A stretch of 64,000 bases of DNA, taken from a virus. Lineage: Duplodnaviria; Heunggongvirae; Uroviricota; Caudoviricetes. A program made the position numbers and the translations under genes. The notes under the pieces were generated by a model. It worked only from the letters and a program-made list of their open reading frames with translations. It searched no databases and had not been told where the DNA came from. Numbering within the stretch: the first letter of the stretch is position 1; every line of letters begins with the position of its first letter. Below, piece by piece: positions 1 through 64,000 of this stretch. Location of the stretch: the IMG/VR virus record IMGVR_UViG_2872147552_000001; one strand, written 5' to 3'.

Positions 1-125
1 TGCACGGCTGAGACGCTCAACCAAACGCGCCAGCTTTTCCATGTCCCGAATAAGATATCGCTTAAATGCTTTCTGGCTGTTATTGAGTCTATTCCCCGCA
101 CGTTTGAACTGATGCGCATCGTATT

Positions 126-470
126 TCAGACCCATATATTCGCCCCCACTTCAAGATGCCCAGGTCTTCCTCGTAGCCCCCAGCGGCGATGAACACTGGA
201 CACCTTTAATTTTTGACCTTCAAGGATCAGCACATCATCAAGTTGTACAGCCGCTTCTAAAGGGACAACTAACACAGCATCAAACAGCTCCAGACTCGCC
301 TTACCACGACTACCAGAGCTATCAGCACGAACTGACGATTTCTCATTACTCTGTTCGAACTTAACCACGCCGACATTCGTCTTCCTGACGAATTGTAATT
401 GCGCCTCACCGTAAACGTTCTTTGCGCCAAAGCGGTAGATCGCAATTTCTGTTTGCCATGAAATATTCAT
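126..470 (-). CDS. hypothetical virion morphogenesis protein (head-tail joining region)
   Basis: Track ORF 126..566 trimmed to internal ATG at 470 (MNISWQ...), which has a GGGAGAG Shine-Dalgarno and avoids overlap with the upstream gene; co-oriented with the capsid module. Confidence 0.4.
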   Translation of the reverse strand: MNISWQTEIAIYRFGAKNVYGEAQLQFVRKTNVGVVKFEQSNEKSSVRADSSGSRGKASLELFDAVLVVPLEAAVQLDDVLILEGQKLKVSSVHRRWGLRGRPGHLEVGANIWV

Positions 471-549
471 GCTCTCTCCCTGTTGTTGTCGGTCGCTCTC
501 ATTACTGGCCAAAAAACCTTTCGACCAAAAGTAAATAATGCGACTGGCG

Positions 550-1383
550 TTACGCACGGCGAACAATCATACGGTTGTTGATGTAACTGACCAGCAAGCG
601 CCAGGTACTACGAGCCACATGCACGTTTGCAGCTTTACCGGTACGGTACATGTTGGTTGTTTCACCGATGGACTCTGACAAAATGCCATCCTCTCGTGCT
701 GCGGCTACATCATTGCCATTTGCGATCTCACACGCTTCGTTGACAACGGCAAGCATCAACGCTTCTTTGAAGTAGTCAGGGAACTCTTCAAACTTCTCCT
801 GCGTCATCTTTTCCCAATCGACTAAATCATGCCGGTACGCTCCATCTGCTCCCCACGGAATGTCATACACATTCAGCATATTTTGAGGGCGATCGTATCG
901 GTCAAAGTCGATACGTAGAATTTTGCGGATTGAGAACGGTAAAGTTTTAATTCGTCTGGTAGCCTCAATGAGACGCTTGCGCATTAAGCCTTCACCATCC
1001 GACAGCAAAGTGTCCCCATTCAGCATATCGATCGCCTGCATTTGAGCATCAGCGACAGTTGCAAACGACTGTTCTGGTATCGACAGTTCAAAACTATTCA
1101 GCAGAACATACATTTGCCGCTCTTCATGCGTCAGACCCGATGCAACAGCCTTCACAATGACGTACCGCAGATCGCGTTCTTTCTCAGAGAGCTGGTTATA
1201 TTCAGCCGACACGACAACCGGAATCGACATTTGACCGCTGGTAATTTCTAGCGGCTCGCCATCAACGAGAATAGCCCCGGTGCTGTCCTTTACTGTGTAG
1301 GTAGCAGATTCGATATCCAGCACGTTGAAGGCAAATGAAAGGGAAACAGCTTCACCGCTACGATACGAGTCGATCTGCGCCAT
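550..1383 (-). CDS. hypothetical structural protein (head-tail connector candidate)
   Basis: 277-aa ORF, ATG overlaps stop of upstream gene; position downstream of capsid and decoration genes. Confidence 0.4.
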   Translation of the reverse strand: MAQIDSYRSGEAVSLSFAFNVLDIESATYTVKDSTGAILVDGEPLEITSGQMSIPVVVSAEYNQLSEKERDLRYVIVKAVASGLTHEERQMYVLLNSFELSIPEQSFATVADAQMQAIDMLNGDTLLSDGEGLMRKRLIEATRRIKTLPFSIRKILRIDFDRYDRPQNMLNVYDIPWGADGAYRHDLVDWEKMTQEKFEEFPDYFKEALMLAVVNEACEIANGNDVAAAREDGILSESIGETTNMYRTGKAANVHVARSTWRLLVSYINNRMIVRRA

Positions 1384-1817
1384 TACTCACCGCCTTGTGC
1401 TTTCAGGATGCCTTCAATCATCTCGACAATTCCTTTCGCTTTGACACCAACCTGATTACCAATCACACGTAGACCGGCAATGCCTTCATTGTCTGCAATT
1501 GACTCCAACTCTTCTCGTGTGAAAGTCTGGATCTGTTTGGCCGGTTCATCTGGTGTCCCACGTTTCATTGGCACAATGTCAGGTGCTGCTGGCTCGGTAA
1601 TCAGGTCTGCGGTCAACTCGCCACGATCACTGTATGCGGCAGACGGAGAAACATTTTTGCCCTCGACTGTTGATGCTCGCATTGAGGCACAAATCCTTTG
1701 CTGATCGATAAAAGGCAACTCCGCTACGGACACCCCGTTCTCGAACTGAACGCCGCACAACATTCCCGAATAACCGGAAAATTGCGGTTCTAATAAAACA
1801 ATTTTTGCTGGTTTCAT
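1383..1817 (-). CDS. hypothetical structural protein
   Basis: 144-aa ORF in the capsid operon immediately after the Ig-like protein. Confidence 0.4.
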   Translation of the reverse strand: MKPAKIVLLEPQFSGYSGMLCGVQFENGVSVAELPFIDQQRICASMRASTVEGKNVSPSAAYSDRGELTADLITEPAAPDIVPMKRGTPDEPAKQIQTFTREELESIADNEGIAGLRVIGNQVGVKAKGIVEMIEGILKAQGGE

Positions 1818-1861
1818 AACGCATTCTCTCTACATGGGCGGCTTTCGCCGCCCAATATTGA

Positions 1862-2782
1862 TTATTCCTGTGCAGCAGTGACTTCTACGGTCGCTGTCGC
1901 TTTGTGGCTACCATCTTGGGTAGTAACCTCGATTGTGGCAGTACCAGCCGCAACGCCAGTTACAACACCGGTTTCGCTATCCACCGTTGCAAATTCGGTA
2001 TTTTTGGATTCCCAAGTAACGGTTTTATTTGTTGCTCCTGCCGGCTCGACATTTGCGGTCAGCTGAACAGTTTTGTTTGCCTCAACGTTTGTGCTATTTG
2101 GGTCGATTTCGACGCCGGTAACAGCCACAACAGGCGCAGTTACTTCCACCGTTGCAGTTCCCTTTTTGCTGCCATCTTGGGAAACGATCTCAATCGTCGC
2201 AGTGCCAACTTCTACACCAGTAACGTTCCCGCTCTGGTCTACCGTTGCCTTATCTTCATTTTTGGAAGACCAGGTAACAGCCTTATTCGTCGCATTTGAC
2301 GGCTGAACATTCGCTTTCAGACTGACTGATTTCCCTTTCTCAACAGACGTTGATTCTGGCGTTACCGTTACGGATTGAACGGCTACCGGATTTACGGTGA
2401 CTTCCACTGAAGCGGAAAGCTGGGTTTCCTGATCAGTTGCAGTAATTTTTACTTTGCCTGGTGCTACGCCAGTTACTAATCCAGTGCCGTTAACGGTTGC
2501 AATTTGGTCATTGGCTGACTTCCAGGTGAATGAACTGGCACTCTTACCCATAGTAATACCTGCACTAAGTTGAACAGTTTTCCCAACCAAAACTGACGGT
2601 GAAGCCGGGGTTATGTTTACGGATTGGGAGAAGGGAACCGCCTGCAAACAAGCAGATAGCTGACTTTGTTGTCGCTCGGTTAAAGGTTCATCGGAGATAG
2701 AATTGGTAAATCCGGCACGGCACATATGCCCCGTAAAATCCGAAAATGTCTCTTCCGTAATCTTCATCTTTTGTTCTGGCAT
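1862..2782 (-). CDS. Ig-like (Big_2-type) repeat protein, probable capsid decoration or fibre protein
   Basis: Three tandem ~80-aa repeats of the pattern VTGV..G.ATI.V...DGS.K.TATVEVTA typical of bacterial Ig-like group 2 domains; located directly after the major capsid gene; AGGAG RBS. Confidence 0.6.
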   Translation of the reverse strand: MPEQKMKITEETFSDFTGHMCRAGFTNSISDEPLTERQQSQLSACLQAVPFSQSVNITPASPSVLVGKTVQLSAGITMGKSASSFTWKSANDQIATVNGTGLVTGVAPGKVKITATDQETQLSASVEVTVNPVAVQSVTVTPESTSVEKGKSVSLKANVQPSNATNKAVTWSSKNEDKATVDQSGNVTGVEVGTATIEIVSQDGSKKGTATVEVTAPVVAVTGVEIDPNSTNVEANKTVQLTANVEPAGATNKTVTWESKNTEFATVDSETGVVTGVAAGTATIEVTTQDGSHKATATVEVTAAQE

Positions 2783-2855
2783 TTCTCGCTCCTACAAAAA
2801 GGGTGGGCGTATAGCCCACCCTTTAACATAGATAATTACTTATCTACTTCACTGA

Positions 2856-3731
2856 TTAAATTTTTACATTGGTCAGTGCAGCGATAGCCTTATCGTGCTT
2901 ATTCGCCAGAGAGCAGTACCACTTCACACGGGTACGTACTGCGTCTTTGTTCTGTACAGTACCAATGTTTTCAACAACGATACCTGCGTTGTCGCCGCCA
3001 TACAGACCAGTAACGCCGTTCTCTTCTGACAGATGCAGGCAGTAGATGCTTGCTTTGCCAGAATCGGTCGGGATGAAGTCGTTGATGATGAACGGAACGC
3101 CGTTATGACACAGCATCGGACGACCGAAGTTCTCCATCATGATTTCAGACGGACCTACGTTTACTGTACGCAGCAGCGCACGGTAAGCACGCAGGTGCTC
3201 TGAACGCATCATGATGCAGTCAGCACCAAGATCTTTCACCGCATCGACCAGTTCGTCGAACATAGAGAAAGTCATAGATGCACCGGCGATATCGATCTTC
3301 TGATCTGCGTGCATCAGGCGTGGAATGCCGTCAAACGCCTTGTTGTTGGAGCTGGAGTCACCCAAAATCAGGTTGCGACGGAACGCACGAGCCAGACCTT
3401 TAACTTTCTGACGAACCTGAATAGCCAACTGGTTGTTGGTGTCGGCCATAGTGGTCGCCAGGAATTTATCAACGTCTACGTCACCAGCCAGAATACGCAG
3501 TTTCGCAACGCATTCTTCGAAGGTTGCTGCACCTTCAGGGATGGTGTCGTTAACGTCGATGAAGGTAGCTTCACTCAGCGTTTTTTCACGGTTGTACAGA
3601 TATGCCTTTGAATTAATTTTCATAAAAGGCAGGATGGCAAACAGGTCATCGCGATCGATGATAGTTTCGATCACACCCTGTTCAAGTTCGTTGTTAGACA
3701 GCTTTTCAGCTTCTTCACGCAGTAATGGCAT
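2856..3731 (-). CDS. major capsid protein (by position and size)
   Basis: 291-aa ORF between scaffold-like gene and Ig-like decoration gene in the order TerS-TerL-portal-scaffold-capsid. Confidence 0.55.
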   Translation of the reverse strand: MPLLREEAEKLSNNELEQGVIETIIDRDDLFAILPFMKINSKAYLYNREKTLSEATFIDVNDTIPEGAATFEECVAKLRILAGDVDVDKFLATTMADTNNQLAIQVRQKVKGLARAFRRNLILGDSSSNNKAFDGIPRLMHADQKIDIAGASMTFSMFDELVDAVKDLGADCIMMRSEHLRAYRALLRTVNVGPSEIMMENFGRPMLCHNGVPFIINDFIPTDSGKASIYCLHLSEENGVTGLYGGDNAGIVVENIGTVQNKDAVRTRVKWYCSLANKHDKAIAALTNVKI

Positions 3732-3756
3732 CTATCAATTCCCTTTGATTTAGATG

Positions 3757-4644
3757 TTACTTAAGTCCAATTTTCCCCAGACCGGAGGCCAACTTATCCA
3801 TAGTCGACTTGTTCTTCGGTTGGGATATTGTGTAGGTCGATTTGGAATGTGAGCCTACACCCTGCTTGGCTTCGCTACGCATCAATGCGTCAGCTTCCGG
3901 ATCTGCCCGCACAATGCGTTCAATCGCGGATTCAAACGGCAACGGCTTACCTTCACCGTCAACCAGAACAGCTCGTTCTTTGTGACCTGCCGGTTTGTCA
4001 TAACCCACTACGCTACCGTCTTCACCAACTTCAAAATGAGAACCGTAGATCACGCGGGCTTTTGCCGGGGTCATCAGAACTTTGTCACGTAGGAAGAGAG
4101 AGTTACTGAAGGAAGCGCCCACGGTCATCTCGACTAATTGAGATTTCAGTGATGCGTTTTCACTTTCCAGTGCTGCATAACGTTCGTCACGCTGTGCCAG
4201 CTCTGCCTGGTGTGCTTCGATCATCTGTTTTTTAACAGCATCGAACTCACCACGACGCTCCAGTTCAGCTTGCTCCGCCTCACGACGTGCGTTTTCTGCG
4301 GCCTGTTCAGCTTCTAAAAGCTGGCGAGCACGAGCCGGATCGATATCACCGTACTGAGCAAGCTGATCGGCCAATGTGCGCTCTTTCTCTTTGCGCTTCA
4401 TGTTCTCCTTCAGCAGTTCAGCACCAGCTTTCTTGGTTTTACGAAGTTCGGCCAGTAACTCTTCCTGAGTCATGCCAGCGTATTCGTCATCGCCCTTCGG
4501 CTGCTCTTTTTGTTCACCCTGTTTGTCAGGATCTTGTGTACTCTGCTCATTATCAGCAGCTACACCGCCAGCGCCTCCACGCTCATGCGCTTCAGCGACA
4601 TCCATCAGACCACGACGGGCCAAAAGCATTTGCCACAGATTCAT
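3757..4644 (-). CDS. scaffolding protein (coiled-coil, E/A/K/R/Q-rich)
   Basis: 295-aa highly charged helical sequence (ELLAELRKTKKAGAELLKENMKRKEKE...) between portal and capsid genes; AAGGAA RBS. Confidence 0.5.
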   Translation of the reverse strand: MNLWQMLLARRGLMDVAEAHERGGAGGVAADNEQSTQDPDKQGEQKEQPKGDDEYAGMTQEELLAELRKTKKAGAELLKENMKRKEKERTLADQLAQYGDIDPARARQLLEAEQAAENARREAEQAELERRGEFDAVKKQMIEAHQAELAQRDERYAALESENASLKSQLVEMTVGASFSNSLFLRDKVLMTPAKARVIYGSHFEVGEDGSVVGYDKPAGHKERAVLVDGEGKPLPFESAIERIVRADPEADALMRSEAKQGVGSHSKSTYTISQPKNKSTMDKLASGLGKIGLK

Positions 4645-4665
4645 AAAAATTCCTTTTGTTACTTA

Positions 4666-6240
4666 TCACTCGTTCTCTTGAGTAGATGAGTCCCCATTCC
4701 CTCGGGGTTGATCTTGCCCGCTTTCTTGGGCTGCACCACGATCATAAGTAAGTACTGACTTATTTTCAAGGGTATTTAGATCATTTTTTGGAGGAAAATT
4801 CAAGAGATCTTTATCAAATTCCTTTTTCATCGCCTCAGTAATGTTCGGGAAAATCTTCTCAATAAGCATTTCCATCTGGTGACGACGTACAGAGTCCGGT
4901 GCCTGAAGTAATGACAGTTTCTCGGCAACAGAAAATTCATCAGTAAGGCCACGAATATCGAAACTTTCTGGATACGCAATTAAAGAGTGGTCTTCGTCCA
5001 GATCTACCCCCATCCATTTCGCAACCAGTAGCATGATTTGGCGTTCAGCCCTTTCCAGACGCTCTGCTTTTGTGACAAGCAAGCTATTTACACGCTGGAA
5101 GTCATACATTTTTGCGGCACCAGATGAATTATCGATTCCCTGTGCGTTGTCCTGCTTCGTTCGCTCACCAGCTACACCAACTGAATGGTAGATTTCGTTA
5201 ATCACCGTCTTAATCGTAGTGATGATCATCTGAGCTTGTTTCGGGTCTGGTGACAGATAAAACGGCTGGTTTCCACCTTCAGAATCGTAGGTGAAGACTC
5301 GCTTTGTGCCCATTTCAAGCACTTTAGTGTGGTTTTCATCACCAGGTAAAAGCGACTGTACCGGTATAGCCAACTGGCTAAATGTCTGATCCTGAATAAT
5401 GGCATCAAGGTTTGACAGATAGTTTGCAACCGCACGATCAAGATAAGCGATATCATCGATCAACGATGGGCTGAAATACGGTGATTCACTTTCTCCAATA
5501 CAATCAACAGGAAACACAGGAACTACGCCGAGATTATGCTCACCGCTATCCTCTAAAATAACTTTTGCCTGACGGCGACCTGCTCCACCAGCGCCCTTCT
5601 TCACTTCCTCACGGAACAGATACCACTCGTTTTGTGTCCACAGACGATAACGTTGGTATTCCTGACCTGTAGAAGTAAAAGGATCTGCGTCATCACGAGC
5701 GACTTCCACAATTAACGCCCACAACATATTCCCGTCGTCGTCCCATGCCACATCCAGCATTTGCTGAGGTGAAATCCAGTAGGCGTAGGCGCGAGCATCT
5801 TTCTTTTTCTCGTCAGCTACTGACTCAACATCACCACTCATCGTGCTATCGACAACAACCCATATGCGACCGTAAATAGACGACTGCAAATCAATAGCGG
5901 CCATAAATGAGTCAATAGAGGCATTCTGGCGAGTCGCACGTTTCCAGAAATTGCGGATCTGCTCTGGTGCCTCTTCGATATTTCTATGAATGTCTTCTTT
6001 AAAGAGATATTTGTTGATGAGGTTTACCACCTCACGAGTGTGGTTGAAGCGATAAGCACGTTCAACTCGCTCCTTAAACTCCTGATCTCCCTCTTTAAAG
6101 TAACGAAAGATATTGTCTGTAAACCAACCACGCCCGCCAGCGTAAGTGCTGGCGAGGAAGTCCCAATGTTCTTTTTTCTTTTCGTATTCCGGGTGGCGTC
6201 GCGCCACCAGATCCTTAATTTGTTTGTCGTTCAATTCCAT
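4666..6240 (-). CDS. portal protein (by position and size)
   Basis: 524-aa ORF immediately downstream of the large terminase. Confidence 0.55.
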   Translation of the reverse strand: MELNDKQIKDLVARRHPEYEKKKEHWDFLASTYAGGRGWFTDNIFRYFKEGDQEFKERVERAYRFNHTREVVNLINKYLFKEDIHRNIEEAPEQIRNFWKRATRQNASIDSFMAAIDLQSSIYGRIWVVVDSTMSGDVESVADEKKKDARAYAYWISPQQMLDVAWDDDGNMLWALIVEVARDDADPFTSTGQEYQRYRLWTQNEWYLFREEVKKGAGGAGRRQAKVILEDSGEHNLGVVPVFPVDCIGESESPYFSPSLIDDIAYLDRAVANYLSNLDAIIQDQTFSQLAIPVQSLLPGDENHTKVLEMGTKRVFTYDSEGGNQPFYLSPDPKQAQMIITTIKTVINEIYHSVGVAGERTKQDNAQGIDNSSGAAKMYDFQRVNSLLVTKAERLERAERQIMLLVAKWMGVDLDEDHSLIAYPESFDIRGLTDEFSVAEKLSLLQAPDSVRRHQMEMLIEKIFPNITEAMKKEFDKDLLNFPPKNDLNTLENKSVLTYDRGAAQESGQDQPRGNGDSSTQENE

Positions 6241-6266
6241 TTGAATAACCTTAGATAATTACTTAC

Positions 6267-7523
6267 CTATCGAGAACCACCAAGAATAACACGGTTTTTG
6301 ACTGGATACCTACGATGTACTGGATAGCCCAATGCGTCTGCACTATGCTCAATGCCACCTGTCTTATCCATATCTCGTGTTCCAGGCTTGTAGATGACTT
6401 TTTCCAGTGAATCAATCAAATGCTTGCACTTCGGATCGATATACAGCCGGATATCTCCAGATGCGGTCATCAGCATTCGGTTAACAGCATTAACACGATC
6501 CGCAATTGGCGGGTGCTTTTTCGAATAATCGACACGTAAGAATCCCTTCTCTTTGAATATGTCGACGTCAGACTCCCCGCGAGCATGTTGGCGATAAGCA
6601 CCTGCCGGATCTGGAAATACCGTTATCTGTGATTTCCAGCGCCAGAAGCGTCTCTCAAGCTCATCACAAACCTCTGCCGTGTTAGAGGAAAAGAGCACCA
6701 ATTCATCAATTGCCCATAGCTCACCATTTGGCTGAGGTTGCAAAATTACTGAAGACATCGGGTCAATGTTGAAGTCCTGCCCTACCCATATAGGCAACCG
6801 AGGGTTGAACTGAAGCGGTTTTACATGCACGTTACGATCGAACGGGTAGTAAACGCGCCCGGACATGTTCTCAAAGCTCGCCAGGTACTCCTGAGCGAAC
6901 GATTTCGGGTCCATATCGTTCTTAGCAGCTTCAATTTCCGCCGTAGGTACAAACGGAGAATCGGCAGTTACAAACTGCCAGCTCTTCCACTGTCCCTTTC
7001 TTTGCAGCTCTACGTTCTGGCCTATAGTCCACAGTTTGTGAAATTCCGAGAAGCCTTTTGGCGTACCAATGATCAGTGCACCGCCGCGTGTCGATGAAAG
7101 AGTAGGTCGTAACACCTTGTACCAGGTGTCAGCCTTCATATCCTGAAATTCATCAAGCACTACAAAATGCAACGCTACGCCGCGCAGAGTGTCAGGCTTA
7201 TCAGCACCTTTGAGGGCGATCTCCGAACCGTTCTTCAACACGATTGTCATCGTGGTGTCGTTCTTTTTCCTAACCCACTTACGAGGCAGAACTTCCTGTA
7301 GATCGTCCCACAAAATCTGGCGAGCCATCTGGTAAGTAGGAGCGACATACCAGACCCTTTGCTTTTTTTCCTTTGCCGCCGCACGAATAATAGTGGAGAT
7401 CGACAACCGGGATTTTCCCCAGCGTCGACCAGCACAAACAACTTTAAATCGATGCGGAGACTGGAAGACTTTCATCTGTCCAGAATGCAGTTGCACAAGA
7501 CTGAGCGAGGACGGGATTGCCAT
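6267..7523 (-). CDS. terminase large subunit
   Basis: Walker A-like CAGRRWGKS near the N-terminus followed by nuclease-type C-terminal half; ATG overlaps TerS stop (TAATG coupling). Confidence 0.8.
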   Translation of the reverse strand: MAIPSSLSLVQLHSGQMKVFQSPHRFKVVCAGRRWGKSRLSISTIIRAAAKEKKQRVWYVAPTYQMARQILWDDLQEVLPRKWVRKKNDTTMTIVLKNGSEIALKGADKPDTLRGVALHFVVLDEFQDMKADTWYKVLRPTLSSTRGGALIIGTPKGFSEFHKLWTIGQNVELQRKGQWKSWQFVTADSPFVPTAEIEAAKNDMDPKSFAQEYLASFENMSGRVYYPFDRNVHVKPLQFNPRLPIWVGQDFNIDPMSSVILQPQPNGELWAIDELVLFSSNTAEVCDELERRFWRWKSQITVFPDPAGAYRQHARGESDVDIFKEKGFLRVDYSKKHPPIADRVNAVNRMLMTASGDIRLYIDPKCKHLIDSLEKVIYKPGTRDMDKTGGIEHSADALGYPVHRRYPVKNRVILGGSR

Positions 7524-8155
7524 TATTCGTCCTCCCCTTTACTTCCATCATCTGTCGCATCAAATTCGCTTAGAGCTTCTTCTTCTAACGTCTCAAGCAA
7601 TTCGTCATCGATGATTTCAGGCTCGTCGTCTTCCTGACGTAATTTCGCCACCTGGGAAGGCGTAAGCTCACCAAATACCAGGTTCGGAATTTCTTCCTCG
7701 TCATTTTCCGCATGATCCATGCCCAATGCTTTGGACGAAACTTCAAAGCATTTTGCAAGGGTATTACTGGCTCTCTGTAAGCTCTTGAGAGAATCCTCAA
7801 TCGCCCCTAAAGGCTTACCCTCACGTTTGGCCGTAGTGACTTCGACCATCACCATCTGCCCCAACGCATACGCCCAGCCGTCATAACGTGTACGACGTTC
7901 TTCTATCTTTTCCGCACGGGCTTTAGCGCGAAGCTCTGCGTCAGATTTAAGAGACTCACGAACCATCTTCCCAACAGAGTCCGCGCCTTTCTCTAATCCT
8001 CGCTTTTTGAAATGTCTGGAGAGTGTTTCACGACGAATGCCGTACTCTTCCTCCAGCTTTGAGAGTGTATATTCGCCTGACGTCCATTTGGCTTCAGCTT
8101 CGGCCCACTCCGCTGGTGTCAGGCGAGTTTTTACCTCGTCTTTTTCGACCGTCAT
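7523..8155 (-). CDS. terminase small subunit (HTH DNA-binding)
   Basis: 210-aa protein with N-terminal HTH-like segment and acidic C-terminal tail, translationally coupled to TerL; GAGGGA RBS. Confidence 0.6.
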   Translation of the reverse strand: MTVEKDEVKTRLTPAEWAEAEAKWTSGEYTLSKLEEEYGIRRETLSRHFKKRGLEKGADSVGKMVRESLKSDAELRAKARAEKIEERRTRYDGWAYALGQMVMVEVTTAKREGKPLGAIEDSLKSLQRASNTLAKCFEVSSKALGMDHAENDEEEIPNLVFGELTPSQVAKLRQEDDEPEIIDDELLETLEEEALSEFDATDDGSKGEDE

Positions 8156-8249
8156 AGATCCCTCTAAAACACACAGAGCGCGTCCATGCGCTCTAAAACA
8201 ACTTGTTTACTGAATCTGCTAACCAACTTGTTTTCTGGGGTGTTTAATT

Positions 8250-8349
8250 AGGTCTGGGCATGTCTTATTAAGCCTGCTTCCGTATATATTTAATAAGTTA
8301 CTTATTATTTATATATACAGAAGCAGGTCTTTAAATAAGCTCCCAGACC
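8250..8349. repeat. nested inverted-repeat element, copy 1 (outer arms AGGTCTGGG/CCCAGACC, inner arms GCCTGCTTCCGTATATA/TATATACAGAAGCAGG)
   Basis: Long AT-rich palindrome seen directly in sequence upstream of the terminase operon; near-identical copy at 38751-38850. Confidence 0.6.
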
Positions 8350-8351
8350 GG

Positions 8352-8618
8352 TTACATCACCAGTAACTTCGCTTTGGCTCGACCTAAAGTGGTTAACCCA
8401 AGAGTTCGGCGGTGATAGCGATTGTCACTGCGTTGGCGCGTATGCCCTTTCTCCACCAGCCCCTTTTTTATCAGAGCGCGAATTGAGAACTGGATACTTT
8501 GCTTGGTTGTCTTGTACGGCAAAACTTCAAGCAATTCGTCCAGATCAAGTAAATGACCTCGCTCATAACCGAGGTTGAGCGTTTTGATGATGTCCTTTTG
8601 TTTATCGGTTAACGTCAT
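8352..8618 (-). CDS. small DNA-binding protein (winged-helix-like), hypothetical
   Basis: 88-aa basic ORF, AAGGA RBS; first gene upstream of the terminase. Confidence 0.35.
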   Translation of the reverse strand: MTLTDKQKDIIKTLNLGYERGHLLDLDELLEVLPYKTTKQSIQFSIRALIKKGLVEKGHTRQRSDNRYHRRTLGLTTLGRAKAKLLVM

Positions 8619-8627
8619 GGCAAATCC

Positions 8628-9527
8628 TTATGCCGGTAAAGCAATTTCTAACGGTTTATCCAAAGGTTGTTTGTCGAATGCCAGCAGTGGCAGCGTGTCA
8701 GGCAGCCGACGACCAAAGTCAGGGTTTCGGTACACACCATACAACGGAGACGTAAAGCTCAGGTTGTGAATGTCCTTGAGCAGCTTCACAATGCTGGCCT
8801 CGTCCACCAGACTGTCGGCAATGTCCTGAATCGTCGTGCCACGATTCCGCCCAGCTTTTGCCAGGGAACTGTTCTTGTGGTAGTCCGCTACCAGATCACG
8901 CAGTGCACGGCGACGACGAGACTCGCTCATTGCGAACAACTCTTTGACGATCGCCTCGTTATCACCCGGGTCGGAACGGAAATGGCGCTGGAATACACGC
9001 AGTGCACTTTCATAGCTCTTCGGTCGCTCAGGGCGGATGAACTTAAACCCTGCTTTCATGGCGAAGGGATTGTATTTGCTCATCGAGGACTGGATCTCAA
9101 TGATTGGCCGGTCGTGCATCCTGCTAACCAGGTTAATCATTCGATAGGAGACGCCGACACCGCGGTACTGAGTGTCCACAACGGAACGGCTGATCACCGC
9201 AAAGTTGTTGTTCACGTACCGCCCCCAATACTGGTTGGCCACGGTGGTATTGGTGGTTGGCTTCAGCTTAGGAAACATGCGATGGCGAGGCGCCAGCAGC
9301 AGTTTCGGGTAAGCCATAACCACGACGCCCACCAGCCGGTCGTCCAGTTCGCAGCGATAATACGTTGGCGCAAACGGCTTACCATCCGTCTTGTAGTGCA
9401 GCGACTTCAGCGCGTGCCAGTCTTCAACCGTGCCTTTGGTAACGGTCATACGCTCCAGAAAGTCCAGATGACGCGGGAACTCTTCCGGGCGGTAGCGTTT
9501 GATGATGATGCCTGTCATGTCGATCAC
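8628..9527 (-). CDS. GNAT-like acetyltransferase-domain protein (tentative)
   Basis: Segment VISRSVVDTQYRGVGVSYRMINLV resembles the GNAT acetyl-CoA-binding motif (Q/R-x-x-G-x-G/A); track start is GTG overlapping upstream stop, alternative ATG about 10 nt downstream with AGGTGA RBS. Confidence 0.35.
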   Translation of the reverse strand: MIDMTGIIIKRYRPEEFPRHLDFLERMTVTKGTVEDWHALKSLHYKTDGKPFAPTYYRCELDDRLVGVVVMAYPKLLLAPRHRMFPKLKPTTNTTVANQYWGRYVNNNFAVISRSVVDTQYRGVGVSYRMINLVSRMHDRPIIEIQSSMSKYNPFAMKAGFKFIRPERPKSYESALRVFQRHFRSDPGDNEAIVKELFAMSESRRRRALRDLVADYHKNSSLAKAGRNRGTTIQDIADSLVDEASIVKLLKDIHNLSFTSPLYGVYRNPDFGRRLPDTLPLLAFDKQPLDKPLEIALPA

Positions 9528-9778
9528 CTACGCTCGATATTGGCATTGATGAAGTCCAGGCGAAGCGATTCCATCGCCCCAACCATGACGTATGGACGCC
9601 CACCGTTATGCCAGCAATCCAGCACACTGCCGTCGTTGTTGATCATCAGCAGTGCCAGGCTCTGGCTTTTGCCTTCTCTGGCGTACTGGAGTGCTTCTTC
9701 CAGCAGGCGGATGACTTCAACGTTGTTGTTGTCAGCCTCTTTCGATGGCTTCAGCTCTACGATCTTCAAATCAGGCAT
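9524..9778 (-). CDS. hypothetical protein
   Basis: 84-aa ORF tightly packed between the ABC ATPase and the GNAT-like gene. Confidence 0.35.
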   Translation of the reverse strand: MPDLKIVELKPSKEADNNNVEVIRLLEEALQYAREGKSQSLALLMINNDGSVLDCWHNGGRPYVMVGAMESLRLDFINANIERR

Positions 9779-10409
9779 ATTCCACCTTCACGCGTTCTTT
9801 GTAGTGCTTGGTGATCTGCATATCCGGGCGCAGCGCGTTCTTCAGGTCTTCGTGAGTCGTCGCCACCATTACCGTCGCACCAACCTTTCGAGCGGCACGC
9901 TGGAGGTTAGATGCCACAACCTGAGCGGTTACACGGTCTAGAACAGCCCCGAACTCGTCAGCAGCCCACACTTTAGCGCCTGACTCAATCAGTTTGGCAA
10001 TCTTGAGACGATATTTCTGGCCGTCTGACATTTCAGAAGGCTTGCGAACAAACAGATATGCATCGTTCAGACCAGCCATAGATAACAACCCAAGCGCATC
10101 ACTGGTCGTTTTGCCCAACTGATCGATGACGTTAACCTCATTATCGAAGGTAAAATCATCGATGGAGGCTACAGACAGCCCTTCATCCTTCATCTGTCGT
10201 TGCAACTCGCGCAGCACAACGGATTTGCCGGATCCGGATTGGCCGGTGATGTACACCACATCGCCCTGCTTCACTTCCAGCTCCAGATTGTCGTAAAGCG
10301 TCCACTCTTTTTCGTCCAGACCAAGCCCGAACGACTCAGCGATTTCCAACGTGCGCGTGGTTTTATTTACGCGTGTCTGAAACGATACGTTGATGATGTA
10401 TTTGCTCAT
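9771..10409 (-). CDS. stand-alone ABC-type ATPase (nucleotide-binding domain only)
   Basis: Walker A GQSGSGKS, ABC signature LSDGQKYRL, Walker B VWAADEFGAVLD and H-loop ATTHEDL all present in a 212-aa protein with no transmembrane partner. Confidence 0.6.
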   Translation of the reverse strand: MSKYIINVSFQTRVNKTTRTLEIAESFGLGLDEKEWTLYDNLELEVKQGDVVYITGQSGSGKSVVLRELQRQMKDEGLSVASIDDFTFDNEVNVIDQLGKTTSDALGLLSMAGLNDAYLFVRKPSEMSDGQKYRLKIAKLIESGAKVWAADEFGAVLDRVTAQVVASNLQRAARKVGATVMVATTHEDLKNALRPDMQITKHYKERVKVEYA

Positions 10410-11074
10410 GCAGCCATCTCCCCGGAAGAGATCTTCTCCGCATATGCCACAAATGCGTCTACCCCGCTTTCTCCTGTCATTTCTTCCATGTGGGCAAGCA
10501 AATCACCAACAACAATGGCAGAGCCAGCAGGGAGCGTTTTAAAGCCCAATACGTCGACAACACGTACTTCTTCCGCTGCAACTTCACGACTGATCTCGGT
10601 GTGTTCATCCTTCTGTCGTTTAGTTTCTTCGCCAAGATCGATAACTAGCGAGTCGGTGTCCATTTCTTCTGTCATACTGCCAACGAGAACATTCAACTCA
10701 CGCTCTTCAAAGCCGAAAACCTCGATATCGTCCAGAACAAGCGACTCAAGCTCTTTCTGTAGCTTAATTGCATCGTAATCAATGCTGGCTAGTCGGTTAT
10801 CTTCAAGGCGCTTCGCACGAACCTCGTCATCACTCAGATCATCGCGAACAATAACCGGCACGCGCTCAAGTCCAGCAAAAATTGCAGCCTCACGGCGGCC
10901 GTGGCCAGTAATAATTACGTCGTTCTTATCGACCGTAATTGGCTGGTCAAATCCTCGCTTTTTAATGGCTGCGGCCAGATCTCGGATCTGCTGTTCATCA
11001 TGCTTTTTGGCATTCATCTCATAGGGAATAAGATCTGCCGGGTCGCGATATACGATTTCAAACTTTTTGGTCAT
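10406..11074 (-). CDS. ParB-like nuclease-domain protein 1
   Basis: ParB/Srx N-terminal domain motif (ITGHGRREAA); start moved to ATG at 11074 with AAGGAG RBS, overlapping stop of the next gene. Confidence 0.6.
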   Translation of the reverse strand: MTKKFEIVYRDPADLIPYEMNAKKHDEQQIRDLAAAIKKRGFDQPITVDKNDVIITGHGRREAAIFAGLERVPVIVRDDLSDDEVRAKRLEDNRLASIDYDAIKLQKELESLVLDDIEVFGFEERELNVLVGSMTEEMDTDSLVIDLGEETKRQKDEHTEISREVAAEEVRVVDVLGFKTLPAGSAIVVGDLLAHMEEMTGESGVDAFVAYAEKISSGEMAA

Positions 11075-11754
11075 TACATACGCTCCTTGTAGTAGTCGAC
11101 CAGCCACACCAGAGCCTCACCAGCGTTCTCCATTTCATTACCGGTGTTAATAGCCTGCTCTTTGATGATGTTTTTTATGGTTTCTGCAACACGATCTGAC
11201 GCATCGAAAGTTACTTTGAAGCGCATGGTCTGATGTTCCGCCCCCACACGTTCGGTTTTCTCTCGTTTGTCGGTATCGACAGGCTCATCACTACCACGAG
11301 ACAACGCCTCCAGTGCTTCAAGGTCGATTGCCGCCTCTTTTGCTAAAACCATCGAGATTTCGTCGTCATACGGGGCGATTTCAGACAGTTGATAGTCAAG
11401 TTCTGACTGAATTTCTTCAATGAAGCGTTGCAATGCGATTTGGTCGTCTTCACCGTATCGCTCGTTGTCCACCAGTGACATCTGTTTAGCTACGACATCG
11501 CTAATTTTGCCCACAGAAAGCACCGGAACCGTTGAAATTCCTTGCTCAATAGCAGCACGCCAGCGATGTTCGCCGCCGAGGATTTCAAAAAATCCATCTT
11601 CAAGTTCACGAGCCAAAATTGGCTTAAAAAAGCCCAATTTTTCGATAGAACCTTTCAGTTTTTCAAAATTCTGCGCACCAACCGAATTGGTGTTCCAGGT
11701 ATTCGGGCGAAGGTTGGCAACATCAACCTGCAAAATCGTGATTTTTACATCCAT
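11074..11754 (-). CDS. ParB-like nuclease-domain protein 2
   Basis: ParB/Srx motif ILGGEHRWRAA; track start 11772 is GTG, ATG at 11754 used. Confidence 0.55.
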   Translation of the reverse strand: MDVKITILQVDVANLRPNTWNTNSVGAQNFEKLKGSIEKLGFFKPILARELEDGFFEILGGEHRWRAAIEQGISTVPVLSVGKISDVVAKQMSLVDNERYGEDDQIALQRFIEEIQSELDYQLSEIAPYDDEISMVLAKEAAIDLEALEALSRGSDEPVDTDKREKTERVGAEHQTMRFKVTFDASDRVAETIKNIIKEQAINTGNEMENAGEALVWLVDYYKERM

Positions 11755-11836
11755 TTTATTGCTACAATCCACTAAGTAATCACTTACTTATTATAATAGC
11801 CAAATAACATACAAAAGGCACTAAGGAAAGAGGTTT

Positions 11837-13396
11837 ATGACTGTTCGGATTGTATCTAACGCAGTAAATGCGCTTATTTCTGGCGCAGATGACAAGGTAA
11901 AGCAACTGGTGCAGCAAATGTTGAGCTACGAAGTCGAGACTGGCGACTGGAAGGGCACAAGCACGATGTTCAACTGGAGTAAAAACTCGTTCCCTGCTGG
12001 CTTTGCCAAGCCTGTAGCGGCGAACTTGAACAAGGCGGGCATCAAATGTGTTCATATCCGCAAAGACAAAGCCCCGGCGCTTGGTAAACCAAATCCTGCG
12101 GTTAACCCATTCCCATACAATCCTGATTATGCGTATCAGGATCAGACTGTGGAAACACTGGTTCGAGAGGGAATGATGATTGCGCAGATCGCTACTGGTG
12201 GCGGGAAATCTAACGTTGCCTGCAAAGCAGCTGCACGTATCGGTCGAATGACATTATTTTTAACAACCCGCTCTGTTCTGATGTTTCAAATGGCCGAAAA
12301 CTTCCAGAGATCCATCGACTACCGCGCCGAAAATGGTGAACCGTGGTTAAAAGACCAAAAGGTTGGAGTCATTGGCTCGGGTGAGTTCCAGGTATCACGA
12401 CATATCAACGTCGCTACAGTTCAAACTCTTGCAAGTTTCCTCGAAGAACCACCACGCGATGCAACACCAGATAAGAAAAGCTACCACCTCAAACGTCGGG
12501 AGTTGGTGAAACGCTTCCTTTCAAGTGTCTCTCTTCTTATTCTGGAAGAGGCGCATGAGTCTTCAGGCTCAAATTTCTATGACATCGCCAGATTATGTGT
12601 GAACGCAGACTATCGTCTGGCGCTTACAGCCACGCCGTTCATGAAGGATTCGACGGAAGCCAACATGCGCCTGATGGCGGTGGCCGGGCGAATTGAAATT
12701 AAAGTCACAGAAAAGTACCTGATTGATCGAGGCATTCTGGCAAAGCCGTACTTCCTTTATCATAAAGTTGCCTACAAGCCAGACGAGGCCAGAATCAAGG
12801 CCGAACTTGCCAACAAACACCTCAATTTTAGAGTTGGTATGAGCACCGCCTACCAAAAGGCTTATCAGTTGGGGATCGTGTATAATTTGGGACGTAACGA
12901 GGCCATAGTGCGCGAGGCATTGCTTTATAAGCAACATTCACTCAACTGCATGACTCTGGTTCGTCTTAAACGCCACGGGCAAATCCTGATGGAGATGATG
13001 AAGGAGTCAGGTCTTAAAGTTGATTTCATCTATGGGGAATCTAACCAGACGACAAGGCAAGCAAAGCTGAATAGTTTAGCGTCTGGTGAAATAGATGTTT
13101 TAATAGGCTCGACTATTCTGGATGTTGGTGTTGATGTGCCAAGCGTTGGTGCGGTCATTCTTGCTGGTGGTGGGAAAGCAGAAGTTGAAATGAGACAGCG
13201 TGTCGGTCGTGGCTTACGAGCCAAAAAAAATCAGGCAAACGTGTGTTTTATCACTGATTTCATTGACATTAGCAACAAATACCTGTTGTCTCACTCTTAT
13301 GAGCGAAAACACATCATCGACACCACACCTGGCTTTGCAGAAGGTGTATTGCCTATTGATGGAGCATTCGATTTTGGAGTTCTGAAACGAGATTAG
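11837..13396 (+). CDS. SF2 helicase (ResIII/DEAH-like)
   Basis: Motif I ATGGGKS, motif II LEEAHE, motif III TATP, motif VI QRVGRGLRA; AAGGAAAGAGG RBS. Confidence 0.75.
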   Translation: MTVRIVSNAVNALISGADDKVKQLVQQMLSYEVETGDWKGTSTMFNWSKNSFPAGFAKPVAANLNKAGIKCVHIRKDKAPALGKPNPAVNPFPYNPDYAYQDQTVETLVREGMMIAQIATGGGKSNVACKAAARIGRMTLFLTTRSVLMFQMAENFQRSIDYRAENGEPWLKDQKVGVIGSGEFQVSRHINVATVQTLASFLEEPPRDATPDKKSYHLKRRELVKRFLSSVSLLILEEAHESSGSNFYDIARLCVNADYRLALTATPFMKDSTEANMRLMAVAGRIEIKVTEKYLIDRGILAKPYFLYHKVAYKPDEARIKAELANKHLNFRVGMSTAYQKAYQLGIVYNLGRNEAIVREALLYKQHSLNCMTLVRLKRHGQILMEMMKESGLKVDFIYGESNQTTRQAKLNSLASGEIDVLIGSTILDVGVDVPSVGAVILAGGGKAEVEMRQRVGRGLRAKKNQANVCFITDFIDISNKYLLSHSYERKHIIDTTPGFAEGVLPIDGAFDFGVLKRD

Positions 13397-13398
13397 TT

Positions 13399-13677
13399 AT
13401 GAGTGAAAAGAAAACAACTTACTGTCAGGTAGCATTGTCTGATAAGGCCAATGACAAACTTGGAAAGTTTCAAGTGAAACTAAAAGAAAAAAATATCAAA
13501 ATGTCTAAGGCTGAAGTCATAAATACCATTCTGGAACAATTGACAATGGCCGACTTTGACAAGGTTATATCTTCTGTCGGGGCTTCCGCTAAGACTCGTG
13601 AGAAAATCATGCGTATCTATGAGAACTCTAATATGACAAAGGAAGATCTCGAAACGCTATTAAGCAGATTAAAATAA
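13399..13677 (+). CDS. small DNA-binding protein, possibly ribbon-helix-helix
   Basis: 92-aa ORF whose N-terminus (KTTYCQVALSDKANDKLGKF) has a beta-strand-then-helix pattern like RHH proteins; coupled to helicase stop. Confidence 0.35.
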   Translation: MSEKKTTYCQVALSDKANDKLGKFQVKLKEKNIKMSKAEVINTILEQLTMADFDKVISSVGASAKTREKIMRIYENSNMTKEDLETLLSRLK

Positions 13678-13703
13678 TCACGCTATCAATTAGGGAGACA
13701 AAG

Positions 13704-14168
13704 ATGAAGTCTCCCATACTGTTCACTTTCTGTTCTAAAACTATCATGAAATACTCGCTTCTCCCTCTACTAACGTTACCAGTGTTGATGCTTACCGCGT
13801 GCCAATCACGCCCAATATCAATCCATGACGCCAAACCAGCACCGCAGGCCAAAGTGTTCAAGTATCAAAGCGCAGCGCCAGCTACGTTGGTGGTAATGAG
13901 AGACACAGGTTTTGTAGGAGCTGGATGTGATGCTTCCATTTTCATCAACGGCGAAACTGTCGCAAAACTGGCTACAGGCGAAAAAGCGACTTTCCATTTA
14001 AATGCCGGAGAATTAATTGTGGGTGCATCTCTTGAAGGTGCAGGTTTATGTGCTCTAAACCCCGCTCGTCAAGAGCGAGAAACGACTCTGAAGAATGGAG
14101 ACACAAAAGCATTCAGGGTGTTCACCAGCAATTCTGGTGACATCGACATTCTGCCAACAACTCTGTGA
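13704..14168 (+). CDS. lipoprotein (lipobox LTAC), hypothetical; superinfection-exclusion candidate
   Basis: Hydrophobic signal segment ending in L-T-A-C; GGGAGA RBS at the 13704 start, alternative start at 13746. Confidence 0.5.
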   Translation: MKSPILFTFCSKTIMKYSLLPLLTLPVLMLTACQSRPISIHDAKPAPQAKVFKYQSAAPATLVVMRDTGFVGAGCDASIFINGETVAKLATGEKATFHLNAGELIVGASLEGAGLCALNPARQERETTLKNGDTKAFRVFTSNSGDIDILPTTL

Positions 14169-14172
14169 TGAC

Positions 14173-14697
14173 ATGACAACCAAAGATATTACCTACGGTA
14201 TCCAAGCTGAACTCTGGCCGCGAGATTACACTAACGTTGAAAAACTACTGATGTTCTGGCGCAGAGAACAAATTCCTGTAAGGGTCACTCTCGAAGATGG
14301 CCAGGCGTTTTGCATGTACGTTTATGGCCTCATGCCATCTCGTAACAAAGTTGACCTTTGCCCAGCCCCTTTTGACAAAGAAAATCGTATAAGGCTCCCA
14401 CTTGAACGCATTAGTACAATTGAATCAGGTGTGGTTGACAGTATCGCTCACGATTTCAAAGGTCGACTAACAGTTCACCCTGATTATGTCGATAATCGGC
14501 CATCACGCCGCGATTTTTTTGCAATTTGCAACCAAGCCTACAAAGCAAACAAATCTATAAGGGTGTACATGGCGGATGGCCGTGAAATTGAGGGGGTGTC
14601 AGCAGGCGCAGATGCTTGTCAGGTTACACTACGTGTCGAGAACGGTAGAAAAATAGTTGTTTTGTTCGATTGGGTTGAACGAATTTTGCCTTTTTGA
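14173..14697 (+). CDS. hypothetical protein with two Rof-like repeats (tentative)
   Basis: Track ORF 14095..14697 trimmed to ATG at 14173 just after the upstream stop; repeats VRVTLEDGQAF and IRVYMADGREIEGV faintly resemble the Rho-inhibitor Rof fold. Confidence 0.35.
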   Translation: MTTKDITYGIQAELWPRDYTNVEKLLMFWRREQIPVRVTLEDGQAFCMYVYGLMPSRNKVDLCPAPFDKENRIRLPLERISTIESGVVDSIAHDFKGRLTVHPDYVDNRPSRRDFFAICNQAYKANKSIRVYMADGREIEGVSAGADACQVTLRVENGRKIVVLFDWVERILPF

Positions 14698-14700
14698 GTT

Positions 14701-15009
14701 ATGAAATCGATATTGTTACCACCATTATTTTTACTTTGCTCAGTTGCGGCAAATGCAATGGACTATAAGCCTGTCATTCAATCGCTGATGAATGATGTGT
14801 GCTCAACGTCTCAGAATGTATCAGTTTGCATGTATCAATTTTCGGCAGCCGTAAAAGCAGGAAAAGCGATAGGTGAGAATGTGGAACTGTGTAAGAAAGT
14901 GGCAAATGAAGAACGGGCAATGTTGGATTGCGAATCTAGCGAGTCATCGGCACAGTTCGTTGATGCGCTATTTGACACCAATCGTAAGGCTGTAGAGTCT
15001 GTTCAATAA
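14701..15009 (+). CDS. secreted or periplasmic small protein
   Basis: N-terminal signal peptide MKSILLPPLFLLCSVAANA followed by a Cys-containing mature domain. Confidence 0.45.
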   Translation: MKSILLPPLFLLCSVAANAMDYKPVIQSLMNDVCSTSQNVSVCMYQFSAAVKAGKAIGENVELCKKVANEERAMLDCESSESSAQFVDALFDTNRKAVESVQ

Positions 15010-15199
15010 ATCTATAAGGTTAATAACCGGCTAAGTCCGGTTATTATTTTTCACATCACTTCTTTATATCTATAAATCAAATAACCTAAATATATATAAG
15101 GTCTAAAGCCGGAATCGATTATTTATTTAGGGAACACCTTCGACGATCTCGCTTTTATTTCTAGGACTTTCATCCCTGCAAAAAAATTTAAAAAAACAC

Positions 15200-15228
15200 T
15201 TGCAATCTTTTTTCGCATATCGATAATT
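15200..15228 (+). promoter_or_regulatory. sigma70-type promoter candidate (TTGCAA - 17 nt - GATAAT)
   Basis: -35 and -10 hexamers with 17-nt spacer inside an AT-rich gap about 65 nt upstream of the 15293 start. Confidence 0.45.
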
Positions 15229-15292
15229 GAACTCGTCGAAAGCGAAGACGCTAACGACAATAAATTTTAAATTTACATAAGGAAAAATTATC

Positions 15293-15943
15293 ATGGCTAA
15301 CATTATCATTTCTAAAAAATCCATCATTGAAGCTGCTTCCATTGTATCCGATGAACTGCGCGAAAAAGCAGATCTGGCAACTCAAACATATAACGAACAT
15401 TATAAAAATGGTACGCACACTAAAGCAGACAAAGCAAATATGCAAGCTGCGACCACTAAACTTGCTTACTTCATCAACAACGTTGTAAACGCTGTAGAAG
15501 ACGAAAAATTATGCTCTGTTTTCTACTATGCGATCAAAGCAAGCAAACAAGCGCCAGAAGTTTTTTTCCGTGATGCAATGACTAACAGTTATTCTCTGGA
15601 AAAACTGGTTTATCTGGTCAAATCAATTAAATCTGGTAAATGCGTTTATTCCGTCGCTGATATGTCAGGATCTCGTGTATTTGCTTTAATCGATATGATT
15701 AACGACGAGATCGACACGTTCACCAATGGCGCTGTTTTCGATTTAATGAATGAAGCTAAAAAAGCGTGCGAAATTAAATTGGACGCTGGCTATACTCAAG
15801 CCAACCAGTTGATCAATCTTTGCGAACGTCTCGGACTTGTTGAAAAAGTCAAAGGAGCTGGGAGCGCGAAAGCTGGTACTCAGCAATATCGCTTCGTTAA
15901 AAATGATTTTTATAACTATCTGGCTGATGCTTTTAAAGCGTAA
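15293..15943 (+). CDS. hypothetical protein
   Basis: 216-aa ORF with AAGGAAAAA RBS after an AT-rich promoter region. Confidence 0.45.
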   Translation: MANIIISKKSIIEAASIVSDELREKADLATQTYNEHYKNGTHTKADKANMQAATTKLAYFINNVVNAVEDEKLCSVFYYAIKASKQAPEVFFRDAMTNSYSLEKLVYLVKSIKSGKCVYSVADMSGSRVFALIDMINDEIDTFTNGAVFDLMNEAKKACEIKLDAGYTQANQLINLCERLGLVEKVKGAGSAKAGTQQYRFVKNDFYNYLADAFKA

Positions 15944-15991
15944 TTAATGGAATCAAGCGCCCACTATGGGCGCTTTAAAGGAGCTTTAAAA

Positions 15992-16195
15992 ATGGTCAGC
16001 TATGACAAGATCCGCGCGGAATATCGCGCAAAGTATCGCGCTTATAAACTGGAATTAATCGATGATTTGATCGCGCAACGCGACCAATTAAATTTTACGT
16101 TTTCTGATTTGCTCAACAGCAAGCGAGATTGCAAGCGCAAACGTGAATACTTACGTTTAAGCGCATTAATCGGAAAACTTCAAAATTCTATTTAA
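15992..16195 (+). CDS. hypothetical small protein
   Basis: Track ORF 15947..16195 trimmed to ATG at 15992 with AAAGGAG RBS; the 15947 start would lie inside a hairpin. Confidence 0.35.
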   Translation: MVSYDKIRAEYRAKYRAYKLELIDDLIAQRDQLNFTFSDLLNSKRDCKRKREYLRLSALIGKLQNSI

Positions 16196-16216
16196 TTTTT
16201 TTTAAGGAGCTTTATC

Positions 16217-16447
16217 ATGTTTGTTCTTATCGCTGGCGTTAACGTGCGCAATGAATATTTTGTTAATCGCATCGCTGGGATCGCTGGTTACGCTGGGCGC
16301 TCAGTCGAGTTTATCGATGAAACAACGCGTAAAATTGATTTATTGAGCGACCAGGAGCGAAAAAAAGCAGACGTGAACGACGCTGATATATTTTTAATGT
16401 TAAAAGCGTTTGTAGAAATGGGATTTAAAATCAGTTTACACAAATAA
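16217..16447 (+). CDS. hypothetical small protein
   Basis: 76-aa ORF with AAGGAG RBS, followed by two hairpin-plus-T-run terminators. Confidence 0.4.
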   Translation: MFVLIAGVNVRNEYFVNRIAGIAGYAGRSVEFIDETTRKIDLLSDQERKKADVNDADIFLMLKAFVEMGFKISLHK

Positions 16448-16448
16448 A

Positions 16449-16478
16449 ATCGAGCGCCCATAGTGGGCGCTTTTTTCG
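16449..16478 (+). terminator. rho-independent terminator
   Basis: GAGCGCCCATAGTGGGCGC hairpin followed by TTTTTTCG. Confidence 0.6.
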
Positions 16479-16496
16479 TTTCCAATACTCCCACCA

Positions 16497-16526
16497 TAGC
16501 GCGCCATCATTGGCGCGTTTTTTATT
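16497..16526 (+). terminator. rho-independent terminator (second of tandem pair)
   Basis: AGCGCGCCATCATTGGCGCG hairpin followed by TTTTTTATT. Confidence 0.55.
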
Positions 16527-16938
16527 GTCTTTAACTCACTCCAACAACATAAAAATAAGCGCCAAAATAACGCCATAGACGCGCTTTTATATCCTTACCA
16601 GTACATACCCATTACTTAGCACATTAACGCGCTTAAAATGCGTTATATTGCGCTATAACGTATGGCTAATCATTGGCTTTTATTCTTGCTATGTGATCCG
16701 CGTTTATTTGTCGGCGCGGATCGGCATTTTGTGTTGTTCTGTATCCGCTCGCGTATTATGTGCGCGTGATTTTTCACATAATCACACCACTTAATCACGT
16801 ATGTGATTACGCTACGAAAGAAATCTGGATGTCTCAGGCGACGAAAGTCATCATAATTTTCCCCGCTCGCCTGTCCGACAACCGCTGGTTGGATTCCACC
16901 AGCTTCCCGATGTTTTTTTCTACATAAAGGCGAATGCA

Positions 16939-17052
16939 GCCGTTTCCCGAAAAAATCCTGGCCGTTTCCCGTCGGCTCATGAATACGTTCCTCGCCGTTT
17001 CTGAAAATTTCCCTGCGGCAGCTGGTGGCTATAGAGAAAGGGCCGTTTCTGG
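16939..17052 (+). repeat. direct-repeat array A (4 copies of GCCGTTTCC-type motif)
   Basis: CCGTTTCCCGAAAA, GCCGTTTCCCGTCGG, GCCGTTTCTGAAAA, GCCGTTTCTGGCC read directly; a Chi octamer GCTGGTGG lies at 17021-17028. Confidence 0.55.
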
Positions 17053-17064
17053 CCCTCTTCTCAG

Positions 17065-17547
17065 TTACACGCCATCAAGGATGTGGATGCGGTTGCTTGC
17101 GTATACATTCAGCATAAAGTTAGCGCAAAACAGTTTCCATGTATCAACGCCAGCGGTATACGTAATGTTTTTGCATTTAATCGCATTGTTGGCGATCCGC
17201 ATCCCCTGCGATACTGCTTCATCGTCGGAAAATTTGAACGACGATTGAGTTTTAATCCAGACAGAAATCTGCGTAGCGAACTCAATCAGCTTGGACTGGC
17301 AGAATCGCCCGGAGCGCACCGGAAAGACGAACGTTCCGAATCCAGAATTTACCACATACGCTTTCTCAAATACCCGCGAGTAACGACGATTGCCAATGAT
17401 GTCGCGTGCAATAATGCATTTTTCTTGTGCTGACAGTTCTACCGTCTCATTGTCGCGCCATGCACCAAGTACTCGTTTTTCAATGTCAGAGAACGTTACA
17501 GCGATATTGCCATGTGCGGGTGCGTTTACAGTAGCGATAAAATTCAT
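17065..17547 (-). CDS. hypothetical early protein
   Basis: 160-aa ORF with AAGGAA RBS, preceded by the conserved early promoter/operator module. Confidence 0.45.
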   Translation of the reverse strand: MNFIATVNAPAHGNIAVTFSDIEKRVLGAWRDNETVELSAQEKCIIARDIIGNRRYSRVFEKAYVVNSGFGTFVFPVRSGRFCQSKLIEFATQISVWIKTQSSFKFSDDEAVSQGMRIANNAIKCKNITYTAGVDTWKLFCANFMLNVYASNRIHILDGV

Positions 17548-17565
17548 GATTAATTCCTTATCGTA

Positions 17566-17601
17566 AATAACAAATTGTTTTCTTGTTGGTGTTAATTATC
17601 G
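17566..17601 (-). promoter_or_regulatory. early promoter/operator module (GATAAT ... AGAAAACAA-N-TTGTTT palindrome)
   Basis: Conserved element about 20-40 nt upstream of the start codon; one of at least 13 copies in the window. Confidence 0.45.
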
Positions 17602-17722
17602 TTGTACGAATAAGGCGTCAAAGTGGAAAGTTGCGGTAGCCGGACGGGAACAGGTGGGTTTGTCGGTTGCCTGGAGGTAAGAGGTTGGTGTTTTTAGCCT
17701 GCGGGAAACAGGATGGTCATTT

Positions 17723-17746
17723 AAGGCCACCAGCATTGGTGGCCTT
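17723..17746. terminator. hairpin AAGGCCACCAGCATTGGTGGCCTT (intergenic stem-loop family)
   Basis: Perfect 9-bp stem; contains the reverse complement of the Chi octamer; no strong T-run. Confidence 0.4.
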
Positions 17747-17751
17747 AATCT

Positions 17752-18039
17752 TTAGTGGAGCAGACCGATGTCGATGGTATCCCCTGAATCATCCACACGG
17801 ATCATCAGCATGGCGAAGGCGTTTAGTGGATAACTGGCGTGCCATTCAGGGAAGCGGTCATCTCGCATGAAGTCGGCAATGTCGTAAACGCATCCCTCAA
17901 AGTGGAAGAATCGCGTGCTTACCTGCTCGTCATATTCCACATGATCCATTTCTTGCTGTTCTGTTTCCGGCAAGTCCAGCCATGATTCAAGGAATACATT
18001 TTGTGCTTTAGGGGTAATGGTGAAATCAGTCATGAGCAT
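17752..18039 (-). CDS. hypothetical early protein
   Basis: Track ORF 17752..18165 trimmed to ATG at 18039, because the upstream part of the track ORF runs through the conserved promoter module. Confidence 0.45.
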   Translation of the reverse strand: MLMTDFTITPKAQNVFLESWLDLPETEQQEMDHVEYDEQVSTRFFHFEGCVYDIADFMRDDRFPEWHASYPLNAFAMLMIRVDDSGDTIDIGLLH

Positions 18040-18052
18040 ATCCTCACTGCGT

Positions 18053-18086
18053 AAACATGTTGTTTTCTTGTTGGTGTAATTATCGC
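18053..18086 (-). promoter_or_regulatory. early promoter/operator module
   Basis: Same GATAAT/AAACAA-N-TTGTTT architecture as at 17566. Confidence 0.45.
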
Positions 18087-18368
18087 AGTGTAGATAAGGC
18101 ATAAAAGAAGTTAATACAGGCTGAATACACAAGAAAGGTTCTGGAAGTTGATAGCCAGGTTTCAAACTAACCTTCGGTTATTAAAAGTCATTTAAGACCA
18201 CCAATGCTGGTGGCCTTAATAATTATCGACCGATTACGCTAAGGATCTTTTCCTCAACTGATTTGTTGTTGCGACTAAACTGCCTTGCGTATCTGATGAC
18301 AGAAGAGGCGTTTTGCTTTCTGACCATCTCGGCTCTTTCCTTCAGGCGTTTCTTGAAATCGCCCATAT

Positions 18369-18743
18369 TTACCACCAGGCGCAGAAGGTCAGTCTGTTAT
18401 TGTGAAAGTCGTGGTTCTTAATCAGATCTTCCACAATCTCTTTCAACTCCCCCACATCATGCCAGTAACCTTCATCGTACTCCTGACTGCCGAAGAAAAA
18501 ACCTTCCCGGGTAGGCAAGTACTCTTCGCAATTACTTTCGTTTATGTGCATCAAATGAGCCTTCAGAAAACAAATGTCATTCATCGTTAATTCTAAAAGC
18601 TCACAATTTTCGACTTCACCTACGTTGCGCTCCATCCACCCAACGAGCGCATTGAACTTACGGAAGTAAGCAACCTGCTTTCTGGATGCCTCGTTATTCA
18701 GATCGTTTTTAGGCTGTGTCTCGATATAGATATCAAGTCCCAT
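18369..18743 (-). CDS. hypothetical early protein
   Basis: Trimmed to ATG at 18743 with AAGGAAA RBS; conserved motif copy at 18797-18817. Confidence 0.45.
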   Translation of the reverse strand: MGLDIYIETQPKNDLNNEASRKQVAYFRKFNALVGWMERNVGEVENCELLELTMNDICFLKAHLMHINESNCEEYLPTREGFFFGSQEYDEGYWHDVGELKEIVEDLIKNHDFHNNRLTFCAWW

Positions 18744-18860
18744 GATGGTTTCCTTATTAAGTTGCTTCAGTGAAATCATTTTCACAAATCAGATAAGGCA
18801 GAAAACAAATTGTTATCGGGCATAAGAAAATGGCGCGGTTTACGCGCCATTTAAAGAGGA

Positions 18861-19256
18861 TTAAGCGAATACGCTTTCAGGGATTAAGGTGTCGGCAGGA
18901 ATGCCAGAGGTAATGCGCAGGCCGTACTGACCAATCCAGGCAGTGTTGGTATTCAGGTTGGAGGCGAATACGGTGTCAACCATATTCATCATTGGTTCAA
19001 ACACCTCTTCATCAACCTGGCGGAAGTAGTTCTCGATTTTCAGCAGCAGCGGGTCAGTTGCATCGAAAATAGACTGGTATTGAATCGCGTACTCGCCGCC
19101 GGAGGCATCACCTTTACGCACGATCGTACTGGCCTGGACTTCGGCACCAGTTTCGGTGTTGTACGTAACAACGGTGATTTTTGCCACATTCTTACCTTCG
19201 GCGGTTTCAGAGGCATAGTAAACATCAACTGTCAGTTTTTCGCGTTTAACGGTCAT
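18861..19256 (-). CDS. hypothetical early protein
   Basis: Trimmed to ATG at 19256 with GGAGAG RBS. Confidence 0.45.
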   Translation of the reverse strand: MTVKREKLTVDVYYASETAEGKNVAKITVVTYNTETGAEVQASTIVRKGDASGGEYAIQYQSIFDATDPLLLKIENYFRQVDEEVFEPMMNMVDTVFASNLNTNTAWIGQYGLRITSGIPADTLIPESVFA

Positions 19257-19320
19257 TTCACTCTCCGTAGTGTATTGGTTATTTTTATATTCTATGATCG
19301 TAAGTATGTACTTACAATAC

Positions 19321-19348
19321 AAAAAAGCCCCGTAAGGATGGCGGGGCT
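19321..19348 (-). terminator. rho-independent terminator
   Basis: Minus-strand hairpin AGCCCCGCCATCCTTACGGGGCT followed by TTTTTT. Confidence 0.55.
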
Positions 19349-19382
19349 GTCGTACTGTCGACTAATTACCACTTGCACATTA

Positions 19383-19694
19383 TCAGGCTATTGCCATCAC
19401 TGATGCTCTCTGAATTTCTTGCTGGGCCACGCGGTTAACTTCCATCAAAGCCAGTTCGAGCTGATGTTCCGGCCACATTCTTTGAAATGCCATCCAGCCT
19501 TTTCCACGCTGGCGACGAACATTCATTACATAACGAGTAAAGGTGTTTTTATCGAAAGACACCGCTGTTTCACGGAACAGACGAATAGAGGTTCCATTGG
19601 CAACGATGTCCAGCAAAGTTAATTGAGCAACCAGCGCAGGCTTCTCTTTTCTCTTCTGGTCTTTGTCCAGACCAAGAACCAATGATTTTTTCAT
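19383..19694 (-). CDS. hypothetical early protein (basic)
   Basis: Trimmed to ATG at 19694; promoter module copy at 19706-19740. Confidence 0.45.
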   Translation of the reverse strand: MKKSLVLGLDKDQKRKEKPALVAQLTLLDIVANGTSIRLFRETAVSFDKNTFTRYVMNVRRQRGKGWMAFQRMWPEHQLELALMEVNRVAQQEIQRASVMAIA

Positions 19695-19848
19695 CACAAC
19701 TCCGTAAACAACTTGTTTTCTCAATGGCGTAAATAATACCAGTAAGAAAACGGCTACAAAGCATAATGATCAGGTGCATGATCGATATGCAGGTTCTTCC
19801 CTGCGGCTACATATTAAGTTAAGCCAGCAATGCTGGCTTTGGTTGGGG

Positions 19849-20178
19849 TTACTCGAATACTTCAAGAAACTCCTGAACGTCCCAATGCTGGACGAGGTGA
19901 AGATAGACCTTAGAAATCACGTCATTTTCGCTATCGCATGTGAAGTAGTACTTCTGGCTGCGGTTGTATGTGTCCACACAAAATTCGCTCATATCCATAA
20001 AGTCAGCATCTTCACCCATGTCGCAAATCATCAAAGCAGGTGCGTCATCACGAGTCATCAGCTCAAGCACCCACCGCGAATTGATCAGAGTGGAAGACCA
20101 ACCTTCTAACTCATAAAACTGATCAAACTCTTTTTGAGTTAATTTCTTGATTTGGTTGATGTCGATATTTGCAAACAT
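19849..20178 (-). CDS. hypothetical early protein (acidic)
   Basis: Trimmed to ATG at 20178 with AAGGA RBS; promoter module copy at 20191-20224. Confidence 0.45.
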   Translation of the reverse strand: MFANIDINQIKKLTQKEFDQFYELEGWSSTLINSRWVLELMTRDDAPALMICDMGEDADFMDMSEFCVDTYNRSQKYYFTCDSENDVISKVYLHLVQHWDVQEFLEVFE

Positions 20179-20540
20179 AAAGCAATCCTTAAACAACTTG
20201 TTTTCTTGATGGTGTTATTATCGCAATAACGCACAGGCGAAAAAGGATTTTATTCCGGTGAATGTGGTTTTGGCAGTGAGTTTTCAGGTTCAGTACCGAG
20301 TACACTTTTTACATTATTCTGATTTAGTGGCCGAAGGTGGCTGGTGGGCAGAATAATCATCTCCCCGAAAACCTACTGAAATCGATTGTGACCCGTTGGC
20401 TGTCTGGCACAATTACGCTGTAGCTGGGCATTCAGAGGGAGTCCAACGGTAAGTTAGTCCGCCTGCACGTGAGCGCCTCTCTTCTTCCCGCACATTACAG
20501 GTGGGTAGCCGCAACTCTCCCTCACGCTATACCGGTACGC

Positions 20541-20672
20541 CGCCGTTCCTGAACCGGCATCGAGCCTTTTCCCGAAATCCACACAGGCAACTCGACCGTT
20601 TCCCTGAAAACCTCCAGCCGTTCCCCGAAGGCAACCCAGCCGTTTCTGTAGCGGGATGCAGCTTTTTCCCTG
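20541..20672 (+). repeat. direct-repeat array B (6 copies of GCCGTTCC/CCGTTTCC-type motif)
   Basis: GCCGTTCCTGAACC, CCTTTTCCCGAAATCC, ACCGTTTCCCTGAAAA, GCCGTTCCCCGAAGG, GCCGTTTCTGTAGCG, GCTTTTTCCCTGTATGG within about 130 bp. Confidence 0.55.
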
Positions 20673-21731
20673 TATGGACCGAAGGCTGACCGTAGGGGTG
20701 TTACGGGGGATAAAATCAGGAGTTGAATAAATACGAAAAAGGAGGCGACACCCCTCCTTCCCTCCCCACTTATACATACCTGGCTTCTTCGCTATACATG
20801 TTGTGTTTTATTCGTGTTTTATCTGTCTCAACCTCTCTATGGACGTTAACACTCACTCCTTCCAGAACGTTCTATACGGCGACTAATTCTGTTGGTGAAT
20901 TGGGTGTGTTGTTCTCTCTGTCGGTGTATGTGGTTTCGTTCGTTTTGCGGTGGTTCTTCTATGGGGTGTTCTCGTCGTTTTGGTGATTGTTCTTCTCCGT
21001 GTATGGAGTAATGGCAGGTGGGCGATTCCTTTCGTTGTTGTGTTTGAGTTGTTTGTCTGGAGTGTGAAAGGCTTTTGTAGTTATTCGTGTATTGGGTAAT
21101 GGCGTTTCCCGTGATTGTTCTGTTTCGTGTCTTTTGGGATTGAGAGAAGCCTTGCGGTTACAGGCTTCGTTGGGGGTTCAGTGATTCTGGTGTTTCTTCG
21201 CTGTTTGGGTAATGGCGTGTCGTGGGTATCGCGCGTATGAATGTTTTCGGATTGCCTGTGAAAGTTAGGTTGGTTGTCCGGTAGCCTGGGGAGAAGAGGT
21301 GGGTCTTTTCGGTAGCCTGCCATAAAGAGGTTGGTTGTTTTTGGAAATGGCATATGTGTTATTTAGTTGTTTTGTTATGCCTGAAAATAAGTTGTTTATA
21401 TGGTTATGTAACGCAACGGGAACGATTTTGAGCGTGTGTTTTTGTTGGTAGTGTGTTGGGTCGTCTGTGGTGAAAATTGGACGCTGTGGCGCTGTCTGCT
21501 GCGTAGAATTACGGGTATAAGCAGTGATGTGTGAAAACGTCAATTTTTTAGACCAAATAGGGTGAAAGCGTTGATGTTTCGTTGATCTGTTATTTAGTTG
21601 TTTTCTTGTTTGTATAAACAACTATAACCTATTGATATTTAAGGATGTGATTGCGGGTATGGAAGGGGAGTAGTGGCGATCAACGGATTCTTATAGAAAA
21701 GAATCAAATTGTGACCGCCATTATCAATGTT

Positions 21732-22466
21732 TTACTTAGTTTTGTTTAGCAGAGAGAGAATTTCATCACTAATTTCACTCGCCTGTTTGATAGCCAATGC
21801 AGTTACCTCTTCTATGGTTGGTGACTGTTGATGCTCATGTTTGGTTTCAGTTATGACAATGTGTTCTTCACCTGAATTTGCGCATAGTGCCGCATTGACT
21901 ATAAGGTTTGAGTAAGAATTTAGCAGAGCACTGTTGATAAACGCTTTCACGGTATTACTGTCTGCACCAAATACATCTTTTCTGACCGCTTCAGCCTCAC
22001 AGCGAACCCCTGCAGCAACATCGTGAAGAACATGTATGGCCTTGGAGCTTGTTTGTTCACAGTACTCAATCATTATTGTCGAATTGTTCTGTTCAACAAA
22101 TGATCTGATGCCTGACGATTCACCCATAGCATCGAAGGCAGCGTGACCCGCACTAGTAGAGATATCTTCGTAGAGTTCTTCATCGCTATCTTTTTCTTCA
22201 GGTGTCGAGGTGTCTTCATCGTCGTAATAGATATTGCCTTTAATCAGTGTTTTGGATACTTGATATAAACAATAAGAGACGAGATTTAAGCATTGGATTT
22301 TAGCTGTATTGTCCTTTGTCGCCTCGCTCTTCAGTTCTTTCGCTTCTTCAGTAAGGCTGTTGATAAGACTTTGTATTTTTTCCAACGCGTTAGGTGCACA
22401 CTCCGCGTTGTCCATAAAGAATTTATAACCAGTTCCAGGGATTTCTAAACTTTTCAACTTTTTCAT
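21732..22466 (-). CDS. hypothetical protein (AT-rich, acidic)
   Basis: 244-aa ORF of lower GC content than its neighbours. Confidence 0.4.
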   Translation of the reverse strand: MKKLKSLEIPGTGYKFFMDNAECAPNALEKIQSLINSLTEEAKELKSEATKDNTAKIQCLNLVSYCLYQVSKTLIKGNIYYDDEDTSTPEEKDSDEELYEDISTSAGHAAFDAMGESSGIRSFVEQNNSTIMIEYCEQTSSKAIHVLHDVAAGVRCEAEAVRKDVFGADSNTVKAFINSALLNSYSNLIVNAALCANSGEEHIVITETKHEHQQSPTIEEVTALAIKQASEISDEILSLLNKTK

Positions 22467-22511
22467 TTCTTTGATAATCCTAAAAACAAACTACCAATGC
22501 TTTAATATCTG

Positions 22512-22811
22512 TTACCAGTTCCAGCACTCAAGCCCTTCAACGACCGGTGCACCACAATCAAAATGTACAGAGTCAAAGCCTACATCAAGTACTTTCTGAA
22601 TGTTAGCAATCGCGCCTTCGGATATACCATATCGACGCAAGTCCTCTTTCCAGACATCATCCTGTAACCCGGCGTGGACAATACAACCGCCGTCAATTTG
22701 CGAAACCCAATCCAGCTCATTGCTTGCGATCATGAATCGGCGAGCATCTTCCTCTGATGTATGAGATGAACTGATCAATGCCACCTGGTAGGCTTGGGTA
22801 ATGTTCAACAT
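22512..22811 (-). CDS. hypothetical protein
   Basis: Track start 22820 is GTG; ATG at 22811 has GGAGTGG RBS; preceded by a complete two-operator promoter module at 22821-22892. Confidence 0.45.
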   Translation of the reverse strand: MLNITQAYQVALISSSHTSEEDARRFMIASNELDWVSQIDGGCIVHAGLQDDVWKEDLRRYGISEGAIANIQKVLDVGFDSVHFDCGAPVVEGLECWNW

Positions 22812-22820
22812 TTCAACCAC

Positions 22821-22892
22821 TCCGAAACAATTTGTTTTCTTATGTGGTTTATTATCTCCATCAACAAAAGGCAGAAAACAAATTGTTTTAGG
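22821..22892 (-). promoter_or_regulatory. complete early promoter module (two AAACAA-N-TTGTTT palindromes flanking GATAAT)
   Basis: Best-preserved copy of the module; the host-like insert begins immediately upstream. Confidence 0.5.
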
Positions 22893-22972
22893 TACTGTGT
22901 AAATCAGAAGGGATTGTGTCTATATGAAAATGCCCGGCGTGTTGCCGGGCATTGCGAAGAGAGGTTGTTTAA

Positions 22973-25006
22973 TTACTTAACCTGGTGGCCAGGTTTAGCA
23001 CCAGCATCCGGGCTTAACAGGAAGATATCTTTCCCGCCGGGGCCAGCAGCCATCACCATGCCTTCAGAGATACCGAAGCGCATTTTACGTGGTGCCAGGT
23101 TAGCCACCATAATGGTGTGACGACCAATCAGTGCCTGTGGATCTGGATAAGCGGAACGGATGCCTGAGAAGACATTACGCTTTTCACCACCGAGATCCAG
23201 CGTCAGGCGAAGCAGTTTGTCAGAACCTTCTACAAACTCTGCGTTTTCAATCAGCGCCACGCGCAGGTCAACTTTGGCGAAGTCGTCAAAGGTGATAGTT
23301 TCCTGAATCGGGTCGTCAGCCAGTGGGCCAGTTACCGGTGCGGCTGTGGCTTTCACTTCTTCTTTGGATGCTTCCACCAGTGCTTCAACCTGCTTCATAT
23401 CGATGCGGTTATACAGTGCCTTGAACGGATTTACTTTATGGCCCAGCAGCGGTTGCTGGATACCATCCCAGGTCAGTTCTGTATTCAGGAATGCTTCTGC
23501 ACGTTCAGTCAGTTTCGGCAGTACCGGCTTCAGGTACGTCATCAGCACGCGGAACAGGTTAATGCCCATAGAGCAAATCGCCTGCAGATCGGCATCGCGA
23601 CCTTCCTGCTTCGCCACCACCCACGGAGCCTGTTCATCGACATAGCGGTTAGCCAGGTCAGCCAATGCCATGATTTCACGGATAGCTTTACCAAATTCGC
23701 GGCTTTCCCATGCTTCGCCAATCACTTCAGCGGCATCAGTAAAGGTTTTGTACAGTTGCGGGTCAGCCAGTTCGCTTGCCAGCACGCCGTCAAAACGCTT
23801 GTTTATAAAGCCTGCATTACGGGAGGCCAGGTTAACCACTTTGTTCACGATATCGGCATTCACGCGCTGAACGAAATCCTCCAGGTTGAGATCGATATCA
23901 TCAATGCGCGAAGAGAGTTTCGCAGTGTAGTAGTAACGCAGGCTGTCGGCGTCAAAATGATTCAGCCAGGTGCTGGCTTTAATAAAGGTGCCGCGAGACT
24001 TGGACATCTTCGCGCCGTTCACCGTCACATAGCCGTGAACAAACAGGTTGGTCGGCTTGCGGAAGTTGCTGCCTTCCAGCATGGCAGGCCAGAACAGGCT
24101 GTGGAAGTAAACAATATCTTTACCGATGAAGTGGTACAGCTCGGCGGTGGAGTCTTTCTTCCAGTATTCATCGAAGCTGGTGGTATCGCCGCGCTTGTCG
24201 CACAGATTCTTGAAGGAACCCATGTAGCCAATCGGCGCGTCCAGCCAGACGTAGAAATATTTGCCCGGCGCGTCCGGAATTTCAAAACCGAAGTAAGGCG
24301 CATCGCGGGAGATATCCCACTGTTGCAGGCCGGATTCAAACCATTCCTGCATTTTGTTCGCCACCTGCTCCTGCAACGCGCCGCTGCGGGTCCATGCCTG
24401 CAACATTTCGCTGAAAGAAGGCAGATCAAAGAAGAAGTGTTCGGAATCACGCATTACCGGGGTAGCGCCAGAAACCACCGATTTCGGCTCGATCAATTCA
24501 GTCGGGCTATATGTTGCGCCGCAGACTTCACAGTTATCGCCGTATTGATCTGGCGCTTTACATTTCGGGCAGGTGCCTTTTACAAAACGATCCGGCAGGA
24601 ACATGCCTTTTTCCGGGTCGTACAACTGAGAGATAGTGCGGTTTTTAATAAAACCGTTCTCTTTCAGGCGAGTATAGATAAGCTCAGACAACTGACGGTT
24701 CTCTTCGCTGTGCGTCGAGTGATAGTTGTCATAGCTGATGTTAAAGCCTGCGAAATCAGTCTGGTGTTCCTGACTCATTTCGCCAATCATCTGCTCCGGT
24801 GTGATACCAAGCTGCTGCGCTTTCAGCATGATCGGCGTACCGTGGGCATCGTCGGCACAGATGAAATTAACCTCGTGGCCGCGCATTCGCTGGTAACGAA
24901 CCCAGACATCAGCCTGGATGTGCTCCAGCATATGGCCGAGGTGGATTGAGCCGTTAGCGTACGGCAGCGCGCACGTCACCAGAATTTTCTTCGCGACTTG
25001 GGTCAT
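22973..25006 (-). CDS. metG: methionyl-tRNA synthetase (chromosomal-type, near-identical to E. coli MetG as recalled)
   Basis: 677-aa product from [26 protein letters not shown] with HIGH and KMSKS motifs and the C-terminal tRNA-binding domain; track ORF extends 43 codons upstream of the true ATG at 25006; own hairpin terminator at 22931-22957. Confidence 0.95.
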
Positions 25007-25163
25007 AGTAGGCATTACTTCTTTGTAGTGAAAAGGGGCTTGATAGTAACAAAATGGCCTTATGTCTGCCATGTGATAACAGCATTTCTCATAAATGATT
25101 AAATGTCGTAGCTGGAGTACACTACAAGGCGACAATTGCGCAAATTAAAATAAAGGAGACGGG

Positions 25164-26264
25164 ATGAGCGAGTCCAAATCGCCGGATGCCCTGAGAGCAA
25201 TGGTAGCCGGTACGCTGGCTAATTTTCAGCACCCAACCCTGAAACACAACCTGACTACGCTTAAAGCGTTACACCATGTTGCGTTGATGGATGACACACT
25301 GCATGTCGAACTAATCATGCCTTTCGTGTGGAATAAGCCTTTTGAAGACCTGAAAGAGCAATGTAGTGGTGATCTGCTCCGTATCACTGGCGCAAAGGCT
25401 ATTGACTGGAAGCTGTCGTACAACATTGCCACGCTTAAGCGCGTCAAAAACCAACCAGGCATTAATGGCGTTAAGAACATTATCGCCGTCAGCTCAGGCA
25501 AGGGCGGCGTGGGTAAATCCTCCACGGCGGTAAACCTGGCACTGGCGTTGGCTGCTGAAGGTGCGAAAGTTGGTATTTTGGATGCCGATATCTATGGTCC
25601 ATCAATTCCAACCATGCTGGGTGCGGAAAACCAACGTCCAACCTCACCTGACGGTACTCACATGGCACCTATCATGTCTCATGGCCTGGCAACCAACTCT
25701 ATTGGTTATCTGGTCACCGACGACAATGCAATGGTGTGGCGTGGACCGATGGCCAGCAAGGCGCTGATGCAGATGTTGCAGGAAACTCTATGGCCTGATC
25801 TGGACTATCTCGTTCTCGATATGCCGCCGGGCACTGGTGATATTCAGTTGACGCTGGCGCAGAACATTCCTGTAACTGGTGCGGTTGTGGTAACTACGCC
25901 GCAAGACATCGCGCTGATCGATGCGAAGAAAGGCATTGTGATGTTCGAAAAAGTCGAAGTGCCGGTACTGGGTATCGTCGAAAACATGAGTGTGCATATT
26001 TGCAGTAACTGCGGTCATCACGAGCCAATTTTTGGCACCGGTGGCGCACAGAAACTGGCCGAGAAATACAACACGCAGTTGTTAGGCCAAATGCCACTTC
26101 ATATCTCTCTTCGTGAAGATCTGGATAACGGAACACCAACCGTTATTAGTCGTCCAGATAGCGAATTTACGGCTATTTATCGTGACCTCGCAGATCGCGT
26201 TGCCGCCCAAATGTATTGGCAAGGTGAAGTAATACCTGGCGAAATCGCATTCCGCGCAGTGTGA
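25164..26264 (+). CDS. apbC: Fe-S cluster carrier ATPase ApbC/Mrp
   Basis: 366-aa product with deviant Walker A SSGKGGVGKSSTAVNLA and CxxC motif (ICSNCGHHEPIFG); divergent from metG exactly as in the enterobacterial chromosome; AAAGGAGA RBS. Confidence 0.95.
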   Translation: MSESKSPDALRAMVAGTLANFQHPTLKHNLTTLKALHHVALMDDTLHVELIMPFVWNKPFEDLKEQCSGDLLRITGAKAIDWKLSYNIATLKRVKNQPGINGVKNIIAVSSGKGGVGKSSTAVNLALALAAEGAKVGILDADIYGPSIPTMLGAENQRPTSPDGTHMAPIMSHGLATNSIGYLVTDDNAMVWRGPMASKALMQMLQETLWPDLDYLVLDMPPGTGDIQLTLAQNIPVTGAVVVTTPQDIALIDAKKGIVMFEKVEVPVLGIVENMSVHICSNCGHHEPIFGTGGAQKLAEKYNTQLLGQMPLHISLREDLDNGTPTVISRPDSEFTAIYRDLADRVAAQMYWQGEVIPGEIAFRAV

Positions 26265-26269
26265 TAAAA

Positions 26270-26290
26270 AGGCGGTGCATTGCACCGCCT
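26270..26290 (-). terminator. hairpin terminator shared between apbC and the UmuD'-like gene
   Basis: GGCGGTGCATTGCACCGCC stem-loop; on the minus strand it is followed by a T-run. Confidence 0.5.
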
Positions 26291-26301
26291 AATCAGTTCT
26301 C

Positions 26302-26691
26302 CTACATCACGGGACAATCATCAAACTCGCCACTTCTTGCGTCGTTGATAATGTGAGTGATCACACCAAACACGGCATTGCTGCCCGTGCATCCATCGTC
26401 ATCCTTTGGCAATGCTTCCTTCTTACCGGTTCTTAAATCCTCCAGATGCTGACGTGGGTACTTCCGGTATCTTTTTACGCGATATTCCCCATCCAGAGCG
26501 CATACAAGCAGAGAACCATCAACCGGGGTAAGCGAGGAATCGACCACCAGCAATGCACCCTGTAATATTCCCTCACGATGATGACTATCAGCTGCCCTCA
26601 TGAAGTAGGTCGCTGAAGGATGTCTAATTATCTGCTGATCAAGAGAAATACGGCTCTCAGCATAATCCGCCGCAGGAGAAGGGAAGCCCAT
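26302..26691 (-). CDS. UmuD'-like S24 peptidase-fold protein (pre-processed form, P1 HumD-like)
   Basis: Product begins MGFPSPAADY..., i.e. at the position created by RecA-mediated cleavage of UmuD; conserved Ser and Lys of the S24 dyad retained (ADSH, VKR); GAGGG RBS; strong LexA box immediately upstream. Confidence 0.65.
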   Translation of the reverse strand: MGFPSPAADYAESRISLDQQIIRHPSATYFMRAADSHHREGILQGALLVVDSSLTPVDGSLLVCALDGEYRVKRYRKYPRQHLEDLRTGKKEALPKDDDGCTGSNAVFGVITHIINDARSGEFDDCPVM

Positions 26692-26707
26692 AGCGTTTTG
26701 CCCTCAA

Positions 26708-26727
26708 TACTGTTCATTTATACAGTA
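26708..26727. promoter_or_regulatory. LexA (SOS) box TACTGTTCATTTATACAGTA
   Basis: Matches the TACTGT-N8-ACAGTA consensus; lies 17-36 nt upstream of the UmuD'-like start codon. Confidence 0.75.
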
Positions 26728-26784
26728 TACATGAAAGAAGCTCACTCAGTGCAACTGATCGGTACATAGCACCAGACAAAGGAA

Positions 26785-26847
26785 CGTTATTTTCTCGAAC
26801 AAGAAAAGGTAGAAAACAAATTGTTTAAGGCCACAACTAGTGGCCTT
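26785..26847 (-). promoter_or_regulatory. truncated early promoter module plus terminator hairpin AAGGCCACAACTAGTGGCCTT
   Basis: Near-identical to the unit at 31041-31120 down to GTTATTTTC at about 26786, where similarity stops. Confidence 0.5.
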
Positions 26848-26863
26848 AATGGAGAAGGGATGC

Positions 26864-27427
26864 TTATTGGCTATGGCTAAAAATCAAATGAGACACTTCA
26901 TTTGGTTGTAGCTCGTCAAGATCCGGGGCCACAAAACCTTTTCCAAAAGACTTCACAAGTGATTCACCAGCCGCATCATTGTCACCTATTACGCGAAAGT
27001 CATACGGCAGCATTGCCAGTTGACGACGTAATCCTGCTGAGAAAGTCGAACCTAACAGCGCCCACGAATTTCCGCCCGCGTTGTGCACTGCTGCACTTTT
27101 AAAAATCGACTCAGTTATCCATATCGGTCCATCTTTTAAAGGAAGATAGGTTCCCCATAGTAGCTGTCTGCCGTTCGCTCGTGTGAAATACCGGGCCATC
27201 TTCGGATTGCTATGCTGCTTAGGAGCGCCTGGTCTGTATGTCTGATACCCGGCCAACATCCCATCAAACCTGTATAGAGGGAACGTAACAACTCCTTCGC
27301 TTTCATCGATCCACTGTCTATATGGATGCACATCATGGCGGTAGTTACGAGTTAGCAAATGAGCTTCCAGCTTTCCATATTTGGTCATAACTTCGCATCC
27401 CTCATAACACTTCCCATTTATCACCAT
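26864..27427 (-). CDS. Toprim-domain protein (primase-like)
   Basis: Conserved glutamate segment IWITESIFKSAAV and DxD motif RVIGDNDAAGESL typical of Toprim domains. Confidence 0.45.
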   Translation of the reverse strand: MVINGKCYEGCEVMTKYGKLEAHLLTRNYRHDVHPYRQWIDESEGVVTFPLYRFDGMLAGYQTYRPGAPKQHSNPKMARYFTRANGRQLLWGTYLPLKDGPIWITESIFKSAAVHNAGGNSWALLGSTFSAGLRRQLAMLPYDFRVIGDNDAAGESLVKSFGKGFVAPDLDELQPNEVSHLIFSHSQ

Positions 27428-28217
27428 ATTTCTCCATAGCTCTTAGCCAGTAAACATGGCCACTAGGCATAGTGATGTGAGGCTCGCCAAACTCTTCTCC
27501 ATGCACATCAAAGATGTCCCCAACAGAGAATTGGGGGATTTCTACGCCGTTTTCACCTATATGCGTAATTCGTATACGTTTCGGTTGAGATTCTCCCCCT
27601 TTGAGCGAGTTGTTCACTGCTCTGGCAATCTTCTCCCGCAATTGCTGCGTTCCGTGGTACTGAACCGCAATATCCCTCAACTCATTCACCAGTTCTCGAA
27701 TCTGGTGATCTTTAAGCTCATTATTTGAGTGATGGGTAACAACTCTGGTTAATTCACCCTTGTCTTTTGCTCTTACGTATGCAGCTCTTGTGCATTCGAC
27801 CCATGTATTACCGCCTACATTAACTTCGTAGATTAGGCTGGACTTATCTGTCAATTCGGAACAAATACGGGCCGTGGTCTGGCAACTAGAGCATTCGCAG
27901 TTATCGCGGAAACCGTGATCTACCGGTCGAGAAAGAGGTTTAACTTTTTCATCCAACTTCATCACAGCATCGTGATAAGCGTTCCAGCCGTCATCTTTAC
28001 CAAGTTGATAAATCTCTGAAGGCTCCATGTAGTCTATATCGCAACCTTCTTCATCCGATCTATCTGGTCGCTTCCCTGGTAATCGCTCATAAAAACGATT
28101 TCTGTCTCGACGTTCGGCTCTCAGTGCTAACGCAAGAAGTTGCTCAAGCGAGGTATTTGCACCAGCAATAATTTCATTGAGAATATCTTCTGTGAGATCT
28201 TTCGCTACCGTGCTCAT
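27402..28217 (-). CDS. hypothetical Cys-rich protein (possible zinc-binding partner of the Toprim protein)
   Basis: 271-aa ORF with clustered cysteines (CECSSCQ ... C); overlaps downstream gene by 26 nt. Confidence 0.3.
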   Translation of the reverse strand: MSTVAKDLTEDILNEIIAGANTSLEQLLALALRAERRDRNRFYERLPGKRPDRSDEEGCDIDYMEPSEIYQLGKDDGWNAYHDAVMKLDEKVKPLSRPVDHGFRDNCECSSCQTTARICSELTDKSSLIYEVNVGGNTWVECTRAAYVRAKDKGELTRVVTHHSNNELKDHQIRELVNELRDIAVQYHGTQQLREKIARAVNNSLKGGESQPKRIRITHIGENGVEIPQFSVGDIFDVHGEEFGEPHITMPSGHVYWLRAMEKYGDKWEVL

Positions 28218-28597
28218 TTATCTCTCTCAGTATGTTGCGATGGCGTAAATTTGACGACATCAAATATTTTGGATGGCATCAACTTTATCCGCGAGCTTAG
28301 TTCGGCTCTTCTCTGTAATGCGGTTAATAATGTTTTCGTTCTGACGCCTTCGTGTATCCTCATCCCTGGCACAAGAACTACATCGCAGGGGAGATGCTCA
28401 GGTGACAAATCATTTTGGGCATCGCTAATCAGTCGTGTAATCTCTCTTTCAAGCCGACCGCCTAGCTCTGTTTTAGTGCAATGTTCTGACCAATCACCAG
28501 CCTCAAGCAGCGCGAGAATGCTTAAAATATCGTCCAATAGATCAGTGGTATTATCGACTTCCTTCTGAAGCTCACCGGCTACTGATTTATGCATCAT
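28214..28597 (-). CDS. hypothetical protein
   Basis: 127-aa ORF translationally coupled to its neighbours. Confidence 0.35.
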   Translation of the reverse strand: MMHKSVAGELQKEVDNTTDLLDDILSILALLEAGDWSEHCTKTELGGRLEREITRLISDAQNDLSPEHLPCDVVLVPGMRIHEGVRTKTLLTALQRRAELSSRIKLMPSKIFDVVKFTPSQHTERDK

Positions 28598-29247
28598 TCG
28601 TCATCCTCATCCGAGTCATCCTCATCACAGGATGAGAGTAGTGGGTTAGTCATTCGCCCTACTTGAGTGGCGTAGCCACGCCGACAGAGATTGCGCAGCA
28701 CACTGTATATTTCGAACATCTCGGTTCGTTCATCGCCAACATCAAGCTCAGATGCTATAGCGTGGCATTCAGTCGCGAGAGCCGATATTTTCTGAAATAA
28801 CTCTGCATTATTCACTGTTCGACTCCTGCGGCGTTCTGGTAGTGACATCCAGTGTGTGACATTGCTAATCAGACCATATTCATTAGTTTGAGGATGGTTG
28901 CCGTTAGCGTCTCCGTATTTAAGACTCTCCATAAAGCCATAATGCCTATCACCATTAACGCTCACAAAGCCGTAATAAGCAGGTATAACGCCGATCTCAC
29001 ACGTAACCAGTAAAGGAAAACTAGTTCTCCAATTTAGCTCGCCAATTACAGGCATTCGCTCACTACAGCTTATCCAACCATCCTTAGATGCGGCTGTATT
29101 GGCATAGGCCTTACGGTGCTTCTGTAACTCTGCTGCAATCGCTCTCACGACTTCAACTGGTGCCCTTGCAGCAAACTCAATGTTGGTGATCAGCTCATTA
29201 AGATATTTCTCGCTTGGGTAGCATTTCTTATTGTTAACGGTGGTCAT
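28594..29247 (-). CDS. hypothetical protein with acidic C-terminal tail
   Basis: 217-aa ORF ending CDEDDSDEDDE. Confidence 0.35.
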   Translation of the reverse strand: MTTVNNKKCYPSEKYLNELITNIEFAARAPVEVVRAIAAELQKHRKAYANTAASKDGWISCSERMPVIGELNWRTSFPLLVTCEIGVIPAYYGFVSVNGDRHYGFMESLKYGDANGNHPQTNEYGLISNVTHWMSLPERRRSRTVNNAELFQKISALATECHAIASELDVGDERTEMFEIYSVLRNLCRRGYATQVGRMTNPLLSSCDEDDSDEDDE

Positions 29248-29432
29248 TAGGCAGCTCTCTCAACAACAAGCAATTCGTCGTAGTCATAATCAGTTTCGGA
29301 ACCATCCGTACCGAACAGAGTCACTTTGTCATTTTCCATCCAAAAAGATTTAACCGCACATTGTTGACCTTTAGATGTTATGAGCACATCACCAGGGATT
29401 ACGTCTTCAGCGCGAACCTCTAGTGTTCTCAT
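29247..29432 (-). CDS. hypothetical small protein
   Basis: 61-aa ORF, start and stop overlap adjacent genes. Confidence 0.3.
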   Translation of the reverse strand: MRTLEVRAEDVIPGDVLITSKGQQCAVKSFWMENDKVTLFGTDGSETDYDYDELLVVERAA

Positions 29433-29851
29433 CGTGCTGCCCCCTCTTTGGTGAAAATGCCTGCTGCAATGCTGTTTATGATGCTGTCAGTGCATGGAGT
29501 AGAAAGCTGGGCATCTCCAGCAATTTTCATGACCTCAACATCCGCATATCGAATACCGAGGTGTATCAGACCGGCTATACCTGACTTAAGTCGAACATTT
29601 TCCATAAACAGATCCTTTTCCCGCTGTTTAACGGTCTCCAGCTCAACACGCAACTTCTCAATTTCGGCAGCCATGTAGTAACCAACCATAGCGAAAGTGG
29701 CGAAAGGGTAGTCCGAATCATCAGGAGATACGGAGGCCATTAGCAGACCATCGTGCATGTTCTGGCTTCCATCAGTGATAGATACCGCATAAGAATCGCT
29801 GGTTTCCCGCTTATACAATACGACGACCGGGTTCTTGATTTTCTCTCTCAT
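29429..29851 (-). CDS. hypothetical protein
   Basis: 140-aa ORF in operon context. Confidence 0.35.
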   Translation of the reverse strand: MREKIKNPVVVLYKRETSDSYAVSITDGSQNMHDGLLMASVSPDDSDYPFATFAMVGYYMAAEIEKLRVELETVKQREKDLFMENVRLKSGIAGLIHLGIRYADVEVMKIAGDAQLSTPCTDSIINSIAAGIFTKEGAAR

Positions 29852-30405
29852 TACGATGCCTCTAACTTGTCTAACTCTTTCAGCCCTTCACGTACCGCGT
29901 TCACAATGCGTTCCAGATACTGGTATTTCGGGTTTGGTACCGTTGGCCAGTCGGCATACCACGGATCATCACCAAAGAGATTCAGTAGTTTGTTACCGAC
30001 GCCGAAACAGCAGCAGCTTTCTTTTACGTCATCGGCGTTTTCCGCCTCGTCCCACATTTCGCGAGCCAGTACGGCGTCTATTTCTCTCTCTCTTCGTAAC
30101 TTTATGATTTCTGACTTCACGAAAAGCAGATTTGCATCGTTGTCATCGTCGACCGTGCTTCGCAGTTGAGGGTCGAAATAGCCGATTAGATACTCGTTGC
30201 TGACCCGCTTAATGAACGTCTGCACATCATCACCGCCCATAGCAAACCAAGCCGCAGTCCACGCTTTTCCGTAGCAGGTGATGGTGATTCTTCCCTTACC
30301 AGGTTCGTAGTTTTCAATCATCACTCGAACCGGATCGAGGCGTTCCAGATCCGTCAGCACAAAGGAAAGAACATCTATTTTTTCGATCTTCATGCAGCCT
30401 CCCAC
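29851..30405 (-). CDS. hypothetical protein
   Basis: 184-aa ORF in operon context. Confidence 0.35.
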   Translation of the reverse strand: MGGCMKIEKIDVLSFVLTDLERLDPVRVMIENYEPGKGRITITCYGKAWTAAWFAMGGDDVQTFIKRVSNEYLIGYFDPQLRSTVDDDNDANLLFVKSEIIKLRREREIDAVLAREMWDEAENADDVKESCCCFGVGNKLLNLFGDDPWYADWPTVPNPKYQYLERIVNAVREGLKELDKLEAS

Positions 30406-31031
30406 GCGCTCCAGATCAGCGATTTGTGTTTTTCATAACGTTTGATGTGTACCGGTTTCAGAAGCGCAATACCTTCAGTGACTTTCGCCATTGCGCTTAA
30501 TAACAACGGGTGTTCTATACCTATCCTCTCCATGTACTCGACAACATCAGCGTTGGCACCAATCTCCTTCCCGTTAAAAAGTACGTCCAGCATCAGCTCT
30601 TTCTCTGCAAGGTAGATAGCTGAAAACTCAGGATCGCGACTCACGATAGAAGAGGTATTGTCGAGCAGGTCAGCCAGCTTGATCATGCGCGTCTGCATGT
30701 CGAGATTTTGCTCCAGCTCCCGGACATTGATGATGAAACGCTGTATTCGATTGCCGTCTTCTGGCCTTGCAATGTTGGTCAGAGCCTGAACCATTTCAGC
30801 TACGCGCTCACCGAAGTGATCACGAACCATCTCTATGGTTACATGGGTGTCTTCGACCACATCATGCAGAAGCGCCGCGATTTGCATCTCCACGGTTCCG
30901 TCATGCAATGCAACAATCTCTCGGACAGCAACCGGGTGGTTGATGTAGTCTTCGCCGGTATATTTTCTTTTCTGACCAACGCCACCATGAGCGCCAGCGG
31001 CGAACATATGAGCTTCGGAAATACTAGACAT
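30390..31031 (-). CDS. HD-domain small alarmone hydrolase (SpoT/Mesh1-type (p)ppGpp hydrolase domain)
   Basis: Motifs HPVAV, AALLHDVVEDT, FGERVAEMVQALT and IKLADLLDN match the RelA/SpoT hydrolase domain; 213 aa with no synthetase domain. Confidence 0.75.
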   Translation of the reverse strand: MSSISEAHMFAAGAHGGVGQKRKYTGEDYINHPVAVREIVALHDGTVEMQIAALLHDVVEDTHVTIEMVRDHFGERVAEMVQALTNIARPEDGNRIQRFIINVRELEQNLDMQTRMIKLADLLDNTSSIVSRDPEFSAIYLAEKELMLDVLFNGKEIGANADVVEYMERIGIEHPLLLSAMAKVTEGIALLKPVHIKRYEKHKSLIWSAWEAA

Positions 31032-31040
31032 TCTTAACTC

Positions 31041-31120
31041 CGTTGTTTTCTAGTTGTGGTTATTTTCACAAATAAGAAAAGGTAGAAAACAATTTATTTA
31101 AGGCCACAACTTATGGCCTT
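31041..31120 (-). promoter_or_regulatory. early promoter/operator module plus terminator hairpin AAGGCCACAACTTATGGCCTT
   Basis: Hairpin, inverted TTGTTTTCT/AGAAAACAA elements and -10-like sequence upstream of the HD hydrolase start. Confidence 0.45.
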
Positions 31121-31150
31121 TATTTATTCATGCCGAAGGATTTGTAGCGT

Positions 31151-31531
31151 CTAATTGCCGGATAAAATGGGGTGAGGTGCTTGCCAGTAGGCTCCACCGG
31201 TCCATGTGAACCCCATGCGAATAAGAGTGTTTATTGCGGCTTTGGTAGACTCCGATTCGACACTGGCTTTTCGAAACTCTTGAACCTCTTTCGCCAACTT
31301 GTATGTAATTGTGCAGGGGACGATTGCAGCCCAGCCTTTCTCATGACTGTTAATGACCATCTGGATGTGACCATCCAGAATAGGTTGATTAGGCATGTTA
31401 TTGAAAATGTCTGCCTGTTTTTGAATGTGAAGAAAAAGCCTTGCCAGCTCCATTTGCTCACTACGAGACAAGGGATTATCAAGAGGGCTTTTTGCAAAAG
31501 CGGCTATACGCTGTGCGTCAATGCCAAACAT
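31151..31531 (-). CDS. hypothetical protein
   Basis: 126-aa ORF. Confidence 0.35.
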   Translation of the reverse strand: MFGIDAQRIAAFAKSPLDNPLSRSEQMELARLFLHIQKQADIFNNMPNQPILDGHIQMVINSHEKGWAAIVPCTITYKLAKEVQEFRKASVESESTKAAINTLIRMGFTWTGGAYWQAPHPILSGN

Positions 31532-32235
31532 CAGCGCACCTCACCATCTTTATGGCTGGAGTTAACTTCCGCCATTAAATGTCTGACGTAATCGACAAGA
31601 GAGCCGCCTGGTGGAATCTGGCATTCCTCAACTAACTGGAAGTAGATATCCGCTGCATTACGTGTATTGCTACCCGCGCATATTCTTTCTTCCCGAAGTG
31701 CATGAAGCTCGTTGATCAAACGGTCACACTCTCCGTTACGCTGATCCACAACGGCCTCAAGCTCTGCGACGCGTTCACCTGGCGTCTTACCTTCTTTGCG
31801 TTGGATGGTAACGACGAAATCGCCAATTGCAGGGACGTTGTAATCCAGCTCAAGGTAGTTTTTGGCACCGCTGCGGACGAACTCACCCGCGAACATGGTG
31901 GCGAACATCGCAGAGGCCACTTCGCCGTTGAAAAGTGACTCCAGATCTAACGGAGTCCCGGCATCAAGAGCCTCTTTTGCTGTATCCATTGCATCCATGA
32001 ACCGATCAAACTCATTGGCGCGCTTTTCCAGGTTTTTCCATTGCTCGCTCCAACGTTTGGCAACGAAGTCTATGAATGTTTTCGCGGATTCATCAAAATT
32101 CCCCTCAAACTTAACGATGCCTTTATCAATAATGATCTGGCCTACCGCATCCTCTGCATAACCTTTCAATGTAAACTTGAAAGGAAAATCGGAATGGCCT
32201 GTGACGTTAAAATGCTCTAACTGGAGGTTGCTCAT
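31531..32235 (-). CDS. hypothetical protein
   Basis: 234-aa ORF; palindromic motif 32277-32297 upstream. Confidence 0.4.
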   Translation of the reverse strand: MSNLQLEHFNVTGHSDFPFKFTLKGYAEDAVGQIIIDKGIVKFEGNFDESAKTFIDFVAKRWSEQWKNLEKRANEFDRFMDAMDTAKEALDAGTPLDLESLFNGEVASAMFATMFAGEFVRSGAKNYLELDYNVPAIGDFVVTIQRKEGKTPGERVAELEAVVDQRNGECDRLINELHALREERICAGSNTRNAADIYFQLVEECQIPPGGSLVDYVRHLMAEVNSSHKDGEVR

Positions 32236-32295
32236 GTGTTTTCTCTTATCGTTTAGTTACTACATTCTTACATAAACTAAGTAAGTATTTACCTA

Positions 32296-33981
32296 TCATT
32301 TAACGCGTTTGAAAACGTATACGCTGACTGTGATCCCTGTGTCTTCAAACTCGTTGGTAAACGACTTCCCTCTGGCATAAACGTAATTATCCATCGTCAT
32401 CCAGTCCAGTATTGGCGCAGTGCCCGGCAATACTGCTACAAGACGCCCGCCGACTTTCAGATGCCCCAGCGCAGCCAGCGTGTGCTCTCTATGACGACCA
32501 AGCGAGTACGGCGGGTTCATAACGATTTTGTCGAACTGATAACCTACGTTGTCCTCAGACCACTTTATGAAGTCGCAGCAAATCGTGTTCGTATACCCTT
32601 TTCCGCGCAGGATATCAGCGAAGAGAGGTGCGATTTCTATGCAGGTAACATCTTCCAGATCGGCGTTAATATAGGCCAGAAGATCCCCACGTCCGGCTTG
32701 AGGCTCCAGCAGCTTCTCACCAGGCTTCAATTCAGTGGCTCTGGCAACGTACTCAGCAATCAAGCGTGGGGTAGGGTAGAACTGGTGTGATTTTGTATCC
32801 GGTATTAAACCGGTAGCCACAATCGTATTTAGCGTATGGACGATGTCATACGGGAACTGCCAGTGCTTTTTCTCCTGCACGCCGCCAATGAAGCTCAGTG
32901 TGCGCTCAAGCTCTTCCACCTGCGACTTCTGGAGAGCTGAATCAGAGAAGTACCATACGCCTTTGTCTTTGCTCAATCGCCCGTCACGAAGCGCAGTGCG
33001 AACCGGCACGGAGATCGTCTTCTGGATTAACCCGAACTGCTTTGGTGCCCGTGTTTTTGGCGCGGTGCGACATGGCGCGGGGATTGCAGCAGGCATACTG
33101 TAAGCCAGCACCTCATTCAACTTCCAGGCCACGTCAGGATGTATTTCAAAGTGAACGTTGCCGTTCTTGAACATCTTCACGCGCATCAGATTTCCATCGA
33201 CGTTCATCCAGTCACCGGTCTGGCAGTCGTTTGCCCGATACGCAGCTGATAGCACCTCAGCAGTGCGGTTGATGGTAATAAATTCTTTGTGCGCGAAGAA
33301 ATGAAGCAAGACACGCAGATCGTCGATGTAGTCCTCTTTGCGATAGTTCACGCTAACGCTGTCCCGCCAGAAATCAGAAATGCAGTCAGCGATTATCAGC
33401 CGCTCGCTGAAACCGTTTGTCTTATTTGTCTTGTGCGCAGGACTCAGCGCCTTAAACAAGCCATACACGCGCTCAGAGAGATATTTGTGCCTGTCATTCA
33501 GCAAATTAAGCATCGTGGGTATGACCGTTTCTGCTTTGAACTCCGGTACACCAACGAACTCTTTAACCTTCATCTGGTAGCCGGTTCTGTCAGTTTTGAT
33601 GACTTCCTGTTTGCCCTCTATAAACTGCTCGCGCCACTCATCTCGACGGGAAGCTGGCATGATCAGCAAAACGTTAGTCATGTCCGTGACCTTCCTCCAG
33701 TACTCGGCCCAAATATTCTGTTTCACCCATTCCAGATCGACTTTATCCAACCAACCTCGATTTAAACGCGAGCGATCTTCATCTGGTCGATGGTTTAGTC
33801 TCAGCAGGCGATTAATCATGTTGTGGCGTTCGTCGCCATAAACGAAGTCGTGTACCTGATACATGAAGGCGATCTCTTTCTCGCACTCGGCCACAATTTC
33901 GTGGATGACGTTCATTTCCTGCCGATAGTCGATAGCAGTGTTTGAGTTGGCATCGTCGATGATGGAAAGGGCTGTATTCAT
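32296..33981 (-). CDS. DNA N6-adenine (or N4-cytosine) methyltransferase fused to a ~380-aa N-terminal domain of unknown function
   Basis: C-terminal motif I (LEPQAGRGDLL) then motif IV (NPPYS) in gamma-class order; no recognisable motifs in the N-terminal 380 aa. Confidence 0.6.
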   Translation of the reverse strand: MNTALSIIDDANSNTAIDYRQEMNVIHEIVAECEKEIAFMYQVHDFVYGDERHNMINRLLRLNHRPDEDRSRLNRGWLDKVDLEWVKQNIWAEYWRKVTDMTNVLLIMPASRRDEWREQFIEGKQEVIKTDRTGYQMKVKEFVGVPEFKAETVIPTMLNLLNDRHKYLSERVYGLFKALSPAHKTNKTNGFSERLIIADCISDFWRDSVSVNYRKEDYIDDLRVLLHFFAHKEFITINRTAEVLSAAYRANDCQTGDWMNVDGNLMRVKMFKNGNVHFEIHPDVAWKLNEVLAYSMPAAIPAPCRTAPKTRAPKQFGLIQKTISVPVRTALRDGRLSKDKGVWYFSDSALQKSQVEELERTLSFIGGVQEKKHWQFPYDIVHTLNTIVATGLIPDTKSHQFYPTPRLIAEYVARATELKPGEKLLEPQAGRGDLLAYINADLEDVTCIEIAPLFADILRGKGYTNTICCDFIKWSEDNVGYQFDKIVMNPPYSLGRHREHTLAALGHLKVGGRLVAVLPGTAPILDWMTMDNYVYARGKSFTNEFEDTGITVSVYVFKRVK

Positions 33982-34084
33982 AATTGCACCATTAAGAAGT
34001 GATTTGTTTAATGGTGCAATTATTTCAAAAATGAAAAGGTACTAAATAGAAATAAACAGGCAATCCTTCAAATAAAGGCATTGG

Positions 34085-34699
34085 CTAATCATACTTGGAG
34101 GTATTTATCACCAGAATTTTGTTTGTATAAATCTTCTTAATATCCCATGTGACATTACCGGAATACCATTGACCGTTATATACTTGGTTTCCAGTTGCAC
34201 CTGTCATTGTTACATAGACAGGTCTGTCGTAATCGGTTCGTCTATAGTTATATACTCCAACCATAGCAGGCATTACCGCACATGGATACCCCATATCTAT
34301 TGTAAATTGAGGGTCAGAAATAGTGATAAGTTTCGCATCAAGGGGCATCATCTCACCGTGATACACCATTGCGCCTGCGCTGTTATACATGGCAATGCCA
34401 TAGCCAGAATGTGGTAACACCATATCAGAAAAAGCATAAACTGTTATTGTTCCGGGGCTACCATTTACCTGATGCAATCTGAGAGCATTGTATCCGTTAC
34501 TATGCTCATGAATAAACATCATGTTCGCCTTATTACTGCTTTTTATGAAGAAAAAGCATGATTTGTTTGATGGGATTGATGTTTGAAAAACAGAACCTTT
34601 AGATGTAGACATTGTCCCTTTATTAATCAGATTTTGCGGAGTAAATTCTGGACTCATCCACAAACTTCCATCTGATTGAGTAATTGACATCCCGAACAT
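34085..34699 (-). CDS. hypothetical protein (AT-rich island)
   Basis: Track ORF 34085..34756 trimmed to ATG at 34699, which follows the upstream stop by 2 nt; G/Y/N/T/S-rich, low GC. Confidence 0.3.
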   Translation of the reverse strand: MFGMSITQSDGSLWMSPEFTPQNLINKGTMSTSKGSVFQTSIPSNKSCFFFIKSSNKANMMFIHEHSNGYNALRLHQVNGSPGTITVYAFSDMVLPHSGYGIAMYNSAGAMVYHGEMMPLDAKLITISDPQFTIDMGYPCAVMPAMVGVYNYRRTDYDRPVYVTMTGATGNQVYNGQWYSGNVTWDIKKIYTNKILVINTSKYD

Positions 34700-34701
34700 A
34701 A

Positions 34702-34983
34702 TTATCCCCAGTATGTGTATATGTAAGAACCAAGCCCCGTATATAAATTTGACCAACTAACCGTATTTCCATTAATAGTAACTGTTGGAACAGGTAAATT
34801 AATGTAGTTGTCGTTGTTAAGAGGCATCAATGACCACACGGCATGTAGCGATTTACCCGGTGGCGGATTGGAGTACGTCTTAGAGCCTGATGACGCAGTA
34901 AATCGATCAAGAAAAAAAATAGGAGTAAGGAAGCCAGTAACGTTAATTCCTTTATTGTTGTAAATCCCTGTACCGTATGCCAT
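34702..34983 (-). CDS. hypothetical protein (AT-rich island)
   Basis: 93-aa ORF, same low-GC segment. Confidence 0.3.
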   Translation of the reverse strand: MAYGTGIYNNKGINVTGFLTPIFFLDRFTASSGSKTYSNPPPGKSLHAVWSLMPLNNDNYINLPVPTVTINGNTVSWSNLYTGLGSYIYTYWG

Positions 34984-35038
34984 TTTTCATCCTTGTTTTT
35001 TATCAACACAATATGGCCGATCATGCGGCCATATCAGA

Positions 35039-35608
35039 TCAATTAGAGCTTTGAAAGGCTTTGTGTGGCTGTGTTGCGAGGTTATGTCGATGGCTTAACT
35101 CACGCATCATGTCTTCAAGCCGACTCTTTGTGTCGTCGAGTTGGTCGGCCATTGCTCCCAAAAGCTGACGAACGGCCATCGGATCATCGCTGTTTAGTGA
35201 TGGCATTTTATAACCCGCCTGAGAAGACATAAGATTGAACGCAGACATCAACATCGTTAGAGAGGATTTAAGCCCAGCAATTTCACGATCTTTGCTGGCA
35301 ATAATCGCCTCACTCTTGTTAGTGTCATCAGTTCGTTGAGTCTCGCTCACCATATCCAAAGTCGCCTGCAACTTATCAGCGCGCTCTTTTTCAGCAAGAT
35401 AATGAACACCGAAATGATGTGCTAAAGCTACAACCTGAGTTGGCTCTTCAAAGGTGGACTCAAAATTAAGTGCTGTAACCACTCTCTCAAATATGGAAAC
35501 GTCTTCTATTCCTCGAAGAATGGCTAACATTTTGACCAGTTCATTAGCATCCATTTCTTCGAATAAGGCGTTTTGTTCATCAGCTATCGCTTTGCATTTC
35601 TTGCACAT
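35039..35608 (-). CDS. hypothetical protein
   Basis: 189-aa ORF with AGGAAAAACAC-ATG context; promoter module at 35627-35661. Confidence 0.4.
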   Translation of the reverse strand: MCKKCKAIADEQNALFEEMDANELVKMLAILRGIEDVSIFERVVTALNFESTFEEPTQVVALAHHFGVHYLAEKERADKLQATLDMVSETQRTDDTNKSEAIIASKDREIAGLKSSLTMLMSAFNLMSSQAGYKMPSLNSDDPMAVRQLLGAMADQLDDTKSRLEDMMRELSHRHNLATQPHKAFQSSN

Positions 35609-35905
35609 GTGTTTTTCCTAATGCTTAAACAAGTTGTTTTCTTATTGGCTTTATTGTGATGTGGCATAAAAGGGGAGCAAGCTAAACGTAAAGGTGCAAA
35701 CTCTCTATTTCGGTCAACGAAACACAAGGGCCATTTGGCCCTTGTCATTAACACGTTGCTTTACGGACTAGCGGATAAGCGAAGTAGATCGCCAGACCAA
35801 TGAGGACGCCATCAGAAATGACAGACATCATCTTTCCCGTAAAATCCACCAACACCGCCATCACCAGAAGAGCAATGACGGTCACAAGCCGGAATCTCTC
35901 AAGCA

Positions 35906-36331
35906 TTAGAGATAAGCATCCAGTGACAACTGAAGCGCCTGTGCGATCTTTTTCAGTGCCAGCTCTTCTTGTTCGCCAATACCGTCTTGGTCGGCAATAT
36001 CAAGGCACAGACACAGTACATCTACTGCATCATTAGTCCCGGCCACATCAGCCAGCTCACGTAAAGCCTGGGCATTAGCGCGGCGCGGTGAGGCTTCGTA
36101 TTGAGCACGGATATTGGCGCTCATTTGGGCAATCTCACCAGCAAACGGAGAAAACGCAGGCAGAGCTGCAATTGTTTTCTCAAGAATGGAAATTTCCTTT
36201 GCGTCGCATGTGCCATCGGCATAGGAGATCATGTACGCGCCCCACACGGTGGCTTCAACCGCATCACGGTTCTCCATTTTTTTGACTTCAATAACAGCTT
36301 TACGAGTTTTCTTTTTGAATAAACCTAACAT
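35906..36331 (-). CDS. TerB-like (tellurite-resistance TerB fold) protein, tentative
   Basis: All-helical 141-aa protein with paired ADG...E and DQDG...EE segments resembling TerB; AAGGAAAACAC RBS. Confidence 0.4.
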   Translation of the reverse strand: MLGLFKKKTRKAVIEVKKMENRDAVEATVWGAYMISYADGTCDAKEISILEKTIAALPAFSPFAGEIAQMSANIRAQYEASPRRANAQALRELADVAGTNDAVDVLCLCLDIADQDGIGEQEELALKKIAQALQLSLDAYL

Positions 36332-36423
36332 GTGTTTTCCTTTTATTATTTGTCAAAACAAGTTGTTTTCTAGTTTCATAAATGCTTGCGCAAAGATGGT
36401 CAATGCATATGCACTAACAACCG

Positions 36424-36612
36424 TCAGAAATAACCAAGTACCGAACCAACTGGAAAAACAAAAATCCCAACTACACGAGCCAAGGTCATGCCAGCCTGAA
36501 ACTGGAGATCACCAGAGCAAACAAGTTTTATAATGTTCGATACCCAACCGGCGGCCATGAGGGCCAGAATTGCCAGCCAAATTTTTCCAAAGTGATTTGA
36601 AAACCAGTTCAT
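36424..36612 (-). CDS. small membrane protein
   Basis: 62-aa ORF with two predicted hydrophobic helices. Confidence 0.35.
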   Translation of the reverse strand: MNWFSNHFGKIWLAILALMAAGWVSNIIKLVCSGDLQFQAGMTLARVVGIFVFPVGSVLGYF

Positions 36613-36621
36613 ACAACCGCC

Positions 36622-37116
36622 TTAGTCACAACATGATCCTGAGTAACTGGATGAACTTGAGGTATCGCATCCACCGTCATCCCATCCAGAGTGACAGGAC
36701 GCTCTACTGGAGTGGTGGTAATTGTCGTCGACGGAGGTGTGGTGATGGATGAACCCGGCATCAAAAGGCTCTGGCCGGCTGGAACGGCTATCGTCGCCAG
36801 TGAAACTATAATGAGAACGTAGGCCATTGGTTTCAGCCTCTTTCTTTGAAAATTTTCCATTCGAACTGTCCTTGTTGTTTTTCTCCTTCACTAAAGGCCG
36901 TGCATTTTTCGCTTGGTGTGAAGAACCAGAGGTAACAATCGCCCCCACGTTCGCAACAACTGACGCTTGCTTATCTAAACGTTCATTCAGCAACCGAACG
37001 GTAGTCTCCAGTTCATCAAGACGTGACAGAACACGACCGCTAAATAATTCGGCCAAAATTTGACGTAGTGAACGAGGACGTTTAGTTGCAGAAGTGAAAT
37101 AGGTTTGACGTGCCAT
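36622..37116 (-). CDS. hypothetical protein (frame ambiguous; overlaps an alternative-frame ORF 36609..36860)
   Basis: 164-aa ORF with basic helical N-terminus and Ser/Cys-rich C-terminus; alternative frame encodes a hydrophobic segment plus Pro/Thr-rich tail. Confidence 0.3.
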   Translation of the reverse strand: MARQTYFTSATKRPRSLRQILAELFSGRVLSRLDELETTVRLLNERLDKQASVVANVGAIVTSGSSHQAKNARPLVKEKNNKDSSNGKFSKKEAETNGLRSHYSFTGDDSRSSRPEPFDAGFIHHHTSVDDNYHHSSRASCHSGWDDGGCDTSSSSSYSGSCCD

Positions 37117-37261
37117 GTGGACTCCATCCAGTGTCAGAAAGAGTTGCGGCTGGCGATTGCCAGCCGCCTTTCTCGTTCCATCCTGGAACTGTGTCTTACC
37201 GACACATTGTCATCCTGACGCTGATAAGATACATGATTTAAAATGATAGGTAAACACTTAC

Positions 37262-37855
37262 TTACTGCTTGTTGTAAACAAAACCAATATCTTTCTTGTG
37301 AGGCATATCTGCTGCGGAAAAAGCTGCGATCTTCGCGAGTCGATCACATATTTCATTTTCACGATGCCCGGCGTGACCTTTAACCCACTTCCAGCGAACA
37401 TTATGTCGACTTGCAGCCTCATCCAGACGCTTCCACAGATCAACATTCTTTACCGGTTTTTTGTCAGAAGTCACCCATCCATTGCGTTTCCACCATTTCA
37501 TCCACTGTGTCATGCCGTTTTTCAGATACTGGCTATCAGAGTACAAAATAACGTTGCATGGATATTTCAAACGCTCCAGCCCGATAAGTGCGCCCATCAT
37601 CTCCATGCGGTTATTGGTGGTGCTATGAAAACCATCTGAGAACTCGCGTTCCTCACCACGATACTGGAGAACGATACCGTAACCACCCGGGCCACCCGGA
37701 TTTTTAAGGCAAGAGCCATCACTAAAGATTTTCACGGTTTTGAGCTGGGGATTGAACTCTACGACAGGCGTTGTGGGATTGGTGCGGGGAGAATTTTTGT
37801 TTTTGGCTTTTTTGCGAGTTTTTGCTTGCGATCGGGCTGGTGTCTTCGTCGTCAT
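37262..37855 (-). CDS. ribonuclease HI
   Basis: RNase H fold motifs ([41 protein letters not shown]); track GTG start 37906 replaced by ATG at 37855 with AGGAG RBS. Confidence 0.8.
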
Positions 37856-38439
37856 ATAAACTCCTGAATCAAGCGCCGCGCCGATTTTTTCCTCGCGCGT
37901 GCGCACACGCGTGCGTGTTAATAATTATTAAAATAAACAAATTACTTCCCAGAACAGGTTTTTATAAACCTGAACTGAACGAACGAAGTGAGTGAAGTTC
38001 ACCTCGAACGAAGTGAGAGGTTGTCTTTTCAGGTAATACTCTCCCAGGGAGGTGAGTATAAAAATCCCTCACCAACCTGGTCGTTTCATAACCTGAAAAG
38101 TTATGGCCTAAGTCTACTGCCAGCTTAGACTTGGGAAGTTATGGATGACAGCACCCCAGAACCGAGATCTTCCCACACTTTATGAAGGGGAGTACTGGAT
38201 TCAACCTCTCGAAACACCCCAGACTCGACAATCATAAAGTGACCCTTGTCTCCGCTCACTTTGGTTCCCCCTTCCCCGACACCTAAACGGCACCGGTTCT
38301 ACGCTGGTAGTGAGCTTTTTTTAAACCTGACGCCAGTGACGCTTACCCCCACCCATCAGGTCGAGTCTCCAGTCTACGACTGGAAACTAGCAGATCTTAG
38401 CACTTACAATTCACTTTATGAATAGTTTGTACTTATCTA

Positions 38440-38694
38440 TCATTTCGATTGATTATTTTCTCGACCATGTAGTTGAACATTCAAGGCAAACACCTCATTG
38501 ATCAACTCACCTAAAAGCTGTTCAACAAGTTCGCGATGCTCGCCAAGATGCAAGCACTTAATTGCCCATTCGTACAAGTTGAAAGCCTGCTCGCGATCTT
38601 TCATCATTTCACGGGCCTGGGCCAGAAAATCGCTCTCTACGAGCGCAACGACATTAGTCGGGTATGACATGTTGGTTTCCTTAAAGTGGTTCAT
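38440..38694 (-). CDS. hypothetical small protein
   Basis: 84-aa ORF downstream of nested hairpin element copy 2. Confidence 0.4.
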   Translation of the reverse strand: MNHFKETNMSYPTNVVALVESDFLAQAREMMKDREQAFNLYEWAIKCLHLGEHRELVEQLLGELINEVFALNVQLHGRENNQSK

Positions 38695-38750
38695 AAAATC
38701 GATTTTAAAGCGTCTGGGAAGGGGTTCTAGTGGATTCTGTAGTGGTGTTC

Positions 38751-38850
38751 AGGTCTGGGAGTCTCTGATATAAAACAGCCTGCTTCCGTATATTAATAAT
38801 TAATATGTAGTTATTTATATATACAGAAGCAGGCTAATTACAGACGCCAG
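38751..38850. repeat. nested inverted-repeat element, copy 2
   Basis: Shares AGGTCTGGG and the GCCTGCTTCCGTATAT / TATATACAGAAGCAGG arms with the copy at 8250-8349. Confidence 0.6.
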
Positions 38851-38856
38851 AACAAA

Positions 38857-39450
38857 CTAAGCAGCCTTCTTTGATGGTCTTTTTTTCCTGATCACATTCG
38901 CAGGATCATACCCTCCCAGACTTTTCATGACATCCAAAGGGATCTTGCTTATAGAGTGCCCAGCGTCCTGACAGAATCCTCGAAAAACAACGAGCATACT
39001 GCCACCGGGGTTGATGTTTACTTCTACCTGACCCAGATTGACGTCAGGCTCGACAAACGCTACGCGGCCACCAGACAGAATAATCGTCTCATTCGCACAC
39101 TCTGTTGCACGCTCATACCACTTTGTATCGAGGGATTGAGGAATTAGCATCACTGTTGTAACTCCGCGAGCCTGCTCACGTATAGCCGCATCAATCCAGG
39201 GGGAGATTTTGGAGTAGGGTGGATTGAGGAAGGCAATTGTACCTGGCTGCCCCCATTCAGATTTCAAAGCATCACGCTCAACGCCTATGAAATTAGGCAG
39301 CTTCGCATTATCCTTGTTGCAGGCAACGTCAACATCAAATGTCACTCCAAGATAACGTTGAATGGCAGAAAACAGCCAGTCAGGTGTTCTCCAGAGGTCA
39401 CGAAGAGAGTTGTCGCGCTTTCGCTGTTTGATTTTTTCGGCTGCAATCAT
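38857..39450 (-). CDS. phage-type DNA N6-adenine methyltransferase (Dam-like)
   Basis: IAFLNPPYS catalytic motif and overall size (197 aa) typical of phage Dam-family enzymes; palindromic motif 39461-39481 immediately upstream. Confidence 0.7.
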   Translation of the reverse strand: MIAAEKIKQRKRDNSLRDLWRTPDWLFSAIQRYLGVTFDVDVACNKDNAKLPNFIGVERDALKSEWGQPGTIAFLNPPYSKISPWIDAAIREQARGVTTVMLIPQSLDTKWYERATECANETIILSGGRVAFVEPDVNLGQVEVNINPGGSMLVVFRGFCQDAGHSISKIPLDVMKSLGGYDPANVIRKKRPSKKAA

Positions 39451-39633
39451 CTTCTTTCTCGATAGGTAAGTGATTACCTATTTTTGCATTTGATTTTATG
39501 TCTGGCAATCAAATAAAACGCGACAGAAATGCAAACGAGAAGCTCTCTGGCGCGTTTTTGTGGTGCTGGATATGTGATTGGCTTACCCAGCACTATAAAG
39601 CTCTCTATGGGCTTTATTTTCAGTAGGGGGACG

Positions 39634-40443
39634 TCATCCAATAGTGTACTCCGCGACAAACTTCTTAACGATCGGTGATTCTTCGTTCAATGTTAGATTT
39701 CCACCGTCTCTAACAGCAATTCCTGTAGCTGGAAATACAGCCATCATTTGCCCAGCCTGAGTTGACGCAGTGTTAAGCGGATACGGTTTTTCTGGATTGC
39801 TCATTAAAGCAATCTTAATACTATTACTTGTAGCCTTCTTTTCTGTGAGAAGGTGTCTCATGGAAATTACCGTGTAAACACTAATATCTGGACCTCCGCT
39901 AAACCAATTAAGAAGGTTTAATATCTTATCCTTTGCTTTGACAGGCGCGTTTTCGTAAGCGTCTAAGAAAATATCTTTTTCTAAGCCTGCTTTATTGAAA
40001 AACAAATCATCTTTATCACTTAAAGTAAAACGAGGACCTCTTGCAGTACGAGCTTTTTTATTTGTATTGCTATCATTTGACTGTTGAACTTTTAATTCAT
40101 CATTAACCTCAACACACTCTTCAACCTCAATAAACCCCAATTGTTCTGGCTCGTTTTCGGCAGATTCAACACTTTCAGCCTTAATTACGTTTATAGGCTC
40201 ATGAGCTAACTCCAACTCATTTAAAGCGGAGCTGAAATCACCTGCTTTTCCTTCATTGAACAGTTCTTCGGCAACATCATCAGAACTCATGGCTACGCCA
40301 GCATCGAGGCCGAGAAGCAGATCGTCAATATCATCAGTATTTTCAACCTGTGCAGCTTTTTTTACTGGTTCATCAAGTGATTGCAACATGGCTGTCAGCT
40401 CATCCAGATCATCATTTGTCATTACATTTTCAACCGAACTCAT
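39634..40443 (-). CDS. highly acidic protein, hypothetical (DNA-mimic-type anti-restriction candidate)
   Basis: N-terminal 130 aa about 30 percent D/E (DDLDELTAMLQSLDEP..., ESVESAENEPEQ); lower-GC segment. Confidence 0.4.
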   Translation of the reverse strand: MSSVENVMTNDDLDELTAMLQSLDEPVKKAAQVENTDDIDDLLLGLDAGVAMSSDDVAEELFNEGKAGDFSSALNELELAHEPINVIKAESVESAENEPEQLGFIEVEECVEVNDELKVQQSNDSNTNKKARTARGPRFTLSDKDDLFFNKAGLEKDIFLDAYENAPVKAKDKILNLLNWFSGGPDISVYTVISMRHLLTEKKATSNSIKIALMSNPEKPYPLNTASTQAGQMMAVFPATGIAVRDGGNLTLNEESPIVKKFVAEYTIG

Positions 40444-40601
40444 GTAAGTCTCCTTCTGTTTGGTTACATTTGCGTTTCGATGGCTACATTTTGACTAAAC
40501 CTATCAGGCGGAAAAGTATTAAATACAGGCAGGAAATGATTGAAAGGCGACTGTTCTTTAAAAGAAAGCCTACTTTAAACTTTTTAAAGTAGGCTTTTGT
40601 T

Positions 40602-41159
40602 TTACACAATTTCAGAGGGTAATTTAAAAAATCCGTACTTATTACGTGCCTTAAAGAAGCATTGCATCATTAAGTTTGTGTCATATAAGGCACTATGTGC
40701 TTTGGCATGATCGTATATAAAGCCAAGAGAGAAGGCCAACTCTTCAAGGCGGGGACGTTTACCGTCTTCTGTGGCCCACAATCCCGATAACATAGTATCT
40801 ATAACAGGAACTTCTGGCAGTCTTACTCCATACCCTGAAAACTCGTGTCGAATAAATGGTATATCAAATGCTTCGCCGTTATGAGCAACCCACACACTAC
40901 ATGCCCCCATATAAGCGCCAATTTCGCTGGCATGATTTGACAACAAAGGTTCAGCTGCGAGCTGTTCCAATGAAATGCCATGAACGGCTTGAGCTTTCGG
41001 ATCTATGTTTCTGCGAGGGTTAAAACGCATCTCCAGACTATCAATATGTCTCTGTGTCTCCAGTTCATAGCGGGTAATTGCGATTTCAATAATTTTATGA
41101 CCAGCAAGGAAATCCAGTCCCGTAGACTCGATATCGATGCCTGCAACAATCGTTGTCAT
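40602..41159 (-). CDS. DnaQ-like 3'-5' exonuclease (DEDDh)
   Basis: Exo I DIESTG, Exo II HNGEAFDIPF, Exo III HSALYD. Confidence 0.75.
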   Translation of the reverse strand: MTTIVAGIDIESTGLDFLAGHKIIEIAITRYELETQRHIDSLEMRFNPRRNIDPKAQAVHGISLEQLAAEPLLSNHASEIGAYMGACSVWVAHNGEAFDIPFIRHEFSGYGVRLPEVPVIDTMLSGLWATEDGKRPRLEELAFSLGFIYDHAKAHSALYDTNLMMQCFFKARNKYGFFKLPSEIV

Positions 41160-41168
41160 CAGAACTCC

Positions 41169-41588
41169 TTACAACTTCTTAGCGCCCTTAAGTAGTGCGC
41201 TACGTACAAATTGAGCCGCTTTTTTCAAAGTTTCTTCACTGGTTTCACAGACAATCGGATCTTTCCACTTACCTGACACAGTGTTGAGAATATTGATTTG
41301 GTTGCTATCCAGACAAACAGAGATATAAAGCACCGTGCCACCAGCCAGCATCAAATGCATAGGAAACAGAGGCTTTTTACTGCCTTCACTGAACTGAGAC
41401 ATGGCGATGTTAATGGCTTCACCCACTTGTGTACCAACAAGCCCCTGCGCAGTTTCGAATATGGCACGAATAGCCAGACGAGCCTCTCGATCGCTCATAA
41501 GCGACCGGGAATGTTCGTCCGCTACACGAATCAAAGCCTCTGTTGTTTTCCGATCCAGTTCATCTTCAAGCAACATTTCACTAAACAT
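41169..41588 (-). CDS. hypothetical protein
   Basis: 139-aa ORF. Confidence 0.35.
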   Translation of the reverse strand: MFSEMLLEDELDRKTTEALIRVADEHSRSLMSDREARLAIRAIFETAQGLVGTQVGEAINIAMSQFSEGSKKPLFPMHLMLAGGTVLYISVCLDSNQINILNTVSGKWKDPIVCETSEETLKKAAQFVRSALLKGAKKL

Positions 41589-41649
41589 TTTTTATCCTTA
41601 ACCCATTTTGAGAGTTTTATTGTCGCAATGTCGAAGAGGCGAACAATTT

Positions 41650-42294
41650 CTAATGAACGGTCACTCGGCCACAGAACCGGTTTTCTATCTTTTCTACAGC
41701 GTTATCTAGCATTCTCATCACTGATCTGGCTCTTGCTTCAACCGTGCGATATCGGTTGGAAACGACGAAGGTTTGCAGATCCCCCCTTTGCGGATGCAGG
41801 TGAATTTTTGTCAGTTCCCCGCACATCAACGCATCAATACGAGCGACATACAGACGGTCTAATGATGCTCGTTGTGATCGCAAGTAATCTCGCTCTGAGA
41901 GAGCGACTCCCGGGCGTAGGCCAGCAATGGCGTTAAAGTTTGAAATAGCAGTTTTGTGGCAAAACTTTTCGATATCGAGGGCTAACTCAATACACCGATC
42001 TTCATTTGTATGGCCGACCAAATCCAACGTGTAGGCCATAACATCAGCAGGTGTGCGATCGATAACAAAGCCTTCAACACCACGTGTAAGTAGCTCTATA
42101 TGCTTTGCTATTTCCATTTGAATCTGAAGCCGCTCATATAGAGGCATAGACTCACCTACTCGAACACCGAGGCGGCTCATCAAACTTCCGACACCAGCAT
42201 CCACGTAAGGGATTCCGTAATGTTTGTCGATATATTTAGCCAGGGTTGTTTTCCCACTGCCCTGAGCACCAGTGATCCCAATCCGGTAATCCAT
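41650..42294 (-). CDS. P-loop nucleotide kinase (possible dNMP/thymidylate-type kinase)
   Basis: Walker A GITGAQGSGKTTLAKYI at N-terminus, DRT segment resembling the kinase DRY/DRX motif; embedded among nucleotide-metabolism genes. Confidence 0.5.
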   Translation of the reverse strand: MDYRIGITGAQGSGKTTLAKYIDKHYGIPYVDAGVGSLMSRLGVRVGESMPLYERLQIQMEIAKHIELLTRGVEGFVIDRTPADVMAYTLDLVGHTNEDRCIELALDIEKFCHKTAISNFNAIAGLRPGVALSERDYLRSQRASLDRLYVARIDALMCGELTKIHLHPQRGDLQTFVVSNRYRTVEARARSVMRMLDNAVEKIENRFCGRVTVH

Positions 42295-42770
42295 TACGAC
42301 CTTCTGTATACGATCTGCGAAAAGCCAGGCTCTTCCTCGCTGGCTCGTTGGGTAAAAACTGTTTCAACAGGCACAAAGCCTAAATTACGCATCATGCTTG
42401 CCGGGAAGAATGCATCGGCGTTTGGCACATCAACGCCGATGTGGGAGAGCCAAATCTCTTCAACATGCGGCATGAATAGCGAGTAAATTTGTTCCCCGCC
42501 AATCACCCACACAGGCTCTGGTAATCGCAACACATCATCCACACCAGCAGGGTAGAATCCATTTGGTACAAAGCCATGAGAGCGCGTCAAAACGAGGTTA
42601 TGACGCTCTGGAAGAGGGCGTTTGAGACTTTCCATCGTTTTACGCCCCATAACGACAGTGGCGTTTTTGGTGAGTCTCTTAAATAGCTTCAGATCGGTAG
42701 AACAACGCCAGGGGAGTTCATTCGCTATGCCGATCTCATAGTTACGGCCAACAGCAGCGATCATCTTCAT
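42294..42770 (-). CDS. dihydrofolate reductase
   Basis: MKMIAAVGRNYEIGIANELPW... with the DHFR-type N-terminal M-I-A-A and GRKT motifs; 158 aa. Confidence 0.8.
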   Translation of the reverse strand: MKMIAAVGRNYEIGIANELPWRCSTDLKLFKRLTKNATVVMGRKTMESLKRPLPERHNLVLTRSHGFVPNGFYPAGVDDVLRLPEPVWVIGGEQIYSLFMPHVEEIWLSHIGVDVPNADAFFPASMMRNLGFVPVETVFTQRASEEEPGFSQIVYRRS

Positions 42771-43180
42771 TTGCTCACCTCATAGATGACCGGTCGATGG
42801 TGAGAGTCGGCTAAAGCGGCACGGAGTCGAGGATCGTGCACCAGCGCAGCGATAAGCAGATCGCCTTTATGCTCCGCTAATGTGCGCTTAATATGCTTCT
42901 CATAACTGGTGCCATTCGGTACGAGATGAAGCCAGTCATAATCAACGCCAAAATCTTTCAGCCATCGTTTAGTTGGCGCTTCAAGAGTTTCAGAGCGGCT
43001 ACTGATAAGCACCACTTCAGCCCCTGAGCGAGCAAAACCACGCAACATACGGCTGGTGGGGAAAATGAGTTCATCACCGGCAATGAGCTGGCCTGCATCC
43101 GCGTCAGATACTGATTTACGATGGCTGGCATTTGCCAGCACACCTTCAATTTCGCATAAGACATACATACCTCTTGCCAT
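42767..43180 (-). CDS. hypothetical protein (possible degenerate HAD-type phosphatase)
   Basis: Track ORF trimmed to internal ATG at 43180 to avoid a 110-nt overlap with the thymidylate synthase gene. Confidence 0.3.
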   Translation of the reverse strand: MARGMYVLCEIEGVLANASHRKSVSDADAGQLIAGDELIFPTSRMLRGFARSGAEVVLISSRSETLEAPTKRWLKDFGVDYDWLHLVPNGTSYEKHIKRTLAEHKGDLLIAALVHDPRLRAALADSHHRPVIYEVSK

Positions 43181-43181
43181 A

Positions 43182-44285
43182 TCACACCGCCACTGGAACC
43201 TTGATCCACGGAAGAGTGCTGTAGCCGCACACCTGCACACCTTCCCATTTGAAGTCGTCCAGTTCGGCCCATTCATGCGGGAAGATGACAACCGGGTCGG
43301 ACTCTTTGGGCGGCTCGCGCTTCATCAGTTCCTCAACGCCTTCCATGTGGTTGTTGTACAAATGCACGTCAAAGCCAAAATGCACGAATGCGCCAGCCAT
43401 GTGGCCGGTGATCTTCGCGAGGAAGTGGGTGAGAATGCCGTAACCGGCGATGTTGAACGGCATACCAACAAAGGTATCGACACTGCGTTGAACCAGGCAT
43501 GAGTTCAGAATGCGTTTCGGGATGCCCAGCTCGTCCAGCATGTTCTCAGTAATGCCGCCATCTCTTTCCAGAAGACACAGCATCTGGGTGTAAATGGACT
43601 CGTGGCCGTGGCGGTTGTGCTGTATACCAATGTCAGTTGCCATCGTTAAACGGGTTTCAAAATCCAGCTCACGACTCCACAAAGAGAAGACAAAGTGGCA
43701 AGGTGGCAGTTTCATATCCTCAAGCTCGCCTACGTTCCATGCGTTAAGCATGATGCGACGATCGGTAGGGTTCGTGCGCAGTGTATCGACAATACGCTGT
43801 AGCTGATCGATTTCACGGGACAGCACTACGCGATCTTCACTGATACCCAGGTATCCCTCGACTCTGTACCCGCGTTCACGGAAAGTAGCGATCTTGCTCA
43901 GATATTCACTATGGCTCACGATGCGGGTATCTTCCCATCGACGCCACTGCTTACCGTAAACCGGCCCCAAATCGCCATTCTCATCGGCCCATGCATCCCA
44001 AATCTTAACGCCGTTATCCTTGAGAAATTGGATGTTGCCCGTGCCTTTCAGATACCACTCAAGTTCGACAAGCAGTGGCTTAAGATTTACCGCCTTTCCA
44101 GAAATAAGCGGCACAGTCCCACCAGTAAGCATGTAATAAGAGGGAACGTAGCAGGTGCTTAAAGTACCAGTGCCTGTGCGATCATCAGCCTGCACGCCGC
44201 TTTTAAGCACCGTCTCAATAACTTTTGCATACGATGCGTTTGTTACCTGACCGTTCGTATGCTCTCGATTCAAAAGGAGTGACAC
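43182..44285 (-). CDS. thymidylate synthase family enzyme with ~100-aa internal insertion
   Basis: DDRTGTGT, LGPVYGKQWR, RRIMLNAW...LPPCHFVF and QRSVD...MPFNIAGY match ThyA active-site motifs; 367 aa versus about 264-290 for typical enzymes; GTG start. Confidence 0.7.
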   Translation of the reverse strand: MSLLLNREHTNGQVTNASYAKVIETVLKSGVQADDRTGTGTLSTCYVPSYYMLTGGTVPLISGKAVNLKPLLVELEWYLKGTGNIQFLKDNGVKIWDAWADENGDLGPVYGKQWRRWEDTRIVSHSEYLSKIATFRERGYRVEGYLGISEDRVVLSREIDQLQRIVDTLRTNPTDRRIMLNAWNVGELEDMKLPPCHFVFSLWSRELDFETRLTMATDIGIQHNRHGHESIYTQMLCLLERDGGITENMLDELGIPKRILNSCLVQRSVDTFVGMPFNIAGYGILTHFLAKITGHMAGAFVHFGFDVHLYNNHMEGVEELMKREPPKESDPVVIFPHEWAELDDFKWEGVQVCGYSTLPWIKVPVAV

Positions 44286-44455
44286 AAAAACCTCACAAAG
44301 ATAAGTAATTACTTATTCATCATGTGAGTTTACATTCATTGAGAGAACAAGACCAGACAGATAAAAAAATGGTGGCCATAGGCCACCAAAACGAATAGTC
44401 ATTCCAGAGTTTTATTACGCATGTTAAATATACATAGATAGATAACTACCTACAA

Positions 44456-45325
44456 TTATTTTTTGATCATTCCGTACATTGCTGAGGCTTTAGCTTGCTC
44501 AACAAAGGAGGATAAATCGACATCACTATAGGTTGGAGACTTCAGAATCTTTCCATCGGAAATTCGAAAACCGATCATCTTATCGGTGCCATCAGCATGG
44601 CGGAATCCCAGATCTGAAGAGTCGTATTTGCAGTTGGCCACAGCCTGGCGACGTTCCTCAACATCAGCAGGCCATAATTTTGTCATGTTAGACCGATGAA
44701 TTTCGCCAACCAGCTCGACGACATTGATACCGAGGAAATCAGCCAGTCGATAAGTCATCATGCACGCCACATAGATTTTGTTCATTACACGGCGCAGTTC
44801 CTGAATCAGCTCAGAATCCTTAACAGCCTTCTTCTCAAGTTTATCTGCCAGCTCTTCGAGCATACATGACGCCTCACGAGCTTCCTGAAATGGCATTGCC
44901 ATATCATCGAAAACAGTGTTACCAGGCACAAAAATTGTCTGCATAAAGCGATCAATGCTCTGTTCCTGCGTGTAATAGGTCATGCCGGTAGAAATACCAC
45001 CTTTGATGGCGACCATCGTACCAACACCAACGTATAAAAAGTCGGCCATTGCATCCAGCAGTTGCTCAATATCCCCATTCATTGCAGCTGGAATACCTTC
45101 CACTACAGCTTCTTCATGAATCAGGCTTGCACGGAGACGAAGCAGCTCTGGTGTCGGCATAACGCGTCTCGGATGCTGGAAGAGTTCATGAAACTGATCG
45201 ACCATCTTGTAAATACTTTCAGTGGCTACACCATGGCCTTCATGCAACTCATATGGTTCTGGCTTAAATCCAATGAGTCGATCGGTGGCAAGTTTCAGGT
45301 GGTCAGTCAGTTTGGTAAAGTTCAT
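44456..45325 (-). CDS. hypothetical protein (possible all-alpha NTP pyrophosphohydrolase)
   Basis: 289-aa helical protein with E/D-rich segments between thyA-like and nrdB; assignment weak. Confidence 0.3.
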   Translation of the reverse strand: MNFTKLTDHLKLATDRLIGFKPEPYELHEGHGVATESIYKMVDQFHELFQHPRRVMPTPELLRLRASLIHEEAVVEGIPAAMNGDIEQLLDAMADFLYVGVGTMVAIKGGISTGMTYYTQEQSIDRFMQTIFVPGNTVFDDMAMPFQEAREASCMLEELADKLEKKAVKDSELIQELRRVMNKIYVACMMTYRLADFLGINVVELVGEIHRSNMTKLWPADVEERRQAVANCKYDSSDLGFRHADGTDKMIGFRISDGKILKSPTYSDVDLSSFVEQAKASAMYGMIKK

Positions 45326-45402
45326 GCTAGTTTTGTTCCTTCTTAATTCTTGTGATCCATTGTGGCCCAGCGTTGCCAGGCCACATAATGCTTTGTATCG
45401 GT

Positions 45403-46545
45403 TTACAGGTCTGCAAACTGGCTTAGAGAAGCCTTATCCACGGTAGAATCGATCTGACCTACCAGATATGTGCTTTGCTCTGCCTCTTGTGGTGCAATTT
45501 GCAGTGTGTCGGTTAACAACCACTTGTTCATCCAGACCAGCGGATCGGTGGTAACCTCTGGAAATAAAGCCTTCAGGCCAAGACGATTCATAGCCAGATT
45601 GGTGCGGTATTTTACATAGGTTTTGAGAATATCCGCGTTTAAACCAATCATCGAACCGTCTTTGAAGAGATAGTCTGCCCAGTTCATTTCTTGTTCGGCG
45701 ACTGATTTCATGGTGTCGTAAATGACGTTTTCTTCATCAGCAGCAATCTCTTTCCACAATAAACCTTCGCGACCGGTACGCATGAAGCGGATCATGCGTT
45801 CAGTTCCTTCGCAATGCAGAGCTTCATCACGGGCAATAAAGCGCATAATTTTGGTGTTACCCTCAAGCAACTTCCGTTCGCCAAAGGCAAACGTACATGC
45901 AAAACTTACATAGAAACGGATCGCCTCAAGCGCATTAATGGACACCAACGTGCGGAAAAGCTGACGGTGCAAAGGGTATGGCTCCCAGCCATATTCATTT
46001 ACGTACAGACGTTCAAACTCTTTCTCACCTAACGACTGGCGCTCGCAGGTCATCCCATAAAGCCTGTCATATTCAGCAGAGATACTGATCGCTCGGTTGA
46101 TGATTTCTTCATCCGTAACAATACCGTCAAAAACAATACTCGGATCGTCCACCATGCCACGAATAATGTGGGTGTAGCTGCGGCTATGGATAGTCTCAGA
46201 GAAAGACCACGTTTCAACCCACGTTTCCAGTTCAGGAATAGAGATAAGCGGCAGCAGAGTTGCGTTTGGGCTACGTCCCTGAACTGAATCGAGCAACGTT
46301 TGATAACGGAGATTACTCAGGAAAATGTGGCGTTCGTGGTCCCGCAGCTTCGTATTGAAGTCGATGCGATCGCTCGAAATATCAACTTCTTCCGGCCGCC
46401 AGAAGAAAGACAATTGACGTTCAATCAACTTTTCAAAATCACGGTATTTTTGTTGATCGTAACGTGCCACGTTGACAGATTGTCCGAGGAACATAGGCTC
46501 TTTGGTTGCATCATTAGCACCCAAACGGAACGTTGAATATGACAT
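45403..46545 (-). CDS. nrdB: ribonucleotide reductase class Ia beta subunit
   Basis: 380 aa with the di-iron/tyrosyl-radical region ([23 protein letters not shown]...) and C-terminal tail; AAAGGAAAAACAC RBS. Confidence 0.85.
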
Positions 46546-46645
46546 GTGTTTTTCCTTTTTTGATGTGTTTAAACAAGTTGTTATCTTATGTGTTTAAACA
46601 AGGCTTACAAATCAAAGATAAGGTGGGGATATACCCCACCATATG

Positions 46646-48961
46646 TCAGATTTTGCAGGCTCCGTCGCACTCATCTTCTGGCTCGACGGCTACAGCTTGC
46701 GTCAGTGGATTCTGCGCTTCGTCGTCATCACGCTTTCCTGCCCCATCTCTGGTGTTGTGGTAGTAAAGCGTTTTAACTCCCATCTTGTAGGCGAGAAGCA
46801 AATCTGACAGTAGCGTCATCATTGGGACTTTATCGCCTTCAAAGCGAGAAGGGTCATAGTTGGTATTGGCTGAAATAGCCTGGTCAAAGAACTTCTGGAT
46901 GATCGCCACCTTTGTCAGATAGCCGCGGTTGTCCGGCATATCCCACAGGTATTCATACTGTTCCTTCAGTTTTTCAAACTCAGGCACGACCATCTTAACG
47001 ATGCCGTCCTTAGAAGATTTCACCGACACCGGTCCACGAGGCGGTTCGATGCCGTTGGTGGAATTAGTGATCTGGCTGGAAGTCTCGCATGGCATTTGTG
47101 CCGTCAGTGTGGAGTTGCGAAGGCCGTATTTTGCAATACGTTCACGCAGTTCTTCCCACGGCATCTTTAACTCAAAGTTGGTTTCGCCGCTTTCGTCTAA
47201 TGAAGAACGGTAATGGTCGATCGGCAACTGACCAATTGCGTACTTGGTCTGCTCAAACCAGTCACACTCACCTTTTGCTTCAGCAAGTCGGCAGCTGGCA
47301 TCAAGAAGGTAATACTGGATAGCTTCGAACGTTTCATGCACCAGTTTATTGCCAGCGGTATCAGAATAACGAACGCCATTCTTTGCCAGGTAATAAGCAA
47401 AGTTGGTTACACCAATTCCCAAGCTACGACGAGCTTTGGCAGGCACTTCGGCTGCCTCCATCGGATAGTCTTGATAATCCAGTAACGAATCCAGTGCAGC
47501 AACGGCATAGAACGCCACCTCTTTAAGAGACTCCAGTGAACGGATGGCTCCGAGGTTAAAAGCGGATAAAGTGCATAGCGCGATCTCACCGTTCGGGTCG
47601 TCGGTAAATGCCAGTGGACGAGTGGGTAGAGTGATCTCCATGCACAGGTTTGACTGGCGGACAGGTGCAAGAGCAGGAATGAAAGCGCCATGCTCATTAA
47701 TATGATCGACGTTCGCAATATAAATTCGGCCCGTGGACGCTCGTTCCTGCATCAGAGATGAGAACAGCTCAATGGCAGGTACTGACTTCTTGCGAATTGA
47801 ATCATCGGCTTCGTATTTATGGTACAGCTTTTCAAACAGATCCTGGTCTGTGAAGAAGGCTTCGTACATATCAGGCACATCATGCGGGCTGAACAGAGTG
47901 ATGTTCTCGCTTCTGACGAGTCGACGGTACATTAGACGGTTACTCATGACGCCGTAATCAAGATGGCGAACGCGGTTTTCATCAATACCACGGTTATTTT
48001 TCACCACCAGCAGACTTTCAACTTCAAGATGCCAGATCGGGTAAAACGCTGTTGCTGCGCCACCACGAACACCACCTTGCGAACAAGATTTAACAGCCGT
48101 CTGGAAATGCTTCAGGAATGGAATAACTCCGGTATGGGTGGCTTCACCATTGCGGATCTCGCTGCCCAGCGCACGGATACGGCCAAAACCAATACCAATT
48201 CCAGCACGACGTGAAACGTAGTCGATAATTGCGGCTGAAGCTGCACTAATCCCTTTCAGACTATCGCCAGACTCAATCAGCACACAACTGGAGAACTGAC
48301 GGGTTGGAGTACGGACGCCAGCCATGATTGGTGTGGGCAGAGACAGTTTGAACGTACTTGTAACGTCATAGAAACCTTTGACCATCTCCATACGTGTTTT
48401 GCCCGCGCAGTCGTCTTCCCAATTCTGGAACAGACACATGCCCACCAGCATATAGATATGTTGCGGGCCTTCGTGAATCTCACCAGTAACACGGTTTTGA
48501 ACGAGGTATTTGCTTTGCAACTGCACCGTAGCTGCATAGCCAAAAAGATCGTCACGTTTAGGCTTAATGTAATTGCCGAGTTCTTCGATCTCTTCAAATG
48601 AATAATGTGTCAGCAAATCCTTGTCATAAACGCCCTTGTTAACGTTCTTGACAATGTGTTGGTAGAAGTTCGGATAGTCGTAACGACCGAAGGCATCTTT
48701 GCGGATTTTAAAAATGTTCAGGCGGGCAGCCACCTGCGAGTAATTTGGTGCATCTGGTGAGATCAAATCAGCGGCAGATTTAACCAAAGCCTCATGCAAC
48801 TGGCTGGTGGTAATCCCATCAAAAATGCTGGCCGCAGCTCCCATTGCTACAGCGGATGCGCTTACGCCACGAATGCCTTCTACGCCATACATTACGACGC
48901 GGTTGTATTTTTCTTCGGATAACGGCTCTGTTTGGCCGTTACGTTTTACGATGCTTATCAT
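46646..48961 (-). CDS. nrdA: ribonucleotide reductase class Ia alpha subunit
   Basis: 771 aa, N-terminal ATP-cone, catalytic core, C-terminal redox cysteines CDGACKI; no intein. Confidence 0.9.
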   Translation of the reverse strand: MISIVKRNGQTEPLSEEKYNRVVMYGVEGIRGVSASAVAMGAAASIFDGITTSQLHEALVKSAADLISPDAPNYSQVAARLNIFKIRKDAFGRYDYPNFYQHIVKNVNKGVYDKDLLTHYSFEEIEELGNYIKPKRDDLFGYAATVQLQSKYLVQNRVTGEIHEGPQHIYMLVGMCLFQNWEDDCAGKTRMEMVKGFYDVTSTFKLSLPTPIMAGVRTPTRQFSSCVLIESGDSLKGISAASAAIIDYVSRRAGIGIGFGRIRALGSEIRNGEATHTGVIPFLKHFQTAVKSCSQGGVRGGAATAFYPIWHLEVESLLVVKNNRGIDENRVRHLDYGVMSNRLMYRRLVRSENITLFSPHDVPDMYEAFFTDQDLFEKLYHKYEADDSIRKKSVPAIELFSSLMQERASTGRIYIANVDHINEHGAFIPALAPVRQSNLCMEITLPTRPLAFTDDPNGEIALCTLSAFNLGAIRSLESLKEVAFYAVAALDSLLDYQDYPMEAAEVPAKARRSLGIGVTNFAYYLAKNGVRYSDTAGNKLVHETFEAIQYYLLDASCRLAEAKGECDWFEQTKYAIGQLPIDHYRSSLDESGETNFELKMPWEELRERIAKYGLRNSTLTAQMPCETSSQITNSTNGIEPPRGPVSVKSSKDGIVKMVVPEFEKLKEQYEYLWDMPDNRGYLTKVAIIQKFFDQAISANTNYDPSRFEGDKVPMMTLLSDLLLAYKMGVKTLYYHNTRDGAGKRDDDEAQNPLTQAVAVEPEDECDGACKI

Positions 48962-49034
48962 GTATCACCAAATAAAGAGGGCCACTATATTTAGTGGCCC
49001 ATGTTAATAGATAAGCACTTACCTATCAATGAGA

Positions 49035-49604
49035 TCAAATGAGAGACTTGAGAACATCGCGCACCTGGCGAAACTGATCTGTTTGCATACCGGTATGGAT
49101 GGCAGCCACCGCATCAGCCAAATGTTCGTTTTTGTTCACGAGAACATCCTGTCCAGATTGCTTACGACGCAGCCACGGTGCTTTAGGGTGTTTTTTCGTA
49201 GCCCACTGGATAATCTCTTCTTTCGATGTAGTAAGTTTATTGCCGACAAAATGTTTAATTTCGTTTGGAGTAACCTGGATCAATGGCTTATCTACGCACG
49301 CAAGTACACCGATGCAAATACCGTAAGACGTCTGCGAACGAGAGTTTTGGCTCCCAACCGGTAGCTCACAAAAAACCATATTTGCCTTATCAATGATTGG
49401 CTTCGCAACACGCCATATTTCACTGGCACGGCGCAGATCGTCACTGTTCACACGAACGGTCTTTTTGTTACTCCCCGCTTTAGTCTCAACAAGAGTAAGG
49501 CCGTGAATCTCAAGTTCGTCCGTTTCAAGGTCTAAAGTGCCCACAGCAAGCCCAAAGTTGCTCATAGAGGGATCAACACCAACTACGCTGATTTTTTTAC
49601 TCAT
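49035..49604 (-). CDS. RuvC-like Holliday junction resolvase
   Basis: N-terminal VGVDPSMSNFGLAV matches the RuvC/RNase H-fold first catalytic Asp motif; 189 aa. Confidence 0.55.
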   Translation of the reverse strand: MSKKISVVGVDPSMSNFGLAVGTLDLETDELEIHGLTLVETKAGSNKKTVRVNSDDLRRASEIWRVAKPIIDKANMVFCELPVGSQNSRSQTSYGICIGVLACVDKPLIQVTPNEIKHFVGNKLTTSKEEIIQWATKKHPKAPWLRRKQSGQDVLVNKNEHLADAVAAIHTGMQTDQFRQVRDVLKSLI

Positions 49605-49613
49605 ATAGTCTCC

Positions 49614-50357
49614 TTACCATGTTCCCCATATAGGGTTTTCCAATAATCTCGCCTCCAACGAATTGGCTACTATTGCCGTTTGCAACGTTGGTTGGGGATA
49701 GTTTGCAAAGTCTGAATACTCATTTTCCTGCGTGACACGTTTATCTGCGGCATGTTTAACACCACTTGCTATGAAATGACGCATGATGCCCAATAGCCTC
49801 CGACTGTCTGCACTATCGTTTGCTAAAACATGAGGGAGCTGAAGTTCGATTTCTACCATTTCTCCATACTTACCAACAAACTGTAGTTTGTCCGCACTGT
49901 ACTTTTTATCCCTCCTTTGGATAAGGAAACCAGTAAAAGCATCACCTGGCGATGCCAAACTATCCACCCGCTTATTGGCAAGTCGAATAAGGTTCGTGAA
50001 AGCCATACAGTGATGCGCACCCATTCCCCCAAAGAACCCTTCGCTATTAATGTTAAGATCTTCAGTTTCATGGGATGCAATAAACCCAGGCCCGACGTTG
50101 GGAAGATATCCCCCCTCAACAAAAGGATTAATCAGGATCGGCGCAATACATCCAGGTGGTAGTGATTTCAAACTTTGCATCAATGGCGTCTCGGATATTA
50201 GACCAAGCAACGCGGCGAATTGTACTCCGTCAATATTGTTGCTGCCCCACAGAATACGTGGAGCCGCACCATTGGAGGTATGCCCATTGATCAGTTTTAT
50301 CGACTGCATCACTGCAAATACCTGCAAAAACTGTGAGCGGCTTAATTTAAACGACAT
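49614..50357 (-). CDS. hypothetical protein
   Basis: 247-aa ORF coupled to the SbcC-like gene. Confidence 0.35.
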   Translation of the reverse strand: MSFKLSRSQFLQVFAVMQSIKLINGHTSNGAAPRILWGSNNIDGVQFAALLGLISETPLMQSLKSLPPGCIAPILINPFVEGGYLPNVGPGFIASHETEDLNINSEGFFGGMGAHHCMAFTNLIRLANKRVDSLASPGDAFTGFLIQRRDKKYSADKLQFVGKYGEMVEIELQLPHVLANDSADSRRLLGIMRHFIASGVKHAADKRVTQENEYSDFANYPQPTLQTAIVANSLEARLLENPIWGTW

Positions 50358-52263
50358 AGCTGCGCCCCTCTTTAACTTCCAGCGTAATAGTTTCCCGGAA
50401 CCACGACTTCATCTCTTTATGGGAGATAATCAGCACAGTACCTCGCTCGCGAGCTTTGGACTCCAGAATACCCATGAGGCGTTCAAGACCGGCTGTATCG
50501 AGTGCATCGTCAATTTCGTCGCCGATAAACAAATCGATGTTTTTACTCGCCCGGTTACTAACCAGATCCTGCAATGCCAAAGAACACGCAATGCGAACCT
50601 TCCGCTTCTCACCACCAGAGAGGGTTTGGAACGACTTACTTGAACCTTTCTTCTGCACACTAATGTTGAATTTGTCGCGATACTCACCTTTTTTAGTGAC
50701 ATCCATCGTCGACCACTCAGCAGTAATATTCCCGTCAGACAACGTATTGAGATACTCGGCAGTGCGTGTATTCAGGAAAGGCGTAACAGACGTCAAAATA
50801 TGAGAACGCACCCCGGCAGGAGAGTAGACCTGACGAGCTTTTTCCAATAGCAACGTTTGTTCCTGAATAGCCTTCAACTCATCTTTTAAGGACTTGAAGG
50901 TAGACTTACTGGATACCAGGTTATCTTCGTGTCTGGCGATAAGAGCAATAAACGGATTAATCTCTTTTGATATACGATCGACCTCAGTACGAGCACGAGT
51001 CACAAGAGACTCAATAGCAACAACCTCCTTCTCACGATGACGCAAAGATGAGAGTTGTTTCGTAAGCTCTTCAATCCGGGCAATGATAGCCGTTACATCA
51101 GGTGTCGTTTTAACAAGGGCAGACTCAATGCTTAACGCTTTCTCAAGATTCGTTTTGTGTTTAGCCATTGCCTCTGCAAGTGTCTTCGCCTGACCAATTT
51201 CCTGACGTGCTTGTTCAATGAAACTCTCCTTCACCGTTGATAGATCTTCTTCGCAGTAGGCTTTGCCACAAGTAGGGCATGGTGATCCCACTTTAGTACC
51301 AACCTCTTCTGCTTTGGTCTTAAAATTACGCGCGCGGTTCATTGCATCAGCCTGACTATTTTCTGTAGCTTTGATGCTTGCCCGAATATCAGTTATCGCA
51401 CCACGAACTTTGAGCAACTTGGCGTCATGTTCTTCTTTTGAGGCTAACTTTTTGCGCTCACTTTCGATTGCCTTCTCGGTATCACGTATCTGTTCGGGAA
51501 GAGTGCGGATCTCAAGTTCAACTTCCGTTAACTCAACTTCGGCACTGGCCAGCCCAGCCAGGGCATCGTCATAACGTTTAGAACGCTCTTGCTCCCATGA
51601 TTCAGAGGAGGCTTTCGCTGACTCAATTTCTGACTGTGTTGCCTCAATGGTCGAGATTGTCGACTCCAATTTGGTTTTAACCACATCCATACGTGCGGCA
51701 GCTGCATTAGCTCGCTCACGAGCAATAGCGTAGGCGCGTGTCAGTCTGTCAACGCCAGCGGCTTCTTCTACGATGGTTTTGAGGTTTTTGTCGGACATTC
51801 CAGGTAAATCTGGCATAGCTTCTTGGCTCGCATAGATGGAAGCCATGAAAACCTCTTTAGATGCACCGATCAGACGCTCGACGAACTCCTGCGTCAGCGC
51901 ATCTTTGCCTTTCGTCATATCGCCATCTTCACCACGAACGATAAGACGATTTTTGAACTCTTTGTGTTTACGGTGACGAATGATTGCGTATCTCTTGCCT
52001 TCATCCTCGATGGTTACTGCAACACGACAGTTCTTTTCATGGTCGGTAGACAACACATCGTCACCCTTCACACCATGAGCTGTTTCGCCATAAAGACACC
52101 ACATCAGACTATTCATTAGAGTTGACTTTCCAGAGCCATTACTTGATGCGGAACTATCATCACTATTAACACCCTGAATAAGCACTAAACCACGCTGATC
52201 TAACTCGACCTCCGCGCTGGCGATAGCCATAAAATTCTCAACCTGGAGCTTTAAAAACTTCAT
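50347..52263 (-). CDS. SbcC/Rad50-like recombination ATPase (T4 gp46-type)
   Basis: Walker A GVNSDDSSASSNGSGKST, long coiled-coil with central CPTC zinc-hook, signature LSGGEKRKV, Walker B LFIGDEIDDALD. Confidence 0.8.
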   Translation of the reverse strand: MKFLKLQVENFMAIASAEVELDQRGLVLIQGVNSDDSSASSNGSGKSTLMNSLMWCLYGETAHGVKGDDVLSTDHEKNCRVAVTIEDEGKRYAIIRHRKHKEFKNRLIVRGEDGDMTKGKDALTQEFVERLIGASKEVFMASIYASQEAMPDLPGMSDKNLKTIVEEAAGVDRLTRAYAIARERANAAAARMDVVKTKLESTISTIEATQSEIESAKASSESWEQERSKRYDDALAGLASAEVELTEVELEIRTLPEQIRDTEKAIESERKKLASKEEHDAKLLKVRGAITDIRASIKATENSQADAMNRARNFKTKAEEVGTKVGSPCPTCGKAYCEEDLSTVKESFIEQARQEIGQAKTLAEAMAKHKTNLEKALSIESALVKTTPDVTAIIARIEELTKQLSSLRHREKEVVAIESLVTRARTEVDRISKEINPFIALIARHEDNLVSSKSTFKSLKDELKAIQEQTLLLEKARQVYSPAGVRSHILTSVTPFLNTRTAEYLNTLSDGNITAEWSTMDVTKKGEYRDKFNISVQKKGSSKSFQTLSGGEKRKVRIACSLALQDLVSNRASKNIDLFIGDEIDDALDTAGLERLMGILESKARERGTVLIISHKEMKSWFRETITLEVKEGRSYVV

Positions 52264-52492
52264 ATAACACCTCTGATACCGCGTGTTAGCTTTTGGCCTT
52301 CTTTCAATCTGAACTCCGTATGCGCCGGGAAGGATCTGCGCCTCAATACGCCTTTTCTTGTTAACCTTCCAAGATAAAACGCTACGGGATTTCCTTGTGG
52401 CGGGTAGGGCTTGTGAAACATCACCGTCTGGCCTCGTTCAAGTCTTTTCATCGTGATGGCAAAGTCTCGAAAGCTCCCATAACGACTTTGCT

Positions 52493-53578
52493 TCACACAG
52501 CCTCCGAACTCTCCGCTTCGGTGAGGATTTCCTGACACAAAATATCCAATTTGCTCAGATCAAATCCGCCGTCAGTATCGTGGACAATCTTGCAATAAGC
52601 AGATACCGACTCTCCCAGGCTATCGATTTTGCTGGTTTCAGTTGTGCTGGCTGTACCTTCCATCATTGATGACTTACGGATGAAGTTGCACACGACACCT
52701 TTTGCACCCATTGTTTTGAGGATGTTCTGGTACTTAATGCCTTCTTCATCGTTCTCAATTACGGCGCGGAAACGCACGTAGTTGCCGCGAATTTGGTCAT
52801 CAGCAACATCATCTTCCAGGTTAATGAATTTAGGCGCACTGGTTTCGTAGTGACTGAAACTGCCGTCCGGGTTTACGATCATGTAGCCAGCCAGAGATCC
52901 AACATCTCCCCAATTTTGATGAGTCAGTGCACCGACACTGATAACTCCAGGAATGACCTCTTTGTGGTTGTGGTAATGCCCACTAAGCACGAGACGAAAG
53001 CCGATATCCTTTAACTCCTGCGCATCGATACCGACGTCAGGCATTGTTGGAATGGCTTTGTTAATGGATGTATGGATAACAACGTCATGATTATCACCTT
53101 CTACGCTCTTACGTAATGCTTTCAGATCGCTGATAAGCTCCGCATGATTGTTACGCCAGCTAATCAGGTGGACAGTCACATCACCAATTTTTATTGAGTG
53201 TGGGCGCTTGCCACATACGATTACCACGCCGATAGAACTCAGCGATGCTGCTGCGTTGGCGCTATATACTGAATCGTTGGTTTCAAGATCGTGATTACCG
53301 GCCAGCATTACTACTGTCAGATCAAGCTCGTTGATAATCCACTTGTACGTTTCAGTTACGTAATGCAAAACAGAAGGGGACACAGTTCCTCGGACGTGAA
53401 ATGTATCACCGGCAACCAACATGTACTTACAACCGGCCTTCTTCATGGCGATGGCTGCTTCTTTCGTTGCTTCCAACTGTATTTCAAGTCTGGAGTTAAG
53501 CCCCTCAGCGTTCGTCGTGGAGAACGCATCCCATTTGTGGTAGTGGCAGTCAGAAATGACGCCGTATGGCAAAGTCAT
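52493..53578 (-). CDS. SbcD/Mre11-like nuclease (T4 gp47-type)
   Basis: Calcineurin-like phosphoesterase motifs (DCHYH, GDTFH, GNHD, GHYH). Confidence 0.8.
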   Translation of the reverse strand: MTLPYGVISDCHYHKWDAFSTTNAEGLNSRLEIQLEATKEAAIAMKKAGCKYMLVAGDTFHVRGTVSPSVLHYVTETYKWIINELDLTVVMLAGNHDLETNDSVYSANAAASLSSIGVVIVCGKRPHSIKIGDVTVHLISWRNNHAELISDLKALRKSVEGDNHDVVIHTSINKAIPTMPDVGIDAQELKDIGFRLVLSGHYHNHKEVIPGVISVGALTHQNWGDVGSLAGYMIVNPDGSFSHYETSAPKFINLEDDVADDQIRGNYVRFRAVIENDEEGIKYQNILKTMGAKGVVCNFIRKSSMMEGTASTTETSKIDSLGESVSAYCKIVHDTDGGFDLSKLDILCQEILTEAESSEAV

Positions 53579-53832
53579 GTGTTTTTCCTTTGTGGTTATT
53601 TTGATACAAATTCTAAGAGCAATGAGGAGGTAAACAACTATGCATAACGGTATGTTAGGAATGAAACTAGCGCCTTAATATACAAAATTTATAAGTAAGT
53701 ATATACCTATTTATCGTGGCGCAACTTTGCTTGTCTGTATGACTAAAAATAAGACAGGATCACTGTAGAACGCTATGAGAGCTATTTTGAGGGGGCGTAG
53801 ATTCTATCTACGCCAATATACGATCTGGAGGG

Positions 53833-54477
53833 TTACAGCGCGTCAGTTGGCTTTTTACGCGCTGCATTTATGCTTATGACGCCAGCTTTAGGACGTGGAT
53901 CGACAAGGTTCAGTTCTTCTTCGCTATGGTATTCAAGGTCGAACTCACGTTTTACATGTCTGATGTAGATTGCAGTGAGCAGGCTATCTTTGGTCAGGAA
54001 GTGTCCGTAGGATTTGCGGATCACTTCTTCAACCTTCTCGATTTTCTCACCACCCATGCAGAGGTGATTAAACCGGCTGTGTTTCCGCAACATCTCGTCA
54101 ACTGGGCCTGAGTAAACCTTGTCTACTTTCCCAAAACGAATGATTTTTCCTGTATCTGCGGATACAAGGCAAATCAGTTTGTCTGGTGATAAACGATCTC
54201 GCCACGTTACTCCTGAACGGAGTGTGTTGAAGTAGGGCGCATCCAATCCGATGATCGGTTTACGAAATGCGAGCAATGGAACGTACCTGATACAACTATT
54301 CAAATGAAAGTTCACACCAGCCTTATCAAGTTTAATTCTGGTTTCGTAGATCGGGCACTTCGCCGCTATACCGCAGATATCACAAAGTAACTTCTGCTTA
54401 TTCAGGTTGGAATTTGATTCGATAGTGTAGGAGCCGTCCTCAAGACGACGAACCCAGCGCGTGCGTTTTAGATCCAT
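53833..54477 (-). CDS. hypothetical protein
   Basis: 214-aa ORF abutting the iteron/origin region. Confidence 0.35.
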   Translation of the reverse strand: MDLKRTRWVRRLEDGSYTIESNSNLNKQKLLCDICGIAAKCPIYETRIKLDKAGVNFHLNSCIRYVPLLAFRKPIIGLDAPYFNTLRSGVTWRDRLSPDKLICLVSADTGKIIRFGKVDKVYSGPVDEMLRKHSRFNHLCMGGEKIEKVEEVIRKSYGHFLTKDSLLTAIYIRHVKREFDLEYHSEEELNLVDPRPKAGVISINAARKKPTDAL

Positions 54478-54676
54478 AATCGTTTTTTCAGTAGTTATTG
54501 GCCGATGCTACGATAACTCATTAGGCATACCTTAATCTGCATTTGCCTGTTTTACTTATCCCAGTTATCCACTGGATAGATCCAAATAAGAGATCCCAAG
54601 TAAGATCAAATAGAAGATCCAAAGAGATCCCAGATCGCCTCTAGCCGTTGCGGTTACTGGTCTGAAAGGGTGTTGC

Positions 54677-54779
54677 CATCCACTATGGAGAGCAAAGAAA
54701 CCTCTGTAGAGAGCTGAATAACCGCTATGAAGAGTAAAACAACCACTCTGGAGAGCTGTATATATCCACTGTAGAGAGT
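54677..54779 (+). repeat. iteron array 1 (5 direct repeats, consensus A-A/T-CCACT-A/G-T-A/G-GAGAG-C/T, about 21-22 bp spacing)
   Basis: ATCCACTATGGAGAGC, ACCTCTGTAGAGAGC, AACCGCTATGAAGAGT, AACCACTCTGGAGAGC, ATCCACTGTAGAGAGT. Confidence 0.7.
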
Positions 54780-54890
54780 AGAGCACATTGTCTTTTATGG
54801 ATAACTTAATGACTTAATTCTTCATTAACATACTGATATACATAGATATATTTTAAACTCTACTCTTAGTCATGATTCTTATGTCCTTAA

Positions 54891-54946
54891 ATATCCACAG
54901 AAGAGTAGAGTTACCTGTTCTTGAAATCCTCTGATTTTTATCCACA
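54891..54946 (+). promoter_or_regulatory. DnaA boxes (ATATCCACA 8/9 at 54891-54899; TTATCCACA 9/9 at 54938-54946) in an AT-rich spacer
   Basis: Perfect match to the TTATCCACA consensus, located between iteron arrays 1 and 2 next to a 110-bp AT-rich stretch. Confidence 0.6.
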
Positions 54947-55057
54947 GGCCCGATCCAGTAATTCAGATCACAAAGAGAACCAAAGAGACCCATAAAGACC
55001 CAATAAGATCCCCGCCCACCTCAAACCGTTGTGCCATCTGCCTTCAGACATGATCGA

Positions 55058-55180
55058 TATCCACTATAGAGAGCGAATAATCCACTATAGGGAGCAAAGC
55101 AACCACTATAGAGAGGAGAAAAACCACTATAGACGGTAGGATAACCGCTGTGATGAGTGCTACTATCCACTGTAATCAGC
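55058..55180 (+). repeat. iteron array 2 (6 direct repeats)
   Basis: ATCCACTATAGAGAGC, ATCCACTATAGGGAGC, AACCACTATAGAGAGG, AACCACTATAGACGGT, AACCGCTGTGATGAGT, ATCCACTGTAATCAGC immediately upstream of the rep gene. Confidence 0.7.
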
Positions 55181-55220
55181 AAAGGCCACCAAAGCCGTCG
55201 AATAACAAGAGACATTTGGA

Positions 55221-56276
55221 ATGAGCGAAAACGGCAATAAAAACATAGCGATCGTTGAAGCATTTTCAGAAACAGATAAAAAGACAGGCGAAGTTGTTAC
55301 GTTGGTTCCTAACACTAATAACACTGTTCAGCCTGTTGCTTTGATGCGTCTGGGCCTCTTCGTTCCGACGCTGAAATCGACATCCAGAGGAAGAAAGGGG
55401 CAAATGGTCTCTATGGATGCCTCTGCTGAACTCAAACAGCTGTCTCTGGCAAAAGCCGAAGGGTACGAAGACATAAGGATCTCTGGCCTTCGGCTTGATA
55501 TGGATAACGACTTTAAAACGTGGGTGGGAATAATCCACGCGTTTGCCAAACACAAGGTCGTTGGCGATACTGTCACGTTGCCGTTCGTTGAGTTTGTAAG
55601 GCTGTGTGGCATTCCGACCGCCAGGTCATCAGCGAAGTTACGCAAACGCCTGGACAGTTCGCTAAGCCGTATTGCCACAAATACCATCTCGTTCCGTAGT
55701 AAAGGCTCTGATGAGTTTTACGTAACGCATCTTGTGCAAACGGCAAAATATAGTGTCAAGCACGATACGGTCGAACTGAAAGCAGATCCCAAGATTTTCG
55801 AACTCTACCAGTTCGACAAAAAGGTTCTTCTGCAACTCCGGGCTATAAACGAACTCTCAAGAAAAGAATCCGCTCAGGCGCTTTATACTTTTATTGAAAG
55901 TTTGCCGCCTGATCCGGCACCAATATCACTAGCCCGTTTACGCGCCAGACTTAATCTGACAAGTCGCACTATTACTCAGAATGCGACGGTAAGAAAGGCT
56001 ATGGAACAGCTGCGAGAGATAGGATATCTCGATTACACGGAAGTTAAGCGCGGAAACTCGGTCTACTTCGTCATCCACTATAGGCGGCCAAAGTTACGCC
56101 AGGCACAAATATCAACAAAAATCGATAATGATGAGACGGAATATAGCCTCCCAGATGAGAATCAAGATGACATTATCGACGTTGTGCCTGACGAAAAAGA
56201 AGGCAAAATGGTCATGTTGAGTAAAGAAGAACTGGCGCTTCTCGAAGAGTTGCGCAAGGCAAAGACTCGCAAATAG
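55221..56276 (+). CDS. replication initiator protein (iteron-binding Rep candidate)
   Basis: 351-aa plus-strand ORF flanked on both sides by iteron arrays, DnaA boxes and an AT-rich region; assignment by context. Confidence 0.55.
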
Positions 56277-56278
56277 CC

Positions 56279-56395
56279 CAACCACTGTAGTTAGTAGTAA
56301 GGCTCACTATCCACTGTAGTGAGCCTTACTTATATCTGTAATTCGCTATCCACTATAGTGAGTATCGTTATCTGTTGATAACCACTGTAGGCAGT
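56279..56395 (+). repeat. iteron array 3 (4 direct repeats downstream of rep)
   Basis: AACCACTGTAGTTAGT, ATCCACTGTAGTGAGC, ATCCACTATAGTGAGT, AACCACTGTAGGCAGT. Confidence 0.65.
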
Positions 56396-56494
56396 AGAAT
56401 GCAAATACTGAATTAAATGTTAGTGATCACTAACACTGATGAAACAAGGGCTGCGAGGTTAGTGGTCACTGGGTATCTTGGAAAATTTACTGTC

Positions 56495-56760
56495 TATAGT
56501 GGTTGTTGTCGCCCTCATCTTTGAGCGTATCCACTGTGGCGAGTGGATATCCACTGAAAACAGCAAAGGCTTACTCACCATAGTGTATACCCGCTGGACA
56601 TCTCACTCCAATACTCACCATAGTGGTTGTTTGATGCGAATGAAAGGCTGTCTACTCGCTACAGTGGTTAGCAGATATGTAGGAAGAGAGGACTGCAGAC
56701 CACAGTGGATAATGAGCTGATACGAATGCGGTGAGCTGGCTACTCACCGCAGTGGTTGGT
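56495..56760 (-). repeat. iteron array 4 (about 6 copies, mostly inverted orientation)
   Basis: CTATAGTGGTTG, CACCATAGTG, CACCATAGTGGTTG, CTACAGTGGTT, CCACAGTGGATAAT, CACCGCAGTGGTTGG are reverse complements of the iteron core. Confidence 0.55.
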
Positions 56761-56764
56761 GCTA

Positions 56765-56977
56765 TTAGTGTATTTTCTTCAACAGACCCCAAAGTGTTCC
56801 GGCTTTTGTAGTCAGTTTTCCTGTTTCTGGATCGTACATACGCCATTCACGCCGCTGGTGGACGATATACCCATCTTCACGTTCCAGACGCTCAAGAATG
56901 CCAGGCTGCTTGAAACCCTTAGCGCGCCAGTATCCGCTTGTTTTCTCGATTTCCAGACCTGCCAGTGTTAATGCCAT
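56765..56977 (-). CDS. hypothetical small protein
   Basis: 70-aa ORF. Confidence 0.3.
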   Translation of the reverse strand: MALTLAGLEIEKTSGYWRAKGFKQPGILERLEREDGYIVHQRREWRMYDPETGKLTTKAGTLWGLLKKIH

Positions 56978-57312
56978 TATCCAACCTCCTTGCAGTCATC
57001 GAAAAGGTAGCTTTGCTGAGAAGCGTGAACGCCATAGAAGCCCTTGTATTTGTTGTATACGAAGTGGTCTTCTCCGACGCCGGTTAATTTGCCATTACGA
57101 TTTGTGAGATATGGGGATGACAATACTCGATCGTCACGCACAACATAGAACTGGTCGCCGCTGTCTACGACCATCGCTCCATATGGTGCTTTTATGACGT
57201 CGGTAAGAGCACCATTCTTAACGTCGGCTACAGACATTTCACACTGATAAACAGTGGTGTCGGCCACAACGATCGAAGAAAGGAACAACAGCGCGAATGG
57301 GATGGCCTTCAT
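56977..57312 (-). CDS. secreted small protein
   Basis: Signal peptide MKAIPFALLFLSSIVVA followed by a Cys-containing domain. Confidence 0.4.
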   Translation of the reverse strand: MKAIPFALLFLSSIVVADTTVYQCEMSVADVKNGALTDVIKAPYGAMVVDSGDQFYVVRDDRVLSSPYLTNRNGKLTGVGEDHFVYNKYKGFYGVHASQQSYLFDDCKEVG

Positions 57313-57488
57313 GCTGCCACCTCTTTGATTACATCAAATGCTGAATTAAATACGAGCACGATAGCCAAAGCGTTTATGACTACGTCGTGCACCGGGGAAA
57401 AGACTTTACGAATGACACCAGTGAAAATGCAGTCGATGACAAAAGCTATTGAAACGATGAGTAACAAGTATTCAATAAAAATCTTCAT
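57309..57488 (-). CDS. small membrane protein (59 aa, not in ORF track)
   Basis: ATG at 57488, two hydrophobic helices (MKIFIEYLLLIVSIAFVIDCIF...), stop overlaps next ATG (ATGA). Confidence 0.3.
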   Translation of the reverse strand: MKIFIEYLLLIVSIAFVIDCIFTGVIRKVFSPVHDVVINALAIVLVFNSAFDVIKEVAA

Positions 57489-57527
57489 GATAGGTAGATA
57501 CTAACTTATATAAATTTTACTGTAAAC

Positions 57528-57803
57528 TCACTCAAAAGTGCTGATGCTTAAAATACGCTCAAGATGTTCGGCATCTTCATCACTGATTTGTTGAGTCTCT
57601 TCTACGTACCAACAGTTGCCGTTATGCCAACAAACACCATCATCATCAACCATCACTGAATCAGCGTCATGACCTGTATATTCAACGAGAATACGCTGGA
57701 TCAGCGCGTCAGTTTCTTCGTCGTTAAGGCCATCGGCTTTGACCATAAAAAGCGGAAACACGTCATAGACAGTGCTGGTAACGATTCGAACTAAAACTCT
57801 CAT
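57528..57803 (-). CDS. hypothetical small protein
   Basis: 91-aa ORF with AAGGAAAAACAC RBS. Confidence 0.35.
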   Translation of the reverse strand: MRVLVRIVTSTVYDVFPLFMVKADGLNDEETDALIQRILVEYTGHDADSVMVDDDGVCWHNGNCWYVEETQQISDEDAEHLERILSISTFE

Positions 57804-57858
57804 GTGTTTTTCCTTTTGTGGTTAGTGTTTACTTATTTTGTTAGTTATGAATAGGCGA

Positions 57859-58284
57859 TCAATCTTCTTGTTTAGGGAAAAACTGTTCAATAACTCTGTC
57901 AACGGCTGTGTCTATATGGAGTAGATGCCACACAACCATATCTTTGCTTCCCATGCCTTGTGTGAATATCACGTCATACTTACGCCATGCGCAGTGGAAC
58001 CAATATGCTGAGTCATCAATTGGTAAATCCTCTCCCGCCTCTTTGAAGTATTTCAGCAGCATTGCCTGCTCTGCCGTTGGCGTTGGACCTATTTCCTGAG
58101 CGTACATACGGATGAATCGCTGCCAGTCTGTCTCGTCGGGGGTTGGATCTGGTGGGGTCATTTCTGCGATAGCGTTTCGTAGCTGATGCGCCCAATCAGG
58201 TTCAGGAAAGCCTTTTGCTACTTCATCATCAATAACATCCAGAGCCACGTTTGCGGCATCGTAGAGTTTCTTAATAACTGTCAT
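57859..58284 (-). CDS. hypothetical protein
   Basis: 141-aa ORF behind promoter module copy at 58301-58332. Confidence 0.4.
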   Translation of the reverse strand: MTVIKKLYDAANVALDVIDDEVAKGFPEPDWAHQLRNAIAEMTPPDPTPDETDWQRFIRMYAQEIGPTPTAEQAMLLKYFKEAGEDLPIDDSAYWFHCAWRKYDVIFTQGMGSKDMVVWHLLHIDTAVDRVIEQFFPKQED

Positions 58285-58332
58285 GTTTTCTTATCCTTTT
58301 AAACAAATTGTTTTCTTAATAAGATAATTGCG

Positions 58333-58359
58333 ATAAAAAAGGCGTCCAACTGGACGCCT
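58333..58359 (-). terminator. rho-independent terminator
   Basis: Minus-strand hairpin AGGCGTCCAGTTGGACGCCT followed by TTTTTTAT. Confidence 0.6.
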
Positions 58360-58375
58360 GAACTTTTTAGGGGAG

Positions 58376-59206
58376 TTATTTCACTGTAATGAAAGGAGTG
58401 TTAGCCCCTTGAGTCATGTACTGCGGTAACTGGCCATTCCATTTATTGATGGCTTCCAGTTCCATAACGTTCGGGTTTTGACGCAGAGCTTCACCGCGCA
58501 GACGAATGGCGTCTGCTTCTGCTTGCGCACGAGCACGGATAGCATCAGCTTCACCATTAGCCTGTTCACGTAGCATATTCGCCTCAGCTTTACGTTGTTC
58601 AACTTCCTGCTGACGTTGCAGAGTACGCTGGTTAGCCGTTACTTTGGCGTTGATAGATTCTATGACGGTTTTTGGGTAATCAGGCTTTCCAACCCATGAC
58701 AGGCTCAGTACCTCAATACCAACCGGAGACATCTCTTTCTGAATATCTTTCAGTGCGTTGTCCAGCAATTGCGCCTTACCACCGTCGATAAATGAGTCAG
58801 TGGTCATACGGCTGGCCAAACGGTTTAGAGAGTCGGCAATTTTCTGACGCAGATCTGATTCGGTGATATCGTCTACGCCTTTGCGATAGGTCTGGAACAC
58901 CGTCGTTACCTTGTCACGATTAACCAGATACGCAACGCCAATTTTGTGACCAATAGCAGTACCGTCACTCATCTGGAATGTGAATGGCTCGTCGTAGGTC
59001 TTCATTTGTTTGAAGGTCGGGAATACGTAAAGTTCGGTGTTAAGACCTGTCCATTGGCGACCAACGCCAACCACTTCACCAATCCCTTTGTCTTCACCTA
59101 ATTTGTTTACTTTGATGCCAACGTATCCAGGCTCCACGCGATCGCAGCCAGTAAGACCCATTGTGCAAATAGCCGCCAGAGCAACTGCAAGTAAACCTTT
59201 CTTCAT
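58376..59206 (-). CDS. SPFH/band-7 (prohibitin-like) domain lipoprotein
   Basis: Lipobox LTGC after signal peptide; SPFH-type core and Ala/Glu/Arg/Gln-rich coiled-coil C-terminus (QRKAEANMLREQANGEADAIRARAQAEADAIRLRGEA). Confidence 0.65.
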   Translation of the reverse strand: MKKGLLAVALAAICTMGLTGCDRVEPGYVGIKVNKLGEDKGIGEVVGVGRQWTGLNTELYVFPTFKQMKTYDEPFTFQMSDGTAIGHKIGVAYLVNRDKVTTVFQTYRKGVDDITESDLRQKIADSLNRLASRMTTDSFIDGGKAQLLDNALKDIQKEMSPVGIEVLSLSWVGKPDYPKTVIESINAKVTANQRTLQRQQEVEQRKAEANMLREQANGEADAIRARAQAEADAIRLRGEALRQNPNVMELEAINKWNGQLPQYMTQGANTPFITVK

Positions 59207-59209
59207 TAC

Positions 59210-59410
59210 TTATTTCCCCTTTGCTTTGATTAATGAGTTGATAAACTTACGACCAGCAATAAGACCGATTACAGGAGCACCAAAACCAACGATAACTCCA
59301 AACATGACGGCTAAATCACTCTTGGTAGAAATCAGCGACGGAACCAGTAAACCGTAGATGAGAGCCACTGAAAGGCCTGTGGCTACTGCCAATAGATAGA
59401 TTTTGATCAT
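59210..59410 (-). CDS. small two-helix membrane protein (NfeD-like partner candidate)
   Basis: 66-aa hydrophobic ORF 3 nt upstream of the SPFH gene; AGGAAAACAC RBS. Confidence 0.45.
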   Translation of the reverse strand: MIKIYLLAVATGLSVALIYGLLVPSLISTKSDLAVMFGVIVGFGAPVIGLIAGRKFINSLIKAKGK

Positions 59411-59472
59411 GTGTTTTCCTATGTGGTTGTTATGCGAAAATAATAAGTAAGTGCTTATATATTTTCAAGAGA

Positions 59473-59499
59473 TAAAAAAGGCGTCCTGTGGACGCCTTG
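59473..59499 (-). terminator. rho-independent terminator
   Basis: Minus-strand hairpin AAGGCGTCCACAGGACGCCTT followed by TTTTTATCTC. Confidence 0.6.
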
Positions 59500-59502
59500 T
59501 GT

Positions 59503-61842
59503 TTACTCTTCTACTGACTCGGTGGGGTTGTCTTTTGCTCTTCGGTCGTCGATTGCCTGCAAAGCCGCAATGATTTCAGCCAGTGGCTTCTCCCGATACA
59601 TCTCGACGATCTGCGATTTGGTGTATTTCTTGTCACCAATTTCAACTCGCCCGCTGGCGTTCTTTGGCAGGTATCCTTCTTCCAGCATGTACTCGACGAG
59701 CGATTCGATAACGTCGAGGCCACGAGTAGGATCGAAGTAGAATTTCCAGGTGCATTTGCCATACGGTGGTGCAACTTTGTTTTTGATGCATTCTGCGCCT
59801 ACGTCCTGGCCGATCTTCTCTTTACCATCCTTCATCACCGATGCACCAAGACGGATACGTACAGAAGCGTAGAACTTCGGTGAATCTCCACCTGGCGACG
59901 TAGTAGGGTCGCCAAACATTACACCGATTTTTGTGCGAACCTGATTCAAGAAGATGATGCAGGCGTTGTATTTGCGTGCCCACAAAGCCAGAGTAGGGAA
60001 GTTCGCACTCGTCGCACGAGCCAGTGCCGTATTGTCGTTCATGTTTAGCTGATCTTTGTCTTTGGCAGTGCCTTCAGCCATCTTTTCGAACTTCTCGGCT
60101 TTGGAGTTCGGAACCATAGACGCAAGAGAGTCAGCCACGATACAGATTGGTGCTGATTCGGGGATAAGCTCTTCATCACGAACCAATTTAAGTATTGTGC
60201 CGATCAACTCTACAGAGTCTTCGAAGGTATCTGGCTGCTTGTATACCCACTGACCGTCATCCTCATCTGCGTTCAGGCCATTGGCGACAGCCAGGCCAAC
60301 GTCAAAACTGTTTTCATGATCGAGGAATACCGCCAGACCATCCTGTTTTTGTGCTGACACCATCGCAGCCGTCGCGAGGAATGTGTTGTGGCTGATAATC
60401 CCGTTAGACCAGAAAGAGTGTGTTTCCGGCATCGCTACGTCGAACGTTGGTGCTTCACCTTCCTCAATAGCCACGACTTCGTCGTAGAACAAGTTAGAGC
60501 CAATTACCGCTGCCAGTTGTGCAAACAGATGCTCGTTAAAACGATTCTTTCTGCCAATGAAGGAGACATAGATTTCTCGCAGTTTGTCTATTCCGACACG
60601 ATCGCCGCGGCCAATAACGTGGTCTACCAGAGCGTAGTCTTCACGGGTGGTCTTGGTGAGCGACTCGTAGAGTGATTTCACTAAGCCGCTGATGTGCGGA
60701 ACATAGCCTGAGTAAGTGCGGTCAAAACCAATGTCCCGTTTGGTTGCCACTGATAAACGTGCCGGAGATTCGAAACCAATCGTTGACAGAAAAAGGTCGT
60801 AATTAGAGCCACTGAATGACAGCCGGTAATATGTATTTTCATAACCCGCGACGTGTTTTTCAGAGATAGTTGACGTAATCCCCAGATTCAGGAGCATGAG
60901 GCGAATTTGCTGTAGCAGCAGCCCACTCGCGCTCACAACCTCAATGCAGCGACCATCATTGACGTGGCATTCCAGCTCAAAGTAGCCGCGAAGGAATGCA
61001 ATTTGAGCCTCGCTATTGGCGCGACGCACACTCAACGGAACCTGCTTGCCAGCAGCTTTCTCATACTCCAGACCATATTCTTTAAAAAGCAGCGAACGCA
61101 CCTCTTTGCTAAACAGCACATGGTCTTCCGAGCCGTTATGTTTTCTCGTAACTGGCATCTTGTCTGATACCAGCGAAATGAGGCGGTAGTACTCATCCTT
61201 GATGAATGGATCTGTGTTAGAAAAATGCACAGAATTTTCAGAGGCCACGTATCCGTCAGCAATTAAATAGCCCATCAGTTTTGCGATATTGGCATCCAGG
61301 TGCTGATCGCCGAATTGATGTGTGCCAACCATTGAAGGAATCGTGTCGCCTACACTGATTTTTTCAGCATACCGCCAGACGATATTGCCTAAGTCGTCAA
61401 CCACACGGATTGGGTGACGGAACGTAGCCTCGATGTAACCCCCTGATGCCAGCTTAATGCGCTTGAATTTGCGACGGTTGTTCCATGTCAGGTGTGAGGT
61501 CTTCTCTATCACGCCATTTTCATTGATGAGTCCAACGTTATGCTCTACATCGCGAGTAGTGCATGTCGCTTTGTACCCTTCAATCTCAAACAACTCTTTC
61601 ACTGTTACCATTCCACGCTCCGTCAGCAGCATGGTGTCTGCGGTAACACATTTCCCCGCACTTGGTGGCCCGAATACTTCTACGATACGACCACATGGGA
61701 AACCGCCATCGTAACGACCGGAAATAGCTTTGTTTAACGGAGGAAAGCCTGTGTCAATCCAATGAGTTACTTTCTGAATTTCGTCGTTGCTACCGATTTT
61801 CTTTTTCAGAGCAAGTGCCAGTGCGGATTTTCCTTTTGCCAT
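59503..61842 (-). CDS. RecA/UvsX-family recombinase interrupted by an intein
   Basis: Extein reads GRIVEVFGPPSAGK-[intein]-TFLATAAMVSAQKQDGLAVFLDHENSF..., colinear with RecA GRIVEIYGPESSGKTT...; 779-aa precursor. Confidence 0.8.
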   Translation of the reverse strand: MAKGKSALALALKKKIGSNDEIQKVTHWIDTGFPPLNKAISGRYDGGFPCGRIVEVFGPPSAGKCVTADTMLLTERGMVTVKELFEIEGYKATCTTRDVEHNVGLINENGVIEKTSHLTWNNRRKFKRIKLASGGYIEATFRHPIRVVDDLGNIVWRYAEKISVGDTIPSMVGTHQFGDQHLDANIAKLMGYLIADGYVASENSVHFSNTDPFIKDEYYRLISLVSDKMPVTRKHNGSEDHVLFSKEVRSLLFKEYGLEYEKAAGKQVPLSVRRANSEAQIAFLRGYFELECHVNDGRCIEVVSASGLLLQQIRLMLLNLGITSTISEKHVAGYENTYYRLSFSGSNYDLFLSTIGFESPARLSVATKRDIGFDRTYSGYVPHISGLVKSLYESLTKTTREDYALVDHVIGRGDRVGIDKLREIYVSFIGRKNRFNEHLFAQLAAVIGSNLFYDEVVAIEEGEAPTFDVAMPETHSFWSNGIISHNTFLATAAMVSAQKQDGLAVFLDHENSFDVGLAVANGLNADEDDGQWVYKQPDTFEDSVELIGTILKLVRDEELIPESAPICIVADSLASMVPNSKAEKFEKMAEGTAKDKDQLNMNDNTALARATSANFPTLALWARKYNACIIFLNQVRTKIGVMFGDPTTSPGGDSPKFYASVRIRLGASVMKDGKEKIGQDVGAECIKNKVAPPYGKCTWKFYFDPTRGLDVIESLVEYMLEEGYLPKNASGRVEIGDKKYTKSQIVEMYREKPLAEIIAALQAIDDRRAKDNPTESVEE
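60385..61650 (-). mobile_element. intein (422 aa) with LAGLIDADG homing-endonuclease domain, inserted in the recombinase Walker A motif
   Basis: Starts with Cys (CVTADTMLLTERG), ends His-Asn followed by Thr (+1); internal LMGYLIADGYV and FLRGYFELECHVN LAGLIDADG-like motifs. Confidence 0.75.
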
Positions 61843-61844
61843 GA

Positions 61845-62117
61845 TCAGGCTCCTTTTGTTTCGTTGATTCGTTTTAAAGCGGCGGATTCATCGAATACAA
61901 TCGCATCGTGGTTAAGGAGTCTGGATACACGAGCGAGGATTTTTACGACCTGCTCGCTGACTAATCCAAACTCGCGATCTGTCGCTTTCATTCCGGCAGC
62001 GCCTAGAATTGACGGCAGTGCGATGACAGCGTACTCACCGTGATAAAAGACAATCTCTTTTGCCAGTTGGGCAGGGGTGGTTGTAGCGCCATTGATAATC
62101 GATTTAAGCATTAGCAA
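61845..62117 (-). CDS. hypothetical small protein
   Basis: 90-aa ORF between the flap endonuclease and recombinase genes. Confidence 0.35.
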   Translation of the reverse strand: MLMLKSIINGATTTPAQLAKEIVFYHGEYAVIALPSILGAAGMKATDREFGLVSEQVVKILARVSRLLNHDAIVFDESAALKRINETKGA

Positions 62118-63106
62118 TACCTTTCGAATGGAAGAACAAACACTTCAAGGTCTTCAAGGAACGAACGGAAATTCAGCTCGTAGCACAGTTGCTCGAATGC
62201 TTTCACGTCACGATTGCCTTTGATTGTTTCGATTTCGGTAGGCGGAAACTTCGTCTCAATCAGGTTCATTAGCGTGATGTTTCTCTTGAACGCTTCGAGC
62301 ATTCGACAGCCTGTTTTCTCGTTGAAGGCATTCTTCGCTAGTTTGTTGAAGGCGGTCTTATGACGCCCTTTATTAACCACGATTGAGCCGTCGTTGATGC
62401 CGCGTACCATCGTTGCGACACTTCCCCATTCATGCAGCAGCTCTTTCGCACCGCCAGCACCAATGCCACCAACACCGCTAATGTTGTCCGAGTTATCGCC
62501 TTGTAATGCTTTTGCTTCCAAAAATGCGCGAGGCGTGGCGAATCCTGTCAGCTCCGCAAATTGCTCAAAATTAACCTGCTTGTTTTTGGCGTCTTCACGC
62601 AGGCTTACCCAGCTTACGTTTTCGCGAACTAACTGAAGCCAGTCGCTATCGCCTGTTAACAGATAGATGTGTTCAACGGTTGGCTGCGGTGCCATGCGGG
62701 ATACCAGCAGCCCGGCCAGATCATCCGCTTCTGCATCTTTTGCAATGATTTGGTTAACACCAAGCGCGGTCATCATTTTGAGGATGTATGGCTTCTGGAT
62801 AGCAAAGCCTTCCTTCATCTTTTTCATATCAGGATCGTCGTCGCGATTTGCTTTGTAGTCCGGGTAAAAGTCGCGACGCTTGTCACTAAATCCATCCCAA
62901 AGAATCATAGGTCGGGCATGGAGGATGGAGGCATAACGACGGACGTTCTTAACAAAGCCGAAAGCAGCCTGTACTTCCATTTCGCCGTTGTGCAATTTGT
63001 CAGATTGTTGGTGGTAATAACCCAGGCTATTGCCATCTACGAAGAGATAATTCACCGGTACATTCCTTCCAAAAAGTAAGGCGTCCGTAGACGCCTTACT
63101 GGTCAC
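62111..63106 (-). CDS. 5'-3' exonuclease / flap endonuclease (FEN, T5 D15-like)
   Basis: Motifs LFVDGNSLGY, DAEADDLAG, LLTGDSDWLQL and GDNSDNISGVGGIG match the PIN-like 5' nuclease and H3TH regions; GTG start. Confidence 0.8.
   Translation of the reverse strand: MTSKASTDALLFGRNVPVNYLFVDGNSLGYYHQQSDKLHNGEMEVQAAFGFVKNVRRYASILHARPMILWDGFSDKRRDFYPDYKANRDDDPDMKKMKEGFAIQKPYILKMMTALGVNQIIAKDAEADDLAGLLVSRMAPQPTVEHIYLLTGDSDWLQLVRENVSWVSLREDAKNKQVNFEQFAELTGFATPRAFLEAKALQGDNSDNISGVGGIGAGGAKELLHEWGSVATMVRGINDGSIVVNKGRHKTAFNKLAKNAFNEKTGCRMLEAFKRNITLMNLIETKFPPTEIETIKGNRDVKAFEQLCYELNFRSFLEDLEVFVLPFERYC
63070..63101 (-). terminator. rho-independent terminator
   Basis: Minus-strand hairpin AGTAAGGCGTCTACGGACGCCTTACT followed by TTTTTGG. 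Confidence 0.5.
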
Positions 63107-63115
63107 GTAATGGGA

Positions 63116-63982
63116 TTACAGAGAGTCCAGCTCTCTCAGTAGGTCATCCAGACCTTCATCTTCCGTCGCAGATGCGGTTGCTACAGATGTCGCTGCGACT
63201 GCTTCAGACTCTTTGACTGATACAGCAACGGCAGCGGAACTTGCCTCTGGTTTAAATTCAGTTTCAACGGCACGGAGGATTTCTTCATCAACCAGACTGG
63301 TTGGTTCAGAAGCCGGTGTGTGCGCGGTTGCTACAGCCGTCGCTCCTTCTGTATGACCAGTGACAGAGCCAAATCCAGGTAGTGCCGCAGCCGATGTTTT
63401 CGCGGTTGAGGAAATTGCTGGTGCAGATGCTGCGGCAGTTGGTGCAGCGATGCCAATCAGACGACCCATAGTGCGAACTGTCGACAGAAGACGAGTTTCA
63501 TCAGCCTGATTTGCGTATGCGATCAGATCATGCTGGGTGTTCCAGAATTTATCTTCGATATCGCCTTTGTAGACTTTACGCTTAGGCGAGACGTCATATT
63601 TGGTATCGCGACCAGAGCCAGTACGTTTAATCAGGAATGCGTAGCCTTCCTCTTTGCTCAGTGGATTGCCGATATCATCAGCGATGTCTTCGGTGATTGC
63701 TTTGCAGATATCATCGAATACAGTAGACGGCAGCTCGATTAACTGGCATTTCTCAGCATCTGCGAAATCCTCACGAGCAGAAAGAATGCCGTTGACCAGG
63801 TAGCGAGGAGTGGCACGCATTTGACCGATGCGTTCTTCCATTGCTTTGTTACCCTTGTGACGAGCGCGACCTTCCATCACCATTTCGCATAGCTGACAAG
63901 CGCGACCGTGAGTATGTTGCTCACAAATATAAGCGTTGGTTGCTTCTTTACCTTCCTCGTTCTGATACTTAACGTAGTGCAT
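63116..63982 (-). CDS. single-stranded DNA-binding protein candidate (acidic C-terminal tail); N-terminus may continue beyond the window
   Basis: N-terminal Cys/His cluster (CEQHTHGRACQLCE), Ala/Thr/Ser-rich linker and acidic tail DEGLDDLLRELDSL; no stop codon between the ATG at 63982 and the window edge. Confidence 0.4.
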   Translation of the reverse strand: MHYVKYQNEEGKEATNAYICEQHTHGRACQLCEMVMEGRARHKGNKAMEERIGQMRATPRYLVNGILSAREDFADAEKCQLIELPSTVFDDICKAITEDIADDIGNPLSKEEGYAFLIKRTGSGRDTKYDVSPKRKVYKGDIEDKFWNTQHDLIAYANQADETRLLSTVRTMGRLIGIAAPTAAASAPAISSTAKTSAAALPGFGSVTGHTEGATAVATAHTPASEPTSLVDEEILRAVETEFKPEASSAAVAVSVKESEAVAATSVATASATEDEGLDDLLRELDSL

Positions 63983-64000
63983 ACCGAAAGTCTGGAAGAA

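Follow-up and report, generated by a model that had tools for sequence, protein, structure and literature searches.

A metG-apbC cassette of chromosomal ancestry in SSU5-supergroup phage-plasmids of Escherichia and Shigella

How does a complete gene for methionyl-tRNA synthetase (MetRS), accompanied by the iron-sulfur carrier gene apbC, come to lie among phage modules? The question arises from a 64,000-nucleotide stretch of DNA assigned to the Caudoviricetes (IMG/VR record IMGVR_UViG_2872147552_000001), referred to here in its entirety as the window. A preliminary description had read the pair as enterobacterial chromosomal DNA set in a phage or phage-plasmid backbone, and had offered two accounts of its presence: capture from the host by recombination at repeated promoter modules, or a chimera of assembly or construction. 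As discussed in the following sections, the chromosomal origin of the pair and the nature of the backbone are upheld. However, the feature is neither an artefact nor a fresh capture of host DNA; it is long established in its phage-plasmid family.

The gene pair and the slot that holds it

The divergent arrangement first described, in which genes for a 677-residue MetRS and a 366-residue ApbC/Mrp face away from each other across 157 bp, is confirmed (Table 1). The start of metG used here yields the N-terminus MTQVAKK; the mechanical open reading frame continues in frame further upstream, to 25135. MetG scores 1020.9 bits against the NCBIfam equivalog NF001100 over residues 4-677 (cut-off 587) and 697 against TIGR00398 (cut-off 336), and contains the Pfam domains tRNA-synt_1g, Anticodon_3 and tRNA_bind. 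The anticodon-binding domain (PF19303) occupies residues 416-540, and the C-terminal tRNA-binding and dimerisation domain is matched by PF01588 at 581-674 and by TIGR00399 at 543-677. The class I signature motifs, HLGH (residue 22, the HIGH motif) and KMSKS (residue 333), and the four-cysteine zinc knuckle CPKC...CEVC (145-161) of the connective peptide are intact. Compared with E. coli K-12, 668 of the 677 residues are identical (98.7%; 94.1% for the metG nucleotide sequence). The nine differences are S112T, S151A, N245D, S275T, V276T, S319T, V442I, R538K and A554T, at least three of which (S275T, S319T and R538K) are common to the chromosome of Escherichia sp. E1V33 and all phage-plasmid alleles compared. 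Judging by the identity to K-12 MetG and a dN/dS of 0.00-0.02, the phage-plasmid enzyme probably aminoacylates tRNA-Met.

Table 1. Positions of the cassette, its hairpins and the neighbouring modules in the window, with the basis of each assignment
Feature	Position	Strand	Basis
Left promoter-operator module, left edge of variable island	22821-22892	-	Sequence, palindromes, homology of relatives
Probable metG terminator: hairpin 3' of the stop codon, with a short U-run behind it	22929-22953	-	Fold
metG, complete long-form methionine-tRNA ligase, 677 aa	22973-25006	-	NCBIfam, Pfam, motifs, K-12 identity
Divergent intergenic region, 157 bp; presumed native metG and apbC promoters	25007-25163		Alignment, identity profile
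apbC/mrp, Fe-S cluster carrier P-loop NTPase, 366 aa	25164-26264	+	NCBIfam, Pfam, motifs, K-12 identity
GC-rich hairpin between convergent apbC and humD	26270-26290		Terminator scan, folds
humD, UmuD'-like translesion polymerase subunit, P1-like	26302-26691	-	NCBIfam, P1 identity
LexA (SOS) box TACTGTTCATTTATACAGTA, upstream of humD	26708-26727		Sequence; within P1-homologous segment
Right module	26786-26850	-	Repeat family D1, terminator scan and fold, module comparison, homology of C. freundii phage-plasmid
Complete sister module, upstream of HD-domain gene	31041-31123	-	Sequence, repeat identity, architecture

ApbC scores 759.3 bits against the NCBIfam equivalog NF008669 (cut-off 348), matches Pfam PF10609, and carries the deviant Walker A motif GKGGVGKS at residue 112 and the CxxC cluster-binding motif, CSNC, at residue 280. 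It shares 346 of 365 residues with K-12 Mrp, its N-terminus is three residues shorter, and the gene is 82.3% identical in nucleotides. Both proteins had been credited with only a few substitutions relative to E. coli, which holds for MetG but understates the divergence of ApbC. In the intergenic region, the parts alignable with K-12 are limited to about 35 bp beside metG and the apbC ribosome-binding site, and the identity profile falls from ~96% to ~50% at ~25040. A consensus scan of this region revealed no strong sigma-70 match; in such scans for sigma-70 promoters and terminators, match counts were no higher than in shuffled sequence.

The two genes had also been described as having hairpin terminators of their own. 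The metG hairpin bears this out, with a folding energy of -19.1 kcal/mol (z -4.70) that was equalled by none of 200 shuffles; it is not homologous to the K-12 terminator, as homology to K-12 begins at 22972. The hairpin beyond apbC is real as well, with folding energies of -17.5 kcal/mol on one strand and -18.6 kcal/mol on the other, but the terminator scan places its nine pairs and tail (TTTTATCACA) on the minus strand. Because the U-tract is thus on the humD side, this hairpin is read as the terminator of humD, and it probably acts as a bidirectional stop. The predicted hairpins separate metG and apbC from the flanking phage operons.

The promoter modules around the pair belong to a family repeated across the window. 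On the minus strand, the left module consists of a palindrome (O1), a GATAAT-like -10 element, a second palindrome (O2), a Shine-Dalgarno sequence and the start of a DUF5983 gene, with the palindromes at 22825-22839 and 22874-22888. This architecture recurs 5' of many minus-strand genes, and the window holds 23 copies of the core palindrome GAAAACAAATTGTTT, where 0.46 would be expected. The copies at 26786 and 31059 are 88% identical over 65 nt, which substantiates the repeated units of the preliminary description. In the right module, the toprim gene's terminator hairpin (26825-26849) is combined with palindrome O1 (26812-26826) and a promoter core. As had been proposed, this module is truncated; the second operator half present in the other two copies is missing, and a P1-like LexA box and the humD leader are found instead. 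The humD product scores 219.8 bits against the NCBIfam HumD equivalog, and positions 26303-26738 are 85.9% identical in nucleotides to P1 humD. In P1, a LexA site is annotated upstream of humD, in the segment homologous to the region of the window's LexA box.

The insert starts directly after the left module, in agreement with the original reading: the relative pLAO4 is homologous as far as 22888, and a C. freundii phage-plasmid as far as 22892. Its right boundary had been placed at 26300; the variable island instead reaches ~26785 and includes humD. In Citrobacter and Enterobacter relatives, ydfZ lies between the equivalent modules. When the two flanks were joined and used as a query for an empty site, relatives with other cargo were found, and no plasmid record covered at least 80% of the directly abutted flanks. 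The modules delimit a variable cargo slot that holds metG, apbC and the LexA-controlled humD, an arrangement that is compatible with the shuffling of cassettes between phage-plasmids.

Distribution and descent of the cassette

The source element is an SSU5-supergroup phage-plasmid. Positions 11-8290 of the window, encoding terminase and capsid, are 81.5% identical to positions 1-8328 of SSU5, and Klebsiella SSU5-like phages match the window at 79-80% over ~18 kb. This homology, together with the module repeats, supports the earlier view of a phage-plasmid backbone with the pair between repeated promoter modules. The group to which the element belongs also includes pLF82/Cyrano, p09EL50 and the pWPMR2-like plasmids. 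Virion formation and extrachromosomal lysogeny have been demonstrated experimentally for its close relative Cyrano (PMC9928086), and by likeness the element of the window may do the same. Plasmid records carrying the block are circular and measure 107-113 kb, and a 99%-identical plasmid has annotated ParB-family partition genes a few kb away from it. A possible tie to a phage tRNA-Met was looked into; the window contains no tRNA gene. Rfam searches of the whole window returned nothing at gathering thresholds, and those of the noncoding stretch 20100-21800 returned a chance-level match alone.

The metG-apbC block is a fixed, conserved part of the Escherichia/Shigella clade of these phage-plasmids. 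It occurs in one piece with both junctions, taken as one alignment that spans 80% or more of 22700-26900, in 184 independent complete PLSDB plasmids, and also in 4 phage records. At 95.9-99.8% identity, the block is present in some 190 plasmids, whose hosts are E. coli, Shigella, E. albertii and E. fergusonii, and 213-220 of 5,426 complete E. coli genomes (~4%) contain it, plasmid-borne in every case. The closest relatives of the window are E. coli plasmids (99.8%, NZ_CP073971.1) rather than the S. sonnei clade, whose plasmids of 107-108 kb carry the block and its flanks at 97.6-97.7% identity to the window. Related elements share the block and its position with diverged sequence, a pattern that the preliminary description had associated with an old resident gene pair, and metG-apbC is accordingly such a pair.

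These records bear directly on the proposed chimera, according to which chromosomal DNA was misjoined into a phage-plasmid contig. The local rise in GC content (~52% against ~46%; 0.51-0.52 in the cassette against 0.40-0.50 in adjacent genes) and the chromosomal nature of the genes are compatible with such an error, and nothing more argues for it. Against it stand identical junctions in the 184 plasmids and 4 phage records above and in 213 complete E. coli genomes; one plasmid aligns without gaps at 99.0% across 22512-27500 and so spans both junctions. Moreover, the distance between the block and any E. coli chromosome is at least 5.8% in metG and ~18% in apbC, so misjoined host reads cannot be its source. 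A misassembly is virtually inconceivable.

Recombination at the repeated modules might instead have taken the locus recently from the chromosome of the present E. coli host, but such a capture is extremely improbable as well. It would account for the chromosomal gene order and divergent orientation, the 98.7% identity of the MetG protein and the modules on both sides of the island. However, the 5,424 chromosomal metG copies of E. coli are only 92.9-94.2% identical to the block, separated by a clean gap from the plasmid alleles, which are at least 95% identical. The apbC gene lies at a dS of ~1.6 from K-12, with a lowered GC3 of 0.51-0.53 against 0.60-0.78 in chromosomes. In addition, chromosomal homology ends at both stop codons. 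The modules do bound the slot, as the recombination proposal held, but they cannot account for how the locus was first captured, since chromosomes are devoid of them. In phylogenetic trees, both genes group with Escherichia (100% and 90% bootstrap), and the phage-plasmid alleles form a clade of their own. The divergent metG-mrp order matches the E. coli chromosome, consistent with the enterobacterial origin first proposed, and the sequence comparisons place the derivation of the pair long ago, in a chromosome of the Escherichia lineage and not in that of the present host.

Purifying selection on metG and apbC is very strong within phage-plasmids. Pairs of alleles differ by 0-4 nonsynonymous against 19-107 synonymous changes in MetG, and by 0 against 9-26 in ApbC. 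The perfect conservation of ApbC suggests that it may be as important as metG.

The two genes nevertheless differ in their divergence from Escherichia. The dS between the phage-plasmid metG and K-12 is 0.29, equal to the distance between K-12 and E1V33; its GC3 is not lowered, and it is nested among Escherichia alleles. In contrast, apbC sits on a long branch that is sister to a monophyletic Escherichia. Between phage-plasmid alleles, dS reaches 0.28 for metG and at most 0.11 for apbC. A tentative reading, to which we give somewhat less than even weight, is that the cassette combines an older part and a younger one: apbC, with most of the intergenic region, would be ancient, and metG would have been overwritten later, possibly repeatedly, by gene conversion from the chromosome of an Escherichia other than E. 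coli. A faster apbC clock alone fits the discordance poorly, as apbC evolves no faster than metG within phage-plasmids, although part of the long apbC branch falls on the phage-plasmid side. Among the matches listed in a search for the metG donor were E. coli-type sequences and one other Escherichia species; chromosomes of E. albertii, E. fergusonii and E. marmotae did not feature there. If metG was indeed overwritten, a multi-copy transmissible element would be exchanging repeatedly with an essential chromosomal gene and would form a reservoir of divergent metG alleles.

Expression and proposed role

The metG-apbC pair is, with good confidence, a chromosome-derived accessory ('moron') cassette of Escherichia/Shigella SSU5-supergroup phage-plasmids that would supply the host with an extra source of MetRS and ApbC. 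In an LF82/Cyrano lysogen grown overnight in LB, normalised reads were 91.7 for apbC, 148 for humD and 16.1 for metG, with structural genes at ~7-10, and apbC is listed as a moron at 9 times background (PMC9928086). For metG, the published counts correspond to ~1.6 times background, a value calculated from one transcriptome in which cross-mapping with the 94%-identical chromosomal metG is possible. Cyrano is inducible by ciprofloxacin and maintained at ~5.5 copies per chromosome (PMC9928086). In the plasmid (lysogenic) state, the pair would be transcribed from its own divergent intergenic region, and the host would thereby gain a second, multi-copy source of near-wild-type MetRS and ApbC.

The same genes could instead serve the lytic cycle, as auxiliary metabolic genes that support Met-tRNA charging and the maturation of Fe-S enzymes during phage replication rather than lysogenic conversion. 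MetRS is encoded by a few large phages, such as Microcystis phage MaAM05 and phages above 600 kb; the metG of the window lies on the early-gene strand and its Cyrano counterpart is weakly expressed in the lysogen, and strong purifying selection is compatible with any useful function. This role is nonetheless unlikely. The metG gene is set apart from the upstream phage promoter by a terminator hairpin and by apbC, which is oriented convergently; apbC is clearly expressed in the uninduced Cyrano lysogen, and metG reads drop in macrophage conditions where humD goes up. Furthermore, a near-identical MetRS of the host is already abundant.

Two other roles were considered. Because metG is essential, the cassette might act as a plasmid-retention device, so that a host whose chromosomal copy has been damaged or lost could no longer do without the element; the slot can hold stability functions, since P1 has the phd-doc addiction module just downstream of humD. 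However, chromosomal metG is kept essentially everywhere (5,424 chromosomal places in 5,426 E. coli genomes, carriers included), and apbC is not essential in E. coli, so retention is very unlikely to be the function. Alternatively, by analogy with plasmid-borne second aminoacyl-tRNA synthetase genes such as mupA, additional target dosage might protect against an inhibitor or toxin directed at MetRS, and carriage at several copies, as in Cyrano, would raise that dose. The nine substitutions in MetG are conservative, and those common to the E1V33 chromosome and the phage-plasmid alleles make an insensitive enzyme still less likely. No naturally occurring inhibitor of MetRS with a bearing on enteric habitats was identified in this analysis, and apbC would be left unexplained; protection of this kind therefore has very little probability.

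The favoured role, an accessory source of MetRS and ApbC in the lysogen, also bears on antimicrobial persistence. In PMC12452169, which cites Tam et al. (2024), expression of the phage-plasmid metG of pWPMR2 is linked to an antimicrobial-surviving subpopulation. Published metG persistence phenotypes arise from reduced or altered MetRS function. The hyper-persistence mutations sought in the MetG of the window (delta-ETIT 569-572, G263S/S264F and a C-terminal frameshift) are absent; ETIT, G263, S264 and the full C-terminus are all intact. Because the allele carries none of these known mutations, any persistence effect would stem from the dose, or dose heterogeneity, of Met-tRNA charging and not from a defective enzyme. 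If an extra wild-type-like metG has any effect on charging capacity, an increase is the one to be expected, and the step from an extra copy to persisters is not explained by sequence.

Comparison with known systems

The metG-apbC pair is already known as conserved, annotated and published cargo of its phage-plasmid family, where it is ordinary. Some details may be new and leave this category unaffected: the complete conservation of the ApbC protein, the apparently novel discordance between metG and apbC in their divergence from Escherichia, and the anatomy of the slot, with its repeated promoter-operator modules, P1-derived humD and the ydfZ of relatives.

The metG-mrp(apbC) locus of E. coli K-12 (b2114/b2113) contains the same two genes, adjacent and divergent, with lengths within three codons. 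In addition to the nucleotide differences given above, its intergenic region measures 131 bp against 157 bp in the window and is mostly unalignable, its terminators are different, and the yeh genes that flank it are missing from the window. The MetRS enzymes of large lytic phages (Microcystis phage MaAM05 and phages above 600 kb) are also virus-borne, but they are 24-30% identical and reside in very large lytic genomes, whereas the metG of the window closely resembles the host gene and is carried by a temperate element in plasmid form. The humD-phd-doc region of P1 shares humD and the LexA box at 86% identity. The neighbours downstream of humD differ, being the phd-doc addiction module in P1 and apbC and metG in the window, the backbone of which is SSU5-like and not P1-like.

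A close counterpart is Cyrano (pLF82; OV696614), an SSU5-like phage-plasmid of E. coli LF82. Its block and left flank are 98.8% identical to those of the window, its MetG protein is 100% identical, and the order DUF5983-metG-apbC-humD is shared. The two elements diverge to the right of humD, where coverage ends at query position 3993 (~26692 in the window). The Cyrano record labels apbC 'Septum site-determining protein MinD'.

The metG of pWPMR2-type elements in Shigella sonnei is likewise an additional copy on an SSU5-supergroup phage-plasmid of ~108 kb (Tam et al., 2024, doi 10.1101/2024.10.27.24316207, via PMC12452169, bioRxiv 10.1101/2025.09.12.675607). These citing papers (PMC12452169; bioRxiv 10.1101/2025.09.12.675607) do not discuss apbC, humD or the anatomy of the junctions. 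They describe pWPMR2-like elements as prevalent in S. sonnei and report them also in E. coli clonal complexes. With reference to Tam et al. (2024), the phage-plasmid metG is associated there with multidrug-resistant epidemic S. sonnei, as well as with a subpopulation of survivors from which resistance is more likely to arise (PMC12452169). This link to S. sonnei, together with the presence of the same cassette in ~4% of complete E. coli genomes, gives the metG-apbC pair its clinical relevance.

The metG-apbC pair and the element that carries it

The preliminary description of a 677-residue methionine-tRNA ligase (MetRS) and a 366-residue ApbC/Mrp protein, encoded divergently 157 bp apart with hairpins at the pair's ends, is confirmed by the open reading frames, equivalog scores and predicted folds (see table). 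The window MetRS scores 1020.9 bits against equivalog NF001100 (cut-off 587) and matches the full range of MetRS Pfam domains, the C-terminal tRNA-binding one among them, with HLGH, KMSKS and the four-Cys zinc knuckle all intact. ApbC scores 759 bits against NF008669 (cut-off 348) and retains its Walker A and CxxC motifs. Identity to the E. coli K-12 proteins is 668/677 residues for MetG and 346/365 for Mrp, the latter without any difference across residues 86-295.

Features of the metG-apbC region (window coordinates)
Feature	Position	Strand or orientation	Remarks
Complete module	22821-22892		precedes DUF5983 gene, putatively driving it
Hairpin after metG	22929-22953		stable (fold)
metG (MetRS)	22973-25006	minus	677 aa from MTQVAKK; ORF list and sequence
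apbC	25164-26264	plus	366 aa; ORF list and sequence
Hairpin between apbC and humD	26270-26290
humD (HumD-family UmuD' homologue)	26302-26691	convergent with apbC	86% identity to P1 humD
LexA box of humD	26708-26727		within segment of 86% identity to P1
Module without O2	26786-26850		upstream terminator hairpin, O1 and core kept; P1-like LexA box and humD leader in place of O2

Salmonella phage SSU5 (81.5% in the terminase-capsid region), SSU5-like phages of Klebsiella (79-80%) and Escherichia phage Cyrano (96.9%) all align collinearly with the left 22 kb of the window. Cyrano is pLF82, an SSU5-like phage-plasmid that makes virions, is ciprofloxacin-inducible and has a copy number of about 5.5 per chromosome (PMC9928086). 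Close relatives of the window element are circular plasmids, 107-113 kb in size and non-mobilizable, that carry ParB-family genes. According to a large genomic survey, pWPMR2-like elements belong to the SSU5 supergroup and form a conserved clade, mostly from S. sonnei and also reported in E. coli clonal complexes.

Positions 20190-21739 (~1.5 kb) contain no credible open reading frame. Their minus strand is very A/C-rich (plus-strand GC skew +0.33, AT skew -0.27), and a G-rich, structured-looking segment follows the A/C-rich part at about 20440-20800. An Rfam search of the stretch returned no matches, and it is unannotated in RefSeq relatives. It is conserved at 67-78% in the E. coli relative pLAO4 and a Citrobacter freundii phage-plasmid; a long noncoding RNA is one possible reading, an origin-like region another.

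Distribution of the block and its distance from chromosomes

An assembly or construction chimera, offered earlier as an alternative, is ruled out by the recurrence of both junctions. The 4.2-kb stretch 22700-26900 occurs unbroken in 184 plasmids from PLSDB and in four phage records (Cyrano, PhiR41_1 and two CMS-2020a records); among 5,426 complete E. coli genomes, 213 also have it, plasmid-borne every time. Carriers belong to E. coli, Shigella sonnei, E. albertii and E. fergusonii, and one plasmid aligns gap-free at 99.0% across 22512-27500. The metG-apbC block alone occurs in about 190 plasmids at 95.9-99.8% identity; the remaining full-length matches there come from records of 0.5-5.4 Mb, well beyond the size of these plasmids and mostly chromosome-sized. 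Hundreds of RefSeq plasmids already have the cassette annotated, and phage-plasmid-borne metG is already published (Tam et al., as cited in PMC12452169).

In one E. coli phage-plasmid (NZ_CP075739.1, 86682-91272; database match H163), a transposase gene is annotated inside the metG-apbC span and the block aligns in two pieces. MetRS genes are otherwise rare among phage records (28/50,697, several being unverified fragments). The metG of OR850913.1 (fetched sequence L086, 'Salmonella phage S.Kent 1-2-1', 5,272 bp, UNVERIFIED_ORG) has 86.7% nucleotide identity and a dS of 0.89 to the window copy, a distance like that of Salmonella chromosomal metG, so it is probably host DNA and not a phage gene. 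Other MetRS matches among the phage records include several short unverified contigs of this kind.

Homology to the K-12 chromosome spans only stop codon to stop codon (22972-26260, 88.4%), with 94.1% identity for metG and just 82.3% for apbC. In the set of complete E. coli genomes as a whole, chromosomal metG (5,424 copies) has 92.9-94.2% identity to window metG, and every copy at least 95% identical is plasmid-borne. A recent capture from the host is ruled out by these values, no close chromosomal copy being found among complete E. coli genomes. The block occupies the same position in relatives and has diverged from chromosomes, a pattern that the preliminary description had itself named as arguing for an old resident gene pair, and this is how the comparison marks metG-apbC. 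The interpretation given there is partly supported, in that the chromosomal origin of the pair stands.

In CP170191.1, a record labelled Enterobacter hormaechei strain B56 chromosome, the metG-apbC region (2755-6035 of fetched sequence L004) matches E. coli K-12 without a difference (100% over 3,281 bp), which makes mislabelling or contamination of the record probable.

Selection, discordant ancestry and function

Among phage-plasmids, ApbC shows no amino-acid changes against 9-26 synonymous differences, and MetG 0-4 nonsynonymous against 19-107 synonymous ones (dN/dS <=0.015), which points clearly to both proteins being in use. The dS between window and K-12 metG is 0.29, and that between K-12 and Escherichia sp. 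E1V33 is 0.28. For apbC, the window to K-12 value (~1.6) exceeds that of K-12 to Citrobacter or Salmonella (1.2-1.35). Identity to K-12 shifts abruptly near 25040, inside the intergenic region. The GC3 of metG (0.61) resembles K-12 (0.625); that of apbC (0.51-0.53) lies between chromosomal values (0.60-0.78) and the backbone (0.38-0.47), a shift towards the latter. In neighbour-joining trees, metG and apbC both cluster with Escherichia (bootstrap 100% and 90%), the phage-plasmid metG alleles nested among Escherichia alleles and the apbC alleles placed on a long branch as sister to Escherichia, itself monophyletic. A faster apbC clock as the sole cause of this discordance fits poorly, because apbC evolves no faster than metG within phage-plasmids. 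We tentatively favour an ancient capture of the pair, after which metG would have been overwritten by an Escherichia allele. The discordant ancestry may be the sole part of these results that is new.

Normalised reads for Cyrano in LF82 (overnight LB) were 91.7 for apbC, 148 for humD and about 7-10 for structural genes; metG, at 16.1, is only weakly expressed, with cross-mapping from chromosomal metG possible. The Cyrano study counts apbC, which it names 'septum site-determining protein', as a moron expressed at 9x background. Citing Tam et al., PMC12452169 associates expression of metG from the S. sonnei phage-plasmid pWPMR2 with a subpopulation that survives antimicrobials. Persistence rises when MetRS function is altered or reduced (PMC11004401; PMC6977076). 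The phage-plasmid allele contains none of the persistence-raising metG mutations of these studies, so any effect would have to arise through dose or dose heterogeneity, a step that the sequence does not explain. A lytic-cycle helper role of the pair and target-dose protection against a MetRS inhibitor are weaker readings, as is essential-gene addiction, against which speaks the retention of chromosomal metG by plasmid carriers among complete E. coli genomes.

Promoter modules, the cargo slot and humD

The palindrome GAAAACAAATTGTTT is present in 23 copies in the window, where 0.46 would be expected. A recurring minus-strand unit (O1 palindrome, GCCTT motif, GATAAT-like -10, ~12 nt, O2 palindrome, Shine-Dalgarno sequence, start codon) stands before many minus-strand genes and has the layout of a putative repressor-controlled promoter. 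AAACAA-N-TTGTTT is found at 16 loci from 8196 to 58313 (e.g., 17568, 18053, 19706, 20191, 22825, 35627 and 58301), directly ahead of the ribosome-binding sites of numerous minus-strand genes and ~12 nt past a GATAAT-like -10; it looks like a putative operator of a global early-gene regulator.

The truncation reported for the right-hand module is real (see table). Homology between pLAO4 and the window ends at 22888, with different genes beyond; in further E. coli relatives, the sequence from 26742 on, right of the humD LexA box, gives way to a theta-subunit gene and a type I restriction system. An equivalent module pair encloses ydfZ in Citrobacter and Enterobacter SSU5-like plasmids. With homology ending at modules and alternative cargo in relatives, the variable island comprises metG, apbC and humD (22893 to ~26785). 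The modules mark a hotspot for cargo, in keeping with cassettes being exchanged among phage-plasmids. Of the earlier proposal of capture through repeated modules, the module-bounded slot survives; module recombination as the origin of the capture does not, because chromosomes lack the modules, which cannot explain the first capture.

Adjoining the island, a toprim-domain protein (26864-27427) has no Pfam matches and 48-49% identity to DNA primases of ~44 kb Kagunavirus-like siphophages; its gene is found in only part of the sister phage-plasmids.

Homology to P1 covers humD and its LexA box (26303-26738) at 86%, although the backbone is SSU5-like, and the match to P1, like that to some sister plasmids, stops within a few bases of 26738-26742. 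These abrupt ends suggest that phage-plasmids of the P1 and SSU5 groups have swapped a discrete segment. Downstream of humD, P1 has phd-doc, where the window element has apbC and metG instead. In the Citrobacter freundii plasmid NZ_CP114568.1 (4001-4782 of fetched sequence L088) and similar Enterobacter plasmids (database matches H239-H244), the gene between the modules, ydfZ, encodes a putative selenium delivery protein, whereas the slot of the window element holds metG-apbC-humD.

Follow-up and report, generated by a model that had tools for sequence, protein, structure and literature searches.

A humD gene with a predicted LexA operator on an SSU5-like phage-plasmid of E. coli, a probable orthologue of P1 humD

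The DNA analysed here, a stretch of 64,000 nucleotides that we refer to as the window, represents an SSU5-like E. coli phage-plasmid. Where aligned, it matches phage Cyrano (pLF82) at 98-99% identity over most of its length, and it resembles ~110-kb non-mobilizable E. coli plasmids as well as the 'phages' CMS-2020a and PhiR41_1. Cells contain ~5.5 copies of Cyrano, a siphovirus phage-plasmid, and ciprofloxacin induces it 39-fold (PMC9928086). The SSU5-like element encodes its own DnaE-like polymerase (Pol III alpha) and epsilon-like exonuclease, together with a RecA/UvsX-like recombinase and a gp32-like SSB; some of these phage-plasmids carry blaCTX-M. At the locus under study, a short gene, humD, is preceded by a LexA (SOS) box and followed by a hairpin that resembles an intrinsic terminator (Table 1). 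Upstream lies a co-directional toprim/ea-like moron region and downstream, in convergent orientation, are apbC and metG, whereas humD of P1 has a divergent lxr gene and, downstream, phd-doc as its neighbours.

Table 1. Features of the humD locus, in positions of the window
Feature	Position	Strand	Remarks
humD CDS	26302..26691	-	129 aa; stop codon TAG at 26302-26304; natively truncated UmuD' analogue
Codons of the C-terminal tail SGEFDDCPVM (residues 120-129)	26305..26334	-	no counterpart in UmuD
Shine-Dalgarno-like GAGGG	26701..26705	-	9 nt before the ATG; GAGG conserved in aligned upstream regions
LexA (SOS) box TACTGTATAAATGAACAGTA	26708..26727	.	16 nt 5' of the ATG; exact match, same as the P1 site
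Candidate -10, TATACT	26724..26729	-	shares 4 nt with the LexA box; nearly invariant in 40 upstream sequences
Candidate -35, TTGCAC	26749..26754	-	19 nt upstream of the -10
Intrinsic-terminator-like hairpin	26270..26290	-	9-bp stem with 7 GC, then TTTTT; terminator scan
Terminator-like hairpin closing the upstream toprim gene unit	26825..26849	-	terminator scan

According to the ORF list, the product of humD begins with MGFPSPAADYAESRISLD. A sequence-only reading of this DNA had placed that start, MGFPSPAADY, at the very point where cleavage of UmuD produces UmuD', and the alignments agree: with HMMER, residue 2 corresponds to residue 1 of UmuD' as crystallised (1UMU, E=6.7e-23) and to Gly25 of full-length UmuD (8GMT_B), which places the HumD start at the UmuD cleavage point, Cys24/Gly25, and at the first residue of UmuD'. 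The N-terminal arm with the Cys/Ala-Gly cleavage site that characterizes UmuD proper is absent from the protein, which begins at the cleavage-site glycine. The same methionine opens the ORF in 80 related IMG/VR loci, and 77 of these 80 have a stop codon in frame, 2-4 codons ahead of the ATG; therefore, there is no hidden N-terminal arm. Among 120 database homologues, 106 start with MGFPSP, and the longer ones are evident over-extensions that have MGFPSP internally.

The window protein is 100% identical to CYRAN_98 of Cyrano. Its alignment with P1 HumD (YP_006569.1) is gapless at 91% amino acid identity, and the two proteins agree in length, in the MGFPSP start and in the C-terminal tail; identity to E. 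coli UmuD' is 42%. Curated profile models separate the two families. The window protein scores 219.8 bits with NCBIfam NF051876, the HumD equivalog model (cutoff 120), in a match that covers residues 1-129 and all 129 profile positions, and it falls below the cutoff of the UmuD model NF007621 (87 bits versus 110). E. coli UmuD behaves in the reverse manner: it passes the UmuD model and fails the HumD model (98.7 bits, below the cutoff of 120). The protein was also assigned to PHROG 811 (UmuD-like), whereas with the LexA profile model it reaches 27 bits versus a cutoff of 111. The sole domain that Pfam detects in the 129 residues is the Peptidase_S24 core, with no helix-turn-helix DNA-binding domain of the LexA/CI type. 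By these comparisons, the gene belongs to the known HumD family and is neither UmuD proper nor a LexA-type repressor. The HumD-like identity proposed by the sequence-only reading thus withstood both the alignments to P1 HumD and to UmuD and the search against UmuD-family profiles, and the LexA box discussed below, which is identical to that of P1, adds to it.

The best match in PDB, by sequence and by fold, is UmuD'. An alignment restricted to 96 close homologues led to an AlphaFold model too poor for use (pLDDT 41.5); the AF2 model in use was built from a diverse alignment (pLDDT 71) and is closest to UmuD/UmuD' structures (1UMU, 1AY9, and 1I4V; TM 0.75), with the LexA C-domains next. The N-terminal arm and beta-core of UmuD' are conserved, and counterparts of Ser60 and Lys97 are present. 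On the other hand, the window protein is made from its own start codon rather than by proteolysis, and it has a 4-residue insertion (residues 101-104) and a 10-residue C-terminal tail that E. coli UmuD' lacks. Compared with P1 humD, the gene has a dN/dS of 0.055, which indicates a functional gene under strong purifying selection, and a dS of 0.77, which indicates an old split; a recent transfer of humD from P1 was rejected on the basis of this dS value. Taken as a whole, the gene is very probably the SSU5-like phage-plasmid orthologue of P1 humD, encoding a LexA-controlled Pol V cofactor in the UmuD' form.

The LexA box reads TACTGTTCATTTATACAGTA on the plus strand and TACTGTATAAATGAACAGTA on the gene strand, has 17 of 20 positions in common with the idealised palindrome TACTGTATATATATACAGTA, and over all of its 20 nt is identical to the LexA site annotated for P1 humD; the two loci are set apart by an indel of 3 nt that separates box and ribosome-binding site by different distances. 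It is the sole perfect TACTG-N10-CAGTA within the window, where 0.02 such boxes would be expected by chance (2 of 100 shuffles contained one). Across 80 related loci the box is exact in 75 and has one mismatch in the remaining 5, with CTG/CAG unbroken. In 40 distinct upstream sequences, its arms are constant and its central 10 nt are variable. SSU5-like elements have at least three unrelated versions of the region upstream of humD, each with a box 16-19 nt from the ATG; in the Cyrano version the box is TACTGTATGTGTATACAGTA. At the level of sequence, therefore, humD carries the mark of SOS regulation, and the box is a predicted LexA operator.

A strict consensus scan for sigma-70 promoters on the humD strand (positions 26150-27000, 16-18 nt spacer) found none. 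The candidate hexamers in Table 1 have an atypical spacer of 19 nt; however, the near-invariance of TATACT includes the 2 nt that lie outside the LexA box, and either TTGCAC or TTTCAC is kept at the -35 position in P1-type and window-type upstream regions despite their diverged flanks. The two hexamers are likely the sigma-70 promoter of humD, with the LexA box overlapping its -10 element. Because the box and the -10 have 4 nt in common, bound LexA would occlude the -10. In the P1 annotation, a predicted promoter, PhumD, is placed ~480 bp upstream, away from the LexA box. The sequence-only reading had described a near-consensus SOS box overlapping the promoter; the box itself proved to be perfect, and the overlap with a promoter is plausible rather than proven. 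The hairpin that closes the toprim gene unit belongs to a repeated intergenic unit and suggests that humD is transcribed as a separate unit; from its sequence context, humD appears to be an autonomous SOS-controlled moron. In LF82/Cyrano lysogens, apbC (CYRAN_99) is listed among the genes expressed above background, and humD (CYRAN_98) is not listed (PMC9928086), which is consistent with repression of humD.

Whether humD is native to the element or was acquired together with the adjacent host-like segment had been left unresolved by the sequence-only reading, and the boundaries of homology settle this matter. Homology to the E. coli chromosome (~90%) is limited to positions 22972-26257/26260, from the stop codon of metG to that of apbC, whereas P1-type homology extends from 26303 to ~26742. 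The 42-bp spacer between the end of apbC and the humD module contains the terminator hairpin, which begins 12 nt past the humD stop, between humD and the convergent apbC, and lies outside both regions of homology. In the E. coli chromosomal matches no umuD is found beside apbC, and SSU5 itself lacks humD, metG, apbC, and the toprim gene. Since the chromosomal homology stops before the P1-type homology starts, humD did not arrive together with the host-like segment, and co-acquisition with metG-apbC was rejected. Since SSU5 has none of the three genes, the trio of humD, metG, and apbC is a trait of the family's E. coli lineage.

The module common with P1, P7, D6, SJ46, and RCS47 (86-88% nucleotide identity) comprises just the coding sequence and ~50 nt upstream, including the LexA box; over exactly the coding sequence and operator, the window and P1 are 86% identical. 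On the other side of the gene, the alignment of the window with Cyrano is interrupted precisely at the start codon of humD, which is also where a hypervariable lambdoid ea-type moron region starts. PLSDB contains 171 plasmids with the apbC-humD junction and ~480 P1-like plasmids with humD alone; among 5,426 complete E. coli genomes, 209 have the block. P1 and the window have in common an E. coli phage-plasmid as carrier and a humD gene with no umuC, and they differ in the type of carrier, which is an SSU5-like siphovirus phage-plasmid in the window.

More distant relatives have the same architecture. The homologues in the linear phage-plasmids N15 (gp26) and phiKO2 (gp23) and in phages HK140, HK639, and BTP1 are 60-71% identical to the window protein and have its truncated form, MGFPSP start, and GEFDDCPV tail; with Aeromonas and Hafnia phage homologues considered along with those of N15, phiKO2, and BTP1, identity spans 44-71% and the start is either MGFPSP or MGMPKFASP. 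A LexA box, shared by the window, N15, phiKO2, and BTP1, lies 14-44 nt before the start in these three and in the Aeromonas and Hafnia phages; in phiKO2 it is an annotated LexA site common to gp23 and a divergent dinI, and none was found within 130 nt of the HK140 homologue. These N15, phiKO2, lambdoid, and P22-like homologues differ from the window protein in having Thr in place of the nucleophile Ser, and their genes are located at a tail-fibre/int or par boundary, with dinI as a neighbour in phiKO2 and HK140; BTP1 has a frameshifted copy. By published description, MucA, ImpA, RumA, and SamA are likewise SOS-regulated accessory subunits of the UmuD family borne on mobile elements; however, they are described as keeping the N-terminal arm, requiring RecA*-mediated cleavage, and being encoded in an operon with a UmuC-like polymerase (PMC7092418).

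Unlike E. coli umuD, humD of the window has no umuC operon partner. The claim of the sequence-only reading that such a partner is missing was confirmed and extended: tblastn searches with E. coli UmuC revealed no homologue in the window (best E=4.4), tblastn gave none in the complete phage-plasmid Cyrano (best E=0.46), and no umuC or other Y-family polymerase partner was found in the window, Cyrano, or SSU5.

In E. coli, RecA*-mediated conversion of UmuD to UmuD' is slow, and UmuD'2C is Pol V. P1 HumD reportedly substitutes for UmuD' functionally in SOS mutagenesis (McLenigan and colleagues, 1999, J Bacteriol 181:7005), and its RefSeq note states that it 'functionally complements E. coli UmuD''; HumD has also been described as already activated UmuD (PMC7092418). 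By analogy with the experiments on P1 HumD, to which the window protein is 91% identical, we infer that it can function with UmuC. In an undamaged lysogen, host LexA would keep humD off. Upon DNA damage, LexA cleavage would derepress humD alongside host umuDC, and HumD dimers would then bind host UmuC to form a Pol V-like translesion polymerase, skipping the wait for RecA*-dependent processing of UmuD. Lesion bypass and SOS mutagenesis may thereby become available early, both for the damaged host and for the phage-plasmid at its roughly five copies, during induction of the element.

The S24 domain raises the question of whether HumD might instead act as a serine protease or as a LexA/CI-like regulator, cleaving itself or, for example, host UmuD in trans. 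Ser36 and Lys73 of the window protein do align with UmuD Ser60 and Lys97, 100 of 102 close representatives of the family retain the lysine, Pfam reports an S24 match, and RefSeq records include the generic labels 'S24 family peptidase' and 'LexA family transcriptional regulator'. However, the 129 residues hold the S24 core with no DNA-binding domain, the arm that carries the cleavage site is missing, and the nucleophile-site motif GDSM (G[DE]SM in UmuD) has degenerated to ADSH. Of the 102 close representatives, 58 have Ser at the nucleophile position, 42 have Thr, and 2 have Ala; at 50% clustering, 7 of the 41 natively truncated representatives have Ser and 18 have Lys, compared with 37 and 38, respectively, of the 43 full-length UmuD-type representatives, which retain G[DE]SM. 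The Aeromonas and Hafnia phage homologues have neither residue and keep the rest of the protein. This distribution indicates that the dyad decays once the arm has been removed genetically, so in the window protein it is probably vestigial, and a proteolytic or regulatory role is very improbable. The sequence-only reading had the dyad region retained; the two residues are indeed present in this protein, within an ADSH motif, and truncated homologues at large do not conserve the dyad; functional retention of the dyad across the family is unsupported. Decay of the gene as a whole, with the ORF a 5'-truncated remnant of umuDC and the SOS box a relic or a chance occurrence, has next to no likelihood. 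Although both the 5' end of umuD and umuC are missing, the location is within a mosaic accessory region, and BTP1 shows that a relative can be frameshifted, the low dN/dS speaks against a remnant, as do a length and start conserved in hundreds of elements, the gene's own ribosome-binding site, LexA box, and terminator, the retention of that box across unrelated upstream sequences, and the existence of a curated equivalog model for the family. We consider the pseudogene reading effectively refuted.

The C-terminal tail is harder to accommodate, as a simple UmuD' mimic leaves it without explanation. Its columns, GEFDDCPV[MI], are 92-100% conserved in the 102 representatives (E122, 100%; F123, 99%; D124, 100%), and the tail is also found in the N15, phiKO2, Aeromonas, and Hafnia phage homologues; GEFDDTPF and EFHDNLPF are other versions of it. 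The pattern E[FW]DDxPx followed by a hydrophobic C-terminal residue is confined to natively truncated homologues, where it is kept even at 44-49% identity, and it occurs in none of the full-length UmuD-type representatives listed. Residues 123-129 have pLDDT below 50 in the AF2 model, and the tail is predicted to be disordered. UmuD and UmuD' bind RecA filaments and Pol III subunits, and DinI, whose gene adjoins the phiKO2 and HK140 homologues, modulates RecA filaments. HumD could then serve mainly to modulate DNA transactions of the host and phage-plasmid during SOS, by titrating UmuD/UmuC, by binding RecA filaments or Pol III, or by docking on or competing for SSB-interacting proteins through its acidic tail, with replication or induction of the element as the beneficiary, rather than as a Pol V cofactor. 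In favour of this, the tail, and not the catalytic residues, is what truncated homologues conserve, and the element's own Pol III alpha/epsilon, RecA/UvsX-like, and gp32-like SSB proteins make other HumD partners possible. The tail also resembles the SSB-Ct peptide MDFDDDIPF (PMC10164576). The resemblance amounts to 3 identities in 8 residues, however, and in most members the terminal residue is Met, Ile, or Leu and not Phe. Mimicry of the SSB tip, by which HumD might engage the protein partners of SSB, through docking or in competition, or might deliver UmuC to gaps coated with SSB, is a long shot. A mainly modulatory role as such is also improbable: P1 HumD, with the same tail, is the protein said to replace UmuD' in SOS mutagenesis, and the window protein most resembles UmuD in the N-terminal arm and the core, the parts that are employed in UmuD'2C.

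We therefore return to a Pol V cofactor as the preferred function of HumD. As such the gene is already known, and conceptually it offers nothing beyond the 1999 work on P1; the fresh leads are modest, namely a dyad that decays after genetic truncation and a tail that resembles the SSB tip. If the tail does mimic the SSB tip, this would give HumD a function beyond skipping UmuD processing and would account for a tail that persists as the protease dyad degenerates. The occurrence of the gene has broader meaning: on the preferred reading, a pre-activated, LexA-controlled UmuD' cofactor is standard cargo of a second, very common family of E. coli phage-plasmids, in addition to the P1-like plasmids and N15-like elements that also carry humD. 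Phage-plasmids could thus, on a wide scale, let error-prone lesion bypass set in sooner in the bacteria that carry them, which would be relevant to stress-induced mutagenesis and, with blaCTX-M present on some of these elements, to the evolution of antibiotic resistance.

Proteins that start at the UmuD' position by gene design, with no N-terminal arm, differ from full-length UmuD-type proteins at the S24 catalytic dyad. In the family alignment, the serine is present in 7 of 41 natively truncated UmuD' analogues vs 37 of 43 full-length UmuD-type representatives, and the lysine in 18 of 41 vs 38 of 43, respectively; judged from this alignment, the dyad is in decay in the truncated analogues. 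At its C-terminus, HumD carries a tail, SGEFDDCPVM, that UmuD does not have. Distant truncated homologues retain its pattern, E[FW]DDxPx followed by a hydrophobic residue at the carboxyl end (GEFDDTPF, EWDDLPVI, and EFDDNPCM), and by sequence the tail resembles the C-terminal tip of SSB, the peptide MDFDDDIPF (PMC10164576).

Genes of the humD type also occur in other phages. In phages phiKO2 and HK140, the humD-type gene is adjacent to a dinI homologue, a pairing that would constitute a two-gene SOS moron that targets RecA filaments and Pol V. A single annotated LexA site is common to both genes in phiKO2. In Salmonella phage BTP1, the open reading frame of the humD homologue stops after 28 aa and the tblastn match is split in two, while a perfect LexA box is retained 17 nt upstream; this homologue appears to be a recent pseudogene.

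On one side of humD lies a host-like metG-apbC pair (window 22972-26260), the edges of which coincide exactly with the two stop codons and which shares ~90% identity with the chromosomal locus of E. coli. In 171 PLSDB plasmids, the joint between the apbC end and humD is fixed. Among 5,426 complete E. coli genomes, 209 contain the block; it is absent from SSU5, the family namesake. Expression of apbC (CYRAN_99) has been reported in lysogens of E. coli LF82 (PMC9928086), the host of the near-identical phage-plasmid Cyrano. On the other side, homology between the window and Cyrano ends exactly at the humD ATG, where a hypervariable region begins. This region is bounded by repeated intergenic units of ~65 nt, each consisting of a hairpin and an AAACAA motif, that are also present in SSU5 and are likely module-exchange junctions. 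Its toprim open reading frame aligns solely with the central part of PHROG 849, the profile for phage DNA primase (positions 143-333 of 435). Only some relatives carry this frame, so its probable identity is that of a primase fragment, either stand-alone or truncated.

Features in the window and in related phage records
Feature	Location	Remarks
HumD Ser36 codon	window 26584-26586	
HumD Lys73 codon	window 26473-26475	
HumD C-terminal tail (residues 120-129)	window 26305-26334	conserved; disorder predicted
Hypervariable region	window 26692-31057	4.4 kb; lambdoid ea22-, DUF551-, and toprim-type genes
Repeated intergenic units	window 22848-22912, 26786-26850, 31059-31123	
'Toprim domain' ORF	window 26864-27427	187 aa; upstream of humD
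AAACAAnTTGTTTTC matches, left part	window 8194-8235, 17568, 18053, 18801, 19704, 20191, 21383, 22825-22890	
AAACAAnTTGTTTTC matches, right part	window 26812-26826, 31085, 35627, 36354, 46571, 58301	
Second near-consensus LexA box	Cyrano (L084) 41044-41063	outside window
humD-type gene and dinI homologue	phiKO2 (L090) 1181-1884	opposite strands
humD-type gene and dinI homologue	HK140 (L091) 910-1890	opposite strands
humD homologue, interrupted	BTP1 (L092) 1501-1873	

The palindrome AAACAAnTTGTTTTC has 21 matches in the window with no more than one mismatch, vs 0.08 expected. The majority lie 16-55 nt upstream of gene starts on the minus strand; the match adjoining the upstream terminator is 121 nt from humD, on its upstream side. 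AAACAAnTTGTTTTC may act as an operator or promoter element scattered across the phage-plasmid, a candidate parallel to the dispersed C1 operators of P1. The second LexA box of Cyrano, TACTGTTTACTTATACAGTG, is located directly upstream of the integrase gene and near a putative repressor. Ciprofloxacin induction of Cyrano has been reported (PMC9928086), and this box may be relevant to that response.

Follow-up and report, generated by a model that had tools for sequence, protein, structure and literature searches.

PaSpo of Salmonella phage SSU5 is the experimentally characterised counterpart of the protein described here. Co-expressed in E. coli, SSU5 PaSpo neutralises all five toxSAS tested, namely CapRel, PhRel, PhRel2, FaRel2 and FaRel (Jimmy et al. 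2020, PNAS; PMC7229694). Laboratories that produce CapRel-SJ46, PhRel2 or FaRel2 as proteins have since relied routinely on PaSpo to detoxify them; for FaRel2, leaky expression of PaSpo already brings neutralisation. The protein family, its phage-plasmid member and the toxSAS-neutralising phenotype have been known since 2020, and PaSpo is a laboratory tool. Two other small alarmone hydrolases (SAHs), ATfaRel from the FaRel module of Cellulomonas marina and PbcSpo from Salmonella phage PVP-SE1, the latter of another SAH subfamily than PaSpo, likewise neutralise all tested toxSAS, and do so by hydrolysis and not by toxin binding. [quoted passage not shown] The tRNA 3'-pyrophosphate is stripped in vitro by MESH1 and by ATfaRel, and pyrophosphorylated tRNA treated in vitro with ATfaRel can be aminoacylated again. 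CapRel systems are active against phages in prophages of Salmonella and E. coli and in Enterobacter, which is the same host range as that of the element treated here. Jimmy et al. proposed that incoming phages bypass toxSAS defence by encoding alarmone hydrolases (PMC7229694).

The window analysed is the whole 64,000-nucleotide stretch of IMG/VR record IMGVR_UViG_2872147552_000001, assigned to the Caudoviricetes. An earlier note, made from its letters alone, had described a 213-aa stand-alone SpoT-type HD hydrolase at 30390-31031, with which the element may erase host alarmone signalling or counter alarmone-based defence. That idea is a rediscovery of a published, experimentally characterised protein. 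The window protein and SSU5_099 (YP_006906731) are 88% identical (187/213 residues, full length, no gaps). SSU5_099, named 'putative guanosine polyphosphate pyrophospho hydrolase/synthetase' in GenBank, is the sole locus in the SSU5 genome similar to the window protein (counted as one place per record), and it was taken as the tested PaSpo because SSU5 has only one RSH locus. Judged by closeness and synteny to the SSU5 member, and not by the authors' subfamily HMMs, the window protein can be placed in the PaSpo subfamily of the Jimmy et al. 2020 classification.

Both proteins are 213 aa long, with all catalytic residues identical. Both genes also lie in the same position within one family of phage-plasmids, downstream of a DUF4942 methyltransferase, Ead/Eaa-like genes and a shared intergenic repeat, and in both cases the 180-aa gene comes next. 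The two proteins differ through 26 substitutions, of which the C-terminal 73 residues hold 18, and in host, E. coli for the window element versus Salmonella for SSU5. Relative to the SSU5 orthologue, dN/dS is 0.18 for the whole gene, which is under purifying selection; the C-terminal part (aa 141-213, 0.25) evolves faster than the core (aa 1-140, 0.10). A pseudogene or relic reading of the window copy was ruled out by the intact motifs and the dN/dS of 0.18.

Phage-plasmid and gene neighbourhood

The DNA surrounding the hydrolase gene shares 98-99% identity with non-mobilisable E. coli plasmids of about 110 kb; with Salmonella phage SSU5 the figure is about 86%. The near-identical plasmids encode capsid, portal, terminase and tail proteins together with ParB-type partition, replication, NrdAB, ThyA, DHFR and DnaE. 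On account of this identity to E. coli plasmids and SSU5, and of the phage and plasmid genes that these carry, the window represents part of an SSU5-like phage-plasmid of E. coli. The hydrolase gene belongs to an extended series of small early-type genes on the minus strand, whose features are given below in transcription order.

33981-32296, minus strand: orphan DUF4942 DNA methyltransferase, first in transcription order, matching Type II methyltransferase models in PADLOC
Minus strand, after the methyltransferase: 234-aa Ead/Ea22-like gene
Minus strand, after the Ead/Ea22-like gene and before the intergenic element 31059-31120: 126-aa Eaa-like gene
31059..31120, minus strand: intergenic repeat directly 5' of the hydrolase gene, made up of a GC-rich hairpin (31100-31120) and, after it, a T-rich 40-mer that is conserved
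31038..31041, minus strand: GGAG ribosome-binding site, 6 nt 5' of the hydrolase ATG, by direct reading of the sequence
30390..31031, minus strand: coding sequence of the small alarmone hydrolase, PaSpo orthologue, an ATG-started open reading frame of 213 aa (end coordinate including the stop codon)
29851..30393, minus strand: 180-aa gene (phrog_3451) directly 3' of the hydrolase gene, its start overlapping the hydrolase stop (ATGA)
Minus strand, 3' of the 180-aa gene: five genes of 140, 61, 217 (DUF551), 127 and 271 aa
Minus strand, beyond the 271-aa gene: primase-like fragment, then the second copy of the intergenic repeat at 26780-26855

Further copies of the intergenic repeat are found at 26780-26855 and 22849-22888, and the element is conserved 5' of the SSU5 hydrolase gene and at the corresponding junction of phage Cyrano. 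The hairpin at 31100-31120 is listed as terminator-like, and the repeat may function as a terminator/promoter module. A search for a consensus sigma-70 promoter 5' of the hydrolase gene on its own strand was negative, and scanning of the window for tRNAs and Rfam RNAs returned nothing.

The 180-aa gene is labelled 'phiTE_072 family' in one RefSeq record, and searches of Pfam, PDB and PADLOC with its product gave no match. In E. coli and Salmonella elements this gene and the hydrolase gene are present or absent together, both occurring in SSU5 and neither in Cyrano. In Klebsiella SSU5-like elements a hydrolase homologue of 52-58% identity is encoded directly upstream of the methyltransferase among other small neighbours. 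The 180-aa gene is not beside the hydrolase gene in these Klebsiella loci and was ruled out as a family-wide partner. When the hydrolase and its neighbours were compared with the PADLOC defence models, no match was obtained apart from that of the DUF4942 methyltransferase to the Type II methyltransferase models.

Adjacent to the hydrolase gene there is no RSH synthetase-type toxin, and the neighbouring genes are devoid of a RelA_SpoT domain. Nor is any RSH synthetase annotated in the full 109-kb plasmid of 99% identity, in the SSU5 locus or in the Klebsiella loci, and for this reason the hydrolase gene is regarded as standing alone and not as a local toxSAS antitoxin. The adjacent synthetase toxin that defines toxSAS toxin-antitoxin modules is absent from the window locus, and in this it differs from ATfaRel, which is encoded beside its own toxin. 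A role as antitoxin of a toxSAS encoded in cis was ruled out, no synthetase being found among the neighbours with Pfam, PHROG, PDB or PADLOC or annotated in the near-identical plasmid. One alternative makes the hydrolase a counterpart of Cellulomonas marina ATfaRel, the antitoxin of a toxSAS module that the element would itself carry; in its favour, some SAHs are type IV antitoxins, and the hydrolase is translationally coupled to the 180-aa gene through the ATGA overlap. Such a module is nevertheless improbable in the extreme: the 180-aa protein matches neither RelA_SpoT nor anything else in Pfam, PDB or PADLOC and is missing from the Klebsiella loci, the 99%-identical plasmid has no annotated RSH synthetase, and the hydrolase gene has been lost from many plasmids, a loss that would kill any host in which a cognate toxin remained.

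Hydrolase domain, catalytic site and fold

The earlier note had picked out three RelA/SpoT hydrolase motifs and a lack of any synthetase domain, and both observations hold. The motifs align with those of SpoT, Rel and MESH1 as follows.

30924..30938, minus strand: HPVAV, aa 32-36, aligned with the 'HP' of SpoT, Rel and MESH1
30846..30878, minus strand: AALLHDVVEDT, aa 52-62, aligned with LLHDxxEDT of SpoT, Rel and MESH1
30657..30683, minus strand: IKLADLLDN, aa 117-125, aligned with KLADRxxN of SpoT, Rel and MESH1

Pfam HD_4 matched aa 8-135 with 67.5 bits, the curated cut-off being 27.2 (E=1.4e-18), and Pfam HD matched with E=6.4e-6. The NCBIfam profile TIGR00691 (spoT_relA, E=1.4e-24) was matched over positions 1-123 of 687 only, which is its hydrolase part, and PHROG 990, 'metal-dependent phosphohydrolase', was matched with E=8e-55. 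All 22 of the 22 PDB sequence matches are Rel/SpoT hydrolase domains, MESH1 or SAHs. Going by these profile and sequence matches, the likeness to RelA/SpoT hydrolases lies far above chance. Neither a synthetase domain (RelA_SpoT, PF04607) nor regulatory domains were detected in the 213-aa protein with the Pfam and NCBIfam profiles. With 213 aa the protein is in any case too small for a synthetase domain, and residues 140-213 are predicted to be helical and to continue the HD fold. The long RSH enzymes SpoT and Rel share the same hydrolase domain family (HD_4; TIGR00691 positions 1-123) and catalytic motifs with the window protein, which differs from them in being without synthetase, TGS and ACT/RRM regulatory domains.

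A family alignment of 37 sequences, which was also the basis of the AlphaFold2 model, contains the following invariant residues: R22, Y24, T25, Y29, H32, P33, H56, E60, D61, T62, R98, K118, D121, N125 and E143. K23 and D57 are kept in at least 90% of the aligned sequences, and at D57 only the degenerate allele P0009 departs from the rest. The metal ligands (H...HD...D), the catalytic ED dyad and the substrate-contacting RK and N residues align with those of SpoT, Rel and MESH1. H32, the first of the histidines that bind the metal, corresponds to H53 in RelSeq and to H35 in MESH1. From the RelSeq and MESH1 structures, H56-D57 is presumed to be the metal-binding dyad, E60-D61 the catalytic dyad and D121 a further metal ligand, and R22 and K23 (RK) and N125 are presumed to contact the substrate. 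The window protein keeps R22, K23, H32, H56, D57, E60, D61, K118, D121 and N125, and all catalytic and metal-binding residues are intact; loss of the metal-binding HD residues on alignment, which the earlier note had named as the finding that would speak against a hydrolase, is not observed, H32, H56, D57 and D121 all being retained.

The AlphaFold2 model (mean pLDDT 96.5, pTM 0.92) consists of twelve helices, and the whole chain forms one helical domain. All 50 of the top 50 Foldseek matches of this model in the PDB are RSH hydrolases with a probability of 1.00. They include human and fly MESH1, a Pseudomonas aeruginosa SAH, Corynebacterium glutamicum RelH and the L. levettii SAH, and further the B. 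caccae (p)ppApp hydrolase and the hydrolase domains of Rel and SpoT. The hydrolase is thus predicted by the model to adopt the all-helical SAH/MESH1 fold. MESH1 (human HDDC3, Drosophila CG11900) and the SAHs 6YVC (P. aeruginosa), 7QOD (C. glutamicum RelH) and 7QOE (L. levettii) have the single-domain all-helical HD fold and the metal-binding and catalytic motifs in common with the window protein (Foldseek probability 1.00; target-normalised TM of about 0.75). They are only 20-28% identical to it, however, and the window protein is longer by some 30-35 residues and has a C-terminal insert and tail specific to the phage-plasmid members. On every count of sequence and structure the 213-aa protein is a genuine stand-alone, single-domain RSH-type hydrolase, that is, an SAH; Pfam, NCBIfam and PDB matches, the 37-sequence alignment and Foldseek agree with the SpoT-type assignment of the earlier note.

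MESH1 is the best structural match, and its PDB entries include complexes with NADPH and PAPS; human MESH1 is also an NADPH phosphatase, as has been published. A different substrate might accordingly be imagined, with the hydrolase acting as a MESH1-like NADPH phosphatase or otherwise in nucleotide or cofactor metabolism alongside NrdAB, ThyA and DHFR, and with no link to alarmones or defence. Many nucleotide-metabolism genes are indeed present on the element, but the hydrolase gene lies outside their cluster and the demonstrated phenotype of the PaSpo orthologue is toxSAS neutralisation, which leaves this alternative very unlikely.

The C-terminal part of the protein sets the phage-plasmid members apart from shorter homologues.

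30390..30584, minus strand: C-terminal extension, approximately aa 150-213, comprising the insert KEIGANADVVEYMERIGIEHP and a basic terminal helix

In the 37-sequence alignment the insert of about 20 residues and the basic terminal helix occur only in the phage-plasmid-type members of about 200-216 aa, while homologues of 165-190 aa are without them. AlphaFold2 models the extension as helices H161-170, H175-189 and H193-212 with pLDDT above 93.

Distribution, loss and decay

A 100%-identical copy of the hydrolase gene is present on the complete E. coli plasmid NZ_JBYMFS010000003.1. A survey of 5,426 complete E. coli genomes gave a match in 44, at full length in 36 of these, and every match lies on a plasmid, not on a chromosome. 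In PLSDB the neighbouring methyltransferase was found in 860 plasmids (211 from E. coli, 49 from Salmonella) and the hydrolase gene, by DNA search, in 205 (55 from E. coli, 42 from Salmonella); Klebsiella counts from PLSDB are not comparable with these, the genes being too divergent for a DNA search. The hydrolase gene thus occurs in about one quarter of the E. coli SSU5-like plasmids (55 versus 211 with the methyltransferase) but in most of the Salmonella ones. At least 248 phage records contain an SAH homologue, and the phages concerned vary widely in kind, with jumbo phages represented.

The E. coli phages Cyrano, CMS-2020a and PhiR41_1 match the window only from 31057 onward. By alignment, the Cyrano locus is without 29851-31057, which holds the hydrolase gene and the 180-aa gene, and the missing block stops at the intergenic repeat; the repeat at 31059..31120 marks a boundary of the variable region. 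On plasmid pM160133_p3 just the first 43 nt of the hydrolase gene are left, beside an IS1 remnant. Public protein clusters include a 139-aa truncation of the hydrolase on 139 contigs, two fusions in which the N-terminus is replaced and H32 and the HD dyad are gone, and one allele in which HD is changed to HG. The hydrolase gene is accessory and dispensable; the early region that holds it is variable, and related plasmids have repeatedly lost the gene or kept it in truncated form. This dispensability and the repeated deletion, truncation and fusion were counted against a role of the hydrolase as an antidote to defence toxins.

Proposed role of the hydrolase

The window protein is a PaSpo-subfamily SAH encoded without a partner toxin in an SSU5-like phage-plasmid, and it most likely serves as a broad antidote to toxSAS defence toxins. 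The orphan DNA methyltransferase encoded close by is another typical anti-defence function and was counted in favour of this reading. [quoted passage not shown] With the hydrolase the phage-plasmid would most likely survive abortive infection by toxSAS, for example by the capsid-sensing CapRel of enterobacterial prophages, and as a secondary effect host alarmone levels may be held low. Through either effect, translation would keep running while the element establishes itself or replicates.

Besides (p)ppApp and (p)ppGpp, pyrophosphorylated tRNA is probably a relevant substrate, because four of the five toxins that are neutralised, including the enterobacterial anti-phage CapRel, pyrophosphorylate the tRNA 3'-CCA end and make no alarmones. 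The suggestion of the earlier note that the element erases alarmones or counters defence matches in its outline the published neutralisation by PaSpo and the proposal of Jimmy et al.; its wording 'alarmone-based' fits in part, as the chemistry of the defence is largely tRNA pyrophosphorylation. The in vitro data on tRNA dephosphorylation come from MESH1 and ATfaRel and not from PaSpo, a point that was counted against the antidote reading. A literature search for a phage SAH acting as counter-defence during infection found none.

The same catalytic site would also permit takeover of the host, in which the hydrolase mainly degrades the (p)ppGpp made by RelA and SpoT and so suppresses the stringent response, with toxSAS neutralisation as a side effect. 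The site is that of (p)ppGpp hydrolases, and the closest structures are those of MESH1 and Rel/SpoT. Phage infection can be held back by the stringent response, and there are other phages that stop (p)ppGpp from being made (bioRxiv 10.64898/2026.01.27.700999); RelA and SpoT are also known to come under attack from phages in other ways, and Jimmy et al. mention a build-up of alarmones on infection (PMC7229694). The spread of SAH homologues over such varied phages, jumbo phages among them, points in the same direction. The functional data on PaSpo found in the literature concern toxSAS rescue, though, and four of those toxins make no alarmone, so that as the main function host takeover appears rather unlikely. 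Suppression of the stringent response is plausible beside the antidote role, with which it is compatible and which it does not exclude.

Within the antidote reading, a more specific and distinctly tentative idea concerns the C-terminal extension of about 60 residues, which could adapt the hydrolase to a macromolecular substrate, the CCA end of pyrophosphorylated tRNA. PaSpo would then be a dedicated tRNA-repair counter-defence enzyme directed against CapRel-type immunity, carried as a gain-and-loss cassette in a repeat-bounded anti-defence region, and the patchy distribution of the gene would mirror the toxSAS that host populations carry.

The natural variants with and without the gene, together with the independent deletions, could help to test counter-defence by phage SAHs against hosts that carry CapRel.

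Gene neighbourhood of the hydrolase

The PaSpo orthologue, a stand-alone RelA/SpoT-type hydrolase, is followed by a gene that is translationally coupled to it through an ATGA overlap.

29851-30393 (-): 180-aa protein, no assigned function; belongs to phrog_3451 and is named 'phiTE_072 family' by a single RefSeq record

The two genes are gained and lost together among the E. coli and Salmonella elements. The 180-aa protein had no matches in Pfam, PDB or PADLOC. It aligns with the C-terminal portion of phrog_3451, and the N-terminal portion of that profile matches a 234-aa Ead/Ea22-like protein (31531-32235). The arrangement in Klebsiella phage-plasmids is different: there, the DUF4942 methyltransferase gene lies directly downstream of the PaSpo-like gene, which is translationally coupled to a 64-aa ORF upstream.

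L007-L009 (Klebsiella SSU5-like contigs), 4001-4639: PaSpo-like gene, 52-58% identical

Other Enterobacteriaceae plasmids hold PaSpo alleles in decayed or chimeric form. Among the related protein clusters, P0009 carries HG in place of the HD dyad and P0011 is a truncated form of 139 aa found on 139 contigs, while P0012 has an Ea22-like N-terminus fused on. P0010 lacks both H32 and the HD dyad; its N-terminus is that of an AAA-ATPase, P-loop included, joined on at the EDT motif. In plasmid pM160133_p3 (L010, 2371-2543) an IS1-associated deletion has reduced the hydrolase gene to its first 43 nt.

Repeated intergenic element

In the early region, a repeated intergenic element of approximately 62-76 bp lies between gene modules. 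Cyrano lacks a block comprising PaSpo and the 180-aa gene, and on the upstream side this missing block ends at the element.

Window, 26780-26855, 31059-31120 and 22849-22888: repeated element
Window, near 18795, 20187 and 35624: partial matches
SSU5 (L001), 1465-1510, 2187-2222 and 4183-4246: repeated element
Cyrano (L002), 4003-4067: repeated element

The element contains a GC-rich hairpin, AAGGCCAC-N5-GTGGCCTT (2 copies, versus 0.04 expected by chance), followed by the conserved T-rich 40-mer AACAATTTGTTTTCTACCTTTTCTTATTTGTGAAAATAAC. A search against the Rfam families gave no matches. The element could be a terminator/promoter module, an operator module or a recombination hotspot.

Other cargo genes and the orphan methyltransferase

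The metG and ApbC-like calls in the window follow the way NZ_LR882992, a near-identical plasmid, is annotated, and the nucleotide-metabolism genes were putatively assigned by gene size and order against the same annotation.

22973-25135 (-): full-length methionyl-tRNA synthetase (metG)
25164-26264 (+): ApbC-like iron-sulfur carrier gene
42294-48961 (-): putative nucleotide-metabolism cluster
42294-42770 (-): putative DHFR
43182-44285 (-): putative thymidylate synthase
45403-46545 (-): putative NrdB
46646-48961 (-): putative NrdA

The presence of a second MetRS and a putative tRNA-repairing hydrolase on one element is a curious pairing.

32296-33981 (-): orphan DNA methyltransferase, 561 aa, N-terminal DUF4942 domain

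In PADLOC, the C-terminal part of this methyltransferase matches models for Type II methyltransferases as well as for mad2. The genes nearby include no restriction partner. Among SSU5-like plasmids the methyltransferase (860 PLSDB records) is far more common than the hydrolase gene, and it probably serves to shield the element's own DNA against restriction.

Follow-up and report, generated by a model that had tools for sequence, protein, structure and literature searches.

Two predicted DNA adenine methyltransferases of an SSU5-like phage-plasmid, one of them joined to an N-terminal DUF4942 region

The phage-plasmid and its two methyltransferase genes

The window analysed here, a 64,000-nucleotide stretch of viral DNA (IMGVR_UViG_2872147552_000001), belongs to an SSU5-like phage-plasmid of E. 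coli. It is 98% identical at the DNA level to phages CMS-2020a and Cyrano and 83% identical to SSU5. Nearly all of its matching places in E. coli genomes (247 of 256) are plasmid-borne. SSU5-like phage-plasmids are found in 251 of 5,426 complete E. coli genomes (about 5%), and Salmonella and Klebsiella plasmid records hold them as well. Such elements can carry resistance genes (PMC9600943).

Two methyltransferase genes are located on the minus strand, within a long block of DNA-metabolism and early genes. The first (32296..33981, stop codon at 32296-32298) encodes a 561-residue protein with a DUF4942 region and a methyltransferase core, and the second (38857..39450) encodes a small Dam-type N6-adenine methyltransferase of phages, 197 residues long. 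Both reading frames were proposed in an initial annotation of this DNA, and the same gene models recur in the independent annotation of near-identical records (CYRAN_90 and CYRAN_79 in Cyrano, and the PGAP annotation of p4_0.2). The pair was described in the initial annotation as belonging to a phage; the carrier is here a phage-plasmid, and neither gene is unusual, each being nearly identical to genes already catalogued. In Pfam scans the flanking ORFs match only HD, TerB and RNase H. No nuclease gene neighbours either methyltransferase gene in Cyrano, p4_0.2, two prophages and an IncHI2 plasmid. A restriction-modification system was considered and rejected, an adjacent cognate restriction endonuclease gene being absent from the loci inspected.

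The 197-residue protein is a phage N6-adenine methyltransferase of a routine and common kind, as its family matches show. It scores above the cut-offs of PF05869 (Dam; E 2.5e-38, 131.8 bits against 28.1) and TIGR01712 (phage_N6A_met; 113.9 bits against 97.05), which bears out its first description as Dam-like, and it matches phrog_111 with an E-value of 1.6e-65. Its catalytic motif, NPPYS, occupies aa 76-80 (39211..39225, minus strand). Relatives are present in 1,979 phage records; identity is 39% to the enzymes of Stx phages and about 30% to the Dam of T1-like phages. The Dam enzymes of phages T1 and VT2 are specific for GATC, and GATC or a similarly short site is probably the target here. 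The window contains 292 GATC sites against 336 expected, a count that is not depleted and is compatible with this specificity, though not diagnostic of it.

Architecture of the 561-residue protein

The 561-residue protein is comprised of a long N-terminal region (aa 1-392) and a C-terminal catalytic core, and this layout is that of its family. All 548 positions of phrog_6263 match aa 1-561 (E 5.5e-299), and PF13708, the Pfam model of DUF4942, matches aa 140-295 (E 1.2e-20, 74.5 bits, cut-off 25). Protein clusters named "DUF4942 domain-containing protein" are 99% identical to it. A search with aa 1-392 gave 609 representative relatives; almost all of the best 150 have a length of 500-580 residues with the matching region N-terminal, and an alignment of 29 homologues, down to 33% identity, is collinear with the query. 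The fusion, singled out in the initial annotation as a special feature, is therefore the family norm: judged from the alignments, DUF4942 followed by a methyltransferase is a fixed architecture and not peculiar to this gene. The PF13708/PHROG 6263 proteins of SSU5, Cyrano and CMS-2020a and an S. Typhi protein named "YdiA" are 92-99% identical to it. Within the SSU5-like phage-plasmids the match is full-length, with the same genome position and domain order, and the protein is a typical member without notable difference. The four mentions of the DUF4942 family found in the literature are passing ones, and no measured activity, substrate or motif was found there for any member.

The catalytic core (aa 393-561; 32299..32805, minus strand) is that of a SAM-dependent N6-adenine methyltransferase. 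It has the class I Rossmann methyltransferase fold and is superimposable on solved gamma enzymes. The five motifs of an intact M.TaqI-like core follow each other in the gamma order X, I, II, III, IV within these 169 residues, and all are invariant or nearly so among the 29 homologues. Motif X is QFYPTP (aa 400-405; 32767..32784), as is usual in HsdM and in DNA enzymes of the gamma type; Q400, F401, Y402, P403 and P405 are invariant in it. The SAM-binding motif I, EPQAGRGD (aa 426-433; 32683..32706), has invariant P427, A429 and G430 and aligns to LEPACAHGPF of M.TaqI. E449 represents motif II and D470-F471 motif III. The catalytic motif IV, NPPY (aa 489-492; 32506..32517), aligns to the NPPY of M.TaqI, and its N489, P490 and P491 are invariant. 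Translating the coordinates given for motifs X, I and IV reproduced all three sequences. The profile of the protein matches M.TaqI (E 6e-4) and EcoR124II HsdM (E 0.009); against type II methyltransferase models the E-value is 3.8e-10, and the best match in the PADLOC defence library is mad2 (E 1.1e-15, aa 394-523). A target-recognition domain C-terminal to the core is absent, aa 561 directly following the last core strand. The gamma-class label given earlier to this part thus stands as regards motif I and motif IV, in that order and with motif X before them. Since the C-terminal recognition domain that defines the class is missing, the label is valid for the motif order only.

The N-terminal region was at first described as having no recognisable motifs. 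It does contain DUF4942, and the full-length PHROG match spans it, although a motif of known function is still not among its features. The first 82 residues (33736..33981, minus strand) are acidic (pI 5.1) and poorly conserved, with 9-15% identity to distant members. They are mostly helical, with helices at residues 19-48 and 52-62 in the structure model and low confidence for residues 1-18. The DUF4942 core follows (aa 83-305; 33067..33735, minus strand) and holds most of the invariant residues of the N-terminal region: W95, T102, W116, R164, S180, H183, T185, N186, D221, L222, R223, W258, D262, G263, H277, H281 and P282. Structure prediction, proposed earlier as a check on this region, yields an alpha/beta core whose fold has no counterpart in the PDB.

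Two elements of the DUF4942 core stand out in the alignment. One is the invariant S-x-x-H-x-T-N loop, LSPAHKTNK (aa 179-187; 33421..33447, minus strand), which is disordered in the model, pLDDT falling below 50 at residues 183-186 in both models of the protein. Its coordinates were checked by a one-codon offset, 33424-33450 translating to ALSPAHKTN (aa 178-186). The other is HFEIHPD (aa 277-283; 33133..33153, minus strand; HFEIH is the translation of 33139-33153), with invariant His277, His281 and Pro282.

The last part of the N-terminal region (aa 306-392; 32806..33066, minus strand) is a variable linker and small alpha/beta subdomain adjoining the catalytic core. With a pI of 9.8 it is the sole clearly basic segment of the protein. 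Its identity to distant members is 28-32% with many indels, and it is one of three variable, indel-rich segments of the family, the others being aa 122-145 and aa 232-257. In phrog_9133 it accompanies the catalytic core (match to aa 328-560, E 4.6e-50). From these sequence properties it is the best candidate for contacts with the DNA sequence.

Distribution and proposed function

The 561-residue protein is, by its sequence, a member of a widespread catalogued family combining DUF4942 with a TaqI-like core. Full-length homologues are present in at least 2,135 plasmid records, and the hosts of the family include Variovorax, Methylomonas, Aeromonas, Pseudomonas and Enterobacterales. Carriers of relatives include lambdoid prophages as well as SSU5-like phage-plasmids and IncHI2 plasmids, and other orphan methyltransferases are often adjacent. 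In lambdoid prophages of Variovorax and of one Enterobacterales strain the gene lies beside methyltransferases of the PF01555 and PF00145 families, and on an IncHI2 plasmid it adjoins a Dam-family gene. In some relatives it is reduced to a 5' remnant, the part encoding aa 1-82, which abuts a complete type I restriction-modification system that displaced the gene. The gene is dispensable, as expected of an accessory function.

As neither this region of the window nor any related locus inspected showed a nuclease partner, self-protective modification, the role suggested at the outset, is the most reasonable one. The presence of two enzymes may, as was also suggested, mean protection against two restriction specificities. 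Restriction clearly remains relevant to the element despite methylation, A-containing palindromes being strongly avoided: for each of AAGCTT, GAATTC, GAGCTC and GCATGC the count in the window is 0 against 10-16 expected. TCGA, like GATC, shows no depletion, while several 6-bp palindromes are absent. Prophage-borne orphan methyltransferases are frequently silent in lysogens (PMC4659465).

We favour, with somewhat better than even confidence, a reading in which both genes encode orphan SAM-dependent DNA N6-adenine methyltransferases that serve self-protection, the N-terminal module of the larger enzyme being used for recognition. The C-terminal 169 residues would be a complete M.TaqI/HsdM-like core for the flipping and methylation of adenine. 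The chain ends after this core, and recognition must therefore come from the N-terminal 392 residues, which probably supply DNA binding or recognition. Within them, the DUF4942 core may act as a constant scaffold or DNA clamp, and aa 306-392, beside the catalytic core, may make the sequence-specific contacts. By methylating its own DNA as it replicates, the element would then be shielded from restriction in new hosts. N-terminal target recognition, as first supposed, finds a candidate in the variable basic segment, but the DUF4942 core is too conserved for the usual specificity-swapping domain. Identity to the most distant members is 39-51% in its conserved blocks against 42% in the catalytic core, and conservation equal to that of the catalytic core is usually not seen in such domains; this leaves room for another, constant function.

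A more far-reaching proposal, which we hold tentatively and at rather less than even confidence, is that the DUF4942 region is either a DNA-recognition or clamping module of new fold or a second conserved activity, with the S180-H183-T185-N186 loop and the His277/His281 pair as its functional centre. It would define a separate class of adenine methyltransferases, in which the recognition module is N-terminal to a gamma-order core. If so, this class would be one of the most frequent among the untested methyltransferases carried by enterobacterial plasmids, phage-plasmids and prophages.

The conservation of the DUF4942 core, in very different hosts, would also fit constant, non-specific binding. 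The 561-residue enzyme might then be a promiscuous or a single-strand- or entry-specific adenine methyltransferase, a functional analogue of M.EcoGII/M.EcoGIX, giving broad protection while DUF4942 binds DNA independently of sequence. The concentration of the family on phages, phage-plasmids and conjugative plasmids agrees with this, as do the related catalytic cores within giant virion proteins that are annotated as anti-restriction proteins of the DarB kind, and promiscuous plasmid methyltransferases are known (PMC7736820). We nevertheless regard it as unlikely. M.EcoGIX and M.BceJIII belong to the beta class with DPPY and are unrelated in architecture, avoidance of the four palindromes is unexpected if most adenines are methylated, and the three indel-rich segments resemble specificity-determining regions. 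A bifunctional protein, in which DUF4942 has an independent activity, enzymatic or directed against defence (for example by binding a restriction or defence protein of the host), appears quite improbable, even though the invariant polar set (S180, H183, T185, N186, D221, R223, D262, H277 and H281) is richer than is usual in a binding domain and includes the disordered loop. Besides the unmatched fold of the region and a conservation equal to or exceeding that of the catalytic core, such an activity could draw on the occurrence of DUF4942 without a methyltransferase in a 299-residue phage family (phrog_38825, E 6e-6) and on DUF4942-annotated genes in genomic islands beside KlcA, RadC and toxin-antitoxin genes (PMC6980539). 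Against this, no similarity of the N-terminal region to any enzyme or nuclease fold was found, and the strand region that would hold PD-(D/E)XK residues (aa 198-211) is variable. Moreover, a core without its own recognition domain needs part of the N-terminal region for DNA binding, and the fused architecture is almost universal among relatives.

NPPY occurs also in glutamine and RNA adenine methyltransferases. Enzymes of the KsgA/Erm type come close behind, and there are weak sequence matches to the RrnaAD, KsgA and Erm models, all of which could speak for methylation of RNA or protein (m6A in rRNA or tRNA, or glutamine N5) instead of DNA. The better sequence matches are to DNA enzymes (M.TaqI, HsdM, the type II methyltransferase models and mad2), motif X is of the type found in such enzymes, and in the early regions of phages, genes of the family accompany other DNA methyltransferases. 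We infer that DNA is the substrate and consider RNA or protein very improbable.

Full-length homologues of the DUF4942-methyltransferase are carried by more than 2,000 sequenced plasmids, IncHI2 resistance plasmids included. Knowledge of the target would show which restriction barriers such elements can cross and whether DUF4942 reads DNA in a new way, and it would aid the reading of unexplained m6A motifs in methylome data.

Comparison with known systems

Giant virion anti-restriction proteins similar to DarB of phage P1 contain a related core inside phage proteins of 1,200-3,900 residues, some of them annotated as DarB-like or virion proteins. The giant PHROG families match the 561-residue protein in the methyltransferase core only, and its gene is located in the DNA-metabolism block and not among structural genes. 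Assignment to this group was rejected, the protein being only 561 residues long and having no helicase match in Pfam, NCBIfam and PADLOC scans. M.EcoGIX and M.BceJIII are also orphan methyltransferases of mobile elements with a role in establishment or anti-restriction; they are single-strand methyltransferases of plasmid leading regions and belong to the beta family with a DPPY motif (PMC7736820). Membership in this group was likewise rejected, as motif I precedes NPPY in the 561-residue protein, and both motif order and family differ.

Mad2 of the MADS defence system has the closest catalytic-core profile in PADLOC, and the core is C-terminal in both proteins. Mad2 is required for m6A modification of DNA at TCAGNNNNTCC (bioRxiv 10.1101/2023.03.30.534895). 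It is part of an eight-gene defence operon and has a bipartite target, whereas the 561-residue protein is encoded by an orphan gene on a phage-plasmid, and no match to its N-terminal region was detected in the Mad2 profile comparison. M.TaqI, M.BseCI and CamA each have a large C-terminal recognition domain; the 561-residue protein has instead a 392-residue N-terminal region of unmatched fold.

The methyltransferase genes and the surrounding block

The two open reading frames of the initial annotation are present exactly as placed there, at 32296-33981 (561 aa) and 38857-39450 (197 aa), both on the minus strand, and their gene models agree with the independent annotations of phage Cyrano and, by PGAP, of plasmid p4_0.2. 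The latter, a close relative of 110 kb, carries no other methyltransferase genes. The window covers much of an SSU5-like phage-plasmid of E. coli. The region 31000-41000 is 98% identical to Escherichia phages CMS-2020a and Cyrano over 99% of its length, and 83% identical to Salmonella phage SSU5 over about half. The two methyltransferases are 99% identical to clusters of more than 1,000 member sequences and can be regarded as near-identical members of catalogued families.

Both genes belong to a long minus-strand block that also encodes ribonucleotide reductase, thymidylate synthase, DHFR, a 3'-5' exonuclease, RNase HI, a TerB-like protein, Ead/Ea22-like proteins and an HD-domain protein. A promoter and terminator scan of 31000-41000 returned 11 promoter-like sites, compared with 17.2 in shuffles, and the tRNA scan found no tRNA genes in the window. 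The DHFR gene lies at about 42294-42770, as estimated from the neighboring reading frames. PGAP calls its counterpart in p4_0.2 'trimethoprim-resistant dihydrofolate reductase DfrA51'; the gene belongs to the phage nucleotide-metabolism block and is not an acquired resistance cassette. Between 34085 and 34983 there are two small reading frames of 223 and 93 aa without a Pfam match, for which the gene models of p4_0.2 differ. Their DNA is 78-80% identical to that of genes called 'membrane associated protein / outer membrane protein' in JenP1, JenP2 and BRET, three unrelated 60-kb coliphages. The segment looks like a mosaic module, possibly with a role in superinfection exclusion. The segment 22973-26264 carries metG (methionine-tRNA ligase) and apbC (Fe-S cluster carrier) genes of host-like type, adjoined by a gene for an S24 peptidase (HumD-like), all labeled as in annotated close relatives.

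The smaller protein was described as a Dam-like enzyme with an NPPYS motif. The motif is found at aa 76-80, and the family is given by matches above the curated cut-offs of PF05869 (Dam, E 2.5e-38) and of the NCBIfam equivalog TIGR01712, 'phage N-6-adenine-methyltransferase'. By tblastn, relatives occur in 1,979 phage records, with 39% identity in Stx-converting phages and about 30% in T1-like phages; no solved structure for any member of the family was detectable by sequence. The protein is one of the ordinary orphan methyltransferases of phages. Its target is plausibly GATC, because the Dam enzymes of T1 and VT2 act on this site. The window shows no depletion of GATC (292 copies against 336 expected), and a literature search on PF05869/TIGR01712 found no specificity data. 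The non-specific enzymes Hia5 and Hin1523 were considered as members of the small Dam-type family and ruled out, as their motif is DPPY and their recognition region lies centrally.

Architecture of the 561-aa enzyme

The catalytic core occupies aa 393-561. It contains motif X (QFYPTP, aa 400-405), motif I (EPQAGRGD, aa 426-433), the motif II acid E449, motif III (D470-F471) and motif IV (NPPY, aa 489-492), all of which show little or no variation among 29 aligned homologues, the most distant at 33% identity. Motif I precedes motif IV, as read earlier from the sequence. In the PDB, the family profile matches M.TaqI (E 6e-4) and the HsdM subunit of EcoR124II (E 0.009). The best PADLOC match is mad2, the methyltransferase of the MADS defense system (E 1.1e-15), which is needed for DNA m6A at TCAGNNNNTCC (bioRxiv 10.1101/2023.03.30.534895). 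The conserved motifs and these matches together indicate an intact core that resembles DNA m6A enzymes most closely.

The N-terminal region had been said to lack recognisable motifs, but aa 140-295 match Pfam DUF4942 with an E-value of 1.2e-20, and the full-length protein matches PHROG 6263. Every homologue that has a name is labeled 'DUF4942 domain-containing protein', 'DNA modification methylase' or similarly. A phmmer search of 1.84 billion representative proteins with aa 1-392 alone retrieved 609 relatives at E <= 0.001, of which 139 reach 1e-30. The best 150 of the 609 are nearly all 500-580 aa long and match at their N-terminus, so that the DUF4942 region followed by the methyltransferase core is the family's fixed architecture. 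The initial observation holds and its interpretation is supported in part: self-protection by two methyltransferases stands as a proposal, and the 'fusion' is common to the whole family.

Conservation is unevenly distributed along the chain. The blocks aa 83-121, 146-231 and 258-305 retain 39-51% identity to the most distant members, on a par with the catalytic core (42%), whereas variability is much higher in aa 1-82, 122-145, 232-257 and 306-392. The last of these, with a pI of 9.8, is the sole clearly basic stretch of the protein, and it accompanies the catalytic core in the 1,259-aa phage proteins of phrog_9133. The invariant residues include the S180-x-x-H183-x-T185-N186 loop, D221-L222-R223, D262-G263 and H277/H281-P282. 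In both models the loop (aa 179-187, window 33421-33447), which belongs to the DUF4942 core, has pLDDT below 50, as no other internal part of the N-terminal region does; it may have a function and become ordered only on a substrate. Literature searches returned only four passing mentions of DUF4942, with essentially no literature on the family, and nothing relevant on SSU5 and methylation.

Distribution, gene loss and restriction

Among 5,426 complete E. coli genomes, 251 have the 561-aa gene; plasmids hold 247 of the 256 matching places. Full-length homologues occur in at least 2,135 plasmid records; IncF and IncI plasmids contain only a related catalytic core, labeled 'class I SAM-dependent methyltransferase' or ydcA. 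Lambdoid prophages of a Variovorax and of an Enterobacterales strain have distant homologues in their early-right regions, adjoined by PF01555 and PF00145 methyltransferases. In the IncHI2 plasmid pMRVIM0813 (4351-8635 of the extracted locus), a Dam-family gene and a DUF4942-methyltransferase gene lie within 3 kb of each other, close to replication genes; the pairing is common to IncHI2 plasmids and the phage-plasmid of the window. The enzymes are orphans: none of the loci examined has a restriction nuclease gene beside the methyltransferase.

The gene is dispensable. Only the first ~157 codons remain in E. coli PC-NDM34 pIncFIB, and ~62-71 in K. pneumoniae pGH27_175, in both cases abutting a type I system, of which HsdR and HsdS were seen in pGH27_175. 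In pIncFIB the system is complete, and hsdM-hsdS-hsdR replaces the body of the methyltransferase gene together with the downstream Ead/Ea22 and HD-domain genes, which correspond to lower window coordinates. The region of about 26300-33500 is thus a variable accessory island. The N-terminal 157-aa and 62-aa families phrog_16000 and phrog_25525 were considered as mobile 'modules' and rejected; they are 5' remnants of the gene from SSU5-like plasmids in which a type I system has taken its place.

Nine places matching the gene are chromosomal, of which the one in E. coli AST85 (NZ_AP043644) was inspected. The leader-proximal spacer of its type I-E CRISPR array (1501-1533 of the extracted locus) matches window 33274-33306, inside the gene, at 33 of 33 positions, and the PAM in the window is ATG. 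Immunity to the phage-plasmid at this gene has therefore been gained recently by one E. coli lineage or more.

Across the whole window (1-64000), 6-bp palindromes are strongly avoided. Under a Markov model AGCGCT, AAGCTT, GAGCTC, GCATGC and GAATTC are each absent against 10-16 expected, GGCGCC occurs once against 13 and CTGCAG three times against 15; GATC, TCGA, ATCGAT and TCGCGA show no depletion. Besides methylation, the element seems to counter restriction in a second way, by avoiding sites.

Proposed mechanism and comparison with known enzymes

The analysis establishes family membership, intact motifs, fold, fixed architecture, orphan status and occurrence on mobile elements; for substrate, target motifs, the division of labor in the N-terminal region and biological role, we infer the following. 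Both enzymes would act as orphan DNA m6A methyltransferases on the element's own DNA, and this self-modification would make the DNA less sensitive to restriction when the element enters a cell by infection or transfer. In lysogens, methyltransferases encoded by prophages are frequently silent. Since the 561-aa chain stops where the catalytic core ends, DNA binding would have to be supplied by the N-terminal region, in which the conserved DUF4942 core may have a constant role, as a scaffold or clamp, and the variable basic segment aa 306-392 may read the sequence.

The larger enzyme might instead be promiscuous or specific to entry. We consider this unlikely. The A-containing palindromes AAGCTT, GAATTC, GAGCTC and GCATGC are missing from the window (0 against 10-16 expected for each), which speaks against blanket adenine methylation. 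That the DUF4942 region carries a second activity is improbable. An RNA or protein substrate would be compatible with the fold of the core taken alone, but the core most resembles DNA m6A enzymes and such a substrate is very improbable.

The interest of the system is modest: the family is a very common methyltransferase of mobile elements, still uncharacterised, with an N-terminal region of unmatched fold. An S. Typhi homologue bears the source name 'YdiA', which we took to point to the leading-region enzyme of IncI1, M.EcoGIX. This tie was ruled out, as M.EcoGIX is a beta-class DPPY enzyme (PMC7736820). The architecture of M.EcoGIX and of Hia5 is unrelated to that of the 561-aa enzyme. With gamma-class enzymes it has the catalytic core in common, but the C-terminal recognition domain that defines the class is absent.
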